A stretch of 61,051 nucleotides of DNA, the filler included, from Hausera hauseri (Eukaryota): NCBI GenBank assembly GCA_046269625.1. It is 12 parts of 12 records of this genome, joined end to end, with 100 filler letters (N's around TTAATTAATTAA, not from the genome) between each part and the next. Parts side by side here need not be neighbours in the genome. Positions count along the whole stretch, not along the records: positions 10,560 to 15,121 come from JBJURY010526679.1; 11 more parts are not named here. One strand, 5' to 3'. Below the pieces are notes generated by a model. That model was not told where the DNA came from and did no database searches. It saw only the letters and a list, made by a program, of their open reading frames with translations. Each line of letters starts with the position of its first letter. Within the stretch, counting starts at the first letter, position 1. The translations under genes were made by a program, and so were the position numbers. Below are positions 1 to 61,051 of this stretch, piece after piece.

Positions 1-3000
1 TTAAGTTCCTTCATGTTACGCAACTTGCATTTTTCACATTTCTCTATATAGCTGTGTACGTCTTTAAATAAGTTTGGCCAATAGTAGTTCTCCCTTATAG
101 CATCATATGTTTTGCTTGTTGCCATGTGTCCGTTTTCATCATGGTACTGTTCCAACACTATTCCTTTCAAATGCATAGGAACATATTTCTGGAGTTTCTC
201 TGGTTCTGTTGGGGCTATTCTATAGATCTCCCCATTATTGAGGACGTAGTTTTTCGCCTTCTGCTGCTCGTTCTCGTCTTTGGAATGTAGCCAATTAATT
301 ATGCTTCTTATTTTCTCGTCTTTTTGCTGTTCTTCTTTCATATTTATCGTATCATCATTTATGCTCTCATCTTTGTTTCCCCTTGGATCCTCGTGGGCTT
401 CTTCGTCCACCCTGTATAAGTTGGGTCTATTTGAATTTATTATATTTATCTGAAAGGTTCTGTCATCTATGTCTGTGTTGTCCTCCTCTTGGTCAGAGTC
501 AGTGTCTGGGTATGGGATTCTTGACAACAAGTCTGCACAAGTATTTTCCCTACCCGCAATATGTTCTATGCATGAGATGTATCCCTGGAGGTTAAGAACC
601 CATGTTTGGATTCTGCGGTTATGAATTTCAGATTTCAGAAAACCCTCAAGACCTTTACAGTCACAACGTACGACTAGGTCTGCATTATGTACATAGAAAT
701 TCAGCTTTTGTACTGCATAATGTATAGCAAATGCCTCCTTTTCTATTATTGACCATTTCTGTTGTGTTTTGCTGAGCTTGTGTGATAAGAAGTAAATCGG
801 TTTCTCATTCTTAGTACCTGGTAATACTCCTTCATCTCCATCTTCTGCTGGCTGAACGAGTACAGCGCCAATGGCCATGTCCGATGCATCAGTGTATAAT
901 ATTAATTTCTTGTCTGGATCAGGGTGTGCCAGCAAAGGCACCACTGTCAAACTATCTTTAAGATATTGGAATGCCTTCTGGCATTCTTCTGTCCACTTAA
1001 ACCTGGCGTATTTCCTTGTCAGGGCTATCATTGGTTCAGCGATATTGGAAAAATTGGGAATAAATCGACGGTAATAGCCACACATTCCGATAAATCCCCT
1101 AACCTCCCTAACACTCCTTGGGGATGGCATCTCCTTGATGGCCTTTACTTTGTCCTCGTCTGGTTTTATGCCATTCCTGTTTATAACAAATCCCAAGTAC
1201 TTAGTCTCCTGTTTCAGAAATGCGCACTTAGAAAGCTTTAGTTTTATAGAATGTTCTCGTAGACGTTCAAATACTTTCTCGACATGATGCAGGTGGTCCT
1301 CGATTGATCCCGTTGTATGTATTAGTATATCATCAATATATGCTTGTGCATATTGGTGCATACCCTCTAAGACTTGGTTCATTAAGCTCATATATGTTGC
1401 TGGTGAGCCTTTGAGACCAAAGGGCATGACATTCCAGGTAAAATTTCCCACGTGTGTACTAAATGCGGTTTTGCGCTTGGCCTCCTTGGAGAGTGGGATG
1501 CACCAGAAACCACTTTTTGCATCTAAAGTTGAGAACCACTGAGAGTTCCTCAAGGTGCTAATGGTATGTTCGACTGTCGGCATAGCACACGAAATAGGCT
1601 GGGTTATGGCGTTCAGTTTTCGATAGTCCACACAAAAGCGATGAGTCTGGTCACGCTTGGTAACGATAACAACCGGAAAGGACCATTCTGATCTCGCTCT
1701 TTCAATGATTCCGGCCTGCAACATTTCCTCTATAGCCTTTTCCACTATTTCCCTGTTTTTTAGTGGTGTCACATAAGGTTTCACACTGATCGGAGGATGG
1801 TTTCCGGTGTCAATATCCATTGTAACTGTATTAGTTCGCCCTAGTTCCATGTCATTAAGTGCAAAGACATCAGCATGCTTTCTAACGAACCCCTCCAAAA
1901 TCTCCCCGTTCTGGTCCTCAGGTTTAAGCTGCTGCAGTAATTCGGTTATTCTTTTCTCCCATTCTTCTTCCGTGGTCCTCGGGTCTGTAACACGATCCTT
2001 GTGGTATATACCTTGTGCTGCCTGGCTTGAGCTACCTTCCGTATTCGTCTCCCTCCTGCAATAGTTAGTTGCACTTCCGTTTCTGTTTCTCCTGTTAAAG
2101 TCCATCCCTGTATATAACTGACCTCTATTTCCTTGCGAAATAGAATTTACCTTGTAATGCCCAATGTTATGTGCCTTGTGATGTTTTGATCGAGTTCTCG
2201 CCATCCTTCCTCCCTTTTCAGAAGATAAAGTTTCTTCCTGTTCGAAATCGCTATTTATTTTATTAACTCTTCCAATTACACATCCTCTCCTTATCTTTAT
2301 GGTTTTATTTGCAGTATTCATTATCATTACGGGGACCGTGTGCATATTTCTTAGCTCGGCTAGTCCATCTGGCACAATGAGTCCGGGTTCTTCCATAATG
2401 CTTCTGTCCCCTAATTCAGTAATCCTGATAGTTTGTCCGATTGTAATGTACGGACATTTCTTTAGTACTCCCTGAATAACATTGACACTGTTGGGCTTGA
2501 ATATCACTGTCTTGCTAGCCCGTAGTAGGGAAGCAACGTGAGTATCATCTTCTAAGTCTATAGATTCCCCTTTTATCTCTAACTTTCTTGAACTGAAGTC
2601 TAATTTGACTTCATTTCTTATCAAAAAATCTCGCCCGAGTATCATGCTCCGCTGCATATTTTTCACAATAAAGAAGCTGTGCTCTAGATCGTGGTTCCCT
2701 AATTTAAATCTCAACTTCACTGCTCCTTTTACAACGAGTGGTTCTCCAGATACTGACTGTAGGTGGGCTTTTTTATTCATGAATTTTCCATACCGCTTAA
2801 TGGAAGTATAAATTCGATAGTCCAAGAGACTTGTGCCAGCTCCACTATCCACTAAACACCTGAATCTCTTATTTGCAACTCTTACTGTACAAGAACTAGG
2901 ATCTTTTGCTAAGTTAACATTATAGTTTGGTCTTCTACCTCTGAATCTTTCTTTGTCTGTTTTTGGCCCTTGGGGTCTCCGTACCATACCCCCACTCATG

Positions 3001-3035
3001 TCGACCCCATTTAACGAGTGGTTGTGTCGTTTCCC
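1..3035 (-). CDS. pol: Pol polyprotein (aspartic protease, RT, RNase H, start of integrase); runs off the window, so absent from the ORF track
   Basis: Motifs all in one frame: CLVDSGAGTSLL (~2850), AYIDDILI (~1335), LYTDASD (~890), ADLLSR (~525), YHDENGH...CEKC HHCC finger (~145-25). I did not check every codon between them. Confidence 0.9.
2971..3035 (-). promoter_or_regulatory. -1 programmed ribosomal frameshift signal (slippery heptamer plus H-type pseudoknot)
   Basis: G GGA AAC in the gag frame at 3035-3029, a 7-nt spacer, stem1 CCACUCGU/AUGAGUGG and stem2 UGGGGUC/GACCCCA. pol is in the -1 frame relative to gag. Confidence 0.85.
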
Positions 3036-4141
3036 TGACAGTTACTTAATCTCCCGTTCACATTTCTATGTTGTGGTCCCCTGACCACTCTGGACTCCCC
3101 ATGCGCGTTATGGGCCAGTCGGGCTCGACAATCTGATATGGTGTGGCCTGATTCGTTACACCAGTGGCATGTCCTCCTATTTGCTGTTTCAGCTCTGTTG
3201 CGGGGACACATCCGCGCAAAATGCCTTCTATCCCCACATATATAACATGTCTGTTGCTCCCCTGACCTCCTAGACTCAACTGCACTGACCGGTCTGCCCT
3301 GCATTGGTCCCCTGTTATTATAATCTCTGTGTCTTAATTCTCCTCGTCTTTCCCCTTCAAGACTTTCTTGCCTTGTATCCACTAAATTGAAGCTACGAAG
3401 CAGGTTTTCTTCCTCTATGGCTGATTGTATAGCATGGTCTAATCGGATATGATTTTCCCGCATAAGTTTTAGTTTCATCTGCTCGCTGTAAAGGCCATCT
3501 ATAAAAATCCCTAATATTAACCTATTGACTTCCTCTCCCTCTATGTTCTGCCCCACGAATGCTTCTCCTACCAGGTTATACAGCCTAGAAGAATAATATT
3601 GCACTGTTTCATTTCTTTCCTGTTTTATTTTTCGAAGCATTGAGTAAGCAACACGTGGGTCGGTTATCTCAGCGTAACGATTGGCAAGATCTCTTTTAAA
3701 CTCGTCCCATGAATCATTTGGATGGGTTTCGAGCCTTCTCCTGATATGATCTGAAACAACTCCGGTACTCATCAAGTAAGTTATCCTCTTTTTCTCCGCA
3801 CTTCCAGCCCCTGTCATAAAAGCATATTTTTCGATTTGTGAAATAAAGCTACTATAGTCCTTTGGGTTCCCTCCAAATGGGCTAACCATTGTTCGGATGT
3901 TGCTTTGTCTACTGGCTTCATCCACTTTCAACATCATCTCGCCCAGCATTTTTATAGCTGTTGCAAGCTCGGCGGCAGTGTCTACATTTTGCAAAGGTGG
4001 GGTTTGAGGTGGGTTTACAATACTGTTTTCTAATTTATTTTCATTTATGGTTAACTGGGTCTCTTGCCCCTGCATCTCTGCTTCTCGCTCTTGTGTATGC
4101 CTCTGACGCCTCTTGCTTCTTCCCATGTTTTCCCCACACAA
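3011..4141 (-). CDS. gag: Gag (capsid domain and two CCHC zinc knuckles)
   Basis: 376-aa ORF with an MHR-like KIKQERNETVQYY motif and knuckles CYICGDRRHFARMC and CHWCNESGHTISDC, directly upstream of pol. Confidence 0.92.
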   Translation of the reverse strand: MCGENMGRSKRRQRHTQEREAEMQGQETQLTINENKLENSIVNPPQTPPLQNVDTAAELATAIKMLGEMMLKVDEASRQSNIRTMVSPFGGNPKDYSSFISQIEKYAFMTGAGSAEKKRITYLMSTGVVSDHIRRRLETHPNDSWDEFKRDLANRYAEITDPRVAYSMLRKIKQERNETVQYYSSRLYNLVGEAFVGQNIEGEEVNRLILGIFIDGLYSEQMKLKLMRENHIRLDHAIQSAIEEENLLRSFNLVDTRQESLEGERRGELRHRDYNNRGPMQGRPVSAVESRRSGEQQTCYICGDRRHFARMCPRNRAETANRRTCHWCNESGHTISDCRARLAHNAHGESRVVRGPQHRNVNGRLSNCQGNDTTTR

Positions 4142-4589
4142 TAATCTTGCTCAGTTTGTTATTGTTAATAAGCTGATACATGTACCATGGTTGACTTGGC
4201 AATCAGCCGTTCCGCACACATGCCTCTACCTGCGTTCTATTGTTCTGTTTGCTAACCCCGGAACAGCAAGCTCGTCTCATAAAATGTTAAGCTACCCTAA
4301 ATAAATCCCCTTTCAGCTTGAAGAGTAACAACTGAAAATGACACTAAAATTAAGCCAGTGACTAACCTGATATTAAATAAGAGTATACATACATGACGTA
4401 AAATTTAAGGTTAGAATTATTACTGAATTCACTACAACAAATCACTAAATATGTTATTTAACTAAAACTAATTAAGGTCTTACATATGGCGTCCCGTCCG
4501 TCCCGGTTTCTTGGTTGTGGAGACTTCTCGGTGCAGTTAGAACATACATGTAGAAAAACGTCAGCATTCACAGCACATTTGATTGTTAA

Positions 4590-4835
4590 TGTTCCAAGAT
4601 TGTCTTAGGTTCATCTGAGGTCAACAGGTGTAGTTGTTAATTTTGTATTTATTGTCAATCTCCGTCTGCAAAAAAGTTATTTCTCCATGTAGATTCGCAT
4701 GCACGGGTTGGCTTTGGTCATCACAGGTGTAGTCGTTACGTTTAGCTTTATTGATGATGTGCGGCAGGTACAGTTCTTGGTTTACATGGATTCACACAAA
4801 CAGGTCGGCTTTGGTCAACTCAGGTGTAGACAATT
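4590..4835. repeat. Three degenerate tandem repeats, 97-bp period, in the retroelement leader
   Basis: GGTCA(n)CAGGTGTAG cores start at 4619, 4716 and 4813. Confidence 0.7.
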
Positions 4836-5100
4836 TTTCGTCTCGTAGCAGATTTCTGTTAATTAACACAATAAAACAGTTCGTTTCTGCATAGGTTTCT
4901 GTTTATTACGGGGTGTCGTACACGTAAGTCTGCTCCTTCAAAATCTGCACAGTCACTGGTCGTCGCTGGATCGTAGGCACATCTGGAGTATTAGTGTTGC
5001 GAGGAAAATACCGAACAAATTGATGCCGGTCATAAACCAATGAAGCTGGATACAATAACGCTGAGGAACGCCAGTTGTTGTTTTGCTGCCTTGGTTCGCT

Positions 5101-5115
5101 GGATCACGGACACCA
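5101..5115 (-). promoter_or_regulatory. Primer-binding site
   Basis: TGGTGTCCGTGATCC lies 2 nt after the LTR end ...TGTTACA. It resembles a tRNA-His PBS with a 1-nt insertion, so tRNA identity is uncertain. Confidence 0.75.
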
Positions 5116-5117
5116 CT

Positions 5118-5242
5118 TGTAACAAAGTAAGTTGACAGGTGCGTAGAACTATGTGAGGTGATGACACACCAATCCGTAACAGCTACGTAGACGACTAGAT
5201 GGAGTCATAACTCAGCTCAACAAGTTAATAATGTTTATTTAC
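5118..5242 (-). repeat. 3' (U5) end of the 5' LTR, truncated by the contig end
   Basis: Ends in TGTTACA just before the PBS; AATAAA on the minus strand near 5235. Confidence 0.7.
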
Positions 5243-5342
5243 NNNNNNNNNNNNNNNNNNNNNNNNNNNNNNNNNNNNNNNNNNNNTTAATTAATTAANN
5301 NNNNNNNNNNNNNNNNNNNNNNNNNNNNNNNNNNNNNNNNNN
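5243..5342. other. Artificial contig-joining linker (N44-TTAATTAATTAA-N44); first of 11
   Basis: Identical 100-nt linkers with six-frame stops at 5243, 10460, 15122, 19191, 23620, 27870, 34308, 39392, 44033, 48191 and 53173. Adjacency across them has no biological meaning. Confidence 0.98.
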
Positions 5343-5347
5343 TTTTA

Positions 5348-6743
5348 TCATACGGACCGATGGCGGTTTTCATTTCTCTTAGTTCCCATTCTGAGTTTTA
5401 GGACGATTAGAATGACAATTTTGGCGACTAACCGAAAAATCGCAATTAATATAATGAGAACAAACTTTGATAGTACAACAATTGATACGATCGGTAAAGT
5501 GGTTAATCTCATTGGTGCTTGTGTGGTGACTGGAGTTGTGATTTCATTGTCTATGTTTTCGTATATATGCGATTCTGCGCAAATTTCATCTAAGGTACAC
5601 AATGTAACTGTTTGATTTTGTTTATCCTGTGCATATATTTGTATTATGTAATCGGATTGTGGTTTTAACAAATTACATTCTGTCTGGTAAGTGTTTTTAA
5701 ATAATGTTACAATTTGATTATTATACGTTGTTCGGCAGCTTATGTGTATATCGTAATTTAGCTTCGCTTTTACAGAGAACAAAATTCTAGATCGATGTGC
5801 TGAATATTTAATAGGTATACTCTCTAATTCTATTTTAGGCACACCGCTTGATGTAACGTTTTCCGTAATGGCACTAACTCGAGTGGTCCTGCTTCTGGTT
5901 GTTATCTCCATTGGAATCTTCCATATTCTATTTTCTGGGTAATAAGTTTGCAAACGTATGCTCGGTTTATTTGGTCGTACTTGATATAAGTCAAATCTTA
6001 TTTTGAATTCTTGGTTTACTGGTAGTTTACAACACGGGTGTTGCACATTAGCATGAACAGAACAGTATTCTATTTTCGGGATTTGCCCGTTTACTGCTTC
6101 GAAAACGATACTAATTTCTTGACTAAAAGTTAATCCGGTTCTAGCATTTATTTGAATATATAGTTTTTCCTGGTTTACTGAAATCATTTTGATATTTTCA
6201 TCTAATAGCCCTATATTTGGATCGGTGGATTGTAACATTTCGTCGAATTTTATTTTGAATCGTCTGGCCCAAGTGTGGATAACTAACTGAAGTTATGGGT
6301 TTACTTCGATATAGACTTCCGATGTGTCTGGTAAGTATAGTCTTTAAGTAAGAATGCAGATACGTTCATAACTTATGTCGCAGCACTGTGTATAATCTCC
6401 AGGTTCCAAATAACAGTTTTTTTACTTCTTTTGATGTTACATCGTATAGTACAACTTGAAATTTTCCGAGATCGTGATGAGGTCTCTAAGTTTTAAATCC
6501 AACACGCATAGAGTCAGGTGAAAAATAATGAACCTTTATTGATCGTAACAGAATAGTGTCTTCTCGTTTTTGAATTTCTCCGGCCGTTGGTTTATTTTCT
6601 GTTATAATGTTTTTTGGCTTTAATCCACTTTTCCGAATTCCATATACGTCTCTTAGCGTAGTTTCATCATCCCACCATTGAGTTTGTGCTTTTGGGATAT
6701 ACGAAGAAGCAATTAAGGATAGTGCTAAAAGTATCTGAACGTA
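5348..6743 (-). pseudogene. Type I membrane protein with fibronectin type III-like domain(s), in frame with the integrase tail
   Basis: Hydrophobic signal-like YVQILLALSLIASS, FN3 strand-F motif LLKPQSDYIIQIYA, Thr-rich stalk, TM segment LPIVSIVVLSKFVLIILIAIF and a basic tail. Disrupted between 6490 and 6240. Confidence 0.6.
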
Positions 6744-6779
6744 TGAGGTCGGTCTAGCAATTATTGAAGTTTTTGTCTC

Positions 6780-7900
6780 ACGTTGTCGTAAATTGTAACG
6801 TTTATTGGGTCGTATATCTGTCTTAACGACTCTCTGTACTGATACGACCTCTTCCTTTCCATTCTTGTTGATGTATACCGTGGTTGGGGTAATTTTAGTA
6901 ACTTCGTTCGGTTCTCTGCCTGTACGAGTCAGTTTCAAAGATGTACCTTTCTTAGCTACTGGGTAATGTACATAAACCCAATTTCCTGGTTCTAAATCGT
7001 TTGGTTTTACTTTCTTATCACATTGTCTTTAAATTGCTCTTGATATTCCCGAGACAATTCTTTGGCGATTTCCCAGCACTTCTGCAAAATTCTGTTCTAT
7101 ATCTTCGGGATTGAGCGTGTATGACGTCATTCCTAAATCTGTGTGTAACACAGCTTCACGTTTATGCATCATGAAGAATGGTGTAAATCCTGTCGCTGGA
7201 TGTGGTGTTGTACTAATGGCAAATTGAGTTCCTTCTAAAAATTCGTCCCAATCTTTGTGGTCCTTGGCTACTACTGTGGATAATATGTGTATGACAGTTG
7301 CATTCATTCGCCCAATCATTCCGTTACATTGAGGATGGTATGCGGTGGTAGTTAACCGCTCAATCTCAAATATTTTACTAATTTTCTCAAACAGTTCGCT
7401 AGTAAAATTTCTTCCTCGATCTGTCAGTATTTGATCCGAGGGCCAATATCGACAAATAATTCTTCTCACTACAGCTTCTTCAAAAGTTTCTGCTCTTTGA
7501 TCGGTTATCGCTACTAATTTGACAAAGTGAGTTAGTCGATAGATACGAGTCAAGATATATTTATTATTTTCGTGAGTCGTAGGTAGCGGGTCTACAACAT
7601 CCATTGATATGGCTTGCATATGTCTGTCTGGTACGGCAATTGGTTTTAGCTTTGTCATGTACTTTTTCGTCTTTTTCTGTTTAGTTTCTCATACTTCGCA
7701 AGTATTTACCCAATTATTCACATCAATATAGATACTGGGCCAAAAGTATTCATTCAATATTCTTTCCAACGTCTTTTTCCATTACATGTGCCCTGCTAAA
7801 TATGAATCATGTTCTGCCATTAAAACTTCGATGCGTAAGCCTTTTTGGATGACTATTAATTTCCTTCCTTTTCTTTCATAATACAAAATGTCTTCGTGGT
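6780..7900 (-). pseudogene. Integrase (HHCC finger, DDE core, C-terminal SH3-like domain)
   Basis: HDSYLAGH...YFWP, ISMDVVDPLP, ILTDRGRNFTS, TTAYHPQCNGMIGR, TGFTPF and an RYNLR tail. Confidence 0.9.
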
Positions 7901-8013
7901 CTTTATCGTTCAAGACACAATATTTGTGTCCATGTCTGTGCAAATGTTTCCTAAGCTGTCGTCCTTTCGATACTATATCGTTTTTAGAAAATTCTATAAT
8001 CTGCTGGATAGCT

Positions 8014-8707
8014 TTATCCCTTTTCTTTGTCCAGCGTCAAAAGGCGTTGACGGTCTATTAATTCTTTGAGCTGAGCTTTCTTCATTATCGTAGTTGCACT
8101 TATCTTAGTTTTTAGTCTCGACAATGCATCAGCATCTACGTGTTTGTTTCCACGATTATACTGAAATTCGATATTATATCTAGAAATTTCTTCAATCCGT
8201 GTGTTAAGCCTGCAGGTGGGATTGTTTGCTCGTACCTTCAACGTTGTGACGGTTTTATGATCAGTAACAATTATACGCATAACGTTGAAGTGTCAAAGTG
8301 TTTTTTTACGGCCAGAGTTTCCAATTCGGTAACGGAATAATTTTTCTCGGCCTTTCTAAGGATCGTCCTCCATAAGCTATTGGATGTTCCAACTCTTCAT
8401 CCTCTCGTTTCTGAGCTAATTCGTATCCAATACCTTCTTTACTGGCATCTGCCTTAATTATAAATGGTAAATTGAAGTCTGGCTAGAGTAAAACTGGTTC
8501 GCTTGTTAAAATCTTCATTTCGTCGAAAGCCTTTTGTTCGACGTCCGTCCATTTCCATTTAATTCTTTTCTTAAGTTGACGATATAAAAGTGCATTTATT
8601 TTCGAATTATCTGGCACATAGGTGGTGTAATATCCACTTAAACTTAGCCAATATTTTAACTCTTTCTGATTTTGTGGCTCCATGCAATCTGATATTTTCT
8701 TCAACAA
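8014..8707 (-). pseudogene. RT thumb/connection and RNase H
   Basis: WKWTDVEQKAF, EPVL, ADASK, YSVTELE, IIVTDHK, HVDADALSR; broken by stops and frameshifts. Confidence 0.88.
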
Positions 8708-8728
8708 CGGTTTGTCTGCTTTTGATCC

Positions 8729-9460
8729 TCATTCGCCAACTATATGGCCAAGGTAGGATACTGCATTCTGAGCCCTTTTACATTTCTTTGGGTTCAATTT
8801 TAATCCTTCTTGTTTTAATCTCATCATTGTACGTTCAATATCTTTTAAGTGTTTCTCTTCTGTCTTCGACGCTATCATTACATCATCTAAGTATGCAAAG
8901 GCGTGGTTTTGTCCCATTAACATTTTATTCATCATTCTTGTAAAAATAGCTGATCCAGTGGTAATACCAAACGGCATGCCCTTACATTCATAAACACCAT
9001 CGTGTGTTTTAAACGCGGTTTTATAGCGGTCTTCATCCTTAATTTCCACTTGCCAATATCCGGATTGTAAGTCCAGAGTAGTAAACCATTTTGCTCCTGA
9101 AACTCTATTTAAAGCTTCTTTTACTGATGATAATGGGAACGAATATTTCATCATAATGTTATTTAGTGCCCTGTAATCAATACAAAATCGATGTTTTGTA
9201 GTATCTTTCTTTTTAACCATAAGTATTGACGAGTACCACGATCTATAGCTGGGCGGAATTATATCGGCTTTAAGCATCCGTTCAATTTCTTTTGTTATCT
9301 CGGGTCTTAATGAATGTGTCGGAGGATACCATTTCGGCATCACTTGATCTTCAAGATCTATCTCTTCATTTGAACCAGACTTTTTCTTAAGTGGCATAGT
9401 CAATTTTAATGCTTTTGCTCTACCTATATCTTCGTCACCTTTAGTGATAATTGACTTAAA
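8729..9460 (-). pseudogene. Reverse transcriptase (Ty3/gypsy)
   Basis: RFCIDYRALN, LDLQSGYWQV, KTAF, MPFG, AYLDDV, YLGH. Confidence 0.95.
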
Positions 9461-10210
9461 GACACAATAATTTATAGAGTCGGCAGTGAGATTCAGGTGA
9501 AAACTTAGTTTCAACGTGAGGTGAAAATGCCGCATACTTGTAAGGTTTTTCTTCAATAGTTATAGACGACACTCTATACATATTCCCTAAAGTAGTATAA
9601 GAGTGTAACTTGACAGGCGTCGGTGCATTATTTGCTATACTGATCGGCATACGCCCTGAATGAACTCTTGTCAATATATTAGTGAGTATCATATTCGAAT
9701 TCAACGTTTCCTTTGGTTCAAAATATACTGGTTGGTCATCATCTTGTTGGATTTGGGAGTAGATTATCACTTCTGCTCTCGGTGGAATGTTTTCGTCTAC
9801 TGGGATCCACACTTTTCCAAATTTTCTATCTGTAGCGGTTTTTATGCCTTCATTTGGCCTAATCTCTATTAGTTTTCGTGTTTTCAAGTCGATTGCTACA
9901 TTTGGTAGTCTTTTCAGTAAGTCGCAGCTTAAAACTACATCGTCAGTTAATTGTTCCATAACTGCAAATTCGTGACGGAAAAATTGTCCAAATATCTGAA
10001 CATCTGGGTTCCATTTGAACATCGGTTTCGACACTTGGCCAAAAGCTCCTGTGCTTCCTGGATCCTTTGTAGATGGTGGATATAACTGTCCTCTTACCGT
10101 TTGAGGTATTGAATCATTTTTGACGTATGACATCTCAAACCTATGTTGATTAAGGCGTAAATTTCCCAATCTTCAATAGTAATTTTCAATAGGGTCTCCC
10201 TTCTATTTCT
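9456..10210 (-). pseudogene. Retropepsin and pre-RT spacer domain (catalytic DTG mutated to NIG)
   Basis: YALINIG aligns with YALIDTG of C3; DVVLSCDLL is the flap-end motif. Confidence 0.8.
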
Positions 10211-10559
10211 GTTCCAAAACAATTTAGTGCAGGTTTCGGGCGTTTAGTCACCGATATTTTTGACCATTCATTTTGATTTCCTGAGACTACACTATGTTTT
10301 CCAACAGTTGTCTTAGTTCCCCATTTGGATATAATTCATTGTTTTCGATGTTCGATTCTTCCGTTTCACGAGTACTAATTAAAGGCTCTCGGTTGTTAGT
10401 ATGCGGCTTTGCATTTTGAAAAGTTTGTGATCTCTGATTTCCCCATACAGGTGGACCAGNNNNNNNNNNNNNNNNNNNNNNNNNNNNNNNNNNNNNNNNN
10501 NNNTTAATTAATTAANNNNNNNNNNNNNNNNNNNNNNNNNNNNNNNNNNNNNNNNNNNN

Positions 10560-11545
10560 CATTGGAGCCAGGTTTCTTTTTTAGTGGAATGGTTAGTCTT
10601 AAGGTTTTCGCTCTACCTATGTCTTCTTCATTTTGGGCGATAATCGACTTATATTTGCATAGTAGTTCGTAAAATTGACAATATGCTTCTGGTGAAAATT
10701 TAGTTTCAACATAAGGTGGAAACTCGGAATATTTGTACGGCTTTTCTGCGATCGTTATTGCTGATACCTTATAAGTATAACCTAACGTAGTATTGGCATA
10801 TAATTTTACAGGAGTTGGTGCGTTATTCACTAATCTGACTGGTACCCTTCCTGTCGTTACTCTCGTCAAAATGTTACTAAATATGATATTTGGATTTACG
10901 TCTTCTTGTGGTTAAAAATATACTGGTTGGTCACCTTCTTCGCGGATTTGGGCATAAATTAACATTTCGGTTGTAGGCGGAATATTTTCCTCTACAGGGA
11001 TCCATACTTCTTGCTTCCTTTCTTTCATTGTTTTAATACCTTTCACTGGGTAATTGTTTCAGTATGTCGTAACCTAACACTACGTCATCGGTTAGCTGGT
11101 CCATTACGGCGACGTTGTGTCTAAGAATTTGACCCATTAAATGGACTAAAGGGCTCCATTTAAATTTCGGTTTGGATTCTTGCCCGAAGGCTCCTATGTT
11201 GCCTGGATCTGATGATGATGCTGGCTGCAGTTGTTTTCGAAGTGTCGGCGGTATCGATTCTGATTTGATAAACGATTTCTCTGATCCGGTGTCTATTAAG
11301 GCATAGACTTCCCAATCTCCAATGGTAACTTTCGTGAAGGGTCTCCCTTCCATAACCGCTCCATAACAACTTGACATGTCCTTTGGTCGTTTAATTGAAG
11401 AAATTTTATATCCGTTTATCGTTATTTCTGGTGATGAAATGATGTTCTCGGTCAACTGCTTCAGTTCTTCTTTAGGATATAAGTCGTTGATTGTTATGTT
11501 ATCTGCATTGTTTCTAATTAATGGTTTTTGTACTATCGGATTTTA
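10560..11545 (-). pseudogene. Retropepsin and pre-RT spacer domain of a second copy of the large gypsy family
   Basis: VYALIDTGSEKSFI...DVVLGYDIL. PVRLVNNAPTPVKLYANTTLG and EEDIGRAKTLRLTIPLKKK match C2. Confidence 0.88.
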
Positions 11546-11926
11546 GAACAATTTCACTCCTTGTGTTCCCCAGACTGTTGATCTGGTCTCTATATTGCGA
11601 GCTATTCTCCGTGAGTACAATATCCGATGATCATCTTCTGCTCGTCTCTGATTAGTGATCTGCATTTTCTTTAATAATCCGTATTGTTTTGTTCCTTGAT
11701 AAGGATCTTCATAGCTAAAAGGTTTCTGACAGAATGTCAATCTATAAGACACCATAGATGTTTTGTCGAATTCTTCGTATATTGGGGCCGTTGGCGGAAT
11801 GATGGGCAAAGGTGCCTTGATTACTAAATACATTTTGTGTCTATTTGGTCCAAGGATTACTTCTCCTCCCTTAGGCTCATCATCATCTGAATTATTTCTT
11901 CGCGTCATTGGTTTCTTACCTTTACG

Positions 11927-11935
11927 TTTTAGTCA
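11927..11935 (-). promoter_or_regulatory. Candidate stop-codon readthrough site (UGA CUA) between the glycoprotein tail and pol
   Basis: Minus strand reads ATA TTT TGA CTA AAA; ORFs on both sides share one frame. Confidence 0.45.
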
Positions 11936-13810
11936 AAATATGGGTCTTGCTCGTCGTTTGTAATTATAATAGCCGACATGGCGTTCAACGTCATTTTTCC
12001 ATCGATTTTCTTCATAAGCTTTAAGCATTTTGCCGAATGGGGTGATCATTGCGGTTAAAATCTTGCAAGAAAATCCTGTTAAGGTGAATATTTCGTACCA
12101 ATTTATAATTGCTTGGATTACCGCCTTTACTAGTTGTATTAAGAAATAGATTGCTAAAAATCCAGATGCAGCTTGTCCAAAATTTAAAAATCTTCCCCAT
12201 ATTTTGTAGAGTATTTCTGTGGTTATCCGTTGGTAACGGTTCGTACCAAGTAAGGATTCCCATTTAGCCTGGTAGCGGGTATCAACTACTACTGATGCCA
12301 TAGCTCGGTTTAATTCGTGTGTTCGTTGCCGTGGAAAAGCGAGAAATTGTCGAAAATCTTCGATCTCTTTTGGTCTGTAAATGCCTTTTTGAGATGTATC
12401 CTGGAACTTGACGTCGGTAATTCATTTTGCTAAATTAGTTCCAGTTAGTTTTTTAGGGATAATAGCGACACCTCCATTCGGTAAGCTAACCCAATCTGTT
12501 TCGCTACGTCTGAACATTGGTTCCCCAAACTTGCCTTACAATCCTTCAAAATGGTTAGTTGTGTCGCATTATCGAGCAACACTCTAGTGAGAGGCATGGC
12601 TAGACGTGGAGTATTCTGGTAGATTACAGGAAGCTCTGGTATGCATCGTTTTTCTTCAACGTTAATTGGTACATCTCTTTTCTCGCATTCATATGTCAGT
12701 AAAACGTCGCCAGTAACCCGACCAAAATTTCCTTCTCTCATGAGAATAATCGGTGAGGCTAACTCCGGATTCGCATAAACAAGAGCTAATTTTGTTCTCA
12801 TAATTTGCGTATCTAACTTGTAGTCATTAACTATCATTTTGTAGTACAGTTCGGCTATTCCGACTTGTCCTTTATAATAAAAATAATCGTCTCGGTTTTT
12901 CAGATAGTCTTCGATTCGAAAGTCTTGCGTTTCTAAATTGTATGTTATCGCGTTTATCTCCGTTTCTGCGACGAAAAACGCTTCGTAGTTAGTGGTAAAC
13001 ATTACTACTTCGCAGCGTGAAATCAATTCCTTTTTTATGAATTTCAGTCCATGTTGATCAGAGATTAATATCGTAGGTGCATCATGCTCTGATACGTCTT
13101 CACGTGCTCTTGAACTGATGTCGGATTTATCTACGTATCGTTTCCCAGTAGTTTCATTGAATTTCAGTTCTTTAATCTTAATAAAAGTACAGGCTTTTCC
13201 GGCGGGCGGTCCCCATATGATGACAAAAATTCTGAAAGCGCAAGTTCCGTCTTGCATGTGACATTTTTGATTCTCAGTATAGAACTTAGTGACGCTATGG
13301 AACATTACTTTTTGAACTCGCATTTCTGATTCGTAAAAGTCTACTACCACTACGTTTGCCTTCAGCCCTTTTCCGGTATCGTATTCCGTTCCACTACAGT
13401 GCCCGTTATGCATATGCTCTGATTATTTTTCCGGGCTGCATTTCTAATTCCATGCTATCCCATTTCAGTATTCCGGTTTCTCGGGCTTTTTTGCAATGTT
13501 GTCTTTCCAAATTCATTGGAATTGAAGGGGTTGTTGGTTTAATTATCGAGGAGTGTCCGTGCATTAACCCACAATGAAAAATACTACGAGATCGTCTCAG
13601 CATACATTCCATGCCATCCAAAGATATAAACTCTTGTTGTTGGTATAGAAAATAGTTCTACTCCTTAGTTTCCAATTTATGTGGTCTGGCATCTTCACAT
13701 GCTTCTAAGTAAATTAATGAGTATTTTTGGCCCAGCTTAAATCTATCGCAATCGTAGACAGTGACAGCACCCATCTGTTTTATTAACATCATTATGGTGG
13801 GCAAACTGAT
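11933..13810 (-). pseudogene. env: Chuvirus-like (class III fusion) envelope glycoprotein
   Basis: Cysteine and motif pattern of chuvirus G: xxYDC, SLxxLEAC, C...IFHCG.HGHSS, GHCSGTEY, GRVTGDVLLTYEC, CIPELPV, PLTRVL, GIY...FLAFP, then C-terminal hydrophobic segments. One internal stop and frameshifts. Confidence 0.8.
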
Positions 13811-15121
13811 TAACCAATTAGATTCATTCTTCCGGTTGATGTTATCCGTTGTCGTCAAGTTCCGTATGATGTCTCCGAGCCCATTATTATTGTTCCTTTT
13901 GTCTTCTTCTTTGTGAAACAATTTTAGCCAATTTACTTCAAACGGAAGTTTTCTAGACGCTTTTCGTGCCAAACTCGTAGCTCGATTTAGTTCATTTTCT
14001 CGATTTGGATTTGTCTTAATTTCCAAGTACAATAATATTTTTCTCAGCTCTTCTATCGTATTTCCCACCATGATCTTCTCGACTATTGCGTCGTCAGTTA
14101 GGCTACTTTTTGACAGTTTGAAACGCAAACTTTTCATTGTTTTAGCTGCGTTAAATATTGCCTTTTCTTTGTCATTTAATGTATCTCCGCGGAGACTTGA
14201 ATAATTTACAATACGTATTAAATTCTTTATTAACTCGCTTAATTCCTCGTTATCCGCTTTAAAAGTGGAAATCGACATCTGTCTTAACTCTCTAATCAGT
14301 TCTCCGTTATAGTCGATTTCTTCTCGAGGCTTCCTTGGCCTGCGACTGGACGTTTTGGTCTTGGAACATTAGTTGGTATTCCACTTAGTGGTACTAGATT
14401 CTTGTCGTATTGTTCTTTGTCTTCATCCGTCTGTAAATACTCGAAATGCATCGCCGAATCTCGTACTGCCATGATTTGTCCTACGCATTGTTCCGTTTTA
14501 GCATTCCGCGGGCTTCTTTTGTCTGTTCGTTGGCTATTATTACTACTATCCGATTTGTTTCGCCGGGGATGATTCCGACGTCTATTAACTGTTCTAGATC
14601 ATCGAGTATTCTTCCTCTAAAGTAAAATCTATAATTTAGCTCATTTGTTCAGCCATTGTTCAGTAATCATTCTCTTACGTCCTTTACATAGGAATGTGTA
14701 GCTAATTAACATTCTTTTTCTTACATCCATTCGGATAATATCATTATCTTTATCACTAACTCAGGTTTATCTTTTAAGATTTTCGCATACTTCTTTATTA
14801 AAAGTTTCGGCACTGTGTTGTAAATTATGTTTTCACTGGATAATTTAGTTAAGGTTGGAATGAGTTGCCTGAGCTTATTTTCAGTCATGTTTACATTATT
14901 TGATTCCATCAAGTCCCTTTCAGTTAACTCTGAGTCTAGGAGCATCTCCACATTGAATTTCCTGTTCTGCGGATACATTTGTATTTCATCTAAGTGTACT
15001 GGAGTTACCGGATTTTCGGCCGTTATTTCTTCTAAATAAGCATTCCATTCTGGTTCATTCCCAATATCTGGGAGTCCGTAATCTACAAGAGCTATGTTCG
15101 TTCTTTTCACATTTTCTCGAA
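13811..15121 (-). pseudogene. Degenerate copy of the large pre-env ORF (ubiquitin-like domain, AT-hook remnant)
   Basis: Collinear with 40080-41370 (LRQLIPTLTKLSSEN, YRFYFRGRILDDLEQLIDVGIIP). ORF 13658-14278 reads continuously into the glycoprotein signal sequence. Confidence 0.85.
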
Positions 15122-15446
15122 NNNNNNNNNNNNNNNNNNNNNNNNNNNNNNNNNNNNNNNNNNNNTTAATTAATTAANNNNNNNNNNNNNNNNNNNNNNN
15201 NNNNNNNNNNNNNNNNNNNNNGTTGAAAGAAGTTGTCCTAAAAGAAAAGGAGATATTCGATGACACCACCCATGTGGCAAAAAATCCGATTATCCACCAT
15301 ATTTTACCGATGATGAATACGATATAGCCTCGTTGCTGCATGAAAATCACATATGAACTGGGTTCAAATGAAATAATTGAATATATCTGCAACTGTCTCA
15401 CCAATGACACGAAAATAGAAAATTGGCAAGAATGATGATTTAATCA

Positions 15447-15710
15447 GCTTTTCACATGAGTCGAAAGCCCATCAGCATTGTTAAATCCGTTTTACATAAA
15501 ACTTGCCCTAGCCATCCGAATTTTAATCATAATCAATGGTGTAATTGGAACCATTTGATGGTCCGGATTGGAGTCAATAAACTCGGTAGATTAGAATATG
15601 CATATCTGCTTTCGTATGCTATATTTATGTTTGTCAACGGTCATTTAACGGAACGGATCAATTTGCGATTGTACTTGGAATTTGGAATGATTGCAAGTGG
15701 TTTTATGTTA
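15447..15710 (+). pseudogene. SLC37A2: Fragment of a sugar-phosphate exchanger (SLC37A family)
   Basis: HMSRKPISIVKSVLH...YAYLLSYAIFMFVNGHLTERINLRLYLEFGMIASG matches the SLC37A N-terminal half; intronless and truncated. Paralog assignment uncertain. Confidence 0.75.
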
Positions 15711-16405
15711 TCAATGAATATTTTCAGTTTTATAAATCAAACGGAAAATTTTACGACTAACAGAAAACGATGCAAAAAAATGTTTTCCTTCGTGTGTAAA
15801 AGTGAATGAGTGCATGATCCAGTGTACGGCCGACTAACCCGACCTTGTGACTAAAGAGAATAGTATCGTAACGTTTTTCTTTAAATATTGTGATTTTAAT
15901 ACGCTTTTTCTTTGTAAACACGATAAAATATATAAATAACGATCTTGGACATTTTGATTTTAGCCATATTGTTTTTCGTTAACGTTATTCTCAGATATTT
16001 TGATTTTCTGCTAATTCATTTATTTTAATATACAATTTTCATTTTATTCCCACATTAGCCATTTGGGATTTTATTTGGAATTCAAGAGTTGGAATTTGTT
16101 TTATTTCAGTGACATATTTGCTGCTGCCGTTCACTTTTTCTGAGTCATTTAGTGGAACCGTTGCCTTTGGTTGAGTTCATACCAGAGTTGATTTTGTCAG
16201 ATTGGCTTATTTCGATTAGTGTCTGTTCGTGCAAACAGGCATTAATTGTTGAATTACAAATTTGGGGTCAGAACAAAAGATATGTTAAATGAATTTGAAA
16301 AAGAGCATTCTTTTCTGGATAAATTTGTTGCTCAGTACGGATCTCATTTAGACTTAACAAAATGCTGCACCAATGCTATTACGGCATCAGTGAATTCGTC
16401 GTTTA

Positions 16406-17893
16406 TTGCTGAAATGCCTAAATCTCTCCGACGAAACTGATTTTTCTCCGACCGATTTATACAGAGATTTGGATCCTAATATTACCGAATACAACGAACT
16501 ATCAGAAATATCATTGAATACTTATTTTCGTAAAAAATGGGTAAAGTTTGTTGACTCTGTTTTATATACATGTACAAATAACTCGTTACGAGTGGAATTA
16601 TTTAACAGTTATAATACTTTTGGAATTACATTTCAAAGGATGAATGACCTTTATCCGAATGCCTTTAAGAATTTAACTCGTAATCCAATAATTATAATTT
16701 TATTGGACGGTCGAAAACAAATGATGGTTTATAATAAAACAACAAAATTAAGTTCATTATTAGAAGCAACATGTGACTTGTGTTACATCGAACGGGATGA
16801 TTTGTTTGGCTTTTCCATTTTAGCAGATGATTATTATGCATTTTTGGATTTGGACAATAAGATCCTTAAAATTAATTTTAAAGAATTCAATCGTCGAGCT
16901 CAATACAATATTTTATTTAAGCCTAGACAAATATATACATCGCCTGTTCATCGGGATTTCGTTGCTGTCATTGTGAATTGTATTAATTCTAATTTAGAAA
17001 CACTGTTGGGTGCATTCTCCAAGGAACTGCCTGGAAATAAACTGTTGAAACGAAACTTATTTCTCCGCTGCCATCATGCTTCTTTTGCATTGGAAATGAT
17101 GTTCAATTTCTGTGACACGGAACATTCGTTGCACTGCATTGTTACAATATTGCGTAATTTGCAGATCGTGCAACTTGTTGAGAAAATATCATTGGAAATT
17201 ATGACTAGTGATGATAATTCGCTTGCCAGTATCAATCCATACACTGTGGATTCAATCGCTGCGAACGTCTGTGAATCAGATTCAGGATTAATTGCCAGTA
17301 CCAGAGTTACAGTTTCAATGGTACGTTTTCTGTTATTGATTCACATGAAATATCAAAATGATTTCCCGCGTAATGGTGAATTAATAGGCCGAATTGAATT
17401 ACTTGTACCACTTCTTGCTGCCTGTATTACTCATGACGGAGGAGCTAAAATAGTTGATATGGCCCTAACGCTTACGACCGCTTTCATCAAATCGGATAGT
17501 CCGTTGTATACACAACTGTTCCATTGCATCACTATCAACTCACAACTGTTACGGAAAGACAGTATCGGTCCTTGTCACAACTCATCATACACACCAAGCC
17601 ACGCAGACGGTATGATTGCATCTTGCTACACAAATAAAGTTATAAGAATCGTTGAATCATGCATGATTAACAGAAATTATAGCTTTTCACCGATGGACGC
17701 TTTTGTTACAATGCGAGATCATATTACCAACTTGAGGGACCAAAAGGTAAACGTAAAAAACAAATATGGCGATCTAATCAAAAGTTACCGGATGCAAAAC
17801 AGTCGAGCTGAATCGAAATTTGACATGTTGAATGACAATACCGTTAAAGCGCAGATCGTTAATGACACTGCCACCGATCGCCAATTTTTTTAA
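16406..17893 (+). CDS. 495-aa probably chimeric ORF containing a FERM F1-lobe fragment (~16688-16945)
   Basis: ILLDGRK...LLEATCDLCYIERDDLFGFSILADDYYAFLDLDNKI resembles a FERM N-terminal lobe; the rest is unassigned. Confidence 0.45.
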   Translation: MLKCLNLSDETDFSPTDLYRDLDPNITEYNELSEISLNTYFRKKWVKFVDSVLYTCTNNSLRVELFNSYNTFGITFQRMNDLYPNAFKNLTRNPIIIILLDGRKQMMVYNKTTKLSSLLEATCDLCYIERDDLFGFSILADDYYAFLDLDNKILKINFKEFNRRAQYNILFKPRQIYTSPVHRDFVAVIVNCINSNLETLLGAFSKELPGNKLLKRNLFLRCHHASFALEMMFNFCDTEHSLHCIVTILRNLQIVQLVEKISLEIMTSDDNSLASINPYTVDSIAANVCESDSGLIASTRVTVSMVRFLLLIHMKYQNDFPRNGELIGRIELLVPLLAACITHDGGAKIVDMALTLTTAFIKSDSPLYTQLFHCITINSQLLRKDSIGPCHNSSYTPSHADGMIASCYTNKVIRIVESCMINRNYSFSPMDAFVTMRDHITNLRDQKVNVKNKYGDLIKSYRMQNSRAESKFDMLNDNTVKAQIVNDTATDRQFF

Positions 17894-18174
17894 ATCGTGT
17901 CCCCTGTTGAAACAAATATCTATTTTACAAATTAACTATTTATTTGGTCATCATACAAATGGCGGAAACCTTGTGTACTATTACGCTGTAAAATGAACAG
18001 CACAGGTTCTTTCTTGTTTGCATCAGAAACGTTTTAGAACCGCCTGGAAAAACACTCCACTCCACCGTTAAAAGCAGTATCTTATCCAACAAGCACTTTG
18101 ACAATCACTTATGCCTCGGTTAAACCCCATTCAACTGATGTACCAACGAATAATTCCCCATCATCTGAGTCAAA

Positions 18175-18345
18175 CAAATACTCTGTTGTTATTAAGGAGG
18201 CAGCTTGCAATATTCTATCGACTTTGTGGTATTCGGATTTGGATAGTGAGAAGAATCTTCAGGCTCTTTTAATGCCATGCAATTTATTCAACCAGAAGTT
18301 CATGAATGTGCCTTAAATTGTTTGCAAGAGTTCTTAAAGACAACC
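18175..18345 (+). pseudogene. Possible TRRAP/Tra1 HEAT-repeat fragment
   Basis: IKEAACNILSTLWY...EKNLQAL / QPEVHECALNCLQEFL; frameshifted, weak recognition. Confidence 0.3.
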
Positions 18346-18689
18346 TCATTTAACCAGGAAGCTGAAGACCTAAGGGGTAAATCCGCTAACAGTCGACAAT
18401 TAAAGCGGTCAAATGCTGTCCTAAATTTAACGCCCAGCAGTAAAAACAATAATGGTGCTGCTGTTACAGCCAATAAGTTCAAATATGTCGATTATTACGA
18501 ATCCAAATATAGCGAATGTAAGTCGATTGATGACATACTTATATTTTCCGTAAATAGTTCTAAATTTCCAATACCCAACAATAACAGATCCCGTGTGAGA
18601 TTTAGTACACAGATTATCCACATATCTTACACACACCTATCTAGCAGTGCATCGCTATCCATTGAAATTTACATGTGCTATGCATAACC

Positions 18690-18890
18690 AATTTCCAACT
18701 AACTCGTCGCATGAGGAATTTTCCTTGTTCAAAAGCATACGGAAATGCTACGAACTGGAACAATTTAAAAACGATTTAAAATTTACAAAGAAAATTTTAT
18801 CAAATCTAAAATCCTCCGAGCATGGTGAAACGTTATCATTGAAGGGACTTACACTAAGTCGTATGGGTAAACGAGACGAAGCTACGAAAT
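18690..18890 (+). pseudogene. NAA15: N-terminal fragment of the NatA auxiliary subunit NAA15/16
   Basis: LFKSIRKCYELEQFKNDLKFTKKILSNLKSSEHGETLSLKGLTLSRMGKRDEA matches the NAA15 N-terminus; truncated. Confidence 0.85.
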
Positions 18891-19290
18891 GCTATCCGAC
18901 AACATCGAAAAGGGATGAATACAGCATCCCAATATCACGTAACGCGAGCGAAAACTCGGGCAGCATGTATTTTGGTGCCCGCCCCGCCGGAGTGGAGATC
19001 CCGGCGGCCAACTCTGCGCCGGTCAGTCGTGGGGCACCCCCGATGTCGTCCCCAGATCATGCCCCCAGACACACCACTACTTTCCCATTTCCTTCTTTTT
19101 TATAATAATACACATATACGGCCCACACAAAACGCATACACATTCCCACCTTTCAAACCCACCTTTCCTCTATTCTTGGCTCATCTGATTNNNNNNNNNN
19201 NNNNNNNNNNNNNNNNNNNNNNNNNNNNNNNNNNTTAATTAATTAANNNNNNNNNNNNNNNNNNNNNNNNNNNNNNNNNNNNNNNNNNNN

Positions 19291-21650
19291 GAACAAAATT
19301 ATATTACAAAATTTTTGGAAAATGATTTCAGACAACTTATACATGAAGCAAAAAAATAGTGAAAAAAAACAGTGGTTGGACATTTTCGGTGATTAAAAAT
19401 TTAATTATTCGGGTACGTGAATATTATCCATGGAGAAGAAGTTTTGCATTAAACTTCCTCACTGAAATGAAAATAAAAAGGTGTGCATTAATATTAAGAA
19501 TAATGATCAATTTTGTTTCAAATATGCAATTTTATCAAAATTTATAAACATACATGCGGAAAGGGAGGAATTATACGGAGACCTTCTGCATGACTATGAT
19601 TTCTCATGTATCAGCTATCCGCCATAGTTTCATGATATTGAGAAATTTGCGAAAATCAATTTAGTTTCAATAAATATATTGACGATTGACGATTCACAGA
19701 AAATTTATCCACTGAAAATGTGAATGTGAGAAAACAGATCAAGGGAACTTGCTTCTGTTAAATGAAGGGGAAAATAATTATTATGTATGGTTCAAAAGCC
19801 TTTCACAATTGGTCTCCAAACAAATCTCAAACCGCAGAGGAAATATTGAAGTGTGCAAAAGATACTTGACACATTTCCATGATGACGTAGATCAAGTAAA
19901 AATAAATGAAGACAAACTGTATCGCAGCGAAAAGGAGTGCTTACGAGTCGATGTCCCAAAGGAGAATTATATAATGTTTAAGGAGTATGAAAAATGCTCA
20001 GAGCACCAATAATCATTTATTGTGAATTTGAAGCAATATTGCATTCCATATAGGGATGTTATAAAAATACTCAACAATTTCAGACAAAAGCTTTTCAATT
20101 GCATGAAATATCATCATTTTGTATGTATGCAAAAGGATTTGACAAAAGCCCCTTTTGTACAGAAGTCCCGGAGTGGAATTTTTATTCTTAAAGCGATTGG
20201 AGAATATCTCAAATTTAGTTCAAAATATGAGATCACAAAGCATGGTTATTTCTGTGGCTGAAGAAACTGAATAGGAAATGCTATAAATTGTTATTTATGC
20301 AACAACAGCTTTACTTTAGAAAATTACAGTCAAAGATCATTGCCGTATTACGGGCTATTTCAGAGAGCTCGCATGCAACTCATGTAATTTACCATGTCAA
20401 ACAATGAGATTTAGTCCTGTTGTTTTTCACAATTTTAGTGAGCACGATTCCCACTTCCTTATTAGAGAGTTAGGTGAAGCAGTTGCAAAGATTGATGTTA
20501 TCCCTTATACTGAAGAGAAATATATATAACTAACAAAATATATCGGGAAAATATGTTTCAGATTTATTGATAGCTTCAAATTTATGAGTGTCACTTGATC
20601 GTTTAGTCAAAAACCTCCCACCGGATGATTTAAAAGAAGCAAGAAAACTTTTCCCTGTAGAACTTTTTGACTTAGTAAACTGTAAAGGGGTTTTCCTATA
20701 TGATTACATTACATCATGGGATAAACTAGACGAAAACTGTACATCGAGAAAGAGGAATTTTACAGCTCACTGTCAAATTCGGGTATTAGTGATGATAATT
20801 GCAATCATGCTCAGAATGTATGTCGAGCTTTCGATTGTAACACAATTAGTGACTACAGCGATATATCTTAAAACTGATGCTTTACTTTTCGCCGACATAT
20901 TTGAGAGCTCTAGGGATGTTACCATACAGAATCACAAACTAGACCCCGCACATGTCTTTACTGCTCCAGAAATGTCGTGATTAGCAATGTTCAGTTATAC
21001 TAGAGTGAAATTGCAGATATTCAAGGACTACGATGTGATATTGGTACTTAAAAGGGGAATGCGTGGGAGAATTTTTAGATAGTCCATCGGCATGAAGAGG
21101 TAACTAATACTTATGTTAAATCATGATGAAAGTAATCCATATATCTCGATGGTAACAACTTGTACGGTTGGACAATGAGTCTCAGCGTCAAATACGATAA
21201 TTTTAAATGGATAGATCATCCGGATAGTATAGAGCATTACTTATGACACGTAAACAGGATATATCTTTGAAGTAGATATTAACTAAGATTGGCTTCAACA
21301 TGCAGAATATTATCAGTTGCCTATCCTACCAGAATAAATAAAATAATCTGGTGGGAAGTTCAAAAAAATATTAATCCACTTGTGTGATAGCGAACGATGA
21401 GTAGTGCATTATATAAATTTGCAGCATGCTATCCGGAATGGTCTTCTTGTTACCAAGGTACATAGGACTTTACAGTTTAGTCAATCGAAATGGTTTCAAC
21501 CTTATATTCAATCCAACACACATCCTCGAGCAAAAGCGACAATCAATTTCGAAAAAGATCAATTCAAATTGTACAGCAACTCGGTTTTTGGAAAAACTGT
21601 GGAGAATATAAGAAATAGGCTGTAAATTGAGTTGGTCAACGAGTGGGCTA
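19291..21650 (+). pseudogene. Polinton/Maverick (adintovirus-like) protein-primed DNA polymerase B, degenerate
   Basis: SGW, NNDQFCFKYA, CYLC...DHC, FHNFSEHDSHF, FIDSFKFM, KGVFLYDY, YLKTD, LDPAH, DGNNLYG, KLYSNSVFGKTVENIRNR. Confidence 0.88.
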
Positions 21651-21760
21651 TATGGTGCCCACAACGGCCAATGCCCTTTGGCCCATTTGGTCGCGCACAG
21701 CCGGGCGTTCCTTGCCGCCACGTCTGGCTCATAATCGGGCCCGATCTTCCGCCTCATGAG
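21651..21760 (+). repeat. LTR 5' segment homologous to the LTR at 31065-31176
   Basis: TATGGTGCCC...TGCCCTTTGGCCCATTTGGT...CATAATCGGGCCC aligns with the reverse complement of 31085-31176 and interrupts the polB remnant. Confidence 0.65.
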
Positions 21761-21959
21761 TCTAATGAAAAAAGACCTCTACCACTTTATAATACTGAAA
21801 ATGGAAGTATATGACAATGACCACAACACCGATTTTGTACCGGAAACAGAATCTGACAATGATGATTCCAGAAATAAGAGAGAGCGATTATGAATGCACT
21901 TCAAAATGTTTGAAGTTGTAAAAGCAATCGAAAAAATCGTCTACAGCAAGAAAAGATTG

Positions 21960-22400
21960 TTTATCAAGACACGGATCATAGCTTGTCATCATATTATATG
22001 TCTACATCACATAATTCGTATCTTACCGGTGATCAACTAGCAAGTAAATCGTCATGTGAAGCCTACTTTAGATGCATTGAAATGGGTTGCCGTTGCGTTG
22101 AATTGGGCTGCTGGAGCGGTGAACGAGAACCTACTATCTACCATGGCAATACACTGACGTCAAAAATTCAACTAATTGATGCACTGAAGGTCATCAATAA
22201 TTTTTCGTAATATATATTCGACTACCCAATAATTCGCTCCTTTGAAGATCATAGCAATATTCAACAACAGAATATAGTTTCTCACGTGGTACAAGAAACA
22301 TTCAAATATGACTTATTAAAGACTCCTATAAAGTGTGATAAAAACTGCCTTCCATCTCCAAATCAATTGAAAAATAAGATAATCCTGAAGCATAAGAAAA
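21960..22400 (+). pseudogene. Phosphoinositide phospholipase C X-domain fragment (PLC-gamma-like)
   Basis: YYMSTSHNSYLTGDQL, GCRCVELGCW, IYHGNTLTSKI, LPSPNQLKNKIILKHKK; intronless with an internal stop. Confidence 0.88.
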
Positions 22401-22899
22401 TACCAATCGATACTCAGAATACTTCGGTAGTAATGAATCTAGTGAACAGTGTACAGATAACGAAATGTCGGATTTTTACTGTCCAGTTTTGGAATATACT
22501 ACTGGATTTCTAAAAATTGAGTAATAGTTCTCAAATTCTACGCCAAAAAATTTGATCGATCAAACACTTGGCGAACTCGCTGTTTTATTATTCAACGCAG
22601 TATTGAAGAACACGAAATCCATTCCAAAGTTGTTGAAAATTTCATTTGTATATTGCGAAATCTGAGTCTGGCAAAATTCACCTTTCCGATAGAATTCAAC
22701 AGAGACGAAATTCGGCAAGTAAGTTCCGAACATCAGAAGAGAGATTAAGGAAAACACGCATATAAACACAAGATGCAGAAACCAGTCGAACCTTTACAAA
22801 AAATCATCTTTTACTGCACCGTGTCGAACTAATGTGTGTCTTGGAAAATACTAAACCATCCCATCAACATTTTTTGCAGCATCATTGAGAAACTGGAGA

Positions 22900-23220
22900 T
22901 AACCCTTGAGGAAAATGACAATAAAAAATCATTGACCTATTAAAACAATTTTGACAAAAACTGAGATGCACGACTTTCAACTGAAGCGTTTATCGCATCC
23001 GCCATATTATCCTGGCCTCATCCTGTCGGATGTCTACTTCTTTTCTTTAATTCAAGCAAAACTTCGAACGAGCGGTGATTCTGTACAACTTGAAGATCTC
23101 ATATCTAATCGAAGAAATTGTCGAGCTATACAATTTTTGTGGAAGTTATTTTGAAACAAATTTACACCAATTTTGCAGATTACATTATCGTTGTAATGGA
23201 CAGTTTCGGATTGCCACAAT
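22900..23220 (+). mobile_element. mariner transposase remnant
   Basis: LSHPPYYPGLILSDVYFF resembles the HPPYSPDLAPSDYHLF motif. Confidence 0.6.
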
Positions 23221-24099
23221 AATCATCGAACAAATCTCAAAGTGGATAATGATAATATGAATGATACAAATGTTGTTATTAACATGAAATATGTAAGCTA
23301 ATCCAAAAGTTTAATTGTCAGATTTTATTTACTTGAGACAAGTTTAACAAATCTAATTAATATGAAAAGTAAAGAATTGAACATTCAATTGAATGGAATA
23401 TGTGAATCGTCGTTCACAAAACTTCCACAGCACCACTTGTTAGATAAGCTGCATAACTATTTCATCAATCAGTTCACAATAAATGATTTGTTTTAATAAT
23501 ATTTTTTCTCGTAAACTGTTGACATTTTCTCGCGTAGAACTAAAAAAAATATGCAATTTTTGCATATTTTTGTGCTATAGCACAACAGGCAAAAGTCACA
23601 TGAAGTTGACTCCTACACCNNNNNNNNNNNNNNNNNNNNNNNNNNNNNNNNNNNNNNNNNNNNTTAATTAATTAANNNNNNNNNNNNNNNNNNNNNNNNN
23701 NNNNNNNNNNNNNNNNNNNTGTATCAATAAAATTTTGTTTTTCTTTAGTAAATTTGGTGATATTTAATATTTATTTACAATTTTATGGTGCGTTTTATCC
23801 ATTATGGTAGAGGTACAATATACAAGTAAAACGATAAAGGTGCAGGCTAGCCTCTATGGTAGCTGAACCACCGTATGAACTCACGAAAAAGTTGCACCAG
23901 CGCAACTTCCATAAAAAATGTTATTGAACATTAAATCACAATGCTTCTTAATAAAATCATGCACTGATTCCGAAAATGACATCAGTTTTCTTTCCGTCGT
24001 CAACGGTATGGACACAGTAAAGGAAAATTTAAATTTTTTATAGCACAATGTATTCATTGTTAAGTAGTGCCCGTTCGCAGAACATTAGCCCTATCTGAA

Positions 24100-24880
24100 C
24101 TGTTAAAAGTGAATTTTTGGGCGTTTTTGCTTATTTATAAAATCATCATTCCTGACCAAACTCCATATGTACTTCCTCATCATTGCTTCATCCAATCTTC
24201 CTGATATCTCCTTTCATCGCCTATATATTTTGATGAGTGCTCTCTATGCTTTTCGTTGACATTGCCCAAGTTTCGTCTGAAGAAGTCCAAATGAGAGTAC
24301 AAATAGTGCACCTTGAGAGACATCCTGCATTCAAGGCTTTGGTAGCTTTCGACCAGTTCTTCAATGAGATTTGCTATTTCCAAGGAATTCGGTTACAACA
24401 TTCTTAAATGCATTCCATGTTCTTCGTTCTGTGGATGTCATTGCATCCTTCAGATCCTGTGATTCAACATTTGTTTCACTAGTGGACCAACAAATATGCA
24501 ATCGGAGATTTCGCAATTGTCAACTTTGGAAACATTGCTCGGATTTTCTTGAATGTATCACCATCACGATTCAGTGCTTTTATAAACTATGCTATGAGCC
24601 TCAGCTTGATGTGTAGACGTGGAAGCAAGACTTTATCAACTGGAACAAGTGGACTGTGCTTGACATTGTAAACACCAGGCTGCAGTGTGGCTCTTCCTAG
24701 CCAATCTTTTTTGATGTAGTGCTGAGTAACATCTCTTCTTTCCCAGAGACAAAGGAAGCAAAGATAATTTGTAAATCCATCTTGCAATCCAAGAAATCCC
24801 AACATCGTAAAATCTCCACAGACCTCCTATTTGTGTTCCTCGTACTTAAGCTTTTCCAACAAACTTTTCACATTCTGTTT
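24100..24880 (-). mobile_element. CMC/Chapaev3-like transposase remnant, C-terminal part
   Basis: LGLQDGFTNYLCFLCLW, LPRLHIKLRL, MSLKVHYLYSHLDFF, NLGNVNEKHRE. Confidence 0.7.
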
Positions 24881-26519
24881 GTAAACCAGTATACAGTGCA
24901 TTGCAACTTTCTAAACGAAATAAAATTTGAACCGAAAAGAAACTTATTCGACACTTTAAGGCACGGAAATCCACTCAGTTTAAAATATACAGATTTCAGT
25001 GCCTGCAAATTCACGGCGTAATAAATCAATGGGAATTTAGTCATTATTCCACAAGAAGCAAGTGAAAAACGGCAGATTATATTTTCCGCTGATAATTTAC
25101 AAAACTGTATTCAACAATCAATAAAGAAAAATGTATGTCGAATTAAATCAATGTTTTTCTAATGTCAGAACGTTTCAATTTAAATTTGTTTCGCACAATT
25201 TCACGTGAATATTGAAACAAGGAGCATAATTTTTGCAAAAGAAAAAAATGGGGCAACCTCGGAAATCAAATGCCAACCCCTCGGCAACTGTTTTACAAAA
25301 CATTGATGGATAGTAATGCTGCCAACATGACTGACAATCAGTTGAAATTAATTTCTGATAACGACATGATTATAGACCACAAATGATTCCGATACGATAA
25401 TAAACACAAAGAAAATTGGATATTAAATTGAAATATCCGAGAAATAAGTTTTTCTGCATATAATAAATAAAATCGATTTAGTTGTTACGCAGTTTTTTCT
25501 TTTTGGTTCATTATTCTTCGTTGTGTAGGAACAATTTATTTTTTCCATAATAGTTCGGCAAAAATTCGTTGGGAAATCCGCCGGAAAAGGAAGTCACATT
25601 TAGCAATTTGAACGATAACATTAACAACAATAATTTGGAAGATACGCGTAACTTGTGCGGTGTCGTTGATGAAGTAAAAATTTTGTGACAAAGCGTTATT
25701 TGGGATTAGCCAAAGTGGTATTTCATAGATCACGGAGTTCGCAAGTGCGTGTGAAAAATACAATAATACATCTAAAATGGGCAATGTCATGAAAGTACAA
25801 TTTGGCGTTTTGGGTTGGTTTTGTGTGATGTCGAAGACGAATAATTAATTTACGGAATAGGAAAAACTCCGTGATGATCTGCGAATTAACATGCTTAATC
25901 CACCGACCGTATCGAGTTCTGTTGCGAAAACAAAACCAAACCGATTACGTCGTTTAATTTCTATCCAAACGAACCGCCACATTCAAGCAATTTTGTTGCC
26001 GTCCGATGACGTTGCAAAACCAACCAGACAATTATCACATGATTCTAATTCAGATGGAAATTCCGTTCATTGACGACGAACATCAAATACGATTGAAATG
26101 GGCAATATGTCCGAACGAGGCAGTGATGAAGGTTCTCGTAAATATTCCAAATATAATCTTGTTTCGTCGCCTATTGACCCCGGTCGAATGGTGGCTAGCT
26201 CTTAGAAACAAACCACTTGAACCATTGGATATTCGTAACCGTTCTTCAAAAACCGTCCAACGACAAGGTCCTCCGATGGAGTACAACGGCCCCGATTAAC
26301 GGCACAACCAGGGCGAAAGAGCCATCGCGGCTATGGACGATCAAAATGTGTCAGGGTGCTAAAATGCACAGTGGGCACCACACTGGTAATCATTCCTTCA
26401 GATAAACAGAATGACCAACAGGAATCGAAGGGTACACATTGCCACTGTGAAAAAGGACCACCTTCAAACTTCTTGATGAACTGCTGATGGAGAGATATCA
26501 CTCTTGGGGACAATGTTCC

Positions 26520-26750
26520 AAACTTATTTCTTTAAACAGTCCACGAATATCAGTACAGTAATATAGGGATTCGTCGACTGCAAAATATTTAGCATATTGC
26601 TCATGCCTTTTCCGGACTGTGGATACTTTACAACTGGGATCCAATAAATTTCACTCTTTTAGTCGTGATGCTAATAGATCTGCTCCAGATTTGGTAAGAT
26701 CCAAATCTCTCTCCAAATCATCAAGATACCTGGTAGGCACTGAATATTCT
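26520..26750 (-). mobile_element. CMC/Chapaev3-like transposase remnant, N-terminal part
   Basis: LDDLERDLDLTKSGADLLASRLKE*NLL...YFAVDESLYYCTDIRGL. Confidence 0.6.
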
Positions 26751-27425
26751 GTAAATGGAAAATGGAGTACTGTATTTAGCGGTGCTAGTTAGGTGCTAAT
26801 AACGGCAGTGATAGTTAGATAGTAGCAGCTTATTGAAAAAGCTAGTATTAAACAATCATATTATAGAATATTACCAAATCTTAGGTACAGGTGTTCGCAT
26901 GCACGCCAAAACTTACTCTAAATGTTGTAAGAAATAAGTCTAAACTAGTTATAACTTTATTTTTCCACTGCATTACATAAATCATCTAAAATAGAAGGAT
27001 TACATGTACCGCAAGGATTTACACAAACAGTATTTTCCAACGCATCAGCATGCGAAACGTTATGAAACTGTCGTACATATCTTATCGGTCGATTCCCAAA
27101 AACGGAAAATAATCCGCCTGATCCTCCTTGTTAAATTCTCAATAAACTGCATTTGACGTGGCTTATCGTACATTACATAATAATCATCAAGATATAAATA
27201 AGACTAAAAAACTTATCCAAACAAAATGTGTCGCTGCAAACCTGTTTTATATGGCGAATATACGGTTCTTAAACCCTCTAAGTTGGGTCTTCCTCCGACT
27301 GAATTTTATTAGGAGAACAATAACGAGAAACATACAAAGGACAATTTAAAGAGTACAAATGACTACGAAGACCATCGAAATTATGGCACAACTGAATCAA
27401 ACACGTATCAATTGACTGAGACATA

Positions 27426-27869
27426 AGGGGTGAGTAAAAAAAATGCGACAAACTTCGAATGACCAAAGTTTTATTAATAAGTAGAGTAGAAACATTTTAT
27501 GTACAAAATAAGTTCCAGACACTGGACTTTAATGTAATGTAACTAAGAAGCAGCAAAAGGACTTGCACGGTAGATCCTCCGAAGCTCCTTCACGCCTACT
27601 CGAATCAGGTCGCGCATAGTCTCGTTCGGGATTTTGTTGCTCAAATTTCAGTAAATACACTTGAAGGAGTTAAGGTCTTTCTATTGATATGCCTTGGCTT
27701 TGAAGTTCTGTTTTAGAATTGCCCAATATCTTTCTGTACCTCTTGAATATTGAACATTTCATGGGTTGGGTTCCTTCGAGACCATATTGATTTTATTTCC
27801 ATCCAAAAAGGTGGCCACTGAGGCTGTGTAATGGCTGCAGGCTAAGTCGGGTCAAAACAGTACATTCTT
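27426..27869 (-). mobile_element. DD37E Tc1-like transposon, 3' end
   Basis: LF*PDLACSHY...NP*N...RGTERYWAILK with 37 residues between D and E; TIR-like AGGGGTGAG after TA at ~27424. Confidence 0.7.
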
Positions 27870-28279
27870 NNNNNNNNNNNNNNNNNNNNNNNNNNNNNNN
27901 NNNNNNNNNNNNNTTAATTAATTAANNNNNNNNNNNNNNNNNNNNNNNNNNNNNNNNNNNNNNNNNNNNTCCACCTGAGGTGTGTCAGCGTAATTCGTTA
28001 TATAACACTGAAGTGCTTTGGATTCAGAATTAAAATTTCTGCGATTATCAGCACTATATTGAAGAGGAATTATTATTCGAAAATGATGAATGCACAGGTA
28101 GTAATCCATTAAATCATACCAGCTATTGTAAAAATCACCTGTTCCTGCAACATACTCGGAGCAGAAGAAACTATGTGCATGGATCGGTTCCATCGACGTC
28201 TGATGGAGATGGAGCAAATGAGACAATTTCCACTGGGGAAATGTCGACTGATACGGTATGAACATTTCATGGCGTAGAG

Positions 28280-28510
28280 GTTTTAATGAGCTGATATAAA
28301 TAACTTTGGGCACAATATTGGACTGCATTCATGATAAAATTAATTTCGACAAGCATATTTCAAAAATGACAGTTTTCTCTGAACCGGTTGGTGCCGTTAT
28401 TACTATGGATTTGTTTGAGTTGAATATGTCATGAAATGCTAACGCCTGTATCTTATTTAAGGATGGATATGGAAATGTTGATCGATATTCGGTATGCAAT
28501 TTCTCGTGTA
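28280..28510 (-). pseudogene. HFM1: HFM1/Mer3 Ski2-like helicase N-terminal fragment
   Basis: YRSTFPYPSLNKIQALAFHDIFNSNKSIVITAPTGSEKTVIFE...KVIYISSLKPL; Walker A mutated, internal stop, truncated. Confidence 0.75.
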
Positions 28511-28812
28511 TAATAACATATCTTTGATCAAGTAGATGGATAACAAAGTCATGTACTATATCGTTTGATGATTTATGAGTACCCCATTCGAAAATTTTTA
28601 GCGATGTTGTAAAAAACATGAATAACGTCGGCTAACACACCGTTGAATGAATCAAGACTTACATGTGGGGTAAATATGTCCGTTTCACGACAAATCAAAA
28701 AGATCTTATGTCCATTGGTGTAATGTTTATCGTGTGTAGAGGCCAAACCACTCAAGCATTTCAACGAAATATCTATTCGAAGTTAGACCTCAGAGTCATT
28801 GTGGTCAAGAAA

Positions 28813-29966
28813 TTATTCACTACAAAGTTGATAGAGGAGTCCGTTTCTTGTGAACGCTGCTGCTTCAGTATCAAAACCGCGATTGGAAAATGTCTGACAG
28901 GCAGCTGCATGCAGTATACTAGGCCATTTTAAATTGGTTAACTTTAATAATGGAATTGATATCTCCAAACAATAAGTAGTCCATATCGATAATTTCGCAG
29001 AAAGCATTCCATTGTCGCGAAGAATTAGCTGTTCTTTCACCGTATGTAGACTACGTTCACCGAATGCTTTATTTAGATGGGTTGCGGATTCTGGTAAATT
29101 GTCTTTTAATTGCTGGGCATCTGTTTTACTATTAGTCAATATGACACAAACCGTTGCATTTTTTGACGACTTAATATATTTGCGAAAGGGATCAAATTGT
29201 AAATATTTAGACAAAGAATTCGACACTGCTGACATTCTTGTTCTAATCCAGTATTTGACAATTGATTCTTCGACAAACTGATAAACTGAAATATCCTTTG
29301 AAAATGACTTTTTCGGTAAAATTTTCACAGAAACGATGCCATTAATACGAAAGAATTCTTTAAAGCACACGTACGTGGCTATCTGAAACACAGAGCATTC
29401 GTTGCGGCGTTTCGAGAAACACCGTGACACTGGTGGTAACATTGCACCATCGAACGACTGGACATTTTCGAACTTATCATTTATGTCTTCATTAATCGCC
29501 GTGCATAAACGAACGTTTCGTTTATGATAAAGATAATTGTTTTTCCAAAGTAAAACCAACATAGGATCCATATAGTCCAAGAATATATCACAAAAAACTT
29601 TCTGAAATATTTCATCAATTTTCATGTTTTCCGAAAATTTATGGAAAATCTTATCTTTAATCAACGTGTCTAACATGTCGAAAAAAATATACTCAATGAT
29701 TGTTTATGAACTGTTTCTAAGAATAACGAAACCCGGTAACATCGGCGAGCCATATCGGGACTATCTGACGAGGAGATCGTATCGGTAAAATCTTTCCGAA
29801 ATTGCTCAGCATAATTCTCAATAAACAAATCATAGCGTAAAAGGAATTTTTGGGTTATAAATTGTGGTATTTGAAAACTAACGTCATGGGCTAATGTCAA
29901 CGGACGACGGCGAAGTATCGTTTTTGTTCTGAAGGAAAAATTCTTTTTTTCGTTATGAGATGTCAA
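28813..29966 (-). pseudogene. Unassigned ORFs, probably further host-gene fragments
   Basis: 287-aa and 98-aa ORFs co-oriented with the PLOD and HFM1 fragments; no family recognised. Confidence 0.25.
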
Positions 29967-30219
29967 TATATCCTTGCATTACATCCATGTGATAAGAATG
30001 TACAGGAATTTCTGACACCATTTTGTTAGTGGTTGAATGATAAATATCCGTAATTAAAAAATCCAGAAGGTCAAATGCGATAAATTCCAAATAAGATTCA
30101 ATATCGAAAAAACAACATGGCTAGATTCAATTTTTATTCGATTCAAATCACCACGTTTGTCTGCTACATAAAAACAAAATTTTTTAAACAACCAAAAAAA
30201 AGTTTTTTATTACGTCATA

Positions 30220-31025
30220 GGCACTTGATTGACACCAGATTTTCGATTGTTTCGACATTCGTCAACTGTACCAGAAAATCAACAAACAATAGGAAATCAC
30301 TGTCGAATTATTTGATGATATCCTCACGACGTTCTGCAGCAGTTTTGTCAACATTAGAGTCGACATACGCGAATTAATTGTACAAATTAGCATTTCCATC
30401 AATGAATGACGTCACTTAATAATCCATCGAGATTCTAAAATAATCCCGATTTCGTGTCCAATTTCAAACCGAATTTTGTTCGCAATTCGGCATCTGTAAA
30501 TATTTTCGTTAGGTAATACTGAATATTACCGCCAATCATTTGGTATTGTTCAACGGACAGCAAATCGTACAGCGTATTTGCAAATCCGATTATTCCATTT
30601 CGTCCGACGATTCGTTTTTCTGTTTTCTCCACTTCGGGATAAGTTGTATTGGGTGATGAATCCGACTGGCATTCTACAGCAGCTGAAAGAACGGTTCTAG
30701 CGTTTATTTCGATGAATCGTTTGGCGATTTCCGAACTGGGATTTAGAAGCAAACTACCGGTTTCAACAAATAACACAATTGCATTTTCATTTGATTTTAA
30801 TTCCGTTAAATAATCTTTCATTGCTGATAGTTTGTTAATTGTCTTTAGTAGAATTCCTTTTGTTTTCGCTGATTCATTTTGTCTGATGATAGAGTCGGAA
30901 TTCGGATTGCCGAATGTATAGCCGATGAACTCGGAACAATTAACAATACGATATAACTCCAATAAGAGAGTTGCAATTAAAAGAAAACTTCTTTTCATTG
31001 TGATTAGCTTTGCTGAATGATTCAA
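30220..31025 (-). pseudogene. PLOD: Procollagen lysyl hydroxylase/glycosyltransferase (PLOD) N-terminal fragment
   Basis: Signal peptide, IVLFVET, VLSAAVEC...YPEV, GIIGFANTL, QYYLTKIFTD...LKLDTKSGLF*NLDG, then a later PLOD-like segment after a deletion; intronless. Confidence 0.75.
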
Positions 31026-31064
31026 ATCAGATAATTTGATTGTTTGTTTGGAGAGATATTGACA

Positions 31065-31185
31065 TTTTCGAAGCAGAAAACAAGGGTCCGCCTATGTGCC
31101 CGACGCGTCGACAGCGGAAAACCCGACCGTGACCAACCGAATGGACCGGAGGGCAACAGTCGGTACGGGCACCACATCACCCCCC
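31065..31185 (-). repeat. Polypurine tract and start of the 3' LTR
   Basis: GGGGGGTGA followed by TGTGGTGCCC at 31176, downstream of pol. Confidence 0.7.
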
Positions 31186-33657
31186 GTAGCAAAGTTAGAA
31201 CTATACAAGATAAAATAAAAGAAAAAGAAGCGCAAAAAGAAAAGTGTGTGTTAATTGATCTTAGTGGGTACAAGGCGTTGAATACCTTCTACTGATTTTT
31301 CCCTACCTTATTTGCTGAATGTGACTCTGCGTGTTGTGCATTTATGCAATGTGTCTGTTTGCAGAGCTTGAGGTTGGGGAAAAAATTGTTAGATTTTAGT
31401 GTAGGTGTTATGTCGTGCGAAGATGAAGAGGAAGGTAAAGAAAGGGAAATAGAAGGTGAAGAAGATGAAGAAGGTGAAGAAGATGAAAAAGGTGAAGAAG
31501 GTAAAGGAGGAAGAGTGGGTGTGGTAGACGGAGGGTTAATGATATTGAGAATAGTAGTAGAAGACGAAGGAGTGATGACAGGTATAGTGGTGGATAAAGG
31601 AAGAACAGAAAAGGTTGGAGGAGAGACTGGAGTTGTGTCGAGTAAAGGAGTTGAAGAGGAATATGATATCGAAGGAGTGGAAGAGATAGGAAGGTTGGTA
31701 GGAATAGAAGCAGGAAGTGTAAGAAATGATGAAGCAAGACTAGGCGCGGAAGAGGAAAGTGGAAATTGTATAGTAATAGATGTAGGGATAGTAGTGAGTG
31801 GAGGAGTAAGGAAAGAAACTGGTGTATAAGGTGGTAAAGTGTCGTTGACAAAGAAAGCTGGATTCAGGTTGGTGATGTGTACAGTGAAGTCTTTACCGTC
31901 TTTAGAGATGATGACGTTATGCGAGTGGAGCTGTAAAAGTTTATAGGGCCGCAGACACCGTGGCTGGAAACCGCAAGGGGCCTGATTTTTCAGCCAAACA
32001 AATTTAGCCGTGTATAGATCTTCAGGTAGGTATGTTTTATTATTATGAAGTATTCTGCAAAACGAGTCTTTGCTGACTTAGACGAAGTGATGTTGCGCCG
32101 CCCGTATCGTCTCATCTGTGAGAGTGTCGTCTAGGGCAGTTAATTCGAATAATAAACGGACAGGAGCTCCAAATAATGCCTCAGTGGGTGTGCATCCTGT
32201 AGAAGTGGACGGGGTGTTCCGCCAGCCAAGCAGAACGAACGGAAGAAGATTGGTCCAACTACTGTTGGACTCTGCAAGAATTCTTAACGACGTTTTCAGT
32301 GTGAAGTGGAAGCGTTCTAGGAGGCCATTCGATTGGGAATGATAAGGCATTGTGTAAATATGGCGAATTCCCAATCGGTTAACAAGGGATTTGAACAGGT
32401 TGGATTCAAATTGTGGACCTTGGTCCGTGATTATGAAGCGAGGTGATCCAAACGTGCTAATCCATGTGCGAATGAAAACGTCGGCTATGGTGTCGGTGTT
32501 AGTGCTCCGCAGAGGGATGGCTTCTGGCCATCGCGAGGAACGGTCCATCATGGTGAGAATGAATTGATGTCTGTTGTCTGGAGGAAGAGGGCCAACGATG
32601 TCGATATGCACGGATTCGAAACGCGATGTGCAGGGAAAGTGGAGTAGTGGTGACTTTAATTGCTTAGCTGTTTTTTATTTTTGGCAAGCCGTACACTCCT
32701 TAACCCATGCCTGCACATCAGAACGCATTGACGGTCAAATTACTTATCGATGGAATAGACGAAAAGTGGCTTTAGCACCAGGGTGGTGTGGTGAATGCAC
32801 GCTGTAAAATACTTGCCTTTGCAATGATGGTGCTAGGAGTATTACGGAATGGCCTGGTTTAGAAGTGTCTAAAGCCACGCCGTCAACGATTATGCAAAAC
32901 TTAAAAGAATTAAGCATGTTCTGAGGTGGCTGGTTCTGTTGAAGTTGAGCTTGCTTAAAAATCGGTGAAAAATTAATAGAATTAACCAATTTAGATAAAA
33001 AATCAGCAACTAAATTGTTAACCCCGTTAATATGTTTAAGATCGAAGTTAAATGTCAATAAGTATGATATTTGTCGTTCTTGGCGTGTGGAAGGGTGATT
33101 TATAGCCATGATGTTAAGTAAGGGCTTGTGATCGGTTTGTATAGTAAAATGACGAGCGACAAGTAGGTGTGAGAAGTGTTTCAAAGCGAGAACGATGGCC
33201 AATAGTTCTCGATCAAACTTGGAATATCTGGTTTTAGGTGCTGTTAGCTTGCGAGAGAAGAATTCTAACGGTTGATTTTCTCCCTTGTAGATCTGGTGGA
33301 GTATAGCGCCTACTGCAGTGGTTGACGCGTCTGTAGTAAGGATGAGTTCTGCATCAGGCTTCGGGAAAGCAAGAATATCGACGGTCTTAATTCCCTCGCG
33401 TAGCTTGTCAAATTTGTCAACCAATTCAGGTGTCTGCTGGATAGGCTGATGTTTTTGCCGCCGCTTAGGTGTGCGAATGGTGCTGTAAATTCGGAGCAAT
33501 ATGATACATATTTATGTACAAAGTGTAGTGTAACAAGGAAACTGCGCATTTCGATGGTTGTACGTGGCAACTGGGTATTTTTAAGAGCTTCGACTTGGTC
33601 TGATTGGGGAGATTGTCCGTCTGGTGAAAGTAAGGCGATGTGAGCACACTGCCCCAA
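31186..33657 (-). mobile_element. Ty3/gypsy (CsRN1-like) pol remnant: RT end, RNase H, integrase, Pro/Ser/Thr-rich tail
   Basis: LTTDASTTAVGAIL, FFSRKL, DRELLA, TDHKPL, HIDIVGPLPP, SRWPEAIPL, TDQGPQFES, SNGLLERFH. Confidence 0.9.
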
Positions 33658-33939
33658 TATAAATTTCCTATGTCGAGGCCCCCCCAGGATTGGACATCAA
33701 TATTCAATATTCAATATTTAATATGGTAAATTTTGGTGCAGACGGGGTTTCACTATTCCCACCCCCACATTGTTTAAATTTTGATAAGTTGATAAGTTGA
33801 TATTAATACTCCTGTGTCACTTGTGAATAAAAAATTTGTCAACATTTAAATGTACATTATGACAAAACAGAGGACAAAGAAGTCTTTAAAATTATTTATT
33901 AATATAACACATACAAGCAATCAAATATTTACATATTTA

Positions 33940-34307
33940 ATACAATAATGTCCATAGGCGACACTTTTCTTTTTCGATGTCTAGTGTCGTTTGACGTCGA
34001 ATGGATCTAGCGCTTTCTTTTTGGTACTGATCGTCATCAGTTCATGGTTCTTTGTCCCAATCCGTTCTTGATCAACAATTGTTCCATATCCATTCTTATA
34101 TGCTTGCAAGTAGTTGTCGAAGTGCAATTTCGTTTGTTTCAGATTGATACCCTTACATTTGAGCACTGGTTTGGTTTGGGTTTTCAGGGCATACGATGTC
34201 GGTCTTAGGAAAATGGCTTCTTCATATTCTGCACTACCCTTACTTTCATCCTTAAATTTTCCAATTACTGAAGCGAAACGAGTAGAATAAAGAGGGTCTT
34301 TAGCATC
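33940..34307 (-). pseudogene. C-terminus of a Polinton-type DNA polymerase B
   Basis: IGKFKDE, FLRPTSYA, KCKGI, KKALDPFDVKRH, AYGHY. Confidence 0.85.
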
Positions 34308-34407
34308 NNNNNNNNNNNNNNNNNNNNNNNNNNNNNNNNNNNNNNNNNNNNTTAATTAATTAANNNNNNNNNNNNNNNNNNNNNNNNNNNNNNNNNNNNN
34401 NNNNNNN

Positions 34408-36332
34408 AACGTAATAAATATCCACCTAATATTTGACAAATTGTGTTTTGCTGATGTTTTGTCGACCAAATAAATATCTATCTAATATTTGACTAATTGT
34501 GTATTGCTGATGTTTTGTCGACCTAATATATATCCGAAGAATATATGACTAATTACGTTTGGATGATGTTTTCTCGACCTAGCACATATCCGCATAATAT
34601 GACTAATAGCGTTTAGGTGCTGTTTTGTCGACCTAAGAAATATGCATCAAATATTTGACTAATTGTGTTTTGTTAATGTTTTTTCCGCATAATAAATATC
34701 CACCTAATATTTGACGAATTGGGTTTTGTTGATGTTTTGTCGACCTAATAAAAACCCACCTAATATTTGACTAACTGTGTTTTGTTGATGTTTTTTCGGC
34801 ATAATAAATATCCATCTAATATTTCACTAATTGTGTTTCGTTGATGTTTTGTCGGCATAATAAATATCCATCTAATATTTGACGAATTGGGTTTTGTTGA
34901 CCTTTTGTCCTTGTAATAAATGTCCGTCAAATATTTGATTAATTGTATTTATTTGGTGCTTTGTCGATTTAATAAAAATCCACCTAATATTTGACTAAAC
35001 GTTTTTTGTTGACGTTTTGTCGAACTAATAAATATCCTTTTAATATTTGACTGCTTATGTCTTTTTGATGTTTTGTCGACCTAATTAATATCAATCTAAT
35101 ATTTGATGAATTGTGTTTTGTTGATGTTTTCTGGACATAATAAATATCCATCTAATATTTGACTGCTTCTGTTTTGTTTATGTTTTGTCGGCAAAATAAA
35201 TACCCATCTAACATTTGACTGATTGTGTTTTATTGATCACTTGTCCACCTAAGAAATATCCATCTAATATTTGACTATTTGTGCTTTGTTGATGTTTTGT
35301 CAACCTAATAAATATCGGTCTAACTTACGACTAACTGCGTTTGGATGATGTTTTGTCGATATAACAAATATGCATCAAATATTTGACTAATTGTGTTTTG
35401 TTGATGTTTTTTCGACCTAATAAATATCCATCTAATATTTGACTAATTGTATTTTGTTGACGTTTTGTCGACCTAATAAAAATCCACCTAATATTTGAAT
35501 AATTGTGTTTTGTTGAAGTTTTGTCCAACTAATATATATCTATCTAATATTTGACTAATTGTGTTTTGCTGATGTTTTGTCGACATTATAGATATCAATC
35601 TAATATTTGACGAATGGGGTTTTGTTGATCTTTTGTCGACCTAATAAATATCCGTGTAATATTTGACTAATTGAGGTATGTTGATGCTTTGTCGACCTAA
35701 TAAAAATCCACCTAATATTTGATTAATTGTGTTTTGTTGATGTTTTGTCGACTTGATAAATATCAATCTAATATTTGACGAATTGCGCTTTGTTGATGTT
35801 TTGTCGACCTAATAAATATCCGTCTCATATTGGCTAATTGTGTTTTGTTGATGTTTTGTCAATTTAATAAATATCCACTTAATATTTGACTAATTGTGCT
35901 TTGTTGATGTTTTCTGGACCTAATAAATATCCATCTAATAATTGACTGCTTCTGTTTCGTTTATGTTTTGTCGGCAAAATAAATACCCATCTAACATTTG
36001 ACTGATTGTGTTTTATTGATCGTTTGTCCACCTAATAAATATCCATCTAATATTTGACTATTTGTGCTTTGCTGATGTTTTGTCAACCTAATAAATATCG
36101 GCCTAATATACGACTAACTGCGTTTGGATGATGTTTTTTCTATCTAACAAATATACATCAAATATTTGACTAATTGTATTTTGTTGATGTTTTGTCGACC
36201 TAATAAAAATCCCCTTAATATTTGACTAATTGTGTTTTGTTGATGTTTTGTCCAACTAATAAATATCCACCTAATATTTGACTAATTGTGTTCCGATGAT
36301 GTTTTGTCGACCTAATAAATATCCACCTAATA
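34408..36332. repeat. 56-bp tandem satellite, about 34 copies
   Basis: Consensus GACCTAATAAATATCCATCTAATATTTGACTAATTGTGTTTTGTTGATGTTTTGTC; e.g. units start at 35414 and 35470. Confidence 0.95.
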
Positions 36333-37966
36333 CAGTGCTTAACATAATTATAACCGCTTTGAATATTTTGCGATTTTTCGGTTAGCTAAGAGTGAAACTT
36401 TAAATCACTATGATAGTTTGTAGGAGTCGATGATGCGACGTAATGCAATGCATTCTCTTTCTCCCATTCCCATTTTTTCCATACCTGAGTGACTTTTGAT
36501 CGATTTTGGTCAATTTTACACATAACATAATTATAACCGCTTCTCATAATAACACTGAATCACGATTTTATTTTGAATTTCAATAGGAGTTAAGGCCACC
36601 ATTGTGGCTAATGACTTCAAAAATGCGATTAGGCATGGAATTAACTAAATTGGAAAGAGTCTGTACACTTATTTCACTCCATGCATGAAGAATTGCTGCT
36701 TTCAACTCAGCGACTGTGTGATACTGGCGATTATGGTCATAAACCCGACGGACTAAGATTCCCCACAGGTTCTCTATGGGGTTGCAGTCTGGCGAACAAG
36801 CTGGCCAGTCCAACACGGCAATATTTTTCTCCAAGAGCCAAGCTTTGGTGCTTCTACTGCAATGGACGCTGGCATTGTCTTGTTGGAAAATCATCCCCCG
36901 TCGTCGATAATGTCGAATAAATGGAAGGAGGCTTTCTTGGAGTACGCGCTGATATTCGGCACTATCCATTTTGGACGAAGGAAAGGACAATGGAAGTGTT
37001 CCTTCCTTGCAAAAGGCTCCCCATACCATCACACTGCCGCCACCAAAATTCCTGCGAGAAAAAAACTGAGGTTCCTTACGCAGGTCACGCCAATACCCAT
37101 TCACCCGATCGGGACCGTCCAAGTTGAATTTTTTTTCGTCGCTGAATATCACCTAGCAAGATAAAAATATGAGAGGACTGCATGAATTAGCGTGAAAGCC
37201 TGAAAATCATGAAAAAATTTACTTTAGCCCAATCGCGACCCATGTTGACTCGACAGAAATCAAGTCTGGCTGCTTTATGGTGATCCTTAAGACAAGGAGC
37301 AGGTTTCATCTTTGATCTGATGATGTTTGGATTGCGTTTAAGTGTTCTCCAGATGGTCATATGAGAGACATCCAGATTCAGCTCCTTTTTAAGTTCTAAA
37401 CAACCCTTGGACGTGTTTGAGGCAGCATCAACTACTCGCCGCTGAGCACGCAATGAGAGCTTCCTCTTTCGCCCGGTATGTTTTTTCACACAATACTGCT
37501 GAGGATTTCTCAAATAGTTGCGCACAACTCGATCTGATCTGGAAATTCGTCTGGCTATCTCTTTTTTGGACAAGTTTTCCATACGCAATGCCATGATTTG
37601 CCCTTTTTCATACTGAGACAATTGTTTACCACGTGGCATGACGGCTGGTACTAAAAATATAGAAGAAATATACTAAATCTACACTAAAATAGCATGTAAA
37701 AAGTAATTACCTGAGTAAAAAAGGTATAAACAAGCGAAATGGAATATCAAAGCAACCGCGGTTATAATTTTGTTACGCTAAAACAACAAGTGTTTTTACA
37801 ATATATTAAAATATTTTTTAATAAGAAAAAATATTTTCATACACAACATTACAAATTTATTCATCCTTATAATAGATGATAATAAGAAAAAGATTTCATG
37901 AATTACCTTATTTGGCACATAGATTTTTTATAAAATCAAAAGCGGTTATAATTATGTTAAGCACTG
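36333..37966 (-). mobile_element. Complete Tc3-like (DD34E) DNA transposon, 1634 bp
   Basis: 28-bp perfect TIR CAGTGCTTAACATAATTATAACCGCTTT, TA on both sides, and inner copies of the binding motif at ~36523 and ~37759. Confidence 0.96.
36580..37639 (-). CDS. Tc3-like transposase, 329 aa, two exons (37639-37223 and 37152-36580)
   Basis: MPRG start; a 70-nt GT-AG phase-0 intron joins DWAK|VIFSDEKKFNLDGPD; QQDNA...SPDCNPIENLW gives DD34E spacing. Confidence 0.93.
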
Positions 37967-38039
37967 TATAAAATGTTGTAAGATTAAATCGTTGGATGCT
38001 TCAACACCAGCAAACAAAATAACTCAGAAAAATTACTTT

Positions 38040-39391
38040 TACCAAACTTTTGCGTAAGATCCTAGAGTCATTATCAAAACCAACTCCCGAAATTGATAGA
38101 TGGATATACCAAGTCATATGGGAATTAGGAGTAAACCATCATGACATATCAAGCAGTGTTATAGCGTGGATCAGAAGTTAATATGTAACCGCCTTCTATT
38201 ATCACCATATTGAGTACAGACAACAAATTTTATTACAGCGAACAGTAAATTATTTCCATATTAATAATTTTATACTTAGATCTGATTTACATACAGGGAA
38301 AATCCGGCAATACATGATACAAATTTTTTTCACAATTTTAACAGGGATAAGGATCAACCTAATGGGATAAAAATAACTGATGGAGAAATAATTAATTTAA
38401 CACAAGCCAGCACCTTAGAGATTTACCATCATTCCGTACGACTGCATGATGAAAGAATAGACCTACTTGCACAAAAATATGGAATAGATCGTAAAATGGT
38501 ATATTGCACTAGATGGATCAATAGGGTCACGGCCTATTTAGGATTAACCCAAGTAGATTTATTACCAAAAGAAAAAACATATCTAATAAGATATTTATTA
38601 GAACTACCACAAGATGAAGTACCAGTAACAAAAATGCCTTGTCGACAGTATCTGGCAAAAATGTACAAACAAATAAGTAAAATAAAATCATACCTAAAAG
38701 GCAAGAAAAGCAAACGTCGAGGACCAATTAGAGATAATGAAACTTGGAATAAAATGGAAGAAAATATTAGAAAGTTACACCGACTTATTTCAAAGTTCAC
38801 ACCTGAAAATGAACCCACAGTCACTGGAAATCTCAGCGAGTCAGACGTATTAGACCCAATATTAGAGGAAGAGGAATCTATCATGAGTGAAAACCTCACC
38901 AGAACAGATGATTTGAATCCTATATCAAATGAGAACTATATTATAAATGAAAACTCTAATAAACTGGACAACCAACCAGATACCAAAGATATTCCAATGA
39001 ACCAGCACGGTCAAAGTATACAACCAGAATTTAGTAAAGCAGTCTTATTTTCATATATTGGCATTGTGTATGACCAATGTATTAGCACAATTGACCTTAC
39101 CTCCTCGACTAAAACACAATTCAACCTTAACTTTTATCAAAGATCAAGGACTACCTACAATATTTCAGGATTATTCAAAGTTGCCAGAAGGCACAAGATT
39201 GGAGCTGAAGTATTATCAAAAATTTATATTTAAAGTTTTCTCTATTCATTATTACCCTGAAAAAAATATTTGTTAATAAAACATGTAAGTAAACCGTTAG
39301 GACAAAAAAAGGAAGCTGTGACATTATTGGAAGCATATAAACCTATTTGTGTTGCGCATTCAGAACTAAAAGAAAGTAAATGTTGTTGTGT
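38040..39391 (+). pseudogene. Degenerate unassigned long ORF, possibly retroelement accessory region
   Basis: 245-aa ORF plus flanking broken frames; a frameshifted signal-like segment near 39045-39090 and a C-x9-CC motif at the contig end. Confidence 0.3.
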
Positions 39392-39491
39392 NNNNNNNNN
39401 NNNNNNNNNNNNNNNNNNNNNNNNNNNNNNNNNNNTTAATTAATTAANNNNNNNNNNNNNNNNNNNNNNNNNNNNNNNNNNNNNNNNNNNN

Positions 39492-40080
39492 TGGCATTTC
39501 TGATTCTCAGTGTATAATTTCGTGACACTATGAAACATTACTTTTTGCGATCGCATTTCTGATTCATAAAAATCCACAACCAAAACGTTTAATTCCAATC
39601 CTTTTCCGGTATCGTATTCTGCTCCATTACAATGTCCGCTATGCATATCCAACCTTTCAGCTACTACCTTGCATGCCTTGATTATTTTTCCGGGTTGCAT
39701 TTCCAGTTGCATGCTGTCCCATTGTATCATTCCGGTTTCCTTAGCTTGTTTGCAATGTTGACGCTCTAAGTTCATCGGAATTAAAAGAGTGGTAGGCTTA
39801 ATTATGGAGGAGTGTCCGTGTATCAGTCCACAGTGAAAAATAGTGCGTGACCGTTTTAACATGCACACCATTCCATCTAATGATACCAATTCTTGTTGCT
39901 GATACAGGAAGCAACTTTTCTCTCTTCTTTCTAGTTTGTGCGGTCTAGCATCCTCGTAGGCTTCTAGGTCCATTAAGGAATATCTCTGTCCTAATTTAAA
40001 CTTGTCACAATCATAGACGGTTACCGCACTTACATATTTTATTAACATCATCAATGTAAGTAAGCTAATTAGCCAATTTG
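39492..40080 (-). pseudogene. env: Chuvirus-like glycoprotein, N-terminal part (second copy)
   Basis: VTVYDCDKFKLGQRYSL...IFHCGLIHGHSSII...GHCNGAEYD; collinear with 13260-13810. Confidence 0.82.
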
Positions 40081-40305
40081 ATTCATTTTTCCGACCTCAA
40101 ACGTCTGACATTGTCAGGCTACGTAGCATATCGTCAAGTTTATTGTTGCTTCGTTTGTCTTCCTCTTGTCAAATAGCCTTGCCCAATTCACCTCGCAAGG
40201 CATTCTTCTTCCTGCTTTTCATGCTAAGTTTATTGCCCGATTGATTTTATTTTCTCGGTTGGGATTTATTTTGATGGCTAAGTACACCAAAACTTTTCTC
40301 AATTC

Positions 40306-42999
40306 TTAATTTGTGTTTTCTACCATGATCTTTTCTATTATCGACTCATCGGTTAAGTTACTTTTTGATACTTTGAAACGTGAAATTTTCATCATTTTGG
40401 CTGCATCAAATATTATCCTTTCTTTATCGTCTAACACCTCTCCTCGAAAACTAGAATAATTTACAATTCTTATTAAATTTTTCATTAGCTCGCTTAATTC
40501 TTCGTTATCTGGGCTAAGAGTCGGAATCGACATCTGTCTCAATTCTCTAATTAATTCTCCGTTGTAGTCCACTTCTTCCCGCATCTTTCTAGGTCTACCT
40601 ACTGGGCGTTTCGGTCTTGGGCCTCTGGCGGTTATTGCACTCAATGGTACTAAATTTATATCGTATTGTTCCTTATCTTCGTCCGTTTGTAAATACTCAA
40701 AATATAATGCAGCGTCTCGGACTCCCATAATTTGTCCAACGCATTGTTCTGCTTTAGCCTTACGTGTAGCTTCTTCTTTTGTCTGTTCGTTAGTTATTAC
40801 TACCACTATCCGATTTGTTTCGTCGGGAATAATCCCGACGTCTATTAATTGTTCTAAGTCGTCGAGTATTCTACCTCTAAAGTAAAATCTGTAGTTTAAC
40901 TCGTTTGTTCCACCATTGTTTATCAGCCATTCTCTTACGTCCCTTACGTAGGAATATGTGGTCATCTCGCATTCTTTTTCATCCATCCATTCTGATGACA
41001 CCATTACTTTTATCGTCACCGCAGGTTCCGCCCTCAGGATTTTAGCGTATTTCCTTATCAAAAGTTTGGGCACCGTATTATAAATTGTGTTCTCACTAGA
41101 TAATTTAGTCAAAGTCGGAATGAGTTGTCGTAATTTATTTTCAGTGATATTTACGTTAACTAGCTCCATTAAGTCCCTTTCAGCTAGCGCTGGATCCAGT
41201 AGCATCTCCACATTGAATCTCCTGTCTTCAGGATATGCTTCTATTTCGTTTAGCTGTACTGGAGTCGTAGGTTTTTCGGCGAGTATTTCGTCGAAGTATG
41301 CATCCCATTCGGGTTCGTTTTCTACATCCGGAAGTCGGTAAGCCATATTAGCCCTTTTGACGTTTTCTCGAATTTCCTTTAATTTAGGTTGTATTTCTTT
41401 CATTTTCGTAGTTCGGAAATCTACTCCATTACCACAGGCATAATGAATCATTTTCAGTAATTCACCGTATTCGTTAGAGTCGATCAACCCTTTTTGGTGA
41501 TAATCTGTCAATTCTAGAATCACATCCTTTTGCCATCTCTGTACAAATTCTCGTTTATTCTTAATCTCTGATTGGGTAAAAGCATATTTATTCCAATAGA
41601 TTTCAAGCTCTTTTGTTATTTCCTCTAACCTTATCGCTCTTTGTTTCGTTTTGATACATGTTTCTTCTACTTTTTGTATCTTGGGCATTAATTGCCTCAT
41701 CTGCTCATAACTGATTTCTGCCATTTCCACCAATAAATTAGTTAACTCATTCATCTCATTTATAACCTTTGAATCAGGGTCTATGGCATCCGACAATTTC
41801 TTCACGAACTTGTGCTCCTGAAAACTAAATTGTGGGTCGTTTCCTATTTCTATCAACTGGGTATGGAAATTCTGATCTGACCTGTCCATCCATTCTTGAG
41901 GTTTGTGTAGAAGTTTTAGTTCATCCGTTAACGTATCTCTGTATCCTGGGCAAATGTCCAAGGTTTCGATGTCTTGAGCAGAAATTTCGCCGGTTGGTTT
42001 CCCGATTAGGTATTGAATTCCTTCTGGTTGGGCAATCCTTAACTTTGAGTTTACATCATAAACCATATTCCGTTTTTCTGTGAAGTTTGTTTCTTCGATT
42101 AATTTATAGATTACCTCTATCGTCGATGCTTCTCGCTCTCTTTCCATAAATTTTAGTTGTCGTAGCGCTTCAAATTGAGTTCGAATATCTATCTCTACTC
42201 GCAGTGTGGCTAGATTATGTGCACTTTCCTCTAGTTGTCTTTTTGCCGTTGGTTCGCTTTGCGGGAATTCCGTCTTACGATCCTCTACCAATCTAGTTAG
42301 TCGGGATACTAACTCAGACCATTCCGACAATTGATTTGTAATTACAGGTTTCGCCATTATGGCTTTATCTAAAATCTTATAAGCATCTTCTAACCCATCG
42401 TCCGGTCCGTTCAGAAATTTCATAACTCGTCCAATATAACTATACTCGTCCTTGTATTTGTCTAACTCTACGATACAGGCCTTCATTATATATTGAGTCT
42501 CCTCGTGGTTTGGGGACATACTTTGGTTCCTTAAGCTATAAATTTGTGCTCGCTTTTCATTTTTTATCCTCAGCCGATTTTCCAAGTTTATATATTGTTT
42601 GGGTGTAGCAAGTGCGACTTTTATCATCTCCGTTAGGGGAGGAATATCCAACGGGTTTATACCCAATATTTCCAAGTCGGTATTACTGCGATGGTTAACC
42701 GGTTTTTTCCTAAGCCGTTTAATTATTGCATACCGAATTTCGTTTATGATACGTTCTAAGTTACAAACTACTCTCTTCAGTTTTGGGTTCTCTTCTAGAG
42801 TAGATAGTAGCTTTTGAGCCTCAGTGACTTTTACGTCAGCTCTATCTTTGTTCTTATTCAATCCTTTTACAAACTCGACTCCACTTTTAATCCACGATTC
42901 CAATTCGTGTTTCCATTTTAATAATATTTCCGGAGACACCTCTTCAGGCTGCCTCACATCGATTGCTTCAACGAACTTTCCTTCGCTACGTAATTTCAA
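40306..42999 (-). CDS. 897-aa segment of the Gag-extension polyprotein: helical/coiled-coil region, ubiquitin-like domain (~41019-40790), AT-hook (~40612-40586)
   Basis: E/K/L-rich helical sequence, YRFYFRGRILDDLEQLIDVGI and KRPVGRPRK; same frame as the upstream zinc-knuckle ORF. Confidence 0.7.
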   Translation of the reverse strand: MKLRSEGKFVEAIDVRQPEEVSPEILLKWKHELESWIKSGVEFVKGLNKNKDRADVKVTEAQKLLSTLEENPKLKRVVCNLERIINEIRYAIIKRLRKKPVNHRSNTDLEILGINPLDIPPLTEMIKVALATPKQYINLENRLRIKNEKRAQIYSLRNQSMSPNHEETQYIMKACIVELDKYKDEYSYIGRVMKFLNGPDDGLEDAYKILDKAIMAKPVITNQLSEWSELVSRLTRLVEDRKTEFPQSEPTAKRQLEESAHNLATLRVEIDIRTQFEALRQLKFMEREREASTIEVIYKLIEETNFTEKRNMVYDVNSKLRIAQPEGIQYLIGKPTGEISAQDIETLDICPGYRDTLTDELKLLHKPQEWMDRSDQNFHTQLIEIGNDPQFSFQEHKFVKKLSDAIDPDSKVINEMNELTNLLVEMAEISYEQMRQLMPKIQKVEETCIKTKQRAIRLEEITKELEIYWNKYAFTQSEIKNKREFVQRWQKDVILELTDYHQKGLIDSNEYGELLKMIHYACGNGVDFRTTKMKEIQPKLKEIRENVKRANMAYRLPDVENEPEWDAYFDEILAEKPTTPVQLNEIEAYPEDRRFNVEMLLDPALAERDLMELVNVNITENKLRQLIPTLTKLSSENTIYNTVPKLLIRKYAKILRAEPAVTIKVMVSSEWMDEKECEMTTYSYVRDVREWLINNGGTNELNYRFYFRGRILDDLEQLIDVGIIPDETNRIVVVITNEQTKEEATRKAKAEQCVGQIMGVRDAALYFEYLQTDEDKEQYDINLVPLSAITARGPRPKRPVGRPRKMREEVDYNGELIRELRQMSIPTLSPDNEELSELMKNLIRIVNYSSFRGEVLDDKERIIFDAAKMMKISRFKVSKSNLTDESIIEKIMVENTN

Positions 43000-44032
43000 G
43001 GTTTTATATAATTTCTCGGCGTATTGCTGCTCTTTCCCGGATATGTCGACTTGTTCACTAATCTGCTTAATCTTCTGTAAATTTCGCTATAATATTTCGG
43101 GCTCTAAACAATAAATTGTTATTTTCTTTAGTTCGTCGGCGTTTTTCCATGAGCGTCGGATTTTCCACTTTTTTGAATTGAAATCGTCATTGTTGGCCGT
43201 CTCTTCCTCACTAATGGGAAGTGGGCAGATTTCGTTAATTTCATTAACTCACTCTATCGGCTCCGCTACTCCGACAGGTGTGTATAAACCGATTTCTGGT
43301 TTATCCAAATTAATCTCCGTGTCACCTTCTACAACGACAGTTGGGTTTTCCTTCTCTTCAACTTTCTCTCTGGTTATTTTGGAACGTGAACGACTTCTAC
43401 GTTTGGTTTTTAGTGAAGAGCCACGGCCTCTATTTTTCGTAATTTTAAGTATTAACGGTTCCATAAATTCTTTTTCCGCTGTATCATCTTCAGTAAGCTT
43501 AGGTACTTTTTCAACTGCAAACTCAAGCTCTTCGTCTACGTCGACCGCCGTCGATGTGCCTGGTTTATCAGATGGCTTATTGTTTGTCGGAACACTCTTC
43601 TTCCGTGTCATATCACTTCGTTTATGTGCTATTGCGCGTTGGTATTCGGTCTCAGGCTCTGCTAAGCCATGATATACTTCTAGCAACCTCAACTTATCTG
43701 CGTACTCTCTTCTAGGCATCAAAATTTGTAAGTTCGCAGTGGCTGGCTGAGCATCTAAGAATTTTCTTAAATCTTGTATATCGATGATAGTGCCTGTATT
43801 TCCACAAACGCCATACTTTGCTTCTAAGTTCTCGTTAGATCTAATCATACTAGTCTTATTTGGTTCAGTAAATGAAACGCTACGCGGATTCGGGCATGAC
43901 CTCGAAATGTGTCCTTCTTTGCCACACGTAAAACAAACTATATTTCCATTTTTGCCGACTCTCTGTCGACCGTCTTCGTTCACCGGTGACTTAGATCTAT
44001 TTATACTTTTACTATACTGATTTGACGAACTT
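43000..44032 (-). pseudogene. gag: Gag nucleocapsid region (CCHC zinc knuckle) and downstream linker
   Basis: CFTCGKEGHISRSC; the frame continues into the 897-aa ORF across two isolated stops. Confidence 0.75.
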
Positions 44033-44132
44033 NNNNNNNNNNNNNNNNNNNNNNNNNNNNNNNNNNNNNNNNNNNNTTAATTAATTAANNNNNNNNNNNN
44101 NNNNNNNNNNNNNNNNNNNNNNNNNNNNNNNN

Positions 44133-45240
44133 GTTTTTTTGCAGCGGTACAGTTGGGTGGCTGTTAGAAGACGAGATAGAATGTCCGACGTTCGCATGTT
44201 GTGTGCTGCTTCTAAAGGTGCAACCGGGAATACACTTATGTGCCTCGCTCTTAAATTTTGCTTGGTAGATGCAAATAGGGTTGTTAAATTGATACTTTTG
44301 TGCAAAAGCGGCACCCAAGATGATATTTTTGTGCTTTATGAGCAAATCTACCATGGTAGAAACAGATCAGCGATCGTGCAGGAGAAGGTGACCGATCTCT
44401 GAGTATAGAGCGTGTGGGATCGGAAGCAAAATTCTTTCGTTGAGACAAAGAGATTTCATTTAATCTATCATTGATATTGTTAACTGTATTATGTAGGGCT
44501 GCGTTTGCGGCCCGTACCTATTGTATTTGATATTCTAATGTGTTGTCGCTTGCTGTAAGTGTTGCTGAAATGATAGGTTGAGTGTTCAAATGTAATATCT
44601 CATACGTTTTGTCCGAAAGTTCGGCTAACTTATCCAGCGCCGTCGATTCCTCGACGACGGTAAGCAGGGCTCTGATCTGGATCGTTAATGCGTTTATAAA
44701 GTAACGTCGTAAGAGATCGGAATTATTTTTTTTGGAAATTCCGTGTTTGCAATTGAGCGAGACTGATTCGGAAAAAATCGGATGGTTTTTGCGTACCCAT
44801 AGTATTATCATTGAAGAATCTATGGATTATGGAATCCATAGACGGTTCCGTTAGTTTTAAAACTGCATTATACAGATTTGTGTATGGATCGGATTGTTGA
44901 AAGATGTCTAAAATATCGTGAAGAGAAGTCTTTACTGCGTTTGGTGAGAGGCAAAGTAAACTGAGCTTTGGCTGAGGGATGAGTAATATTGTTAGACTGC
45001 AGTCAAAGTTTGTGAAAGTTAAGCAAGGTTTTGCTAGACTTTTCGTGATCAATAAAGTATTTTGTGCACTGAGAAGAAATGTGTTTAGATGGCGGGGTCG
45101 TTGGTGCATAAGAGATGAAAGTAGACAGCGTGGTGACGGTCATTGATTTCTGGTGAAAAGTAAAAGTTGATGGTTTAGACGTAGTTTTATATGTAGTGTC
45201 AATGGTAGGTGAAGAATCCATGCCACCACGGATGAGCAAC
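44133..45240 (-). pseudogene. gag: Ty3/gypsy (CsRN1-like) Gag remnant
   Basis: DPYTNLYNAVL...MGTQKPSDFF, LLRRYFINAL, LDKLAELSDK, CIYQAKFKSEAHKCIPGCTF. Confidence 0.75.
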
Positions 45241-46554
45241 TGTACATGGATAACGATATGTGGGGTTGAACGAAAGAAAAAATTGCGAACATTGGCGTTA
45301 ACGAGTAGTAAATTATTAAGAGTTAAGTAAAAATCAGAAAGGGCAGTAAAATGTTGTACATATTTGTGTAAGAACAGTGTGTTTATGTTATATTGTACGT
45401 CAGTATTTCAGAGTTATTTATCAAAAAGGAAAACGAGAGCTGTCACAGAACCTAGTGGGCGATGTGGTGTCGGAACAGACCATGGCATGAGACCCACTGA
45501 CATAGAACAGATGGTCGGGCGGTCGGTCACACTGGTGCACCCGAAAATCCGGGGGGGACCGACTTCCCTCCGGTGGATCCCGTCAGAGATACAAACCTCA
45601 ATTTCAGTGTATCTGTTGTCCGAAAATGTTATGTCGAAAAAAGGTAGCAATTCAATTCCAATGAGTTGCGTACAGGTACAAAACTACGTGGCAGCCCATG
45701 TGGGAAAAGGCGAGACAACATGTGGACGGAACATATCGGAATGTATCATAATTTCCTCGTCATCACCAAGTTTCAAGGGTAATAAAACTCCAACATCGGT
45801 GAATGTCAACAAGTATGGAATAGAGTGTTGTAAACTTTGAGTACTTTTCAATTTCTTCGAAAAAACGCCAAATATTAGTTTCAACTTCACGTACGAAGTA
45901 TGTTGGTAGAGAATTAAAAGCTGGGCCATAGTTTTAAAATATTTCTCGGAATTAGTACAGTTGTAAAGTAAGCGGAACAACGCAGTCCTCCATGCGGATA
46001 AATTGCAGTGCACCATTTCAACGAGTGGAAAATGTTTACCGGTGACAAGAAGCAATACTGTAAGAAATTCAAGGGGGAAATTACCTAATGAAAATTTCGA
46101 ATCGTGGTCGAAGTGTTGGTCGAAGATTGAATCAATGCTGTCTACGCCAAACGAGAGTTTGAAGGAACGTACAGGGTTGATCATGCGAAACAATACACCA
46201 ATGTCCTTAAACTGTAAAAAGGCACAAAGCAGGTTATGAACGTAATACTTGAACGTATCAAGACAATACAAGTGAAGGATTGTTGACAACGATCGTAAGA
46301 CACCGTTAGACCGCAATACGGAAAAGGAGATATGGAAATACGACAAGATATATTGTACTAATGGAGACTGGAAATCATATACAAAAAATATGGCAACTGG
46401 AGGAAATAAAATATATCATGAAAGGATATATGAAAAAAAAACAATTGCCGACAAATTTGCACACAACAACCACTCTTATTCCATCGTACAGCAGTATCCG
46501 TTTAATGCTGTCCGTGGGATCTGCGAAACCACCCGTCCAACTATAGCATTCGAA

Positions 46555-46785
46555 GGAACGGTCGAATTTTCGATAAAACAGCATCTTCATCATTCCAAAT
46601 GGGAAGTACTTCGAAACCGTAGGCACTGCAAAGAAGTTTTAAAAGCCCTAATATTTGTGAATTGGCCCGCAGTGATTTGCTGAACATTTCGAATGTAGCA
46701 TAATGAATATAATAAAATGCAGCGATCATTCCAAAATTGGTCGGTGTTACATCAATATCGTCCCACTGAATGATGTTGAATGAAC
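46555..46785 (-). pseudogene. SNRNP200: Brr2/SNRNP200 Sec63-domain fragment
   Basis: DDIDVTPTNFGMIAAFYYIHYATFEMFSKSL...LLCSAYGFEVLPIWNDED. Confidence 0.8.
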
Positions 46786-46794
46786 TTTCATCGG

Positions 46795-47966
46795 TATTTT
46801 TTGTCGCACACTGCGTAGAACAAATCGACAGCTCTTTGACGAACTGAGACATCTCTTTCACTCTTTAGCGCCGATATAATAGTTTCTTGATTTTTTAACT
46901 GCTTCGTGACTGAATTCACTTGACGCCAATAAACACATCGACTCCAATGCCAGGTATAATAGATTGGTCTCGCGGTTAGACAAAAACTGTCCAAGTAGAT
47001 TACATTCGCGAACAAATAAATTTGGATCACATCCATATGAATTATTAAATTATTAAATTAATTCCGCAATTGAATGTTGAACTTTTATCGATTTTGGAGG
47101 TTCCTGAGCTTTACTCAGAATGCTTTCTAAACATTGGAGTCTACTTCGAACTGGAGCATCATCAGGAGGTGGATAGCTTTGTAGTATCCTTCAAAGCTGA
47201 ACTGAAAGCCAAGGCGTAGTAACAAAATAATAAGTGTAATCTTGTAAATCGCTGTATGACGACGTAACAATACGACGCAATTTCGATACGGCTAGTGAAA
47301 TACAAGTTTTGTACTCAACGGGCGACCGTTTTACAAGAATTTCTATTAAACTAACTGCAGCTGTAAGGACGCCTATGTGTGGGTCATTCAACAAATGAAT
47401 CACTAGTGACGTCCAATCTTCGAAATTAACGAGATCAGTCGCTGCTCGGCTAAGTTTAAGAAGACAAAAGCGGCACTCTGTTTAACTGAATCTCTGGTAC
47501 CTCTGGAAACCAATAGTCTTGGAATTTCTTTTGCAAAATTCTCCGTTCTTTCTCGAGTACCAATACTGGCAATGCGTTGTAAAGCTAGCTTGACGAAAAC
47601 CGGATTTCGGCTGCTTAAATCATCTTTCAATCGTTACACGACTAAGTTCATTAAGGAATGCGATTCGTTTATTAAAACATAAAAAGATATCCAATTTGTT
47701 TCTCTGTATACTTGTTAGAACATAATAAATTAACAGCCTCGGAATGACCGAAATCAATATCATATCCAAGAAGGAAAATAAATAACAACTTACAAACATT
47801 TTTTCTTCTGATATCCTTCCAGAGTTTTATCGCCTTTAAACTTTGAACGAATGTTGGCTAATTCTCTATTAATCCTTCCAACTTCAGATTCTTTGCTTTT
47901 GCAATTTCGAATGTTAGATATAAACACAGCCAAACTGCGCATTGAATCTCCTTTGAACGTTGGCAT
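46795..47966 (-). pseudogene. AP2A: AP-2 alpha-adaptin N-terminal region, intronless, frameshifted and internally interrupted
   Basis: [26 protein letters not shown]...[55 protein letters not shown]. Confidence 0.92.
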
Positions 47967-48290
47967 GTTGTCTGGATAGTATTTTCATGCAAATATAAAA
48001 TAATAGTTTTGTAAATACAGTCTAACGGGAAGACCCCGCGACGGAAGATGAAGTGTAACAGCCATCGACGACATCGGGCAAAAACGCCGCAACCGGTTGT
48101 ATCCAGCCAAAATGAGCCACGGGAGCACCACAGTCTTCATTTTAAAATATTTACCAAACACAGCTAGCAAATTTAAGCAAACTTTTATTANNNNNNNNNN
48201 NNNNNNNNNNNNNNNNNNNNNNNNNNNNNNNNNNTTAATTAATTAANNNNNNNNNNNNNNNNNNNNNNNNNNNNNNNNNNNNNNNNNNNN

Positions 48291-49395
48291 TTTCCTCTTT
48301 TCAGCTTCTTATTTAATACGTAAATACTGTTTTCCCTTAATCTTTTTTGTTGAATTTTATAGTTTTTTATTCCATTGCTAAGTGAGTCCTCATACGTTGT
48401 GGCAATACGTTGTAAACATAATTTACCTTTTCTTTCTTTTTATCTTTGTTCTTAGCTTCGTGTTCACTTTCCGCCGTCTCATCCTTGTCAGAAGACTCCT
48501 CTGACATTGCTGACGTGTAATCCTGTTTTTTCTCTTTCTTTTTATCTTTTGTCCTTGTAGAATCTCTTCTGCGCGATTGAAACGTTTTTGCTATATGGCC
48601 ATATTTATTAAAATTAAAGCGTTTAACCTATTCTCTGAGTCTATACTTGGCAATGAACGGCTATCTTTTGTGGGATACTTTTTTGGCTTTTTTCTATCGT
48701 TCTTTAACTTGAATCTTACCTTCTTTTCTACATCAGATTCAGCCGCTGTCGCTGATGTTTGCGAGGGGCATCTAATTATGTCGTACCTCTGATATTTTTG
48801 TGTACTGTTATTTCCTCTTTTATAATTGTTTATATTATCTTTTGACTTTGTCCACTCATATAATTCGGCATCACGTTCGGCCTTTCGGCCTTCTTGATTG
48901 CTTCTTGAAACGTGGAAGGATCTGCATGTAATATAATACTTCTTAACTTTCCTTCTAATTTATATTGGAATTGAGCCAACAGAGCGTTATTTCTTATTAC
49001 TGCATCAGGATAAGCCCTCGCGGTTAACTTTTCCAGTGCGCATACGAAGTCCTAAACTGTCTCATCTTTTCGTTGTCTCCTTCATATAAATTCCTCTATC
49101 CTTCCTTTTCCTGAAGGATCAACTAGGAACTTTGAGGTAACTTATCTTTGACAGTCTTCCAGTCCTTCTTATCCTCGTCTGGCATCTGAAAGTAAATTGT
49201 CAATGCAGTTCCTTTCAGATGGAGGGGTAACCTCTCCATTCGCTATTGGTCATTCCATCCGAAACTCTTGGAATATACCTCGTATTCCATGAGGAAATCT
49301 TGCACGTCCTCTTTTTCTGAAAACTTCTTCATGGGAAGGGTAAAGTCTGCTTTTGACTGGATTACTTGTTCTACATTATGTTCATTTCGGGCCAT
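48291..49395 (-). pseudogene. gag: Gag capsid domain and Lys-rich extension, degenerate
   Basis: ATG at 49395; KFSEKEDVQDFLMEYE...GWND...LPLHLKGTAL...WKTVKDKL, RQRKDETV*DF..ALEKLTARAYP. Confidence 0.8.
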
Positions 49396-49542
49396 TCCGT
49401 TTTCCTCTTCTTCACTTAAGTTAGCTATAAACTCTAATCCAAATGGTAAATTATCGTCCGAACCTACTTTATGCGGTGTCTTTTTTCTAGTCGTAATCTT
49501 AAAGCTTTATTTGTATATTATCTAAAGCTTTCTTGATTCTTT

Positions 49543-49559
49543 CCCGGGTCACGGCACCA
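49543..49559 (-). promoter_or_regulatory. tRNA-His primer-binding site
   Basis: TGGTGCCGTGACCCGG is complementary to the eukaryotic tRNA-His 3' end (...GUCACGGCACCA). Confidence 0.85.
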
Positions 49560-50288
49560 GTTATTAAATCCCCACTAATTTCACCAGGGAGAGGCTTCCA
49601 AAAATTTGTGAATTAATAAGTGAACAAGGTTCGTATCAGCTGACGTATTCTTACCTAACCCTATCCTATTTCTGTATGTAGGGGTCAAGTAGGCTGTGGG
49701 CCGGTACAAATTAAATTACTTACTACGGTTTTAATAGACTTTGATTACTTAGGTATTTAGACGGGCTGCCGTCAGGTAGGGTAGACCTGAACGGCGATGT
49801 TTCAAAAGATTATTTAGACTTAGTAAGTTACTTAATTACTTAAGGTCAACAATGAACAATAATAGTATACCAAATATAATATTGCAACAAAAGAAAAATG
49901 ATACATAAACACTTACGGATGTATAAAGATAACAGCTAGATGATAATCAAAAATTTGTTCTAATTTTCGCTAAAAATTATCAAGTATTTATACTTGATTT
50001 GTCATCTGTTTTTATACAAAGTTTTGTTCCAGATAAATGAAATATTAAACAAAAACCAATATTAAAAGCGACGCCAATATCATTAATTCAGTGCTCAGTA
50101 AAAATATCTGCTAAAAAGGTTATAAAACATATAATCGTCAACGAAAATCATGACACAAGAAAACACAAATCATGACGCAATAATTAATATTTAGTTAATG
50201 AGCTAATGAAATAAGTTTAGCAAGAAAATGATTTTATTGTATAAATGTTCACATTATTCGTCAATTTCGATGAGGGGTCAGAGTAAAT
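49559..50288 (-). repeat. Putative LTR (~730 bp) with errantivirus-style termini
   Basis: Non-coding tract ending ...TAACT with the T shared with the PBS. The inferred start ATTTAC (AGTTA-like) follows TTTGGGGCA. Only one copy is visible, so the far boundary is tentative. Confidence 0.55.
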
Positions 50289-50298
50289 TGCCCCAAAT

Positions 50299-51543
50299 TT
50301 ACTGAGGAAAAGGCTGAAAGAGTGTCTTGCCAGAAGAGGTTTTGTATCCTATCCCATCCGGTATATAGGTTTCGCCATCTAACGTAATTGCTTCATCGAT
50401 TTCGATCTGTCTTTTTCGTAACGATGTAAGAGATGATCTTTTAAGGAGTTTGTCGGCAGGAGTGTTCTCGTTTATTATTTCGTCCTTCCATTGTAAACTG
50501 TTATAGATCACTTGATAACATTGTACTAATGCTGTACTACGCAACGGCATGGCACGCATTTCTTAAAATCGCTTGGCAAGTTCTTTATAGGTAGACGAAG
50601 TTAATTTATATTTTTGGATCACGTTTTCGTGATAAAGAAGATCACGAATTCCTAAGATTCGCCTAAGTGGGACTTTGAGATGTTTGGTTAGCATCTCATA
50701 AAGTGTAGCTCCCACTATTAACTTATCGTTTAATATTTCGGCTATTTTTTGATAAAATATATTTGCATCCATCTGACCGATAGTGTTGGTTTCGAATAGA
50801 CCTGTTATATGTGAATCGTAATTATTGATACGTTGTCTTGGTGTAATAATGGCATAAAATAAAGAATCACCTCGGAGGTTGATGACTGAGCACTCAATGG
50901 GTGTAAATTGATTAAATTTATCATAGGCTAAGTTGACTGCATCAACGACAATTTCGTTGGCATTTATAGACGGTATTCGGCGGTATGGGATGGTGGCATA
51001 TTTGAGATAATCGGGCTCCGCCAGATTAAACGTTCTTCCATGGACCGATGTGGTCCAAAAAGATTCTGCTTTGATAACTTCTATTGCCAGCATAATTCTG
51101 TTAGTTAAGGATCTGATCTTGGTTAAGTTATTTTTCATGAATTTGAATTCCAGTGATATTGCGTTATTTGGATCCAAATTGATCAAGTCACCTTGTTGTT
51201 GTATTTTCTTTTCTTTTGTTTTGAATTGGAACTTTCCAATTATATCGTAAACATTTAAACTATGGTATTTATCTGGTAATGTAATTATGTCCGATATCAA
51301 GAACGAAGTGGCCTGTGTCATTTGTATCAATGCGAGAGATCGGTTGCTTTGAGAGTAGCCCTTGAGGTTGTTCGGAATTTGTTGGACCAGTGCATAGTTA
51401 AGGCTGTATGTATTCTCGTTTAATATCACATAACACGGATTGGTGGCATTTGCATTCATTAGATGATTTTTTGCATTTACAAACCAGTTCTTGCTTCTTT
51501 GGAGAGTTTGAATTGACATGATGTCTATAAAAGAGAAAGTCAA
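50299..51543 (-). pseudogene. ORF with a C-terminal DEDDh (REX4/ISG20-like) exonuclease-fold domain, catalytic residues degenerate; one in-frame stop
   Basis: IVVDAV...CSVINLRGDSLFYAIITPRQRINNYDSHITGL...KIAEILNDKLIVGATL...IRD follows the REX4-family pattern. Confidence 0.65.
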
Positions 51544-51705
51544 TAGAATATCGATATCACTTAATCATATCATAACAGTTATCAACGTATCTGCGGTAAC
51601 CGGTATGCTTTTGTTTATATTTAGCCAAAATTGTAGGGTAACTATGACATATTTAGTTATCATTAATTTCCGGATTACTTGTATCGTAATCCGGTTACAC
51701 CATCG

Positions 51706-52215
51706 TCATCTTGGAGTTGATACCTCCAAGTTATTCTGCATCCGTCGCAAGTCAATCCTTATCCATTGGTGCCTGCGACAGTTTTGTATATATTGAATTA
51801 CTCTTATTAATATTACCACTATGATGACTACTGCGAGGGGAACTGTTACACTGATAATTATTAATTCTATTCGTGAATGAGTATAAGTGGCGCGCCTCGG
51901 TTTCACGGTGGTTTTGTATGAATATCTTGTCCCTTTGTACAATAGTTTTATTATCGCGTTACTTTTGGTTTGTGTTGTTAAGATTTTGGTGGACATGATT
52001 TGGTTATTACTGCCGATTAACTGCAGAATAACTGTATATGTCATGTTTGGAATAAGGGCCGCGCAGGGTGCTATCAAATCGTCTGGGGTTATTATACCTT
52101 TGGCTACTACTTTATTTCGTATTTTGCACGTAAATCTTATCATTGAAAAATCCAGGTCCAGCATTACAGAAATTATTAAAGAAGTCGGGGTTGTGATAAT
52201 TGTAACATTAGAATG
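51706..52215 (-). CDS. C-terminal part of an FN3-like single-pass membrane protein (5' truncated)
   Basis: ALIPNMTYTVILQL FN3 motif, then TM LIIISVTVPLAVVIIVVILI and a basic tail. Confidence 0.55.
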   Translation of the reverse strand, partial: HSNVTIITTPTSLIISVMLDLDFSMIRFTCKIRNKVVAKGIITPDDLIAPCAALIPNMTYTVILQLIGSNNQIMSTKILTTQTKSNAIIKLLYKGTRYSYKTTVKPRRATYTHSRIELIIISVTVPLAVVIIVVILIRVIQYIQNCRRHQWIRIDLRRMQNNLEVSTPR

Positions 52216-52728
52216 TTAACTACAGCCAGCAAGTAGGGGGTCCTATCACGTGACACAGAAGAAAATGACCCAGATTCATTGTGTTGAAACCCTGTCAAAA
52301 GATTCCTGTTGTAATTACATTTGCCTTTTAGTATCACACGAAATACTTTTGAAAAGTGTTGGTTTTCAGAATACAAGAGAGTACCTTGTAATATATTGTC
52401 TGTGCATGTATGTATAATGATCTACTTGGTCTGTGAATAATCATTACAACGCTCCAGATATTCTGTCTTTATGGAAAAATCCGTGCGCAGTAATGTTAAT
52501 TTCTCAACTAACGAAACTATCCTAAACAAACATAGATTGCTACAAGGTGTTAGAGTCGCTTCTGTGGTTTGCAATGACTAATAAAACCGGTTCTGTTTAC
52601 TTAGGCAGCGCCATGTCCGCTTTCCTTCACTGCGTGCCACTGCACATACATGTATGTAAGTATATGTATTTGTGTGTGTTTATTTCCTCGTTTTGGTAAT
52701 AGATAGAGGGAAAATATGGGTGGATTAC

Positions 52729-52799
52729 TGGATGGATGGATGGATGTGTGGATGGATGGATGGATGGATGGATGTGTGGATGGATGGATGGATGGATGT
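52729..52799. repeat. (GGAT)n microsatellite
   Basis: Direct inspection. Confidence 0.95.
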
Positions 52800-53633
52800 G
52801 ACAGTCACCACCACATATAGTATAATATGTCAACTTAATATTCTTTAATCAGCTACACCTTTCATAACCCAGTCGTGCACATATCATGCAACGCTCTAGT
52901 AATCCCTCCACCATCAATGAGATGGGAACACCATCATGTAACAATTATTCAACAATTTATTAATGTACTATGTACAATCAATCATAGTAGGTAATAAACA
53001 TATCAATACATTTCAAATGAGCTTCAAAATATGTTCAATACTTCATAGTACTTCAAGTTCAACACTCCAAATGGTTCAGTAGATGAACTCTTCACTTTGA
53101 AATCTCAGAATTAAATTTCTCTTCTCACTTTCTTTATTCTCCTTCTTCTTATCTGTCTACTTCTTCATCAACNNNNNNNNNNNNNNNNNNNNNNNNNNNN
53201 NNNNNNNNNNNNNNNNTTAATTAATTAANNNNNNNNNNNNNNNNNNNNNNNNNNNNNNNNNNNNNNNNNNNNGCTAGATCTCCACCACATTCTTGCCATG
53301 TTACTTGACAATTAACCCCCATTAGATCTGTTTAGTTTTAACTGTTAGCTCTGCCTTCTCTATACATAAAGATGTGTTAGGGTAAGTTTTTGGATTTTCA
53401 TTTCGGTTCTGTTGCCAAGCAATTCACGACACTCACTACTCAGATATATCACTACTTTAGTGAAGGCTATTTCTCTTTGCCTACATTTACTTATTCGATA
53501 CCTCTTCTTGTCTTGTCTTCGATCCACAGTCAGCGTGCGTCAGGTCTAGTTGGTTTTGATGCCAATATGTGGGACTGTTGTTTTAATAAGCTGCTGTGGG
53601 TTGCCATATATGACACTGTCTATGTTTGATTTG

Positions 53634-54450
53634 TCAGGTAAGAGTCCATGTAAGCTCCTGGAGTTTGTAGCAAGATAGCAGGTGGTGATTGAGTGTCTCA
53701 TTCTGGTGTCTACAAATTCTGCATCGTGCTGAAGTTTGTATGTCTAGTCTGTTTCTGTGAGCATGAAGTATAGAATGGCCAGTTCTCAACCTGAAGATCT
53801 GTGTTTGGTACTTTCGTTCAATCTTATGGATAGCATCACTATTGTTGGGGGCTGTACGGTGTCTTAAAAGCTTCCTTCCGGCATTAGCCTGTGCCCACGT
53901 ATTCATCCAGTCTTCTCTACAATTATTATTGATTATGTGTTTTTCCTGTTGCCAAAATTAATGGATGCTCTGTCTGCTGCATGTGTGTTCCACTCTTTAC
54001 CAGTCTATAGGCTTTGAAAGTGATCTTTGTGTGGTGTGGTATCCCTGCATGTATACATCCACACCATACAGTCTTATAATTGTGTGGCATATTCATTGTA
54101 CCTTATGGGTGGTGTCAACTGAATTTATTCTCCAATTTTCTATTGCTGTTAAGTTGCCTGTAAATCTGAGAAGACCGCAGTATCAATTGGTTCCATTCCA
54201 CTGGATTTAAATTGCTAAAAGATTTTTGTCAGAGCTTTATGTGTGGCGATCACTTCTGCTTCATAATGTCCAACCTGTTTCTCTACTCCTTGTACACCCC
54301 GCATGGGATTGAGGATAGCTACCCAGACGAAATCATAACCTCCACTTTATTTATTCGCTACCTTTTCCTACTTCTTATAATGCATACATCCTGTGTAGAA
54401 TGTCCTTCTTCTTCTTTGTCCCGTAGCATTATGAATGCCGTAGGGAAATA
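53634..54450 (-). mobile_element. Non-LTR retrotransposon 3' remnant (RNase H-like and CCHC knuckle; I/Nimb/Ingi-like)
   Basis: YEAEVIATHKAL; IFRLRTGH...CRICRHQNETLNHHLLSC. Confidence 0.7.
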
Positions 54451-54559
54451 AAGTGTTAGTGCCTTCATTGTTCTAGGTTTCGGCTTTGTGAGTAGGGACG
54501 CCACCACCACTGTCAGACCAGTAAATGTTTAGTATCCTTCTTAAACAGGTATATAGAAA

Positions 54560-55200
54560 GGTCTGCAGTTTCTTTGTGATCGTTGATTTCATTTTCCAAG
54601 TTTCTGCTCCATACAACTGGATTGCTTTCATGTTGCTGTTGAATGTACGTATTTTAGTTGCTGTTGAATTTACGTATTTTAGTTTGAATTGTTAATTGCT
54701 TTTCCAATTCTTGATTTGACCTCTTCTTCTGTGCCGCTAAAGGCTGTCAGTTATGCTACCCAGATAAGTAAATGATTTTACATCTTCGAATATTCTGCCT
54801 TCCAGCGTAATTTAGGTATAGGTATTTGTAGCTGTGTTTAATGTAAGAACCTTAGTCTTTTCTCTGTGTGTGTTTAGACCAATTTGAGATAATTTGTTTC
54901 CTATTTGATCTGTTTTTTTTTTCTTGCATCTGTTGGTGAGTATGAGACAGTAGTGTCAGGTCGTCTGCAAAGTCCAGGTATTAAAGCTGTGTCCACTGCG
55001 TCAAAGAGAGTCCACTGTATTCCTAGTTTGTTTTGTTCAATAGCTGTTTTCATTATCCAGTCAGTTGCCAGCAGAAGCGGAGACATCAGGCATCCTTGTG
55101 TAACTCCAGTATTCACTTCAAAAGACTCTGTAAGTTGGCCTTCTCGTATCACTTTGCAGCTCATACCATCATATGCATTTTTTATGATAGCGACTATTTT
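54560..55200 (-). mobile_element. RTE-clade LINE RT remnant
   Basis: EGQLTESFEVNTGVTQGCLMSPLL, GIQWTL, DFADDL, FTYLGS. Confidence 0.8.
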
Positions 55201-56759
55201 ACTTGCTAGTCTTCGTTTAATTTTGGCTGTATAGTCAACACTGCATTTGATAAGTATCTAGACATTTAGATTGACTAACATTGTTTAAGTTCTTCGTTGT
55301 CAGTGTATGCGTACTTGTGCTATTTCACGATCTTAAAATTATCGAGACTCTATAACCGGTTTAAAATAAATCATTCTGTGGTATTGGTGGAAAGACTCAG
55401 TCATATTCTGCAAAAAGTATTTCAACGATTTCATATCAAAGCACTTAATGTTTCTATGACGCTTTCTATTTTGTGTAAGATTTCTCCCTTATTCCTGAAC
55501 TGCGTTTGATATGTAATTAAGGTCTTTCTTGGAAATGATAACGGTATATCATCTGTAACCATCAAGCGATACTTTGATTAAATATCAATTTGCCGCAGGA
55601 AGTAATTCTTATTTCTAAACATTTAGAATAATATCGCAGTGGAAATATAAACAATAGCGTTACTTTGTGCCTTGTTGGTCTTAATATATATATATATTGT
55701 TTTTCTTTTCAGAAATGTAGATTTTCTTTAATTTCATTGTTTATGACATTTAACCTACACGCCGTAACTCTCTCAGTTCATAGCAACATTGTCAAGGCAT
55801 TTAGGGACGTAAATTATATAACTGTATAAACAATAATTCTAGAGTCAGAGAGGTAATTAGTAAACAGTGTCAGTGACTTATGTACGTCATAATCATTTTC
55901 TCGAAAGTACCAATGTTTCAAAGTTTTTTGTTTGTTTTATTTTTTCTTTGTGATAAAGTTAGTGTCTGCTCAGTTATTGCAGTGATTAGAAACCACCGCA
56001 TGATGTGTCATTAAAGAATGAAATGTTATATACATGCCAAATGTCACAGGCTATAACCAAAATATACTCACCAGTAAATGTCACAAGGGCCACCAACAGA
56101 AAACAGCAAATCAGAATGATCGCCTTCATTTTATCGTAGGCTGCACAAAAATATCAATATGTAATTTTATAGAAACAATAGATAAGTATATTTTATATAA
56201 TTGGAGTAATGGAAGTAAAACATTAGAGTTAATCGAGTAATATCAATAACGGATACTACAAATTATCCTTTCGGCATTTGTTTTCCTGTTGAGGAATTTT
56301 AGGAAAGCGCTTGCTTTCAAACTGATACCAATTTTTTGTGTTCAAATCCTCTGTATGATATCATTCCTTATTTTCAATGAGTGACTGCGTTAAAGTTTTA
56401 TTTTAATAAAGTCTTGCAATTTTACTATTTTGCTTTTAACTTGTCCAAATTATAACATGAATAACCAGAACAAGTAAACGAATGGGAAAATGCCATTCAA
56501 TTTTTAAAAAAAAAAGAAAAAAAAAACTAATAACAGAAAAGAATATGATTTTATGAAACATCCAACGAAACCATTACTTTAAAACCGAAAGTTTTATAAT
56601 GTCTCTGTCGAAAGACATAAAAAATCAGTTTCATGTGATTATATGATATGATTTGTTACTGAACTGGTATAACTAATTTACAGTTGTGTGTGTTGTTCTG
56701 CTCTGATTGTCGGAATTTTTATGTTTCAAAAACTTAGTTCCGACTTATTCTTAAACTGT

Positions 56760-57800
56760 TTATTCGCTAGTTGACAACCAGTCAGGGTTTATACCCAAAC
56801 ACTCTTGTCATTCCGCACTAACAAAATGGCAAAGAACTAATATAAATAATCACAATTTTTGTTGGACAGCATTTATTGATTTTAAAAACGCCTTTGATAT
56901 GGTTGATCATTCCATCCTTGTTATAAAATTATAATTAATGAAACCTAACATCAGTTTGTTTAAATTATTTCAACCATTCTTGCCAGAAATAATAGAAATA
57001 GTGTCCTATGACAATGCACTGTCACAACAAAATAAAATCGAAGCTGGTGTTTCTCTTGGATCTATTCTTAGTCCGCTACGTTTTGCAGTATATATTACTG
57101 ATATTCCTTTGCAGCTCAAACAATCATTCGTGTGATCTTTTTGCTGATGATTGTATCATAAACCGCGGTGATACAAACTACAATACAATTCAAATCACCT
57201 TACAAAGTTAAATAACTACCTTAGCCTCCCTGAACAATGGCAATAAGATGTTAATTAACATAAAAAAGACGAAAACCATGGTATTAGTCACAAACCAAAA
57301 GCTAAGTAATTTAAATGTTACACGACTTAAGTTATGTATTGGTATTGAATTAATAGAAAATGTGAGTTCAAATTATTATTTGTTATAACTGACCAGGATT
57401 TAACATGGATGTCTCATGTAAAAGATGTGATTAAGTTATCTGCCCAAGAAAGTTGGCCAAGATCAAACACTTTTTGAATGAGGACACTAGAAAACTCTTA
57501 TACACTTCTCACATACAATCACATATAGACTGCTGCTCTGCTGCCTGGGATAGATACTGTGTATCTAACACTAAAAAATTGTTTTCACTCCAGAAGTGTG
57601 CTGTCCAATTGAGCTGTGATCTCCCTGAACGTAGCATGGATGCATTTTTTTATCTGAAACTACTGCTACTTAGGAAAAGACTCCTCTTCAATGAAGCTAA
57701 ATTAGATGATAAGAATACATTATGTAATTTACAACCGCATCTCTGCTATTTGCTAGAATCAATAGGCAGGCGTTCAACGTTTAAACATTACACTTTTCCA
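56760..57800 (+). mobile_element. CR1/L2-like LINE RT remnant
   Basis: QSGF..KHSC, FIDFKNAFDMVDH, GVSLGSILSPL, LFADD, LYTSHIQSHIDCCSAAW. Confidence 0.8.
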
Positions 57801-57859
57801 CGTTCGACTTGTCATGTTTAAGCGTAGTTTCACATTATCTTTGGAAGAGCCTTCCAGTA

Positions 57860-58270
57860 AACATAAAACCTAGGACATTGAAGATCACAAAGAAACTGCA
57901 GTCCTTCATAAATACCTGTTTAAGAAGAATATTAAAGATTTACTGGCCTGACACTATCAGCAACCCTGAACTCTGGAGGAAAATAAATGAACACCCAATT
58001 AACGAAGATATTGCAAGAAGACGCTGGAGATGGATAGCACATACACTGCGAAAACACGCTACAAATTGTACTAGACAGGTACTAACCTGGAATTCCCAGG
58101 GAAGCAGGAATATACGAAGATCACGAAAAACATGGGACGGAAACTTAGAGGCAGATACAAAAAAGTGACTACACTCGGAGCAAGATAGAATGAAAGGGCC
58201 AGAACAAAAAAGGTTGGGGACCTCTTGTTGACGACGTATGCTCCATAAGGGGGTCGCAGGGATAAGTAAA
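57860..58270 (+). mobile_element. RTE-clade LINE 3' end
   Basis: KLQSFINTCLRRILKIYWPDTISNPELW...RRRWRWIAHTLRK. Confidence 0.85.
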
Positions 58271-60509
58271 ACATAAAAACAAACTGCAGACAATATTCTT
58301 TCAATTCAAGATTATTCTAATTCCTCACAAATACTATTTCTTTGTCGCCTTAACTGTGTCTTGGTTTATTCCTTATTTTGTATTTGGATTGTCGCCCTTC
58401 AAATTGATGCATATTTTACATGCCAATGATACCGGTAAAATAAATTGATTTTATGATAAGGTGTATAATCATGACATGAATTCTTTATGTTGCCAGTATT
58501 CATGATTGTGTTCATTGTGTGACATAGGAAGGGCAGAAGGTAAAAGGGCATGCGTGCCCAATTGACAACTCTTTGAAAATAAAGGTTGTTTGTTTAGTGG
58601 AAGGTAAGATACCGTGGTGGGAGATGAGACGTCTTGTAGGATGTGATATTCCTTCACTGGGAAAGATCGACAAGATTAGATAATGAAAAATGGCAAGACA
58701 GAAAAGTACAGAAATAATTTCAGTGCTGGTTCCAGAGCAGGTAATATGAGACACCATTCCTGCTGGAGACATGTGGGACTCTCTGTATTCCCCTGTGAAG
58801 TTTAGCACGTAGTTAGTTTAGCACGTTGATAGTTGTAAATCGAAAAGAAATTATTCTGCAAAATAAGTGCGAAGTTAAAATTTCCTGCGATAAAACTGGG
58901 CAAAACAATCTCCATGTTTTCTCTATCAAAATGATATCAGTAAATTGTAAACAATAATGTTCATATGTTTCTGTTGACTGCACATTTCAGCTCGGAGATC
59001 CATTCAATATTTAAAAATCAAAATTTCCTCAAAGTTTGCATTCAGCGGAATTACAAGTAATAATTCGAATAATTATTTGTATCTGACCATTATTCACGGC
59101 AGCTAATTAACGTAACAAGACAAATTAATATATAACAAAAATAGGAACTTACTTCAGCGTAACCAGACTATGCGATATCAGATAGAGAGAGATAGCTAGG
59201 CTGTCCTCGTTATGACTTCGTAAGTAAGTTCTCCTTATATAGTGTCTAATGCAAATTGGGGAACATTAAAAAAATTGTTTCTTTATGCTGGAAACGCCTT
59301 TTAATTACTGTTTTAAACAAACGTTTATGATGGTGACGTTAGCGCTACTTTTGTTATGTCATGTGTATTGTATTTTTTAACACAATTTAATTTCGGTTAA
59401 CAAAAGTCATTGTTTTGTAGCCTACATAAAAATGACACGTCGTGGAAACAAACAATGAAAGTCACGATACTTTCTACAGGGCACATTAAACTCAAATGAA
59501 ATTTTGTCATCATAACTTTCACAAACCTAAATGTACTCAGAAAGTAAACACCTTCTTATTCGTCTCTCTTTCAGTTCCAACGTTTTCTTAAAGCTTCAAC
59601 AAATAACAATAAAATAATAGCTAATAATAAATAAAAAACCCATGGGTTTTCTTATGGACCCTGGACACAATAGGCACACATTCACCTAAATGATGGGTCA
59701 GCATCCCCTTTTTCCCTTTTTTCCTCACAAAAACGTATGATGCTACAGAAACCACTGTTGTAGATATCCAGATTTCGGATTTGATCATGGGGAAAGAAAA
59801 GATAACAACAAAGGACAACAATCAATTGATCCTTCTTCAACCCTGGACTCTCTTAGAGATTGGAATTTGGAAAGTGGGACAGCTACCTGAAATCAGCAAA
59901 AGCGCCGAAAGTGCCCTGGGAATGGATATCCAGCAACTGCATTTTCCAAGACATTGGTGTCAGATGTAAAGCGTCGATCAGAGCAAACTGTCAATATATC
60001 AACAAAGGGAACACATATAAGCTCGTGGTGGCAAGAAACCTACACGTCTATTAGATTGGGAGGCAATAAATAATATAACTAAGAAAAATGGGAAAAAATT
60101 ATGAATACTACAATTATACAGTGATATGCCAAAATTAGCAACGCAGACGACCAAACAAAATAAAATTTATCCGGCAAGGTGTCAAAACGAGACACAACAA
60201 TAGCAACGATAGACATAAAGGCTACAATGGGAAGTGGAAGCACAGGAAGAGAAAATACAATGGGGAAGGAAGGACTGGTTATCTGAAAGCTACCCAGCAA
60301 ATAGTCATTCCAACCACTACACAGGCCAGTGATGCAGATGGACAAATTAGAAATTTTAGAACATTACAAACATATTGATAAAAAGTGCTGAATAAACACA
60401 CAAATTAAAAATATAACATAAAGGTTTTACTATTAAATCTTTTTAGCTCCATTTCAGCAGCTGTCAGCTTAAGTTTTCAGGAACAAGCATTCACACTAGT
60501 ATTTTGCAG

Positions 60510-61051
60510 GAAAATGCAAATACTTACAAAGTAGAAACGCAGGATGTCCGAATCGAGGACTATCTGAAAAATAGAGACGATTACTTCTATTACAAGGGGC
60601 AAGTCGGAATAACGGAGTTATATCACAAAATGATAATGAATGACTGCAAATTAGACACCGAGATCATGAGGAATAAATTGGCCCTTATATACGCCGACCC
60701 AGAATTGGCTTCCCCAACAATTTCTATGAGGGAAGGAATTTTCGGTTGGGTCACGGGCAACGTACTGCCTACCTATGAATGCGAAAAGAGAGATTTACCC
60801 ATCAACGTAGAAGAAAAACGTTGCATTCAGGAACTTCCTGTCCTCTATCAGAATATTTCAAGATTAGCTACACCGTTGACAAGAGTGTTATTGGATAACG
60901 CTACCCAACCAACTATCGTTAAAGATTGTAATGCGAGCTTAGGAGAACTCATGTTTAGACTTAGCGAGACAGACTGGGTTAGTTTGCCAAATGGATGTAT
61001 TGTTGCAGCTCCAAATAAATTAACAGGAACAAATCTCGCCAAAGGAATTAC
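60510..61051 (+). pseudogene. env: Chuvirus-like glycoprotein, internal fragment (third copy), open to the window end
   Basis: ETQDVRIEDYLKNRDDYFYYKGQVGI...TYECEKRDLPINVEEKRCIQELPV...PLTRVLLDNATQ; collinear with the reverse complement of ~12420-12950. Confidence 0.85.

Follow-up and report, generated by a model that had tools for sequence, protein, structure and literature searches.

Sacco and colleagues are said to have found a continuous gag-env-pro-pol ORF in nematode endogenous retroviruses. The env/pol order of these elements is flipped (Sacco et al. 2022, doi 10.1099/jgv.0.001739, as cited in PMC13524379), and PMC13524379 catalogues, from Nematoda, Bryozoa and Platyhelminthes, GAG-ENV-POL Ty3/gypsy elements whose env is chuvirus-like and of the gB type. 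In Burro/GYPSM1 of planarians, according to the Burro section of a 2019 report (PMC6431247), env lies in frame between gag and pol. The locus described here appears to belong with these systems. With a probability of about 0.85, a single abundant Ty3/gypsy family that has a chuvirus-type env between gag and pol left decayed copies in C3, C9, C2 and at the end of C12; its active form likely made one Burro-like polyprotein that was threaded through the ER membrane.

The window, that is, the whole 61,051-nt stretch analyzed, consists of 12 contigs with N spacers between them, and the copies were drawn from C2, C3, C9 and C12 (Table 1). Pfam and hydropathy bear out the order that the first-pass annotation had read on one strand of C3, namely, pre-env ORF, signal-like segment, env, TM, retropepsin and spacer. 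As it had also claimed, C9 (39492-44032) overlaps the front of C3 (75.5% match across 1,850 aligned columns) and contributes the zinc knuckle (zf-CCHC, E 4e-6), and C2 (5343-10459) overlaps the back (68.5% across 936 columns) and contributes RVT_1, RNase H, integrase (RT, RH and IN) and a membrane protein; the FN3 label given to the latter remained a lead. The overlaps of C9, C2 and C12 with C3 show 66-76% DNA identity, and the claim that C2, C3 and C9 align as one family stands. Broken down by codon position, identity in all five overlap blocks tested ranges over 0.72-0.86 for position 1, 0.81-0.93 for position 2 and 0.47-0.58 for position 3, the most diverged, a pattern that marks these regions as having diverged while coding for protein. 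The family is abundant, with 15,488 contigs from run X1 mapping on C3 and covering 30 of its 30 bins. The picture of the family is stitched from copies that are 25-35% apart, none of them intact or spanning the whole element, on contigs that end within the coding region. The C12 env fragment (PF24664, E 1.5e-18) had been missed at first reading. Elsewhere in the window, C10 carries a host-gene fragment that many invertebrate phyla match about equally (69-76%); the Pfam scan of the remaining contigs covered part of their frames.

Table 1 Features of the element copies in the window (positions along the whole stretch)
Feature	Copy	Position	Strand	Basis
X end, signal-like segment, env, TM, retropepsin, pre-RT spacer	C3	10560-15121	-	
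Gag CCHC zinc knuckle	C9	43894-43935	-	Pfam zf-CCHC, E 1e-6 to 4e-6
Insert X, E/K/L/I-rich part	C9	41371-43086	-	ORF, composition; without membrane segments
Putative ubiquitin-like (beta-grasp) domain in X	C9	40777-41031	-	Pfam, PDB sequence and fold searches
Presumed AT-hook-like motif	C9	40585-40611	-	sequence
Pre-env domain, ~140 aa	C3	13907-14320	-	71% identical in C9
Internal signal-like segment 1	C3	13766-13816	-	hydropathy 1.54 in C3, 2.0 in C9
Class III (gB/chuvirus-type) env ectodomain	C3	12161-13765	-	PF24664
Env TM (12160-12104), then amphipathic segment (12070-12017)	C3	12017-12160	-	hydropathy 2.16, then 1.38
Env-protease tail, ~220 aa	C3	11345-12016	-	same frame; stops 11935, 11545
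Retropepsin protease	C3	11060-11344	-	Pfam RVP, E 2.5e-5; motif 11305-11285
Protease-RT spacer	C3	10560-11049	-	62% identical to C2
RT, RNase H, integrase (decayed)	C2	6780-9337	-	RVT_1 (E 9e-36), RT_RNaseH_2, Integrase_H2C2, rve
Signal-like segment 2	C2	6681-6746	-	hydropathy 1.56
Predicted type I membrane protein	C2	5348-6680	-	ORF 5348-6292; broken ~6490 to ~6295
Env fragment, fourth copy	C12 end	60512-61051	+	74% DNA identity to C3, 539 columns

Across C3 and C2, the Pfam domains run in the Ty3/gypsy order protease-RT-RNase H-integrase, and the labels of the named hits among the best 120 RT matches include Ty3-gypsy, 17.6 and K02A2.6, the BEL/Pao label being absent. A tree, as suggested with the first-pass annotation, was built for 114 of these 120 matches (six were dropped for short alignment). 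It places P0019 nearest by tree distance, but with modest support (0.81-0.83) and with two other proteins branching closer. P0019 is also the best of the 23 among the best 120 gypsy Pol hits that a profile of the protease-RT spacer matches. None of the best 120 RT hits, searched at lengths up to 2,000 aa, matches env, the ubiquitin-like domain or the helical domain.

An intact database relative, P0242, which shares a cluster with P0019, was found only by cluster look-up. This protein of 3,735 aa encodes in a single ORF a capsid, two CCHC motifs, env (PF24664, E 1e-91), protease, RT, RH, IN, a signal and a TM, and is colinear with C9, C3, C12 and C2 at 26-39% identity (30-35% for the C3 env, 32-39% for RT-RNase H-integrase of C2). 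By hydropathy, the window copies and P0242 have their strong hydrophobic segments in the same places (signal 1, env TM, signal 2, last TM), and the positions of signals 1 and 2 are matched in P0242 at residues 1270-1290 and 3322, respectively. C11, which had been linked to the family by architecture, is not significantly similar to any of C2, C3 and C9, but its gag piece matches the P0242 capsid (E 1e-6).

The order knuckle-X-env-protease-RT, read directly across the overlapping copies and found likewise in P0242, puts env between gag and pol. PF24664 (Monjiviricetes_fusion) scores above cut-off in C3, C9 and C12, identifying a class III, chuvirus-related env; the C3 matches are split over two frames, with E 5e-35 in one and 1e-16 in the other, the env being broken by stops 13660 and 12424 and by frameshifts near 13415 and 12529. 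The segment that follows the env TM has a high hydrophobic moment, and the pair recurs in P0242 at 1843 and 1876; this segment could be a second membrane pass, in which case the topology would be inverted. No close env relative was found among 1,799 candidates from proteins of 570-2000 aa, or in viral or metagenome contigs.

On the Gag side, the C9 contig begins ~30 codons ahead of the knuckle, so the capsid falls outside the window. Insert X is open in C9 for 926 codons (40306-43086), with a maximum 19-residue hydropathy of 1.12 across 1,287 codons, and the composition of its E/K/L/I-rich part indicates a likely helical or coiled-coil structure. X has no match in PDB, a single relative among 1.84 billion representatives (P0001, 37% across ~150 aa), and is barely alignable with P0242 (76/200 shuffles for the coiled part, 404/500 for the helical domain). 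Three weak but concordant lines suggest a ubiquitin/SUMO-like domain between Gag and env: Pfam ubiquitin at E 0.008, below cut-off; PDB sequence matches that are mostly polyubiquitin, with E 0.18 at best; and a low-confidence model (pLDDT 43) for which folds of ubiquitin, SUMO or PB1 head the Foldseek and VIA results, with a best E of 0.04 and a Z of 5.3. The C3 counterpart (14517-14771) is 76% identical to that of C9, and P0242 matches weakly (6/500 shuffles). What we take to be an AT-hook-like motif in C9 recurs at P0242 residue 1022 (27/500 shuffles).

Today, C3 is interrupted by 5 frameshifts and 9 stops. Direct tests of eight stops showed that the family shares none of them, and C2 is open where the remaining one falls. 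Most stops had been proposed to be sense codons in another copy, and indeed, all those alignable to another window copy are non-stop there (7/7 in C3, 3/3 in C9). In the env tail, stop 11935 is read otherwise by 96% of the depth in run X1 and 98% in X2, and C2 is open across the region that matches stop 11545. From env through the tail to the protease, C3 stays in one frame, without a frameshift and with no LTR or TSD seen between env and protease, which, with the same order in P0242, supports the view that the two belong to the same element. Two junctions are directly seen to be stop-free: X end, signal 1 and env start in C3 (13658-14368), and integrase C-terminus and signal 2 in C2 (6486-7028). 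Downstream of signal 2, the break that precedes the last open stretch of C2 falls where there is no second copy. Because the breaks are copy-specific and P0242 carries the exact order in one ORF, the single-polyprotein reading is supported, and we infer that gag, env and pol of the family shared a single reading frame. Of the Gag-X-Env-Pol-FN3 polyprotein envisaged initially, the chain is supported, whereas the FN3 part is unproven.

The predicted membrane protein that follows signal 2 consists of 2 or 3 beta-rich cysteine-pair repeats, a short Thr-rich stalk, a TM (5494-5399, hydropathy 3.02) and a short tail, and was modeled as all-beta with low confidence (pLDDT 46). Its FN3 identity is unconfirmed: there is no Pfam fn3 match, and the lead comes from the Atlas, where leads at 0.83-0.87 include fn3 families. 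Foldseek against PDB gave antibody domains at best (E 0.08), VIA reached Z 5.3, BFVD yielded nothing credible, and a three-sequence profile retrieved nothing relevant from PDB. The last C2 repeat matches P0242 repeat 1 (7/2000 shuffles). Direct kinship of the C2 and C11 ectodomains is not significant (403/1000 shuffles; best repeat, 134/2000), and each weakly matches a P0242 repeat (7, 22 and 5 of 2000 shuffles). This protein could matter because it follows the integrase in C2 and also, in intact form, in an independent relative; no description of such a protein in elements of this kind was found in the parts of the literature searched.

It seems likely that such a chain would be processed as follows. 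Gag and X would be synthesized in the cytosol; signal 1 would direct the env ectodomain into the ER lumen, and the env TM would bring the chain back, so that protease, RT, RNase H and integrase would lie in the cytosol; signal 2 would then direct the beta-repeat domain into the lumen, to be anchored by the last TM. The chain would be cleaved behind each signal by host signal peptidase, and retropepsin would free Gag and the enzymes. Capsids would stay tethered to membrane bearing both surface proteins and bud as enveloped particles, with env fusing membranes and the second surface protein most likely serving attachment. The gB-type fusogens usually require an attachment partner, and the published sections covered here on these retroelements name none. 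We tentatively propose, at clearly less than even odds, a two-glycoprotein entry system made from one polyprotein, with a class III fusogen before Pol, an FN3-like attachment protein after the integrase, and signals doubling as Gag/Pol membrane anchors in budding. If true, an invertebrate retroelement would have an attachment-plus-fusion design, one not found described in the literature searched; with an attachment candidate in the same chain, how Burro-like elements reach new cells becomes testable.

Other accounts of the same sequences differ in what they require. Gag might have ended at a programmed stop or frameshift past the knuckle, or env might also have come from a spliced RNA, such that the full chain, Gag through last TM, would be a minor product. 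The in-frame C9 stops 43251 and 43089, located after the knuckle and covered by no other window copy, would fit this account, as would the fact that equimolar Gag, Env and Pol are unusual among LTR elements. However, the two stops, 54 codons apart, resemble decay, all the more so because C9 has three further copy-specific stops. Furthermore, no stop separates Gag from the insert in P0242 or, by the published Burro section (PMC6431247), in Burro, and we consider this account improbable. Less probable still is that the env block came into an ordinary gypsy element from outside, as a nested insertion or a separate endogenous viral element. Invertebrate genomes commonly carry glycoprotein insertions derived from chuviruses, as the available parts of the literature have it, and the C12 env piece comes without upstream element sequence; nevertheless, X and env form a single stop-free stretch in C3 that is common to C9, env and protease share one frame, family contigs cover the whole of C3, and the intact P0242 has the same order; the comparison of the copies and P0242 already largely refute nesting.

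A weightier, if still doubtful, account is that env and the post-integrase protein are relics or cell-surface cargo that would act in the host cell or at contacts, the element having moved intracellularly without enveloped particles. The published passages covered on Burro and errantiviruses report no sign of particles or infection. Against this, env diverged between the copies under protein-level constraint (identity 0.90-0.93 at codon position 2 vs 0.47-0.52 at position 3) and is intact in P0242. This is a question of function, and the account is compatible with the single-ORF anatomy.

Among known systems, Burro, compared here by its published description (the Burro section of PMC6431247), is alike in its one polyprotein with a CCHC-bearing Gag, a long insert, a ubiquitin/SUMO-like domain, and an env matching mononegavirus fusion proteins followed by protease, spacer, RT, RH and IN, as well as in very high copy number and decayed fragments in some hosts. 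In contrast, the MATH, BIR or ankyrin cargo, which varies among Burro elements, has no Pfam match in the C9 knuckle-to-env stretch; the slots of the BCL2-like and dUTPase-like domains correspond here to the ~140-aa pre-env domain, without a Pfam, PDB or Atlas match, and to the conserved protease-RT spacer, without a Pfam or PDB match, neither label being confirmed; the stretch that starts at the knuckle is estimated at 3,700 aa, compared to 4,873-5,140 aa in total for Burro, whose elements are giants of over 30 kb; and that section does not mention a membrane protein after the integrase. The 'ancient errantiviruses' with HSV/gB-type ENV (Chary & Hayashi, eLife 2026, PMC13524379) likewise combine Ty3/gypsy pol, env before pol and a chuvirus-related env, and the env segment is, by eye only, nearer to the Platyhelminthes C1a rows (Smed 1-6) than to the Nematoda rows compared. 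Those elements are intact, as a rule of the catalogue and not of the lineage, whereas all four window copies have stops, frameshifts or truncation. In the main text of that article, the terms fibronectin, FN3, Burro, ubiquitin, accessory, polyprotein and fused are absent. The elements of Sacco et al. 2022 come from nematode hosts, and the BEL/Pao elements of Dezordi et al. 2020 (PMC7642597) captured a chuvirus glycoprotein of the same class, whereas the pol of the present family is Ty3/gypsy-type. The first-pass annotation knew this layout from no described family and named planarian Burro elements among the nearest concepts; the layout had in fact been described, in Burro/GYPSM1 in 2019 (PMC6431247) and in the PMC13524379 catalogue. 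Since the headline layout is already published, the present case contributes no new kind of element, but a family that is decayed and of high copy number; its less familiar part is the predicted second surface protein in frame after the integrase.

The window consists of 12 contigs separated by N spacers, among them contig C3 (10560-15121), the subject of the first-pass annotation. Alignment confirmed the first-pass annotation in treating contigs C9 and C2 as the overlapping front and back of the element in contig C3, and Pfam and hydropathy likewise confirmed its order for C3: pre-env insert X, signal-like segment, glycoprotein, TM segment, retropepsin and spacer. C9 matches the front of C3 at 75.5% identity over 1,850 aligned columns and supplies the zinc knuckle, and C2 matches the back at 68.5% over 936 columns and supplies the RT-RNase H-integrase block together with a membrane protein. 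A fourth env piece, at the end of C12, is 74% identical to C3 over 539 columns. This fragment (60447-61051, plus strand) is open at the position of a C3 frameshift, and its similarity to C3 has a sharp onset near 60512. In all five overlap blocks tested, identity is 0.47-0.58 at codon position 3 and 0.81-0.93 at position 2; because third positions are far more diverged than second, X, env, protease and spacer all diverged as coding sequence. Sequencing run X1 yielded 15,488 contigs on C3, covering 30 of 30 bins, most at 80-95% likeness; the C3 family is an abundant, aged repeat family.

Features of the element in the window copies
Feature	Position	Strand	Copy and remarks
End of insert X		minus	front of C3
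Signal-like segment	13816-13766	minus	C3, between X and env
Env glycoprotein		minus	C3, after signal-like segment; Pfam PF24664 Monjiviricetes_fusion match
Env TM segment	12160-12104	minus	C3
Tail, ~220 codons		minus	C3, between env TM and retropepsin
Retropepsin, then spacer preceding RT		minus	C3
Ubiquitin-like domain, likely	40777-41031	minus	C9, in X

Other contigs carry different material. C1 (1-4150, minus strand) holds a different, nearly intact gypsy gag-pol, with ORFs of 379 and >1,013 aa; its RT is 32-36% identical to that of C2, and it does not belong to the C3 family. A decayed gypsy RNase H-integrase in C7 (27970-34307, minus) adjoins what appear by eye to be DNA polymerase B and helicase fragments. 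C10 (about 46300-48190, minus) contains a decayed, apparently intron-free AP-2 alpha adaptin fragment (116 aa, 69-76% identical, about equally, to arthropods, molluscs, a brachiopod and flatworms), followed, by eye, by an apparent helicase-gene piece and gag; the adaptin matches point to an invertebrate host. C8 includes a 1.9-kb tandem array (34408-36332, period ~55-56 bp) with a 31-bp inverted match (36330-36360/37939-37969).

The RT search returned 189 proteins; the best 120 of these are at most 49% identical and include P0019, which has a TM segment at its end and is the nearest of 114 matches by distance in the RT tree, with modest support. The cluster of P0019 includes P0242, a 3,735-aa protein encoded on an 11.5-kb contig. 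In this single chain, capsid, two zinc knuckles and an insert come first, then a signal segment, PF24664 env (E 1e-91) and a TM; the protease-RT-RNase H-integrase block follows, and after it another signal segment, beta-rich repeats and a last TM. C9, C3, C12 and C2 match it colinearly at 26-39% identity. P0242 is independent evidence that the architecture occurs in nature as one ORF. A second, weaker protease-like stretch precedes its main protease (residues about 2000-2090), so that Pfam RVP matches P0242 in two stretches; this was not seen in C3.

None of the present-day copies is open throughout, and the coding path of C3 contains 9 stops and 5 frameshifts. As claimed previously, stops of one copy are sense codons in others: none of the seven C3 stops and none of the three C9 stops alignable to another window copy is a stop there. 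The critical stop is the one after the env TM, at 11935 in C3, which could have been the genuine end of env; at this site, 96% of the depth in run X1 and 98% in run X2 read otherwise. The C3 stop at 11545 falls outside the DNA alignment, and the protein-level match to C2, which is open there, spans the site. The X-signal-env junction lies in a stop-free stretch of C3 (13658-14368), and the integrase-signal junction in one of C2 (6486-7028). Two C9 stops after the zinc knuckle (43251 and 43089) and the break inside the last, post-integrase protein of C2 fall outside the copy-to-copy comparison. We consider it very probable (0.85) that the ancestral element made a single polyprotein from Gag through the final membrane protein.

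The domain anatomy is clear. The strong hydrophobic segments alternate along the chain, in the window copies and in P0242, in a pattern compatible with a single polypeptide that crosses the ER membrane repeatedly. Gag-X would then lie in the cytosol, env in the lumen, Pol in the cytosol and the last domain in the lumen, with processing by host signal peptidase and the element's own protease. Capsids would bud at the membrane carrying the fusogen and a second surface protein, putatively involved in attachment; enveloped particles may form.

For a 926-codon stretch of insert X, a search of 1.84 billion representatives found a single weak relative. X likely carries a ubiquitin-like domain: Pfam ubiquitin scores below the cut-off (E 0.008), the best PDB sequence matches are polyubiquitin, and the leading fold matches of a low-confidence model are ubiquitin, SUMO and PB1 domains. 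An AT-hook-like motif follows, as also found in P0242. The 140-aa domain preceding the first signal segment has no match in Pfam, PDB or Atlas.

The FN3-like membrane protein proposed earlier stands as a predicted membrane protein in frame after integrase, in C2 and P0242, with FN3 as a lead. In C2 the predicted order is signal-like segment, beta-rich repeats carrying a cysteine pair, a short stalk and finally a strong TM. Atlas returned fn3-bearing clusters at 0.83-0.87, matches that the tool grades as leads only, and FN3 was not confirmed by Pfam, Foldseek, VIA or a small profile search. The repeats of C2, C11 and P0242 are weakly alike (in four of the ten pairings, 5-36 of 2000 shuffles). 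In C11 (48291-53172, minus), a PBS-like motif (49559) and a decayed gag matching the P0242 capsid (E 1e-6) are preceded by a membrane protein ORF (51706-52215) and a 333-aa ORF with no Pfam match; C11 may represent the 3' end, or a long LTR, of some related element.

The element belongs to the Ty3/gypsy GAG-ENV-POL class. The layout is real and was read correctly in the first-pass annotation, but it is mostly already known. The eLife text of Chary and Hayashi lists elements of GAG-ENV-POL order whose env is of gB type from Nematoda, Bryozoa and Platyhelminthes, crediting Sacco et al. 2022 for the nematode elements (PMC13524379). The planarian Burro/GYPSM1 elements, published in 2019, likewise have env in frame between gag and pol, and a ubiquitin-like domain (PMC6431247). 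Going by the published description of Burro, rather than its sequence, the element works alike; the MATH, BIR and ankyrin cargo of Burro was not found by Pfam in the C9 stretch from zinc knuckle to env. Literature searches, with a term check of that eLife text, gave no description of a post-integrase membrane protein, although figures, Repbase entries or supplements may hold one; the probable novelty over the published layout is this in-frame membrane protein after integrase.

Follow-up and report, generated by a model that had tools for sequence, protein, structure and literature searches.

A stop codon in a seemingly leaky context lies between the envelope part and the enzymes of a decayed retrotransposon copy in the genome of the animal Hausera hauseri. 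The earlier note on this DNA had read this codon, a UGA followed by CUA, as a readthrough site behind which Pol is made. We favor another origin, with a probability of roughly 0.65: the TGA would be a nonsense mutation acquired after insertion, and the working element a GAG-ENV-POL Ty3/gypsy retrotransposon with one continuous membrane polyprotein. The window (the whole stretch of DNA analyzed, 61,051 nucleotides) is made up of 12 contigs, each 4-8 kb long, with N44-TTAATTAATTAA-N44 spacers between them. The studied element is encoded by the minus strand of contig S3 (10560-15121); contigs S2, S9 and S12 carry sister copies.

Judged by its domain matches, the element is of Ty3/gypsy type, decayed, with the order Gag-X-Env-Pol and a chuvirus-like glycoprotein. 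This chuvirus-like, gB-type glycoprotein precedes Pol: two pieces matching PF24664 (Monjiviricetes_fusion) above the cut-off are located 5' of the protease, all on the minus strand. The C-terminal piece (11936-12421, E 2.9e-23) includes the predicted membrane anchor at about 12104-12160 (hydropathy peak at residue 88) and the start of the cytoplasmic tail, and the middle piece of the ectodomain (12448-13422, E 5.2e-18) served as our Env query. The N-terminal piece (13415-13875) was recognized by tblastn to relatives and to S9; it has an internal signal-like segment, whose S9 counterpart is a hydrophobic peak. Further 5' lies the end of a large X region (13876-15121, 74% nucleotide identity to S9). 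On the enzyme side, a retroviral-type aspartyl protease (11051-11350; PF00077, RVP, E 2.1e-06) with its DTG at 11293 is followed by a protease-to-RT spacer (10560-11049, 66% nucleotide identity to S2) that ends at the contig edge.

Sister contigs supply the remainder. S2 (5343-10459, minus strand) contains the end of the linker, protease, RT (RVT_1 E 7.6e-37), RNase H, integrase (rve E 7e-10) and a post-integrase membrane-protein region, so that the Pol order protease-RT-RNase H-integrase is pieced together from S3 and S2 (66% identity in the overlap) rather than read from a single contig. In a quick tree of nine rows, built without named references, the S2 RT falls beside P0004 (support 86) on a long branch. 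S9 (39492-44032, minus strand) represents the Gag side with a CCHC knuckle (zf-CCHC E 1.2e-06), the large X region and the Env N-terminus, the capsid region being beyond the contig end. S12 (60447-61051, plus strand) is a fragment of the Env middle (PF24664 E 1.5e-18).

Two further regions of these sisters were noted. From the CCHC knuckle to the Env signal, S9 encodes about 1200 residues (40309-44031, minus strand) that look helical by eye, with a possible ubiquitin-like stretch; no Pfam family scored above the cut-off there, and no match was found among the relatives. In S2, the frame past integrase (5351-7028, minus strand) enters a signal-like segment, a beta-rich region and a strong C-terminal membrane helix. 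Atlas leads for this tail point toward FN3-like receptors with scores under 0.9, and its predicted fold, at a low-confidence pLDDT of 46, had no PDB match at E 0.001. Similar post-integrase extensions occur in relatives; those of P0137 and P0138 match Ig domains of Pfam. The region is possibly a second surface protein on the polyprotein.

The motif itself is present as described: on the minus strand the glycoprotein tail reads RPIF, then TGA (11935-11933), CTA (11932-11930) and AAA. The context UGA CUA A has the type-II readthrough hexamer (UGA then CUA or CGG), and UGA CUA is indeed a documented leaky context, listed for Sindbis virus, PSIV and human genes in the available sections of the sources (PMC13517186, PMC4359377). 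The frame also carries on toward the protease, as had been stated. It is stop-free from 11932 to 11546, where the other two frames have 10 and 13 stops, and thus open for 129 codons before one later private stop (TAA at 11545-11543), with the protease in frame. What does not hold is that the codon sits exactly at the structural/enzymatic boundary: the Pfam protease match begins at 11350, 194 codons past the TGA, and the distance to the catalytic DTG amounts to 214 codons. The interval is a linker or remaining Env cytoplasmic tail in the Env frame (11351-11932), the TGA lies between the Env anchor and the protease, and a basic stretch straddles its position. A Pfam scan of 11546-11932 gave no matches, and a candidate second, out-of-frame protease inside the linker was dropped, its matches appearing only at E above 1.

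The S3 copy is dead. Along a coding path set by homology, to which these counts refer, it has nine in-frame stops and five frameshifts over 1521 codons. Besides the TGA-CTA, Env is broken by TGA at 12424, TAG at 13660 and two frameshifts; the end of the X region has four stops and two frameshifts, and the spacer past the protease has a frameshift near 11047 and TAA at 10914. Local alignment pairs seven of the nine with sense codons in a sister. The eighth, TAA 11545, had been called sense in the sister copy; a long alignment does place an S2 sense codon there, near the edge of that alignment, and a short-window alignment missed the site. The TGA-CTA is the sole S3 stop outside sister coverage, since S9 ends at the equivalent of 13259, S12 at that of 12417 (about 480 nt 5' of the junction) and S2 starts near 11585 (about 350 nt 3' of it). 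If stops fall in the anchor-to-protease linker as often as these other eight do along the copy, it would hold one or more with P = 0.69. Decay can also place stops at apparent boundaries, as is seen in S9, where a TGA at 40099 directly before the Env signal is sense in S3.

A second copy of the junction was not found in the rest of the window. No close copy was present among 246 candidates of 285-2000 aa or 198 of 30-254 aa in the protein set, and none was confirmed among 168 and 56 pattern matches in bacterial/archaeal genome contigs. A search of the Atlas with Env returned no usable matches.

For more distant relatives, the Env middle piece was the query of a full HMMER scan (135 hits), to which a profile search added two, 137 in total, with a best identity to the query of 33%. 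In 13 of them glycoprotein and protease follow each other within one protein (12 by Pfam, P0009 by its DTG motif), and seven of these extend into RT. None of these 13 clade members has a stop before the protease; at no more than 33% identity they are distant, and they are predicted proteins compared at the protein level (sources for two of the 13), into which spliced models or TAG recoding could enter. The two with sources of JGI type, P0137 (2974 aa) and P0138 (2774 aa), are on contigs of 12,025 and 10,405 nt, sizes that would fit unspliced ORF calls. Seven of the 13 fused linkers lack Trp, so annotation of TGA as Trp is not masking a stop in those. Hydrophobic segments flanking the ectodomain, and again past integrase, recur among relatives. 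Two or three aspartyl-protease motifs follow Env in six of the 13 fused proteins (P0002, P0005, P0008, P0011, P0012 and P0015); the window copy has one.

A quick Env tree, made from 70 of the 137 hits (67 were omitted as too short or low-scoring, P0026 among them), places the window inside a set with 98% SH-aLRT support that comprises the 13 fused proteins, six truncated ones and two window rows, and 49 glycoproteins ending after the tail fall outside it. The window lineage is on a branch of 1.8 substitutions. Because of this branch length and the low identity, the relatives constrain the window lineage weakly. The ends of 34 in-family partial proteins (32% identity or more to one of the fused proteins) are scattered from -245 to +106 relative to the anchor Trp, with no clustering at the TGA (+88). 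Individually, in-family P0026 extends 18 residues past the TGA position and ends without a protease, and P0003 and P0021 end 20-27 residues short of it.

The linker also contains late-domain-like motifs, PTAP 47 codons past the TGA (11783-11794) and LYPxxxL about 152 codons past it (11462-11482), the latter found in sister S2 too. In HIV-1 p6, according to the available part of PMC2651531, PTAP recruits Tsg101 and LYPXnL recruits Alix. The pattern YPx1-3[LIV] occurs in 10 of the 13 fused linkers, where shuffles give an expectation of 1.9, and in 10 of 23 stand-alone glycoprotein tails (1.4 expected), and this excess in both groups makes it look like a trait of Env tails. In the fused forms, the YP motif may instead be a protease cleavage site. 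If PTAP and LYPxxxL act as late domains, the stop would shorten the structural part and not mark its end.

Together, the dead state of S3, the sense codons in sisters at the other eight stops and the 13 continuous relatives favor decay. Under this preferred reading, the Gag-X portion of the intact polyprotein would stay in the cytosol, the internal signal segment would direct the glycoprotein ectodomain into the ER, and the anchor helix would bring the chain back to the cytosol. The tail with its PTAP and LYPxnL-like motifs would then lead directly to protease-RT-RNase H-integrase, Pol presumably being freed by the element's own protease, and the CTA after the TGA would be a coincidence. Two proposals of the earlier note can be seen in this light. 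The architecture stands, with Gag-X-Env followed by Pol in frame and Pol predicted to be cytosolic behind the Env anchor; the readthrough joined to it comes down to the hexamer. The tethering of Pol to the membrane through Env also survives as the probable default of the family, since Env runs into the protease as one protein in relatives, and readthrough is unnecessary for it.

The rival with most in its favor is programmed type-II readthrough in this lineage, which we hold to be a possible but unlikely explanation. Translation would mostly terminate behind a short Env tail, while a few percent of the ribosomes would decode UGA CUA and make Gag-X-Env-tail-Pol, lowering Pol and the chains bearing late motifs relative to Gag-Env. 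The strongest evidence for it is that decay seldom gives this hexamer. The probability of an in-frame TGA-CTA arising by decay is 0.005-0.007 within the linker, 0.03-0.05 anywhere in the S3 copy and 0.07-0.11 across the decayed contigs S2, S3 and S9, and among the 19 in-frame stops of these three contigs the TGA-CTA is the only TGA-C. These figures, the distance of the relatives and the nearby ends of P0026, P0003 and P0021 count against decay. The site is also the one stop that no sister marks as private, and the frame is open beyond it. The available sections of PMC13517186 add that UGA CUA A matches the context listed for Sindbis virus, that the hexamer is active without structure in PSIV and that the alphavirus site varies between stop and sense, so that open relatives are no bar. 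We estimate the resulting likelihood ratio at roughly 20-40, assuming that 15-20% of readthrough lineages show an intact hexamer.

Across the window the hexamer is not enriched: TGACTA occurs 40 times against 31.2 +/- 5.5 expected, and eight of 100 shuffles were equally high. Many of the matches come from a 56-bp tandem array of 34 copies at 34412-37672. ORFs adjoin this array; from their motifs we take them to resemble Tc1/mariner transposase. A CpG-driven excess of TGA was ruled out (CpG o/e 1.16, no depletion).

Against readthrough stand the single dead copy, the absence of a stop before the protease in all 13 relatives that reach it, the scattered ends of the partial proteins and the loss of PTAP and LYPxxxL from what would be the abundant product. 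RNA structure gave no signal either. Folding of the 150 nt past the TGA, a check proposed in the earlier note, yielded z +0.25; windows of 60-250 nt lay between z -0.3 and +0.2, and an 80-nt sliding window ranged from z -0.9 to +1.0. These values come from one decayed sequence and a long-range stem could escape them, structure being common at readthrough sites and not obligatory. An Rfam scan that admitted E values up to 5 gave no match. Right before the Env anchor, at 12188 and 12185 (minus strand), a pair of slippery-type heptamers overlap in phase, and P0019, P0022 and P0049 end within five residues of this site. Slippery-type heptamers number 18 on the three coding paths, which indicates that recoding-like motifs are frequent in the AT-rich DNA of the window.

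Taking a prior of 3-7% for a programmed stop and the above likelihood ratio, discounted for the position of the tail motifs and the missing structure, our own estimate leads to the probability for decay given at the outset and leaves readthrough as the doubtful second reading, separate expression of Pol as improbable and a sequence error as the least probable. Readthrough is thus less likely than decay, and the element belongs to the already described GAG-ENV-POL class. If decay is correct, S3 is an ordinary dead copy of that class, in which Pol is probably made membrane-bound within a single polyprotein whose Env tail bears late-domain-like motifs. A programmed stop would mean Env-to-Pol readthrough, and with it an answer to the question of how the Gag:Env:Pol ratio is set in GAG-ENV-POL elements. 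In that less favored case, a divergent GAG-ENV-POL lineage might have split its polyprotein by an alphavirus-type UGA CUA leak inside the Env tail, and only the rare long chains would carry the ESCRT-recruiting-like motifs together with Pol, coupling budding to Pol incorporation. Among publications considered at the level of titles, none describes Env-to-Pol readthrough.

Genuine termination of Env at the TGA, with Pol made apart by re-initiation or from spliced or subgenomic transcripts, is improbable. An in-frame ATG at 11908 lies 24 nt 3' of the TGA, and GAG, ENV and POL are described as three ORFs, with ENV-POL gaps of up to 2000 nt allowed, in the available text of PMC13524379; however, the ATG sits in a weak context (C at -3 and A at +4), agreement with the Env frame would be expected just one time in three, the basic stretch crosses the TGA and the relatives are continuous. 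A sequencing or assembly error would suit a window of 12 short contigs in which frameshifts are common, but it is highly improbable as the stops are substitutions spread across all copies in a decay-like manner.

Several other features were seen in the window. A separate gag-pol gypsy element, apparently intact and with overlapping gag and pol frames, occupies 1-4150 (minus strand); its contig is the only one of six measured that shows CpG depletion (o/e 0.67). By eye, ORFs at 31289-33511 (minus strand) resemble RNase H and integrase left over from a further LTR element. Two ORFs at 50563-52215 (minus strand) have no Pfam match, the second being beta-rich with a strong membrane helix in a layout like that of the S2 tail. 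Elsewhere, host-like matches, to a PLOD GT domain (E 4e-21) and weakly to FERM_N and CFAP54_N, point to an animal.

Known systems resemble the S3 element in different respects. The combination of the UGA CUA hexamer and an in-frame polymerase 3' of it is found at the alphavirus nsP3/nsP4 junction (UGA CUA / UGA CGG), with the hexamer context also at cellular UGA CUA(G) sites, as far as the available sources describe them. Unlike the alphavirus sites, the S3 site is a single sequence in a dead copy without a stem-loop signal, and at +7 it has A, where the strongest cellular sites have G. Nematode endogenous retroviruses (NERV) are said to have been described as a single continuous gag-env-pro-pol ORF. 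By description they share with S3 the flipped ENV-POL order (Sacco et al. 2022, J Gen Virol 103:1739, as reported in the available text of PMC13524379). Ty3/gypsy elements of GAG-ENV-POL order with gB-type ENV are known in Nematoda, Bryozoa and Platyhelminthes (Chary and Hayashi, eLife 2026, PMC13524379, available parts), and these errantiviruses with HSV/gB-type ENV are, by their description, like S3 in gene order, gypsy-type Pol order and gB-type glycoprotein. Unlike them, the S3 copy is decayed, about 900-1200 residues of X lie between knuckle and Env, and sister S2 carries the post-integrase membrane region. The main text of that study, in its available form, does not mention readthrough, frameshift, polyprotein, splicing or a fused or single ORF, and two of its supplements, with coordinates of elements and alignments of parts of ENV, contain no ENV/POL junction. 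Four of the relatives, P0002, P0004, P0137 and P0138 (28-33% identity to the window Env), have no stop in the Env-protease linker and share with S3 and S2 the order Env-protease-RT-RNase H-integrase, with a YP motif ahead of the protease and a hydrophobic segment and an extra domain past integrase.
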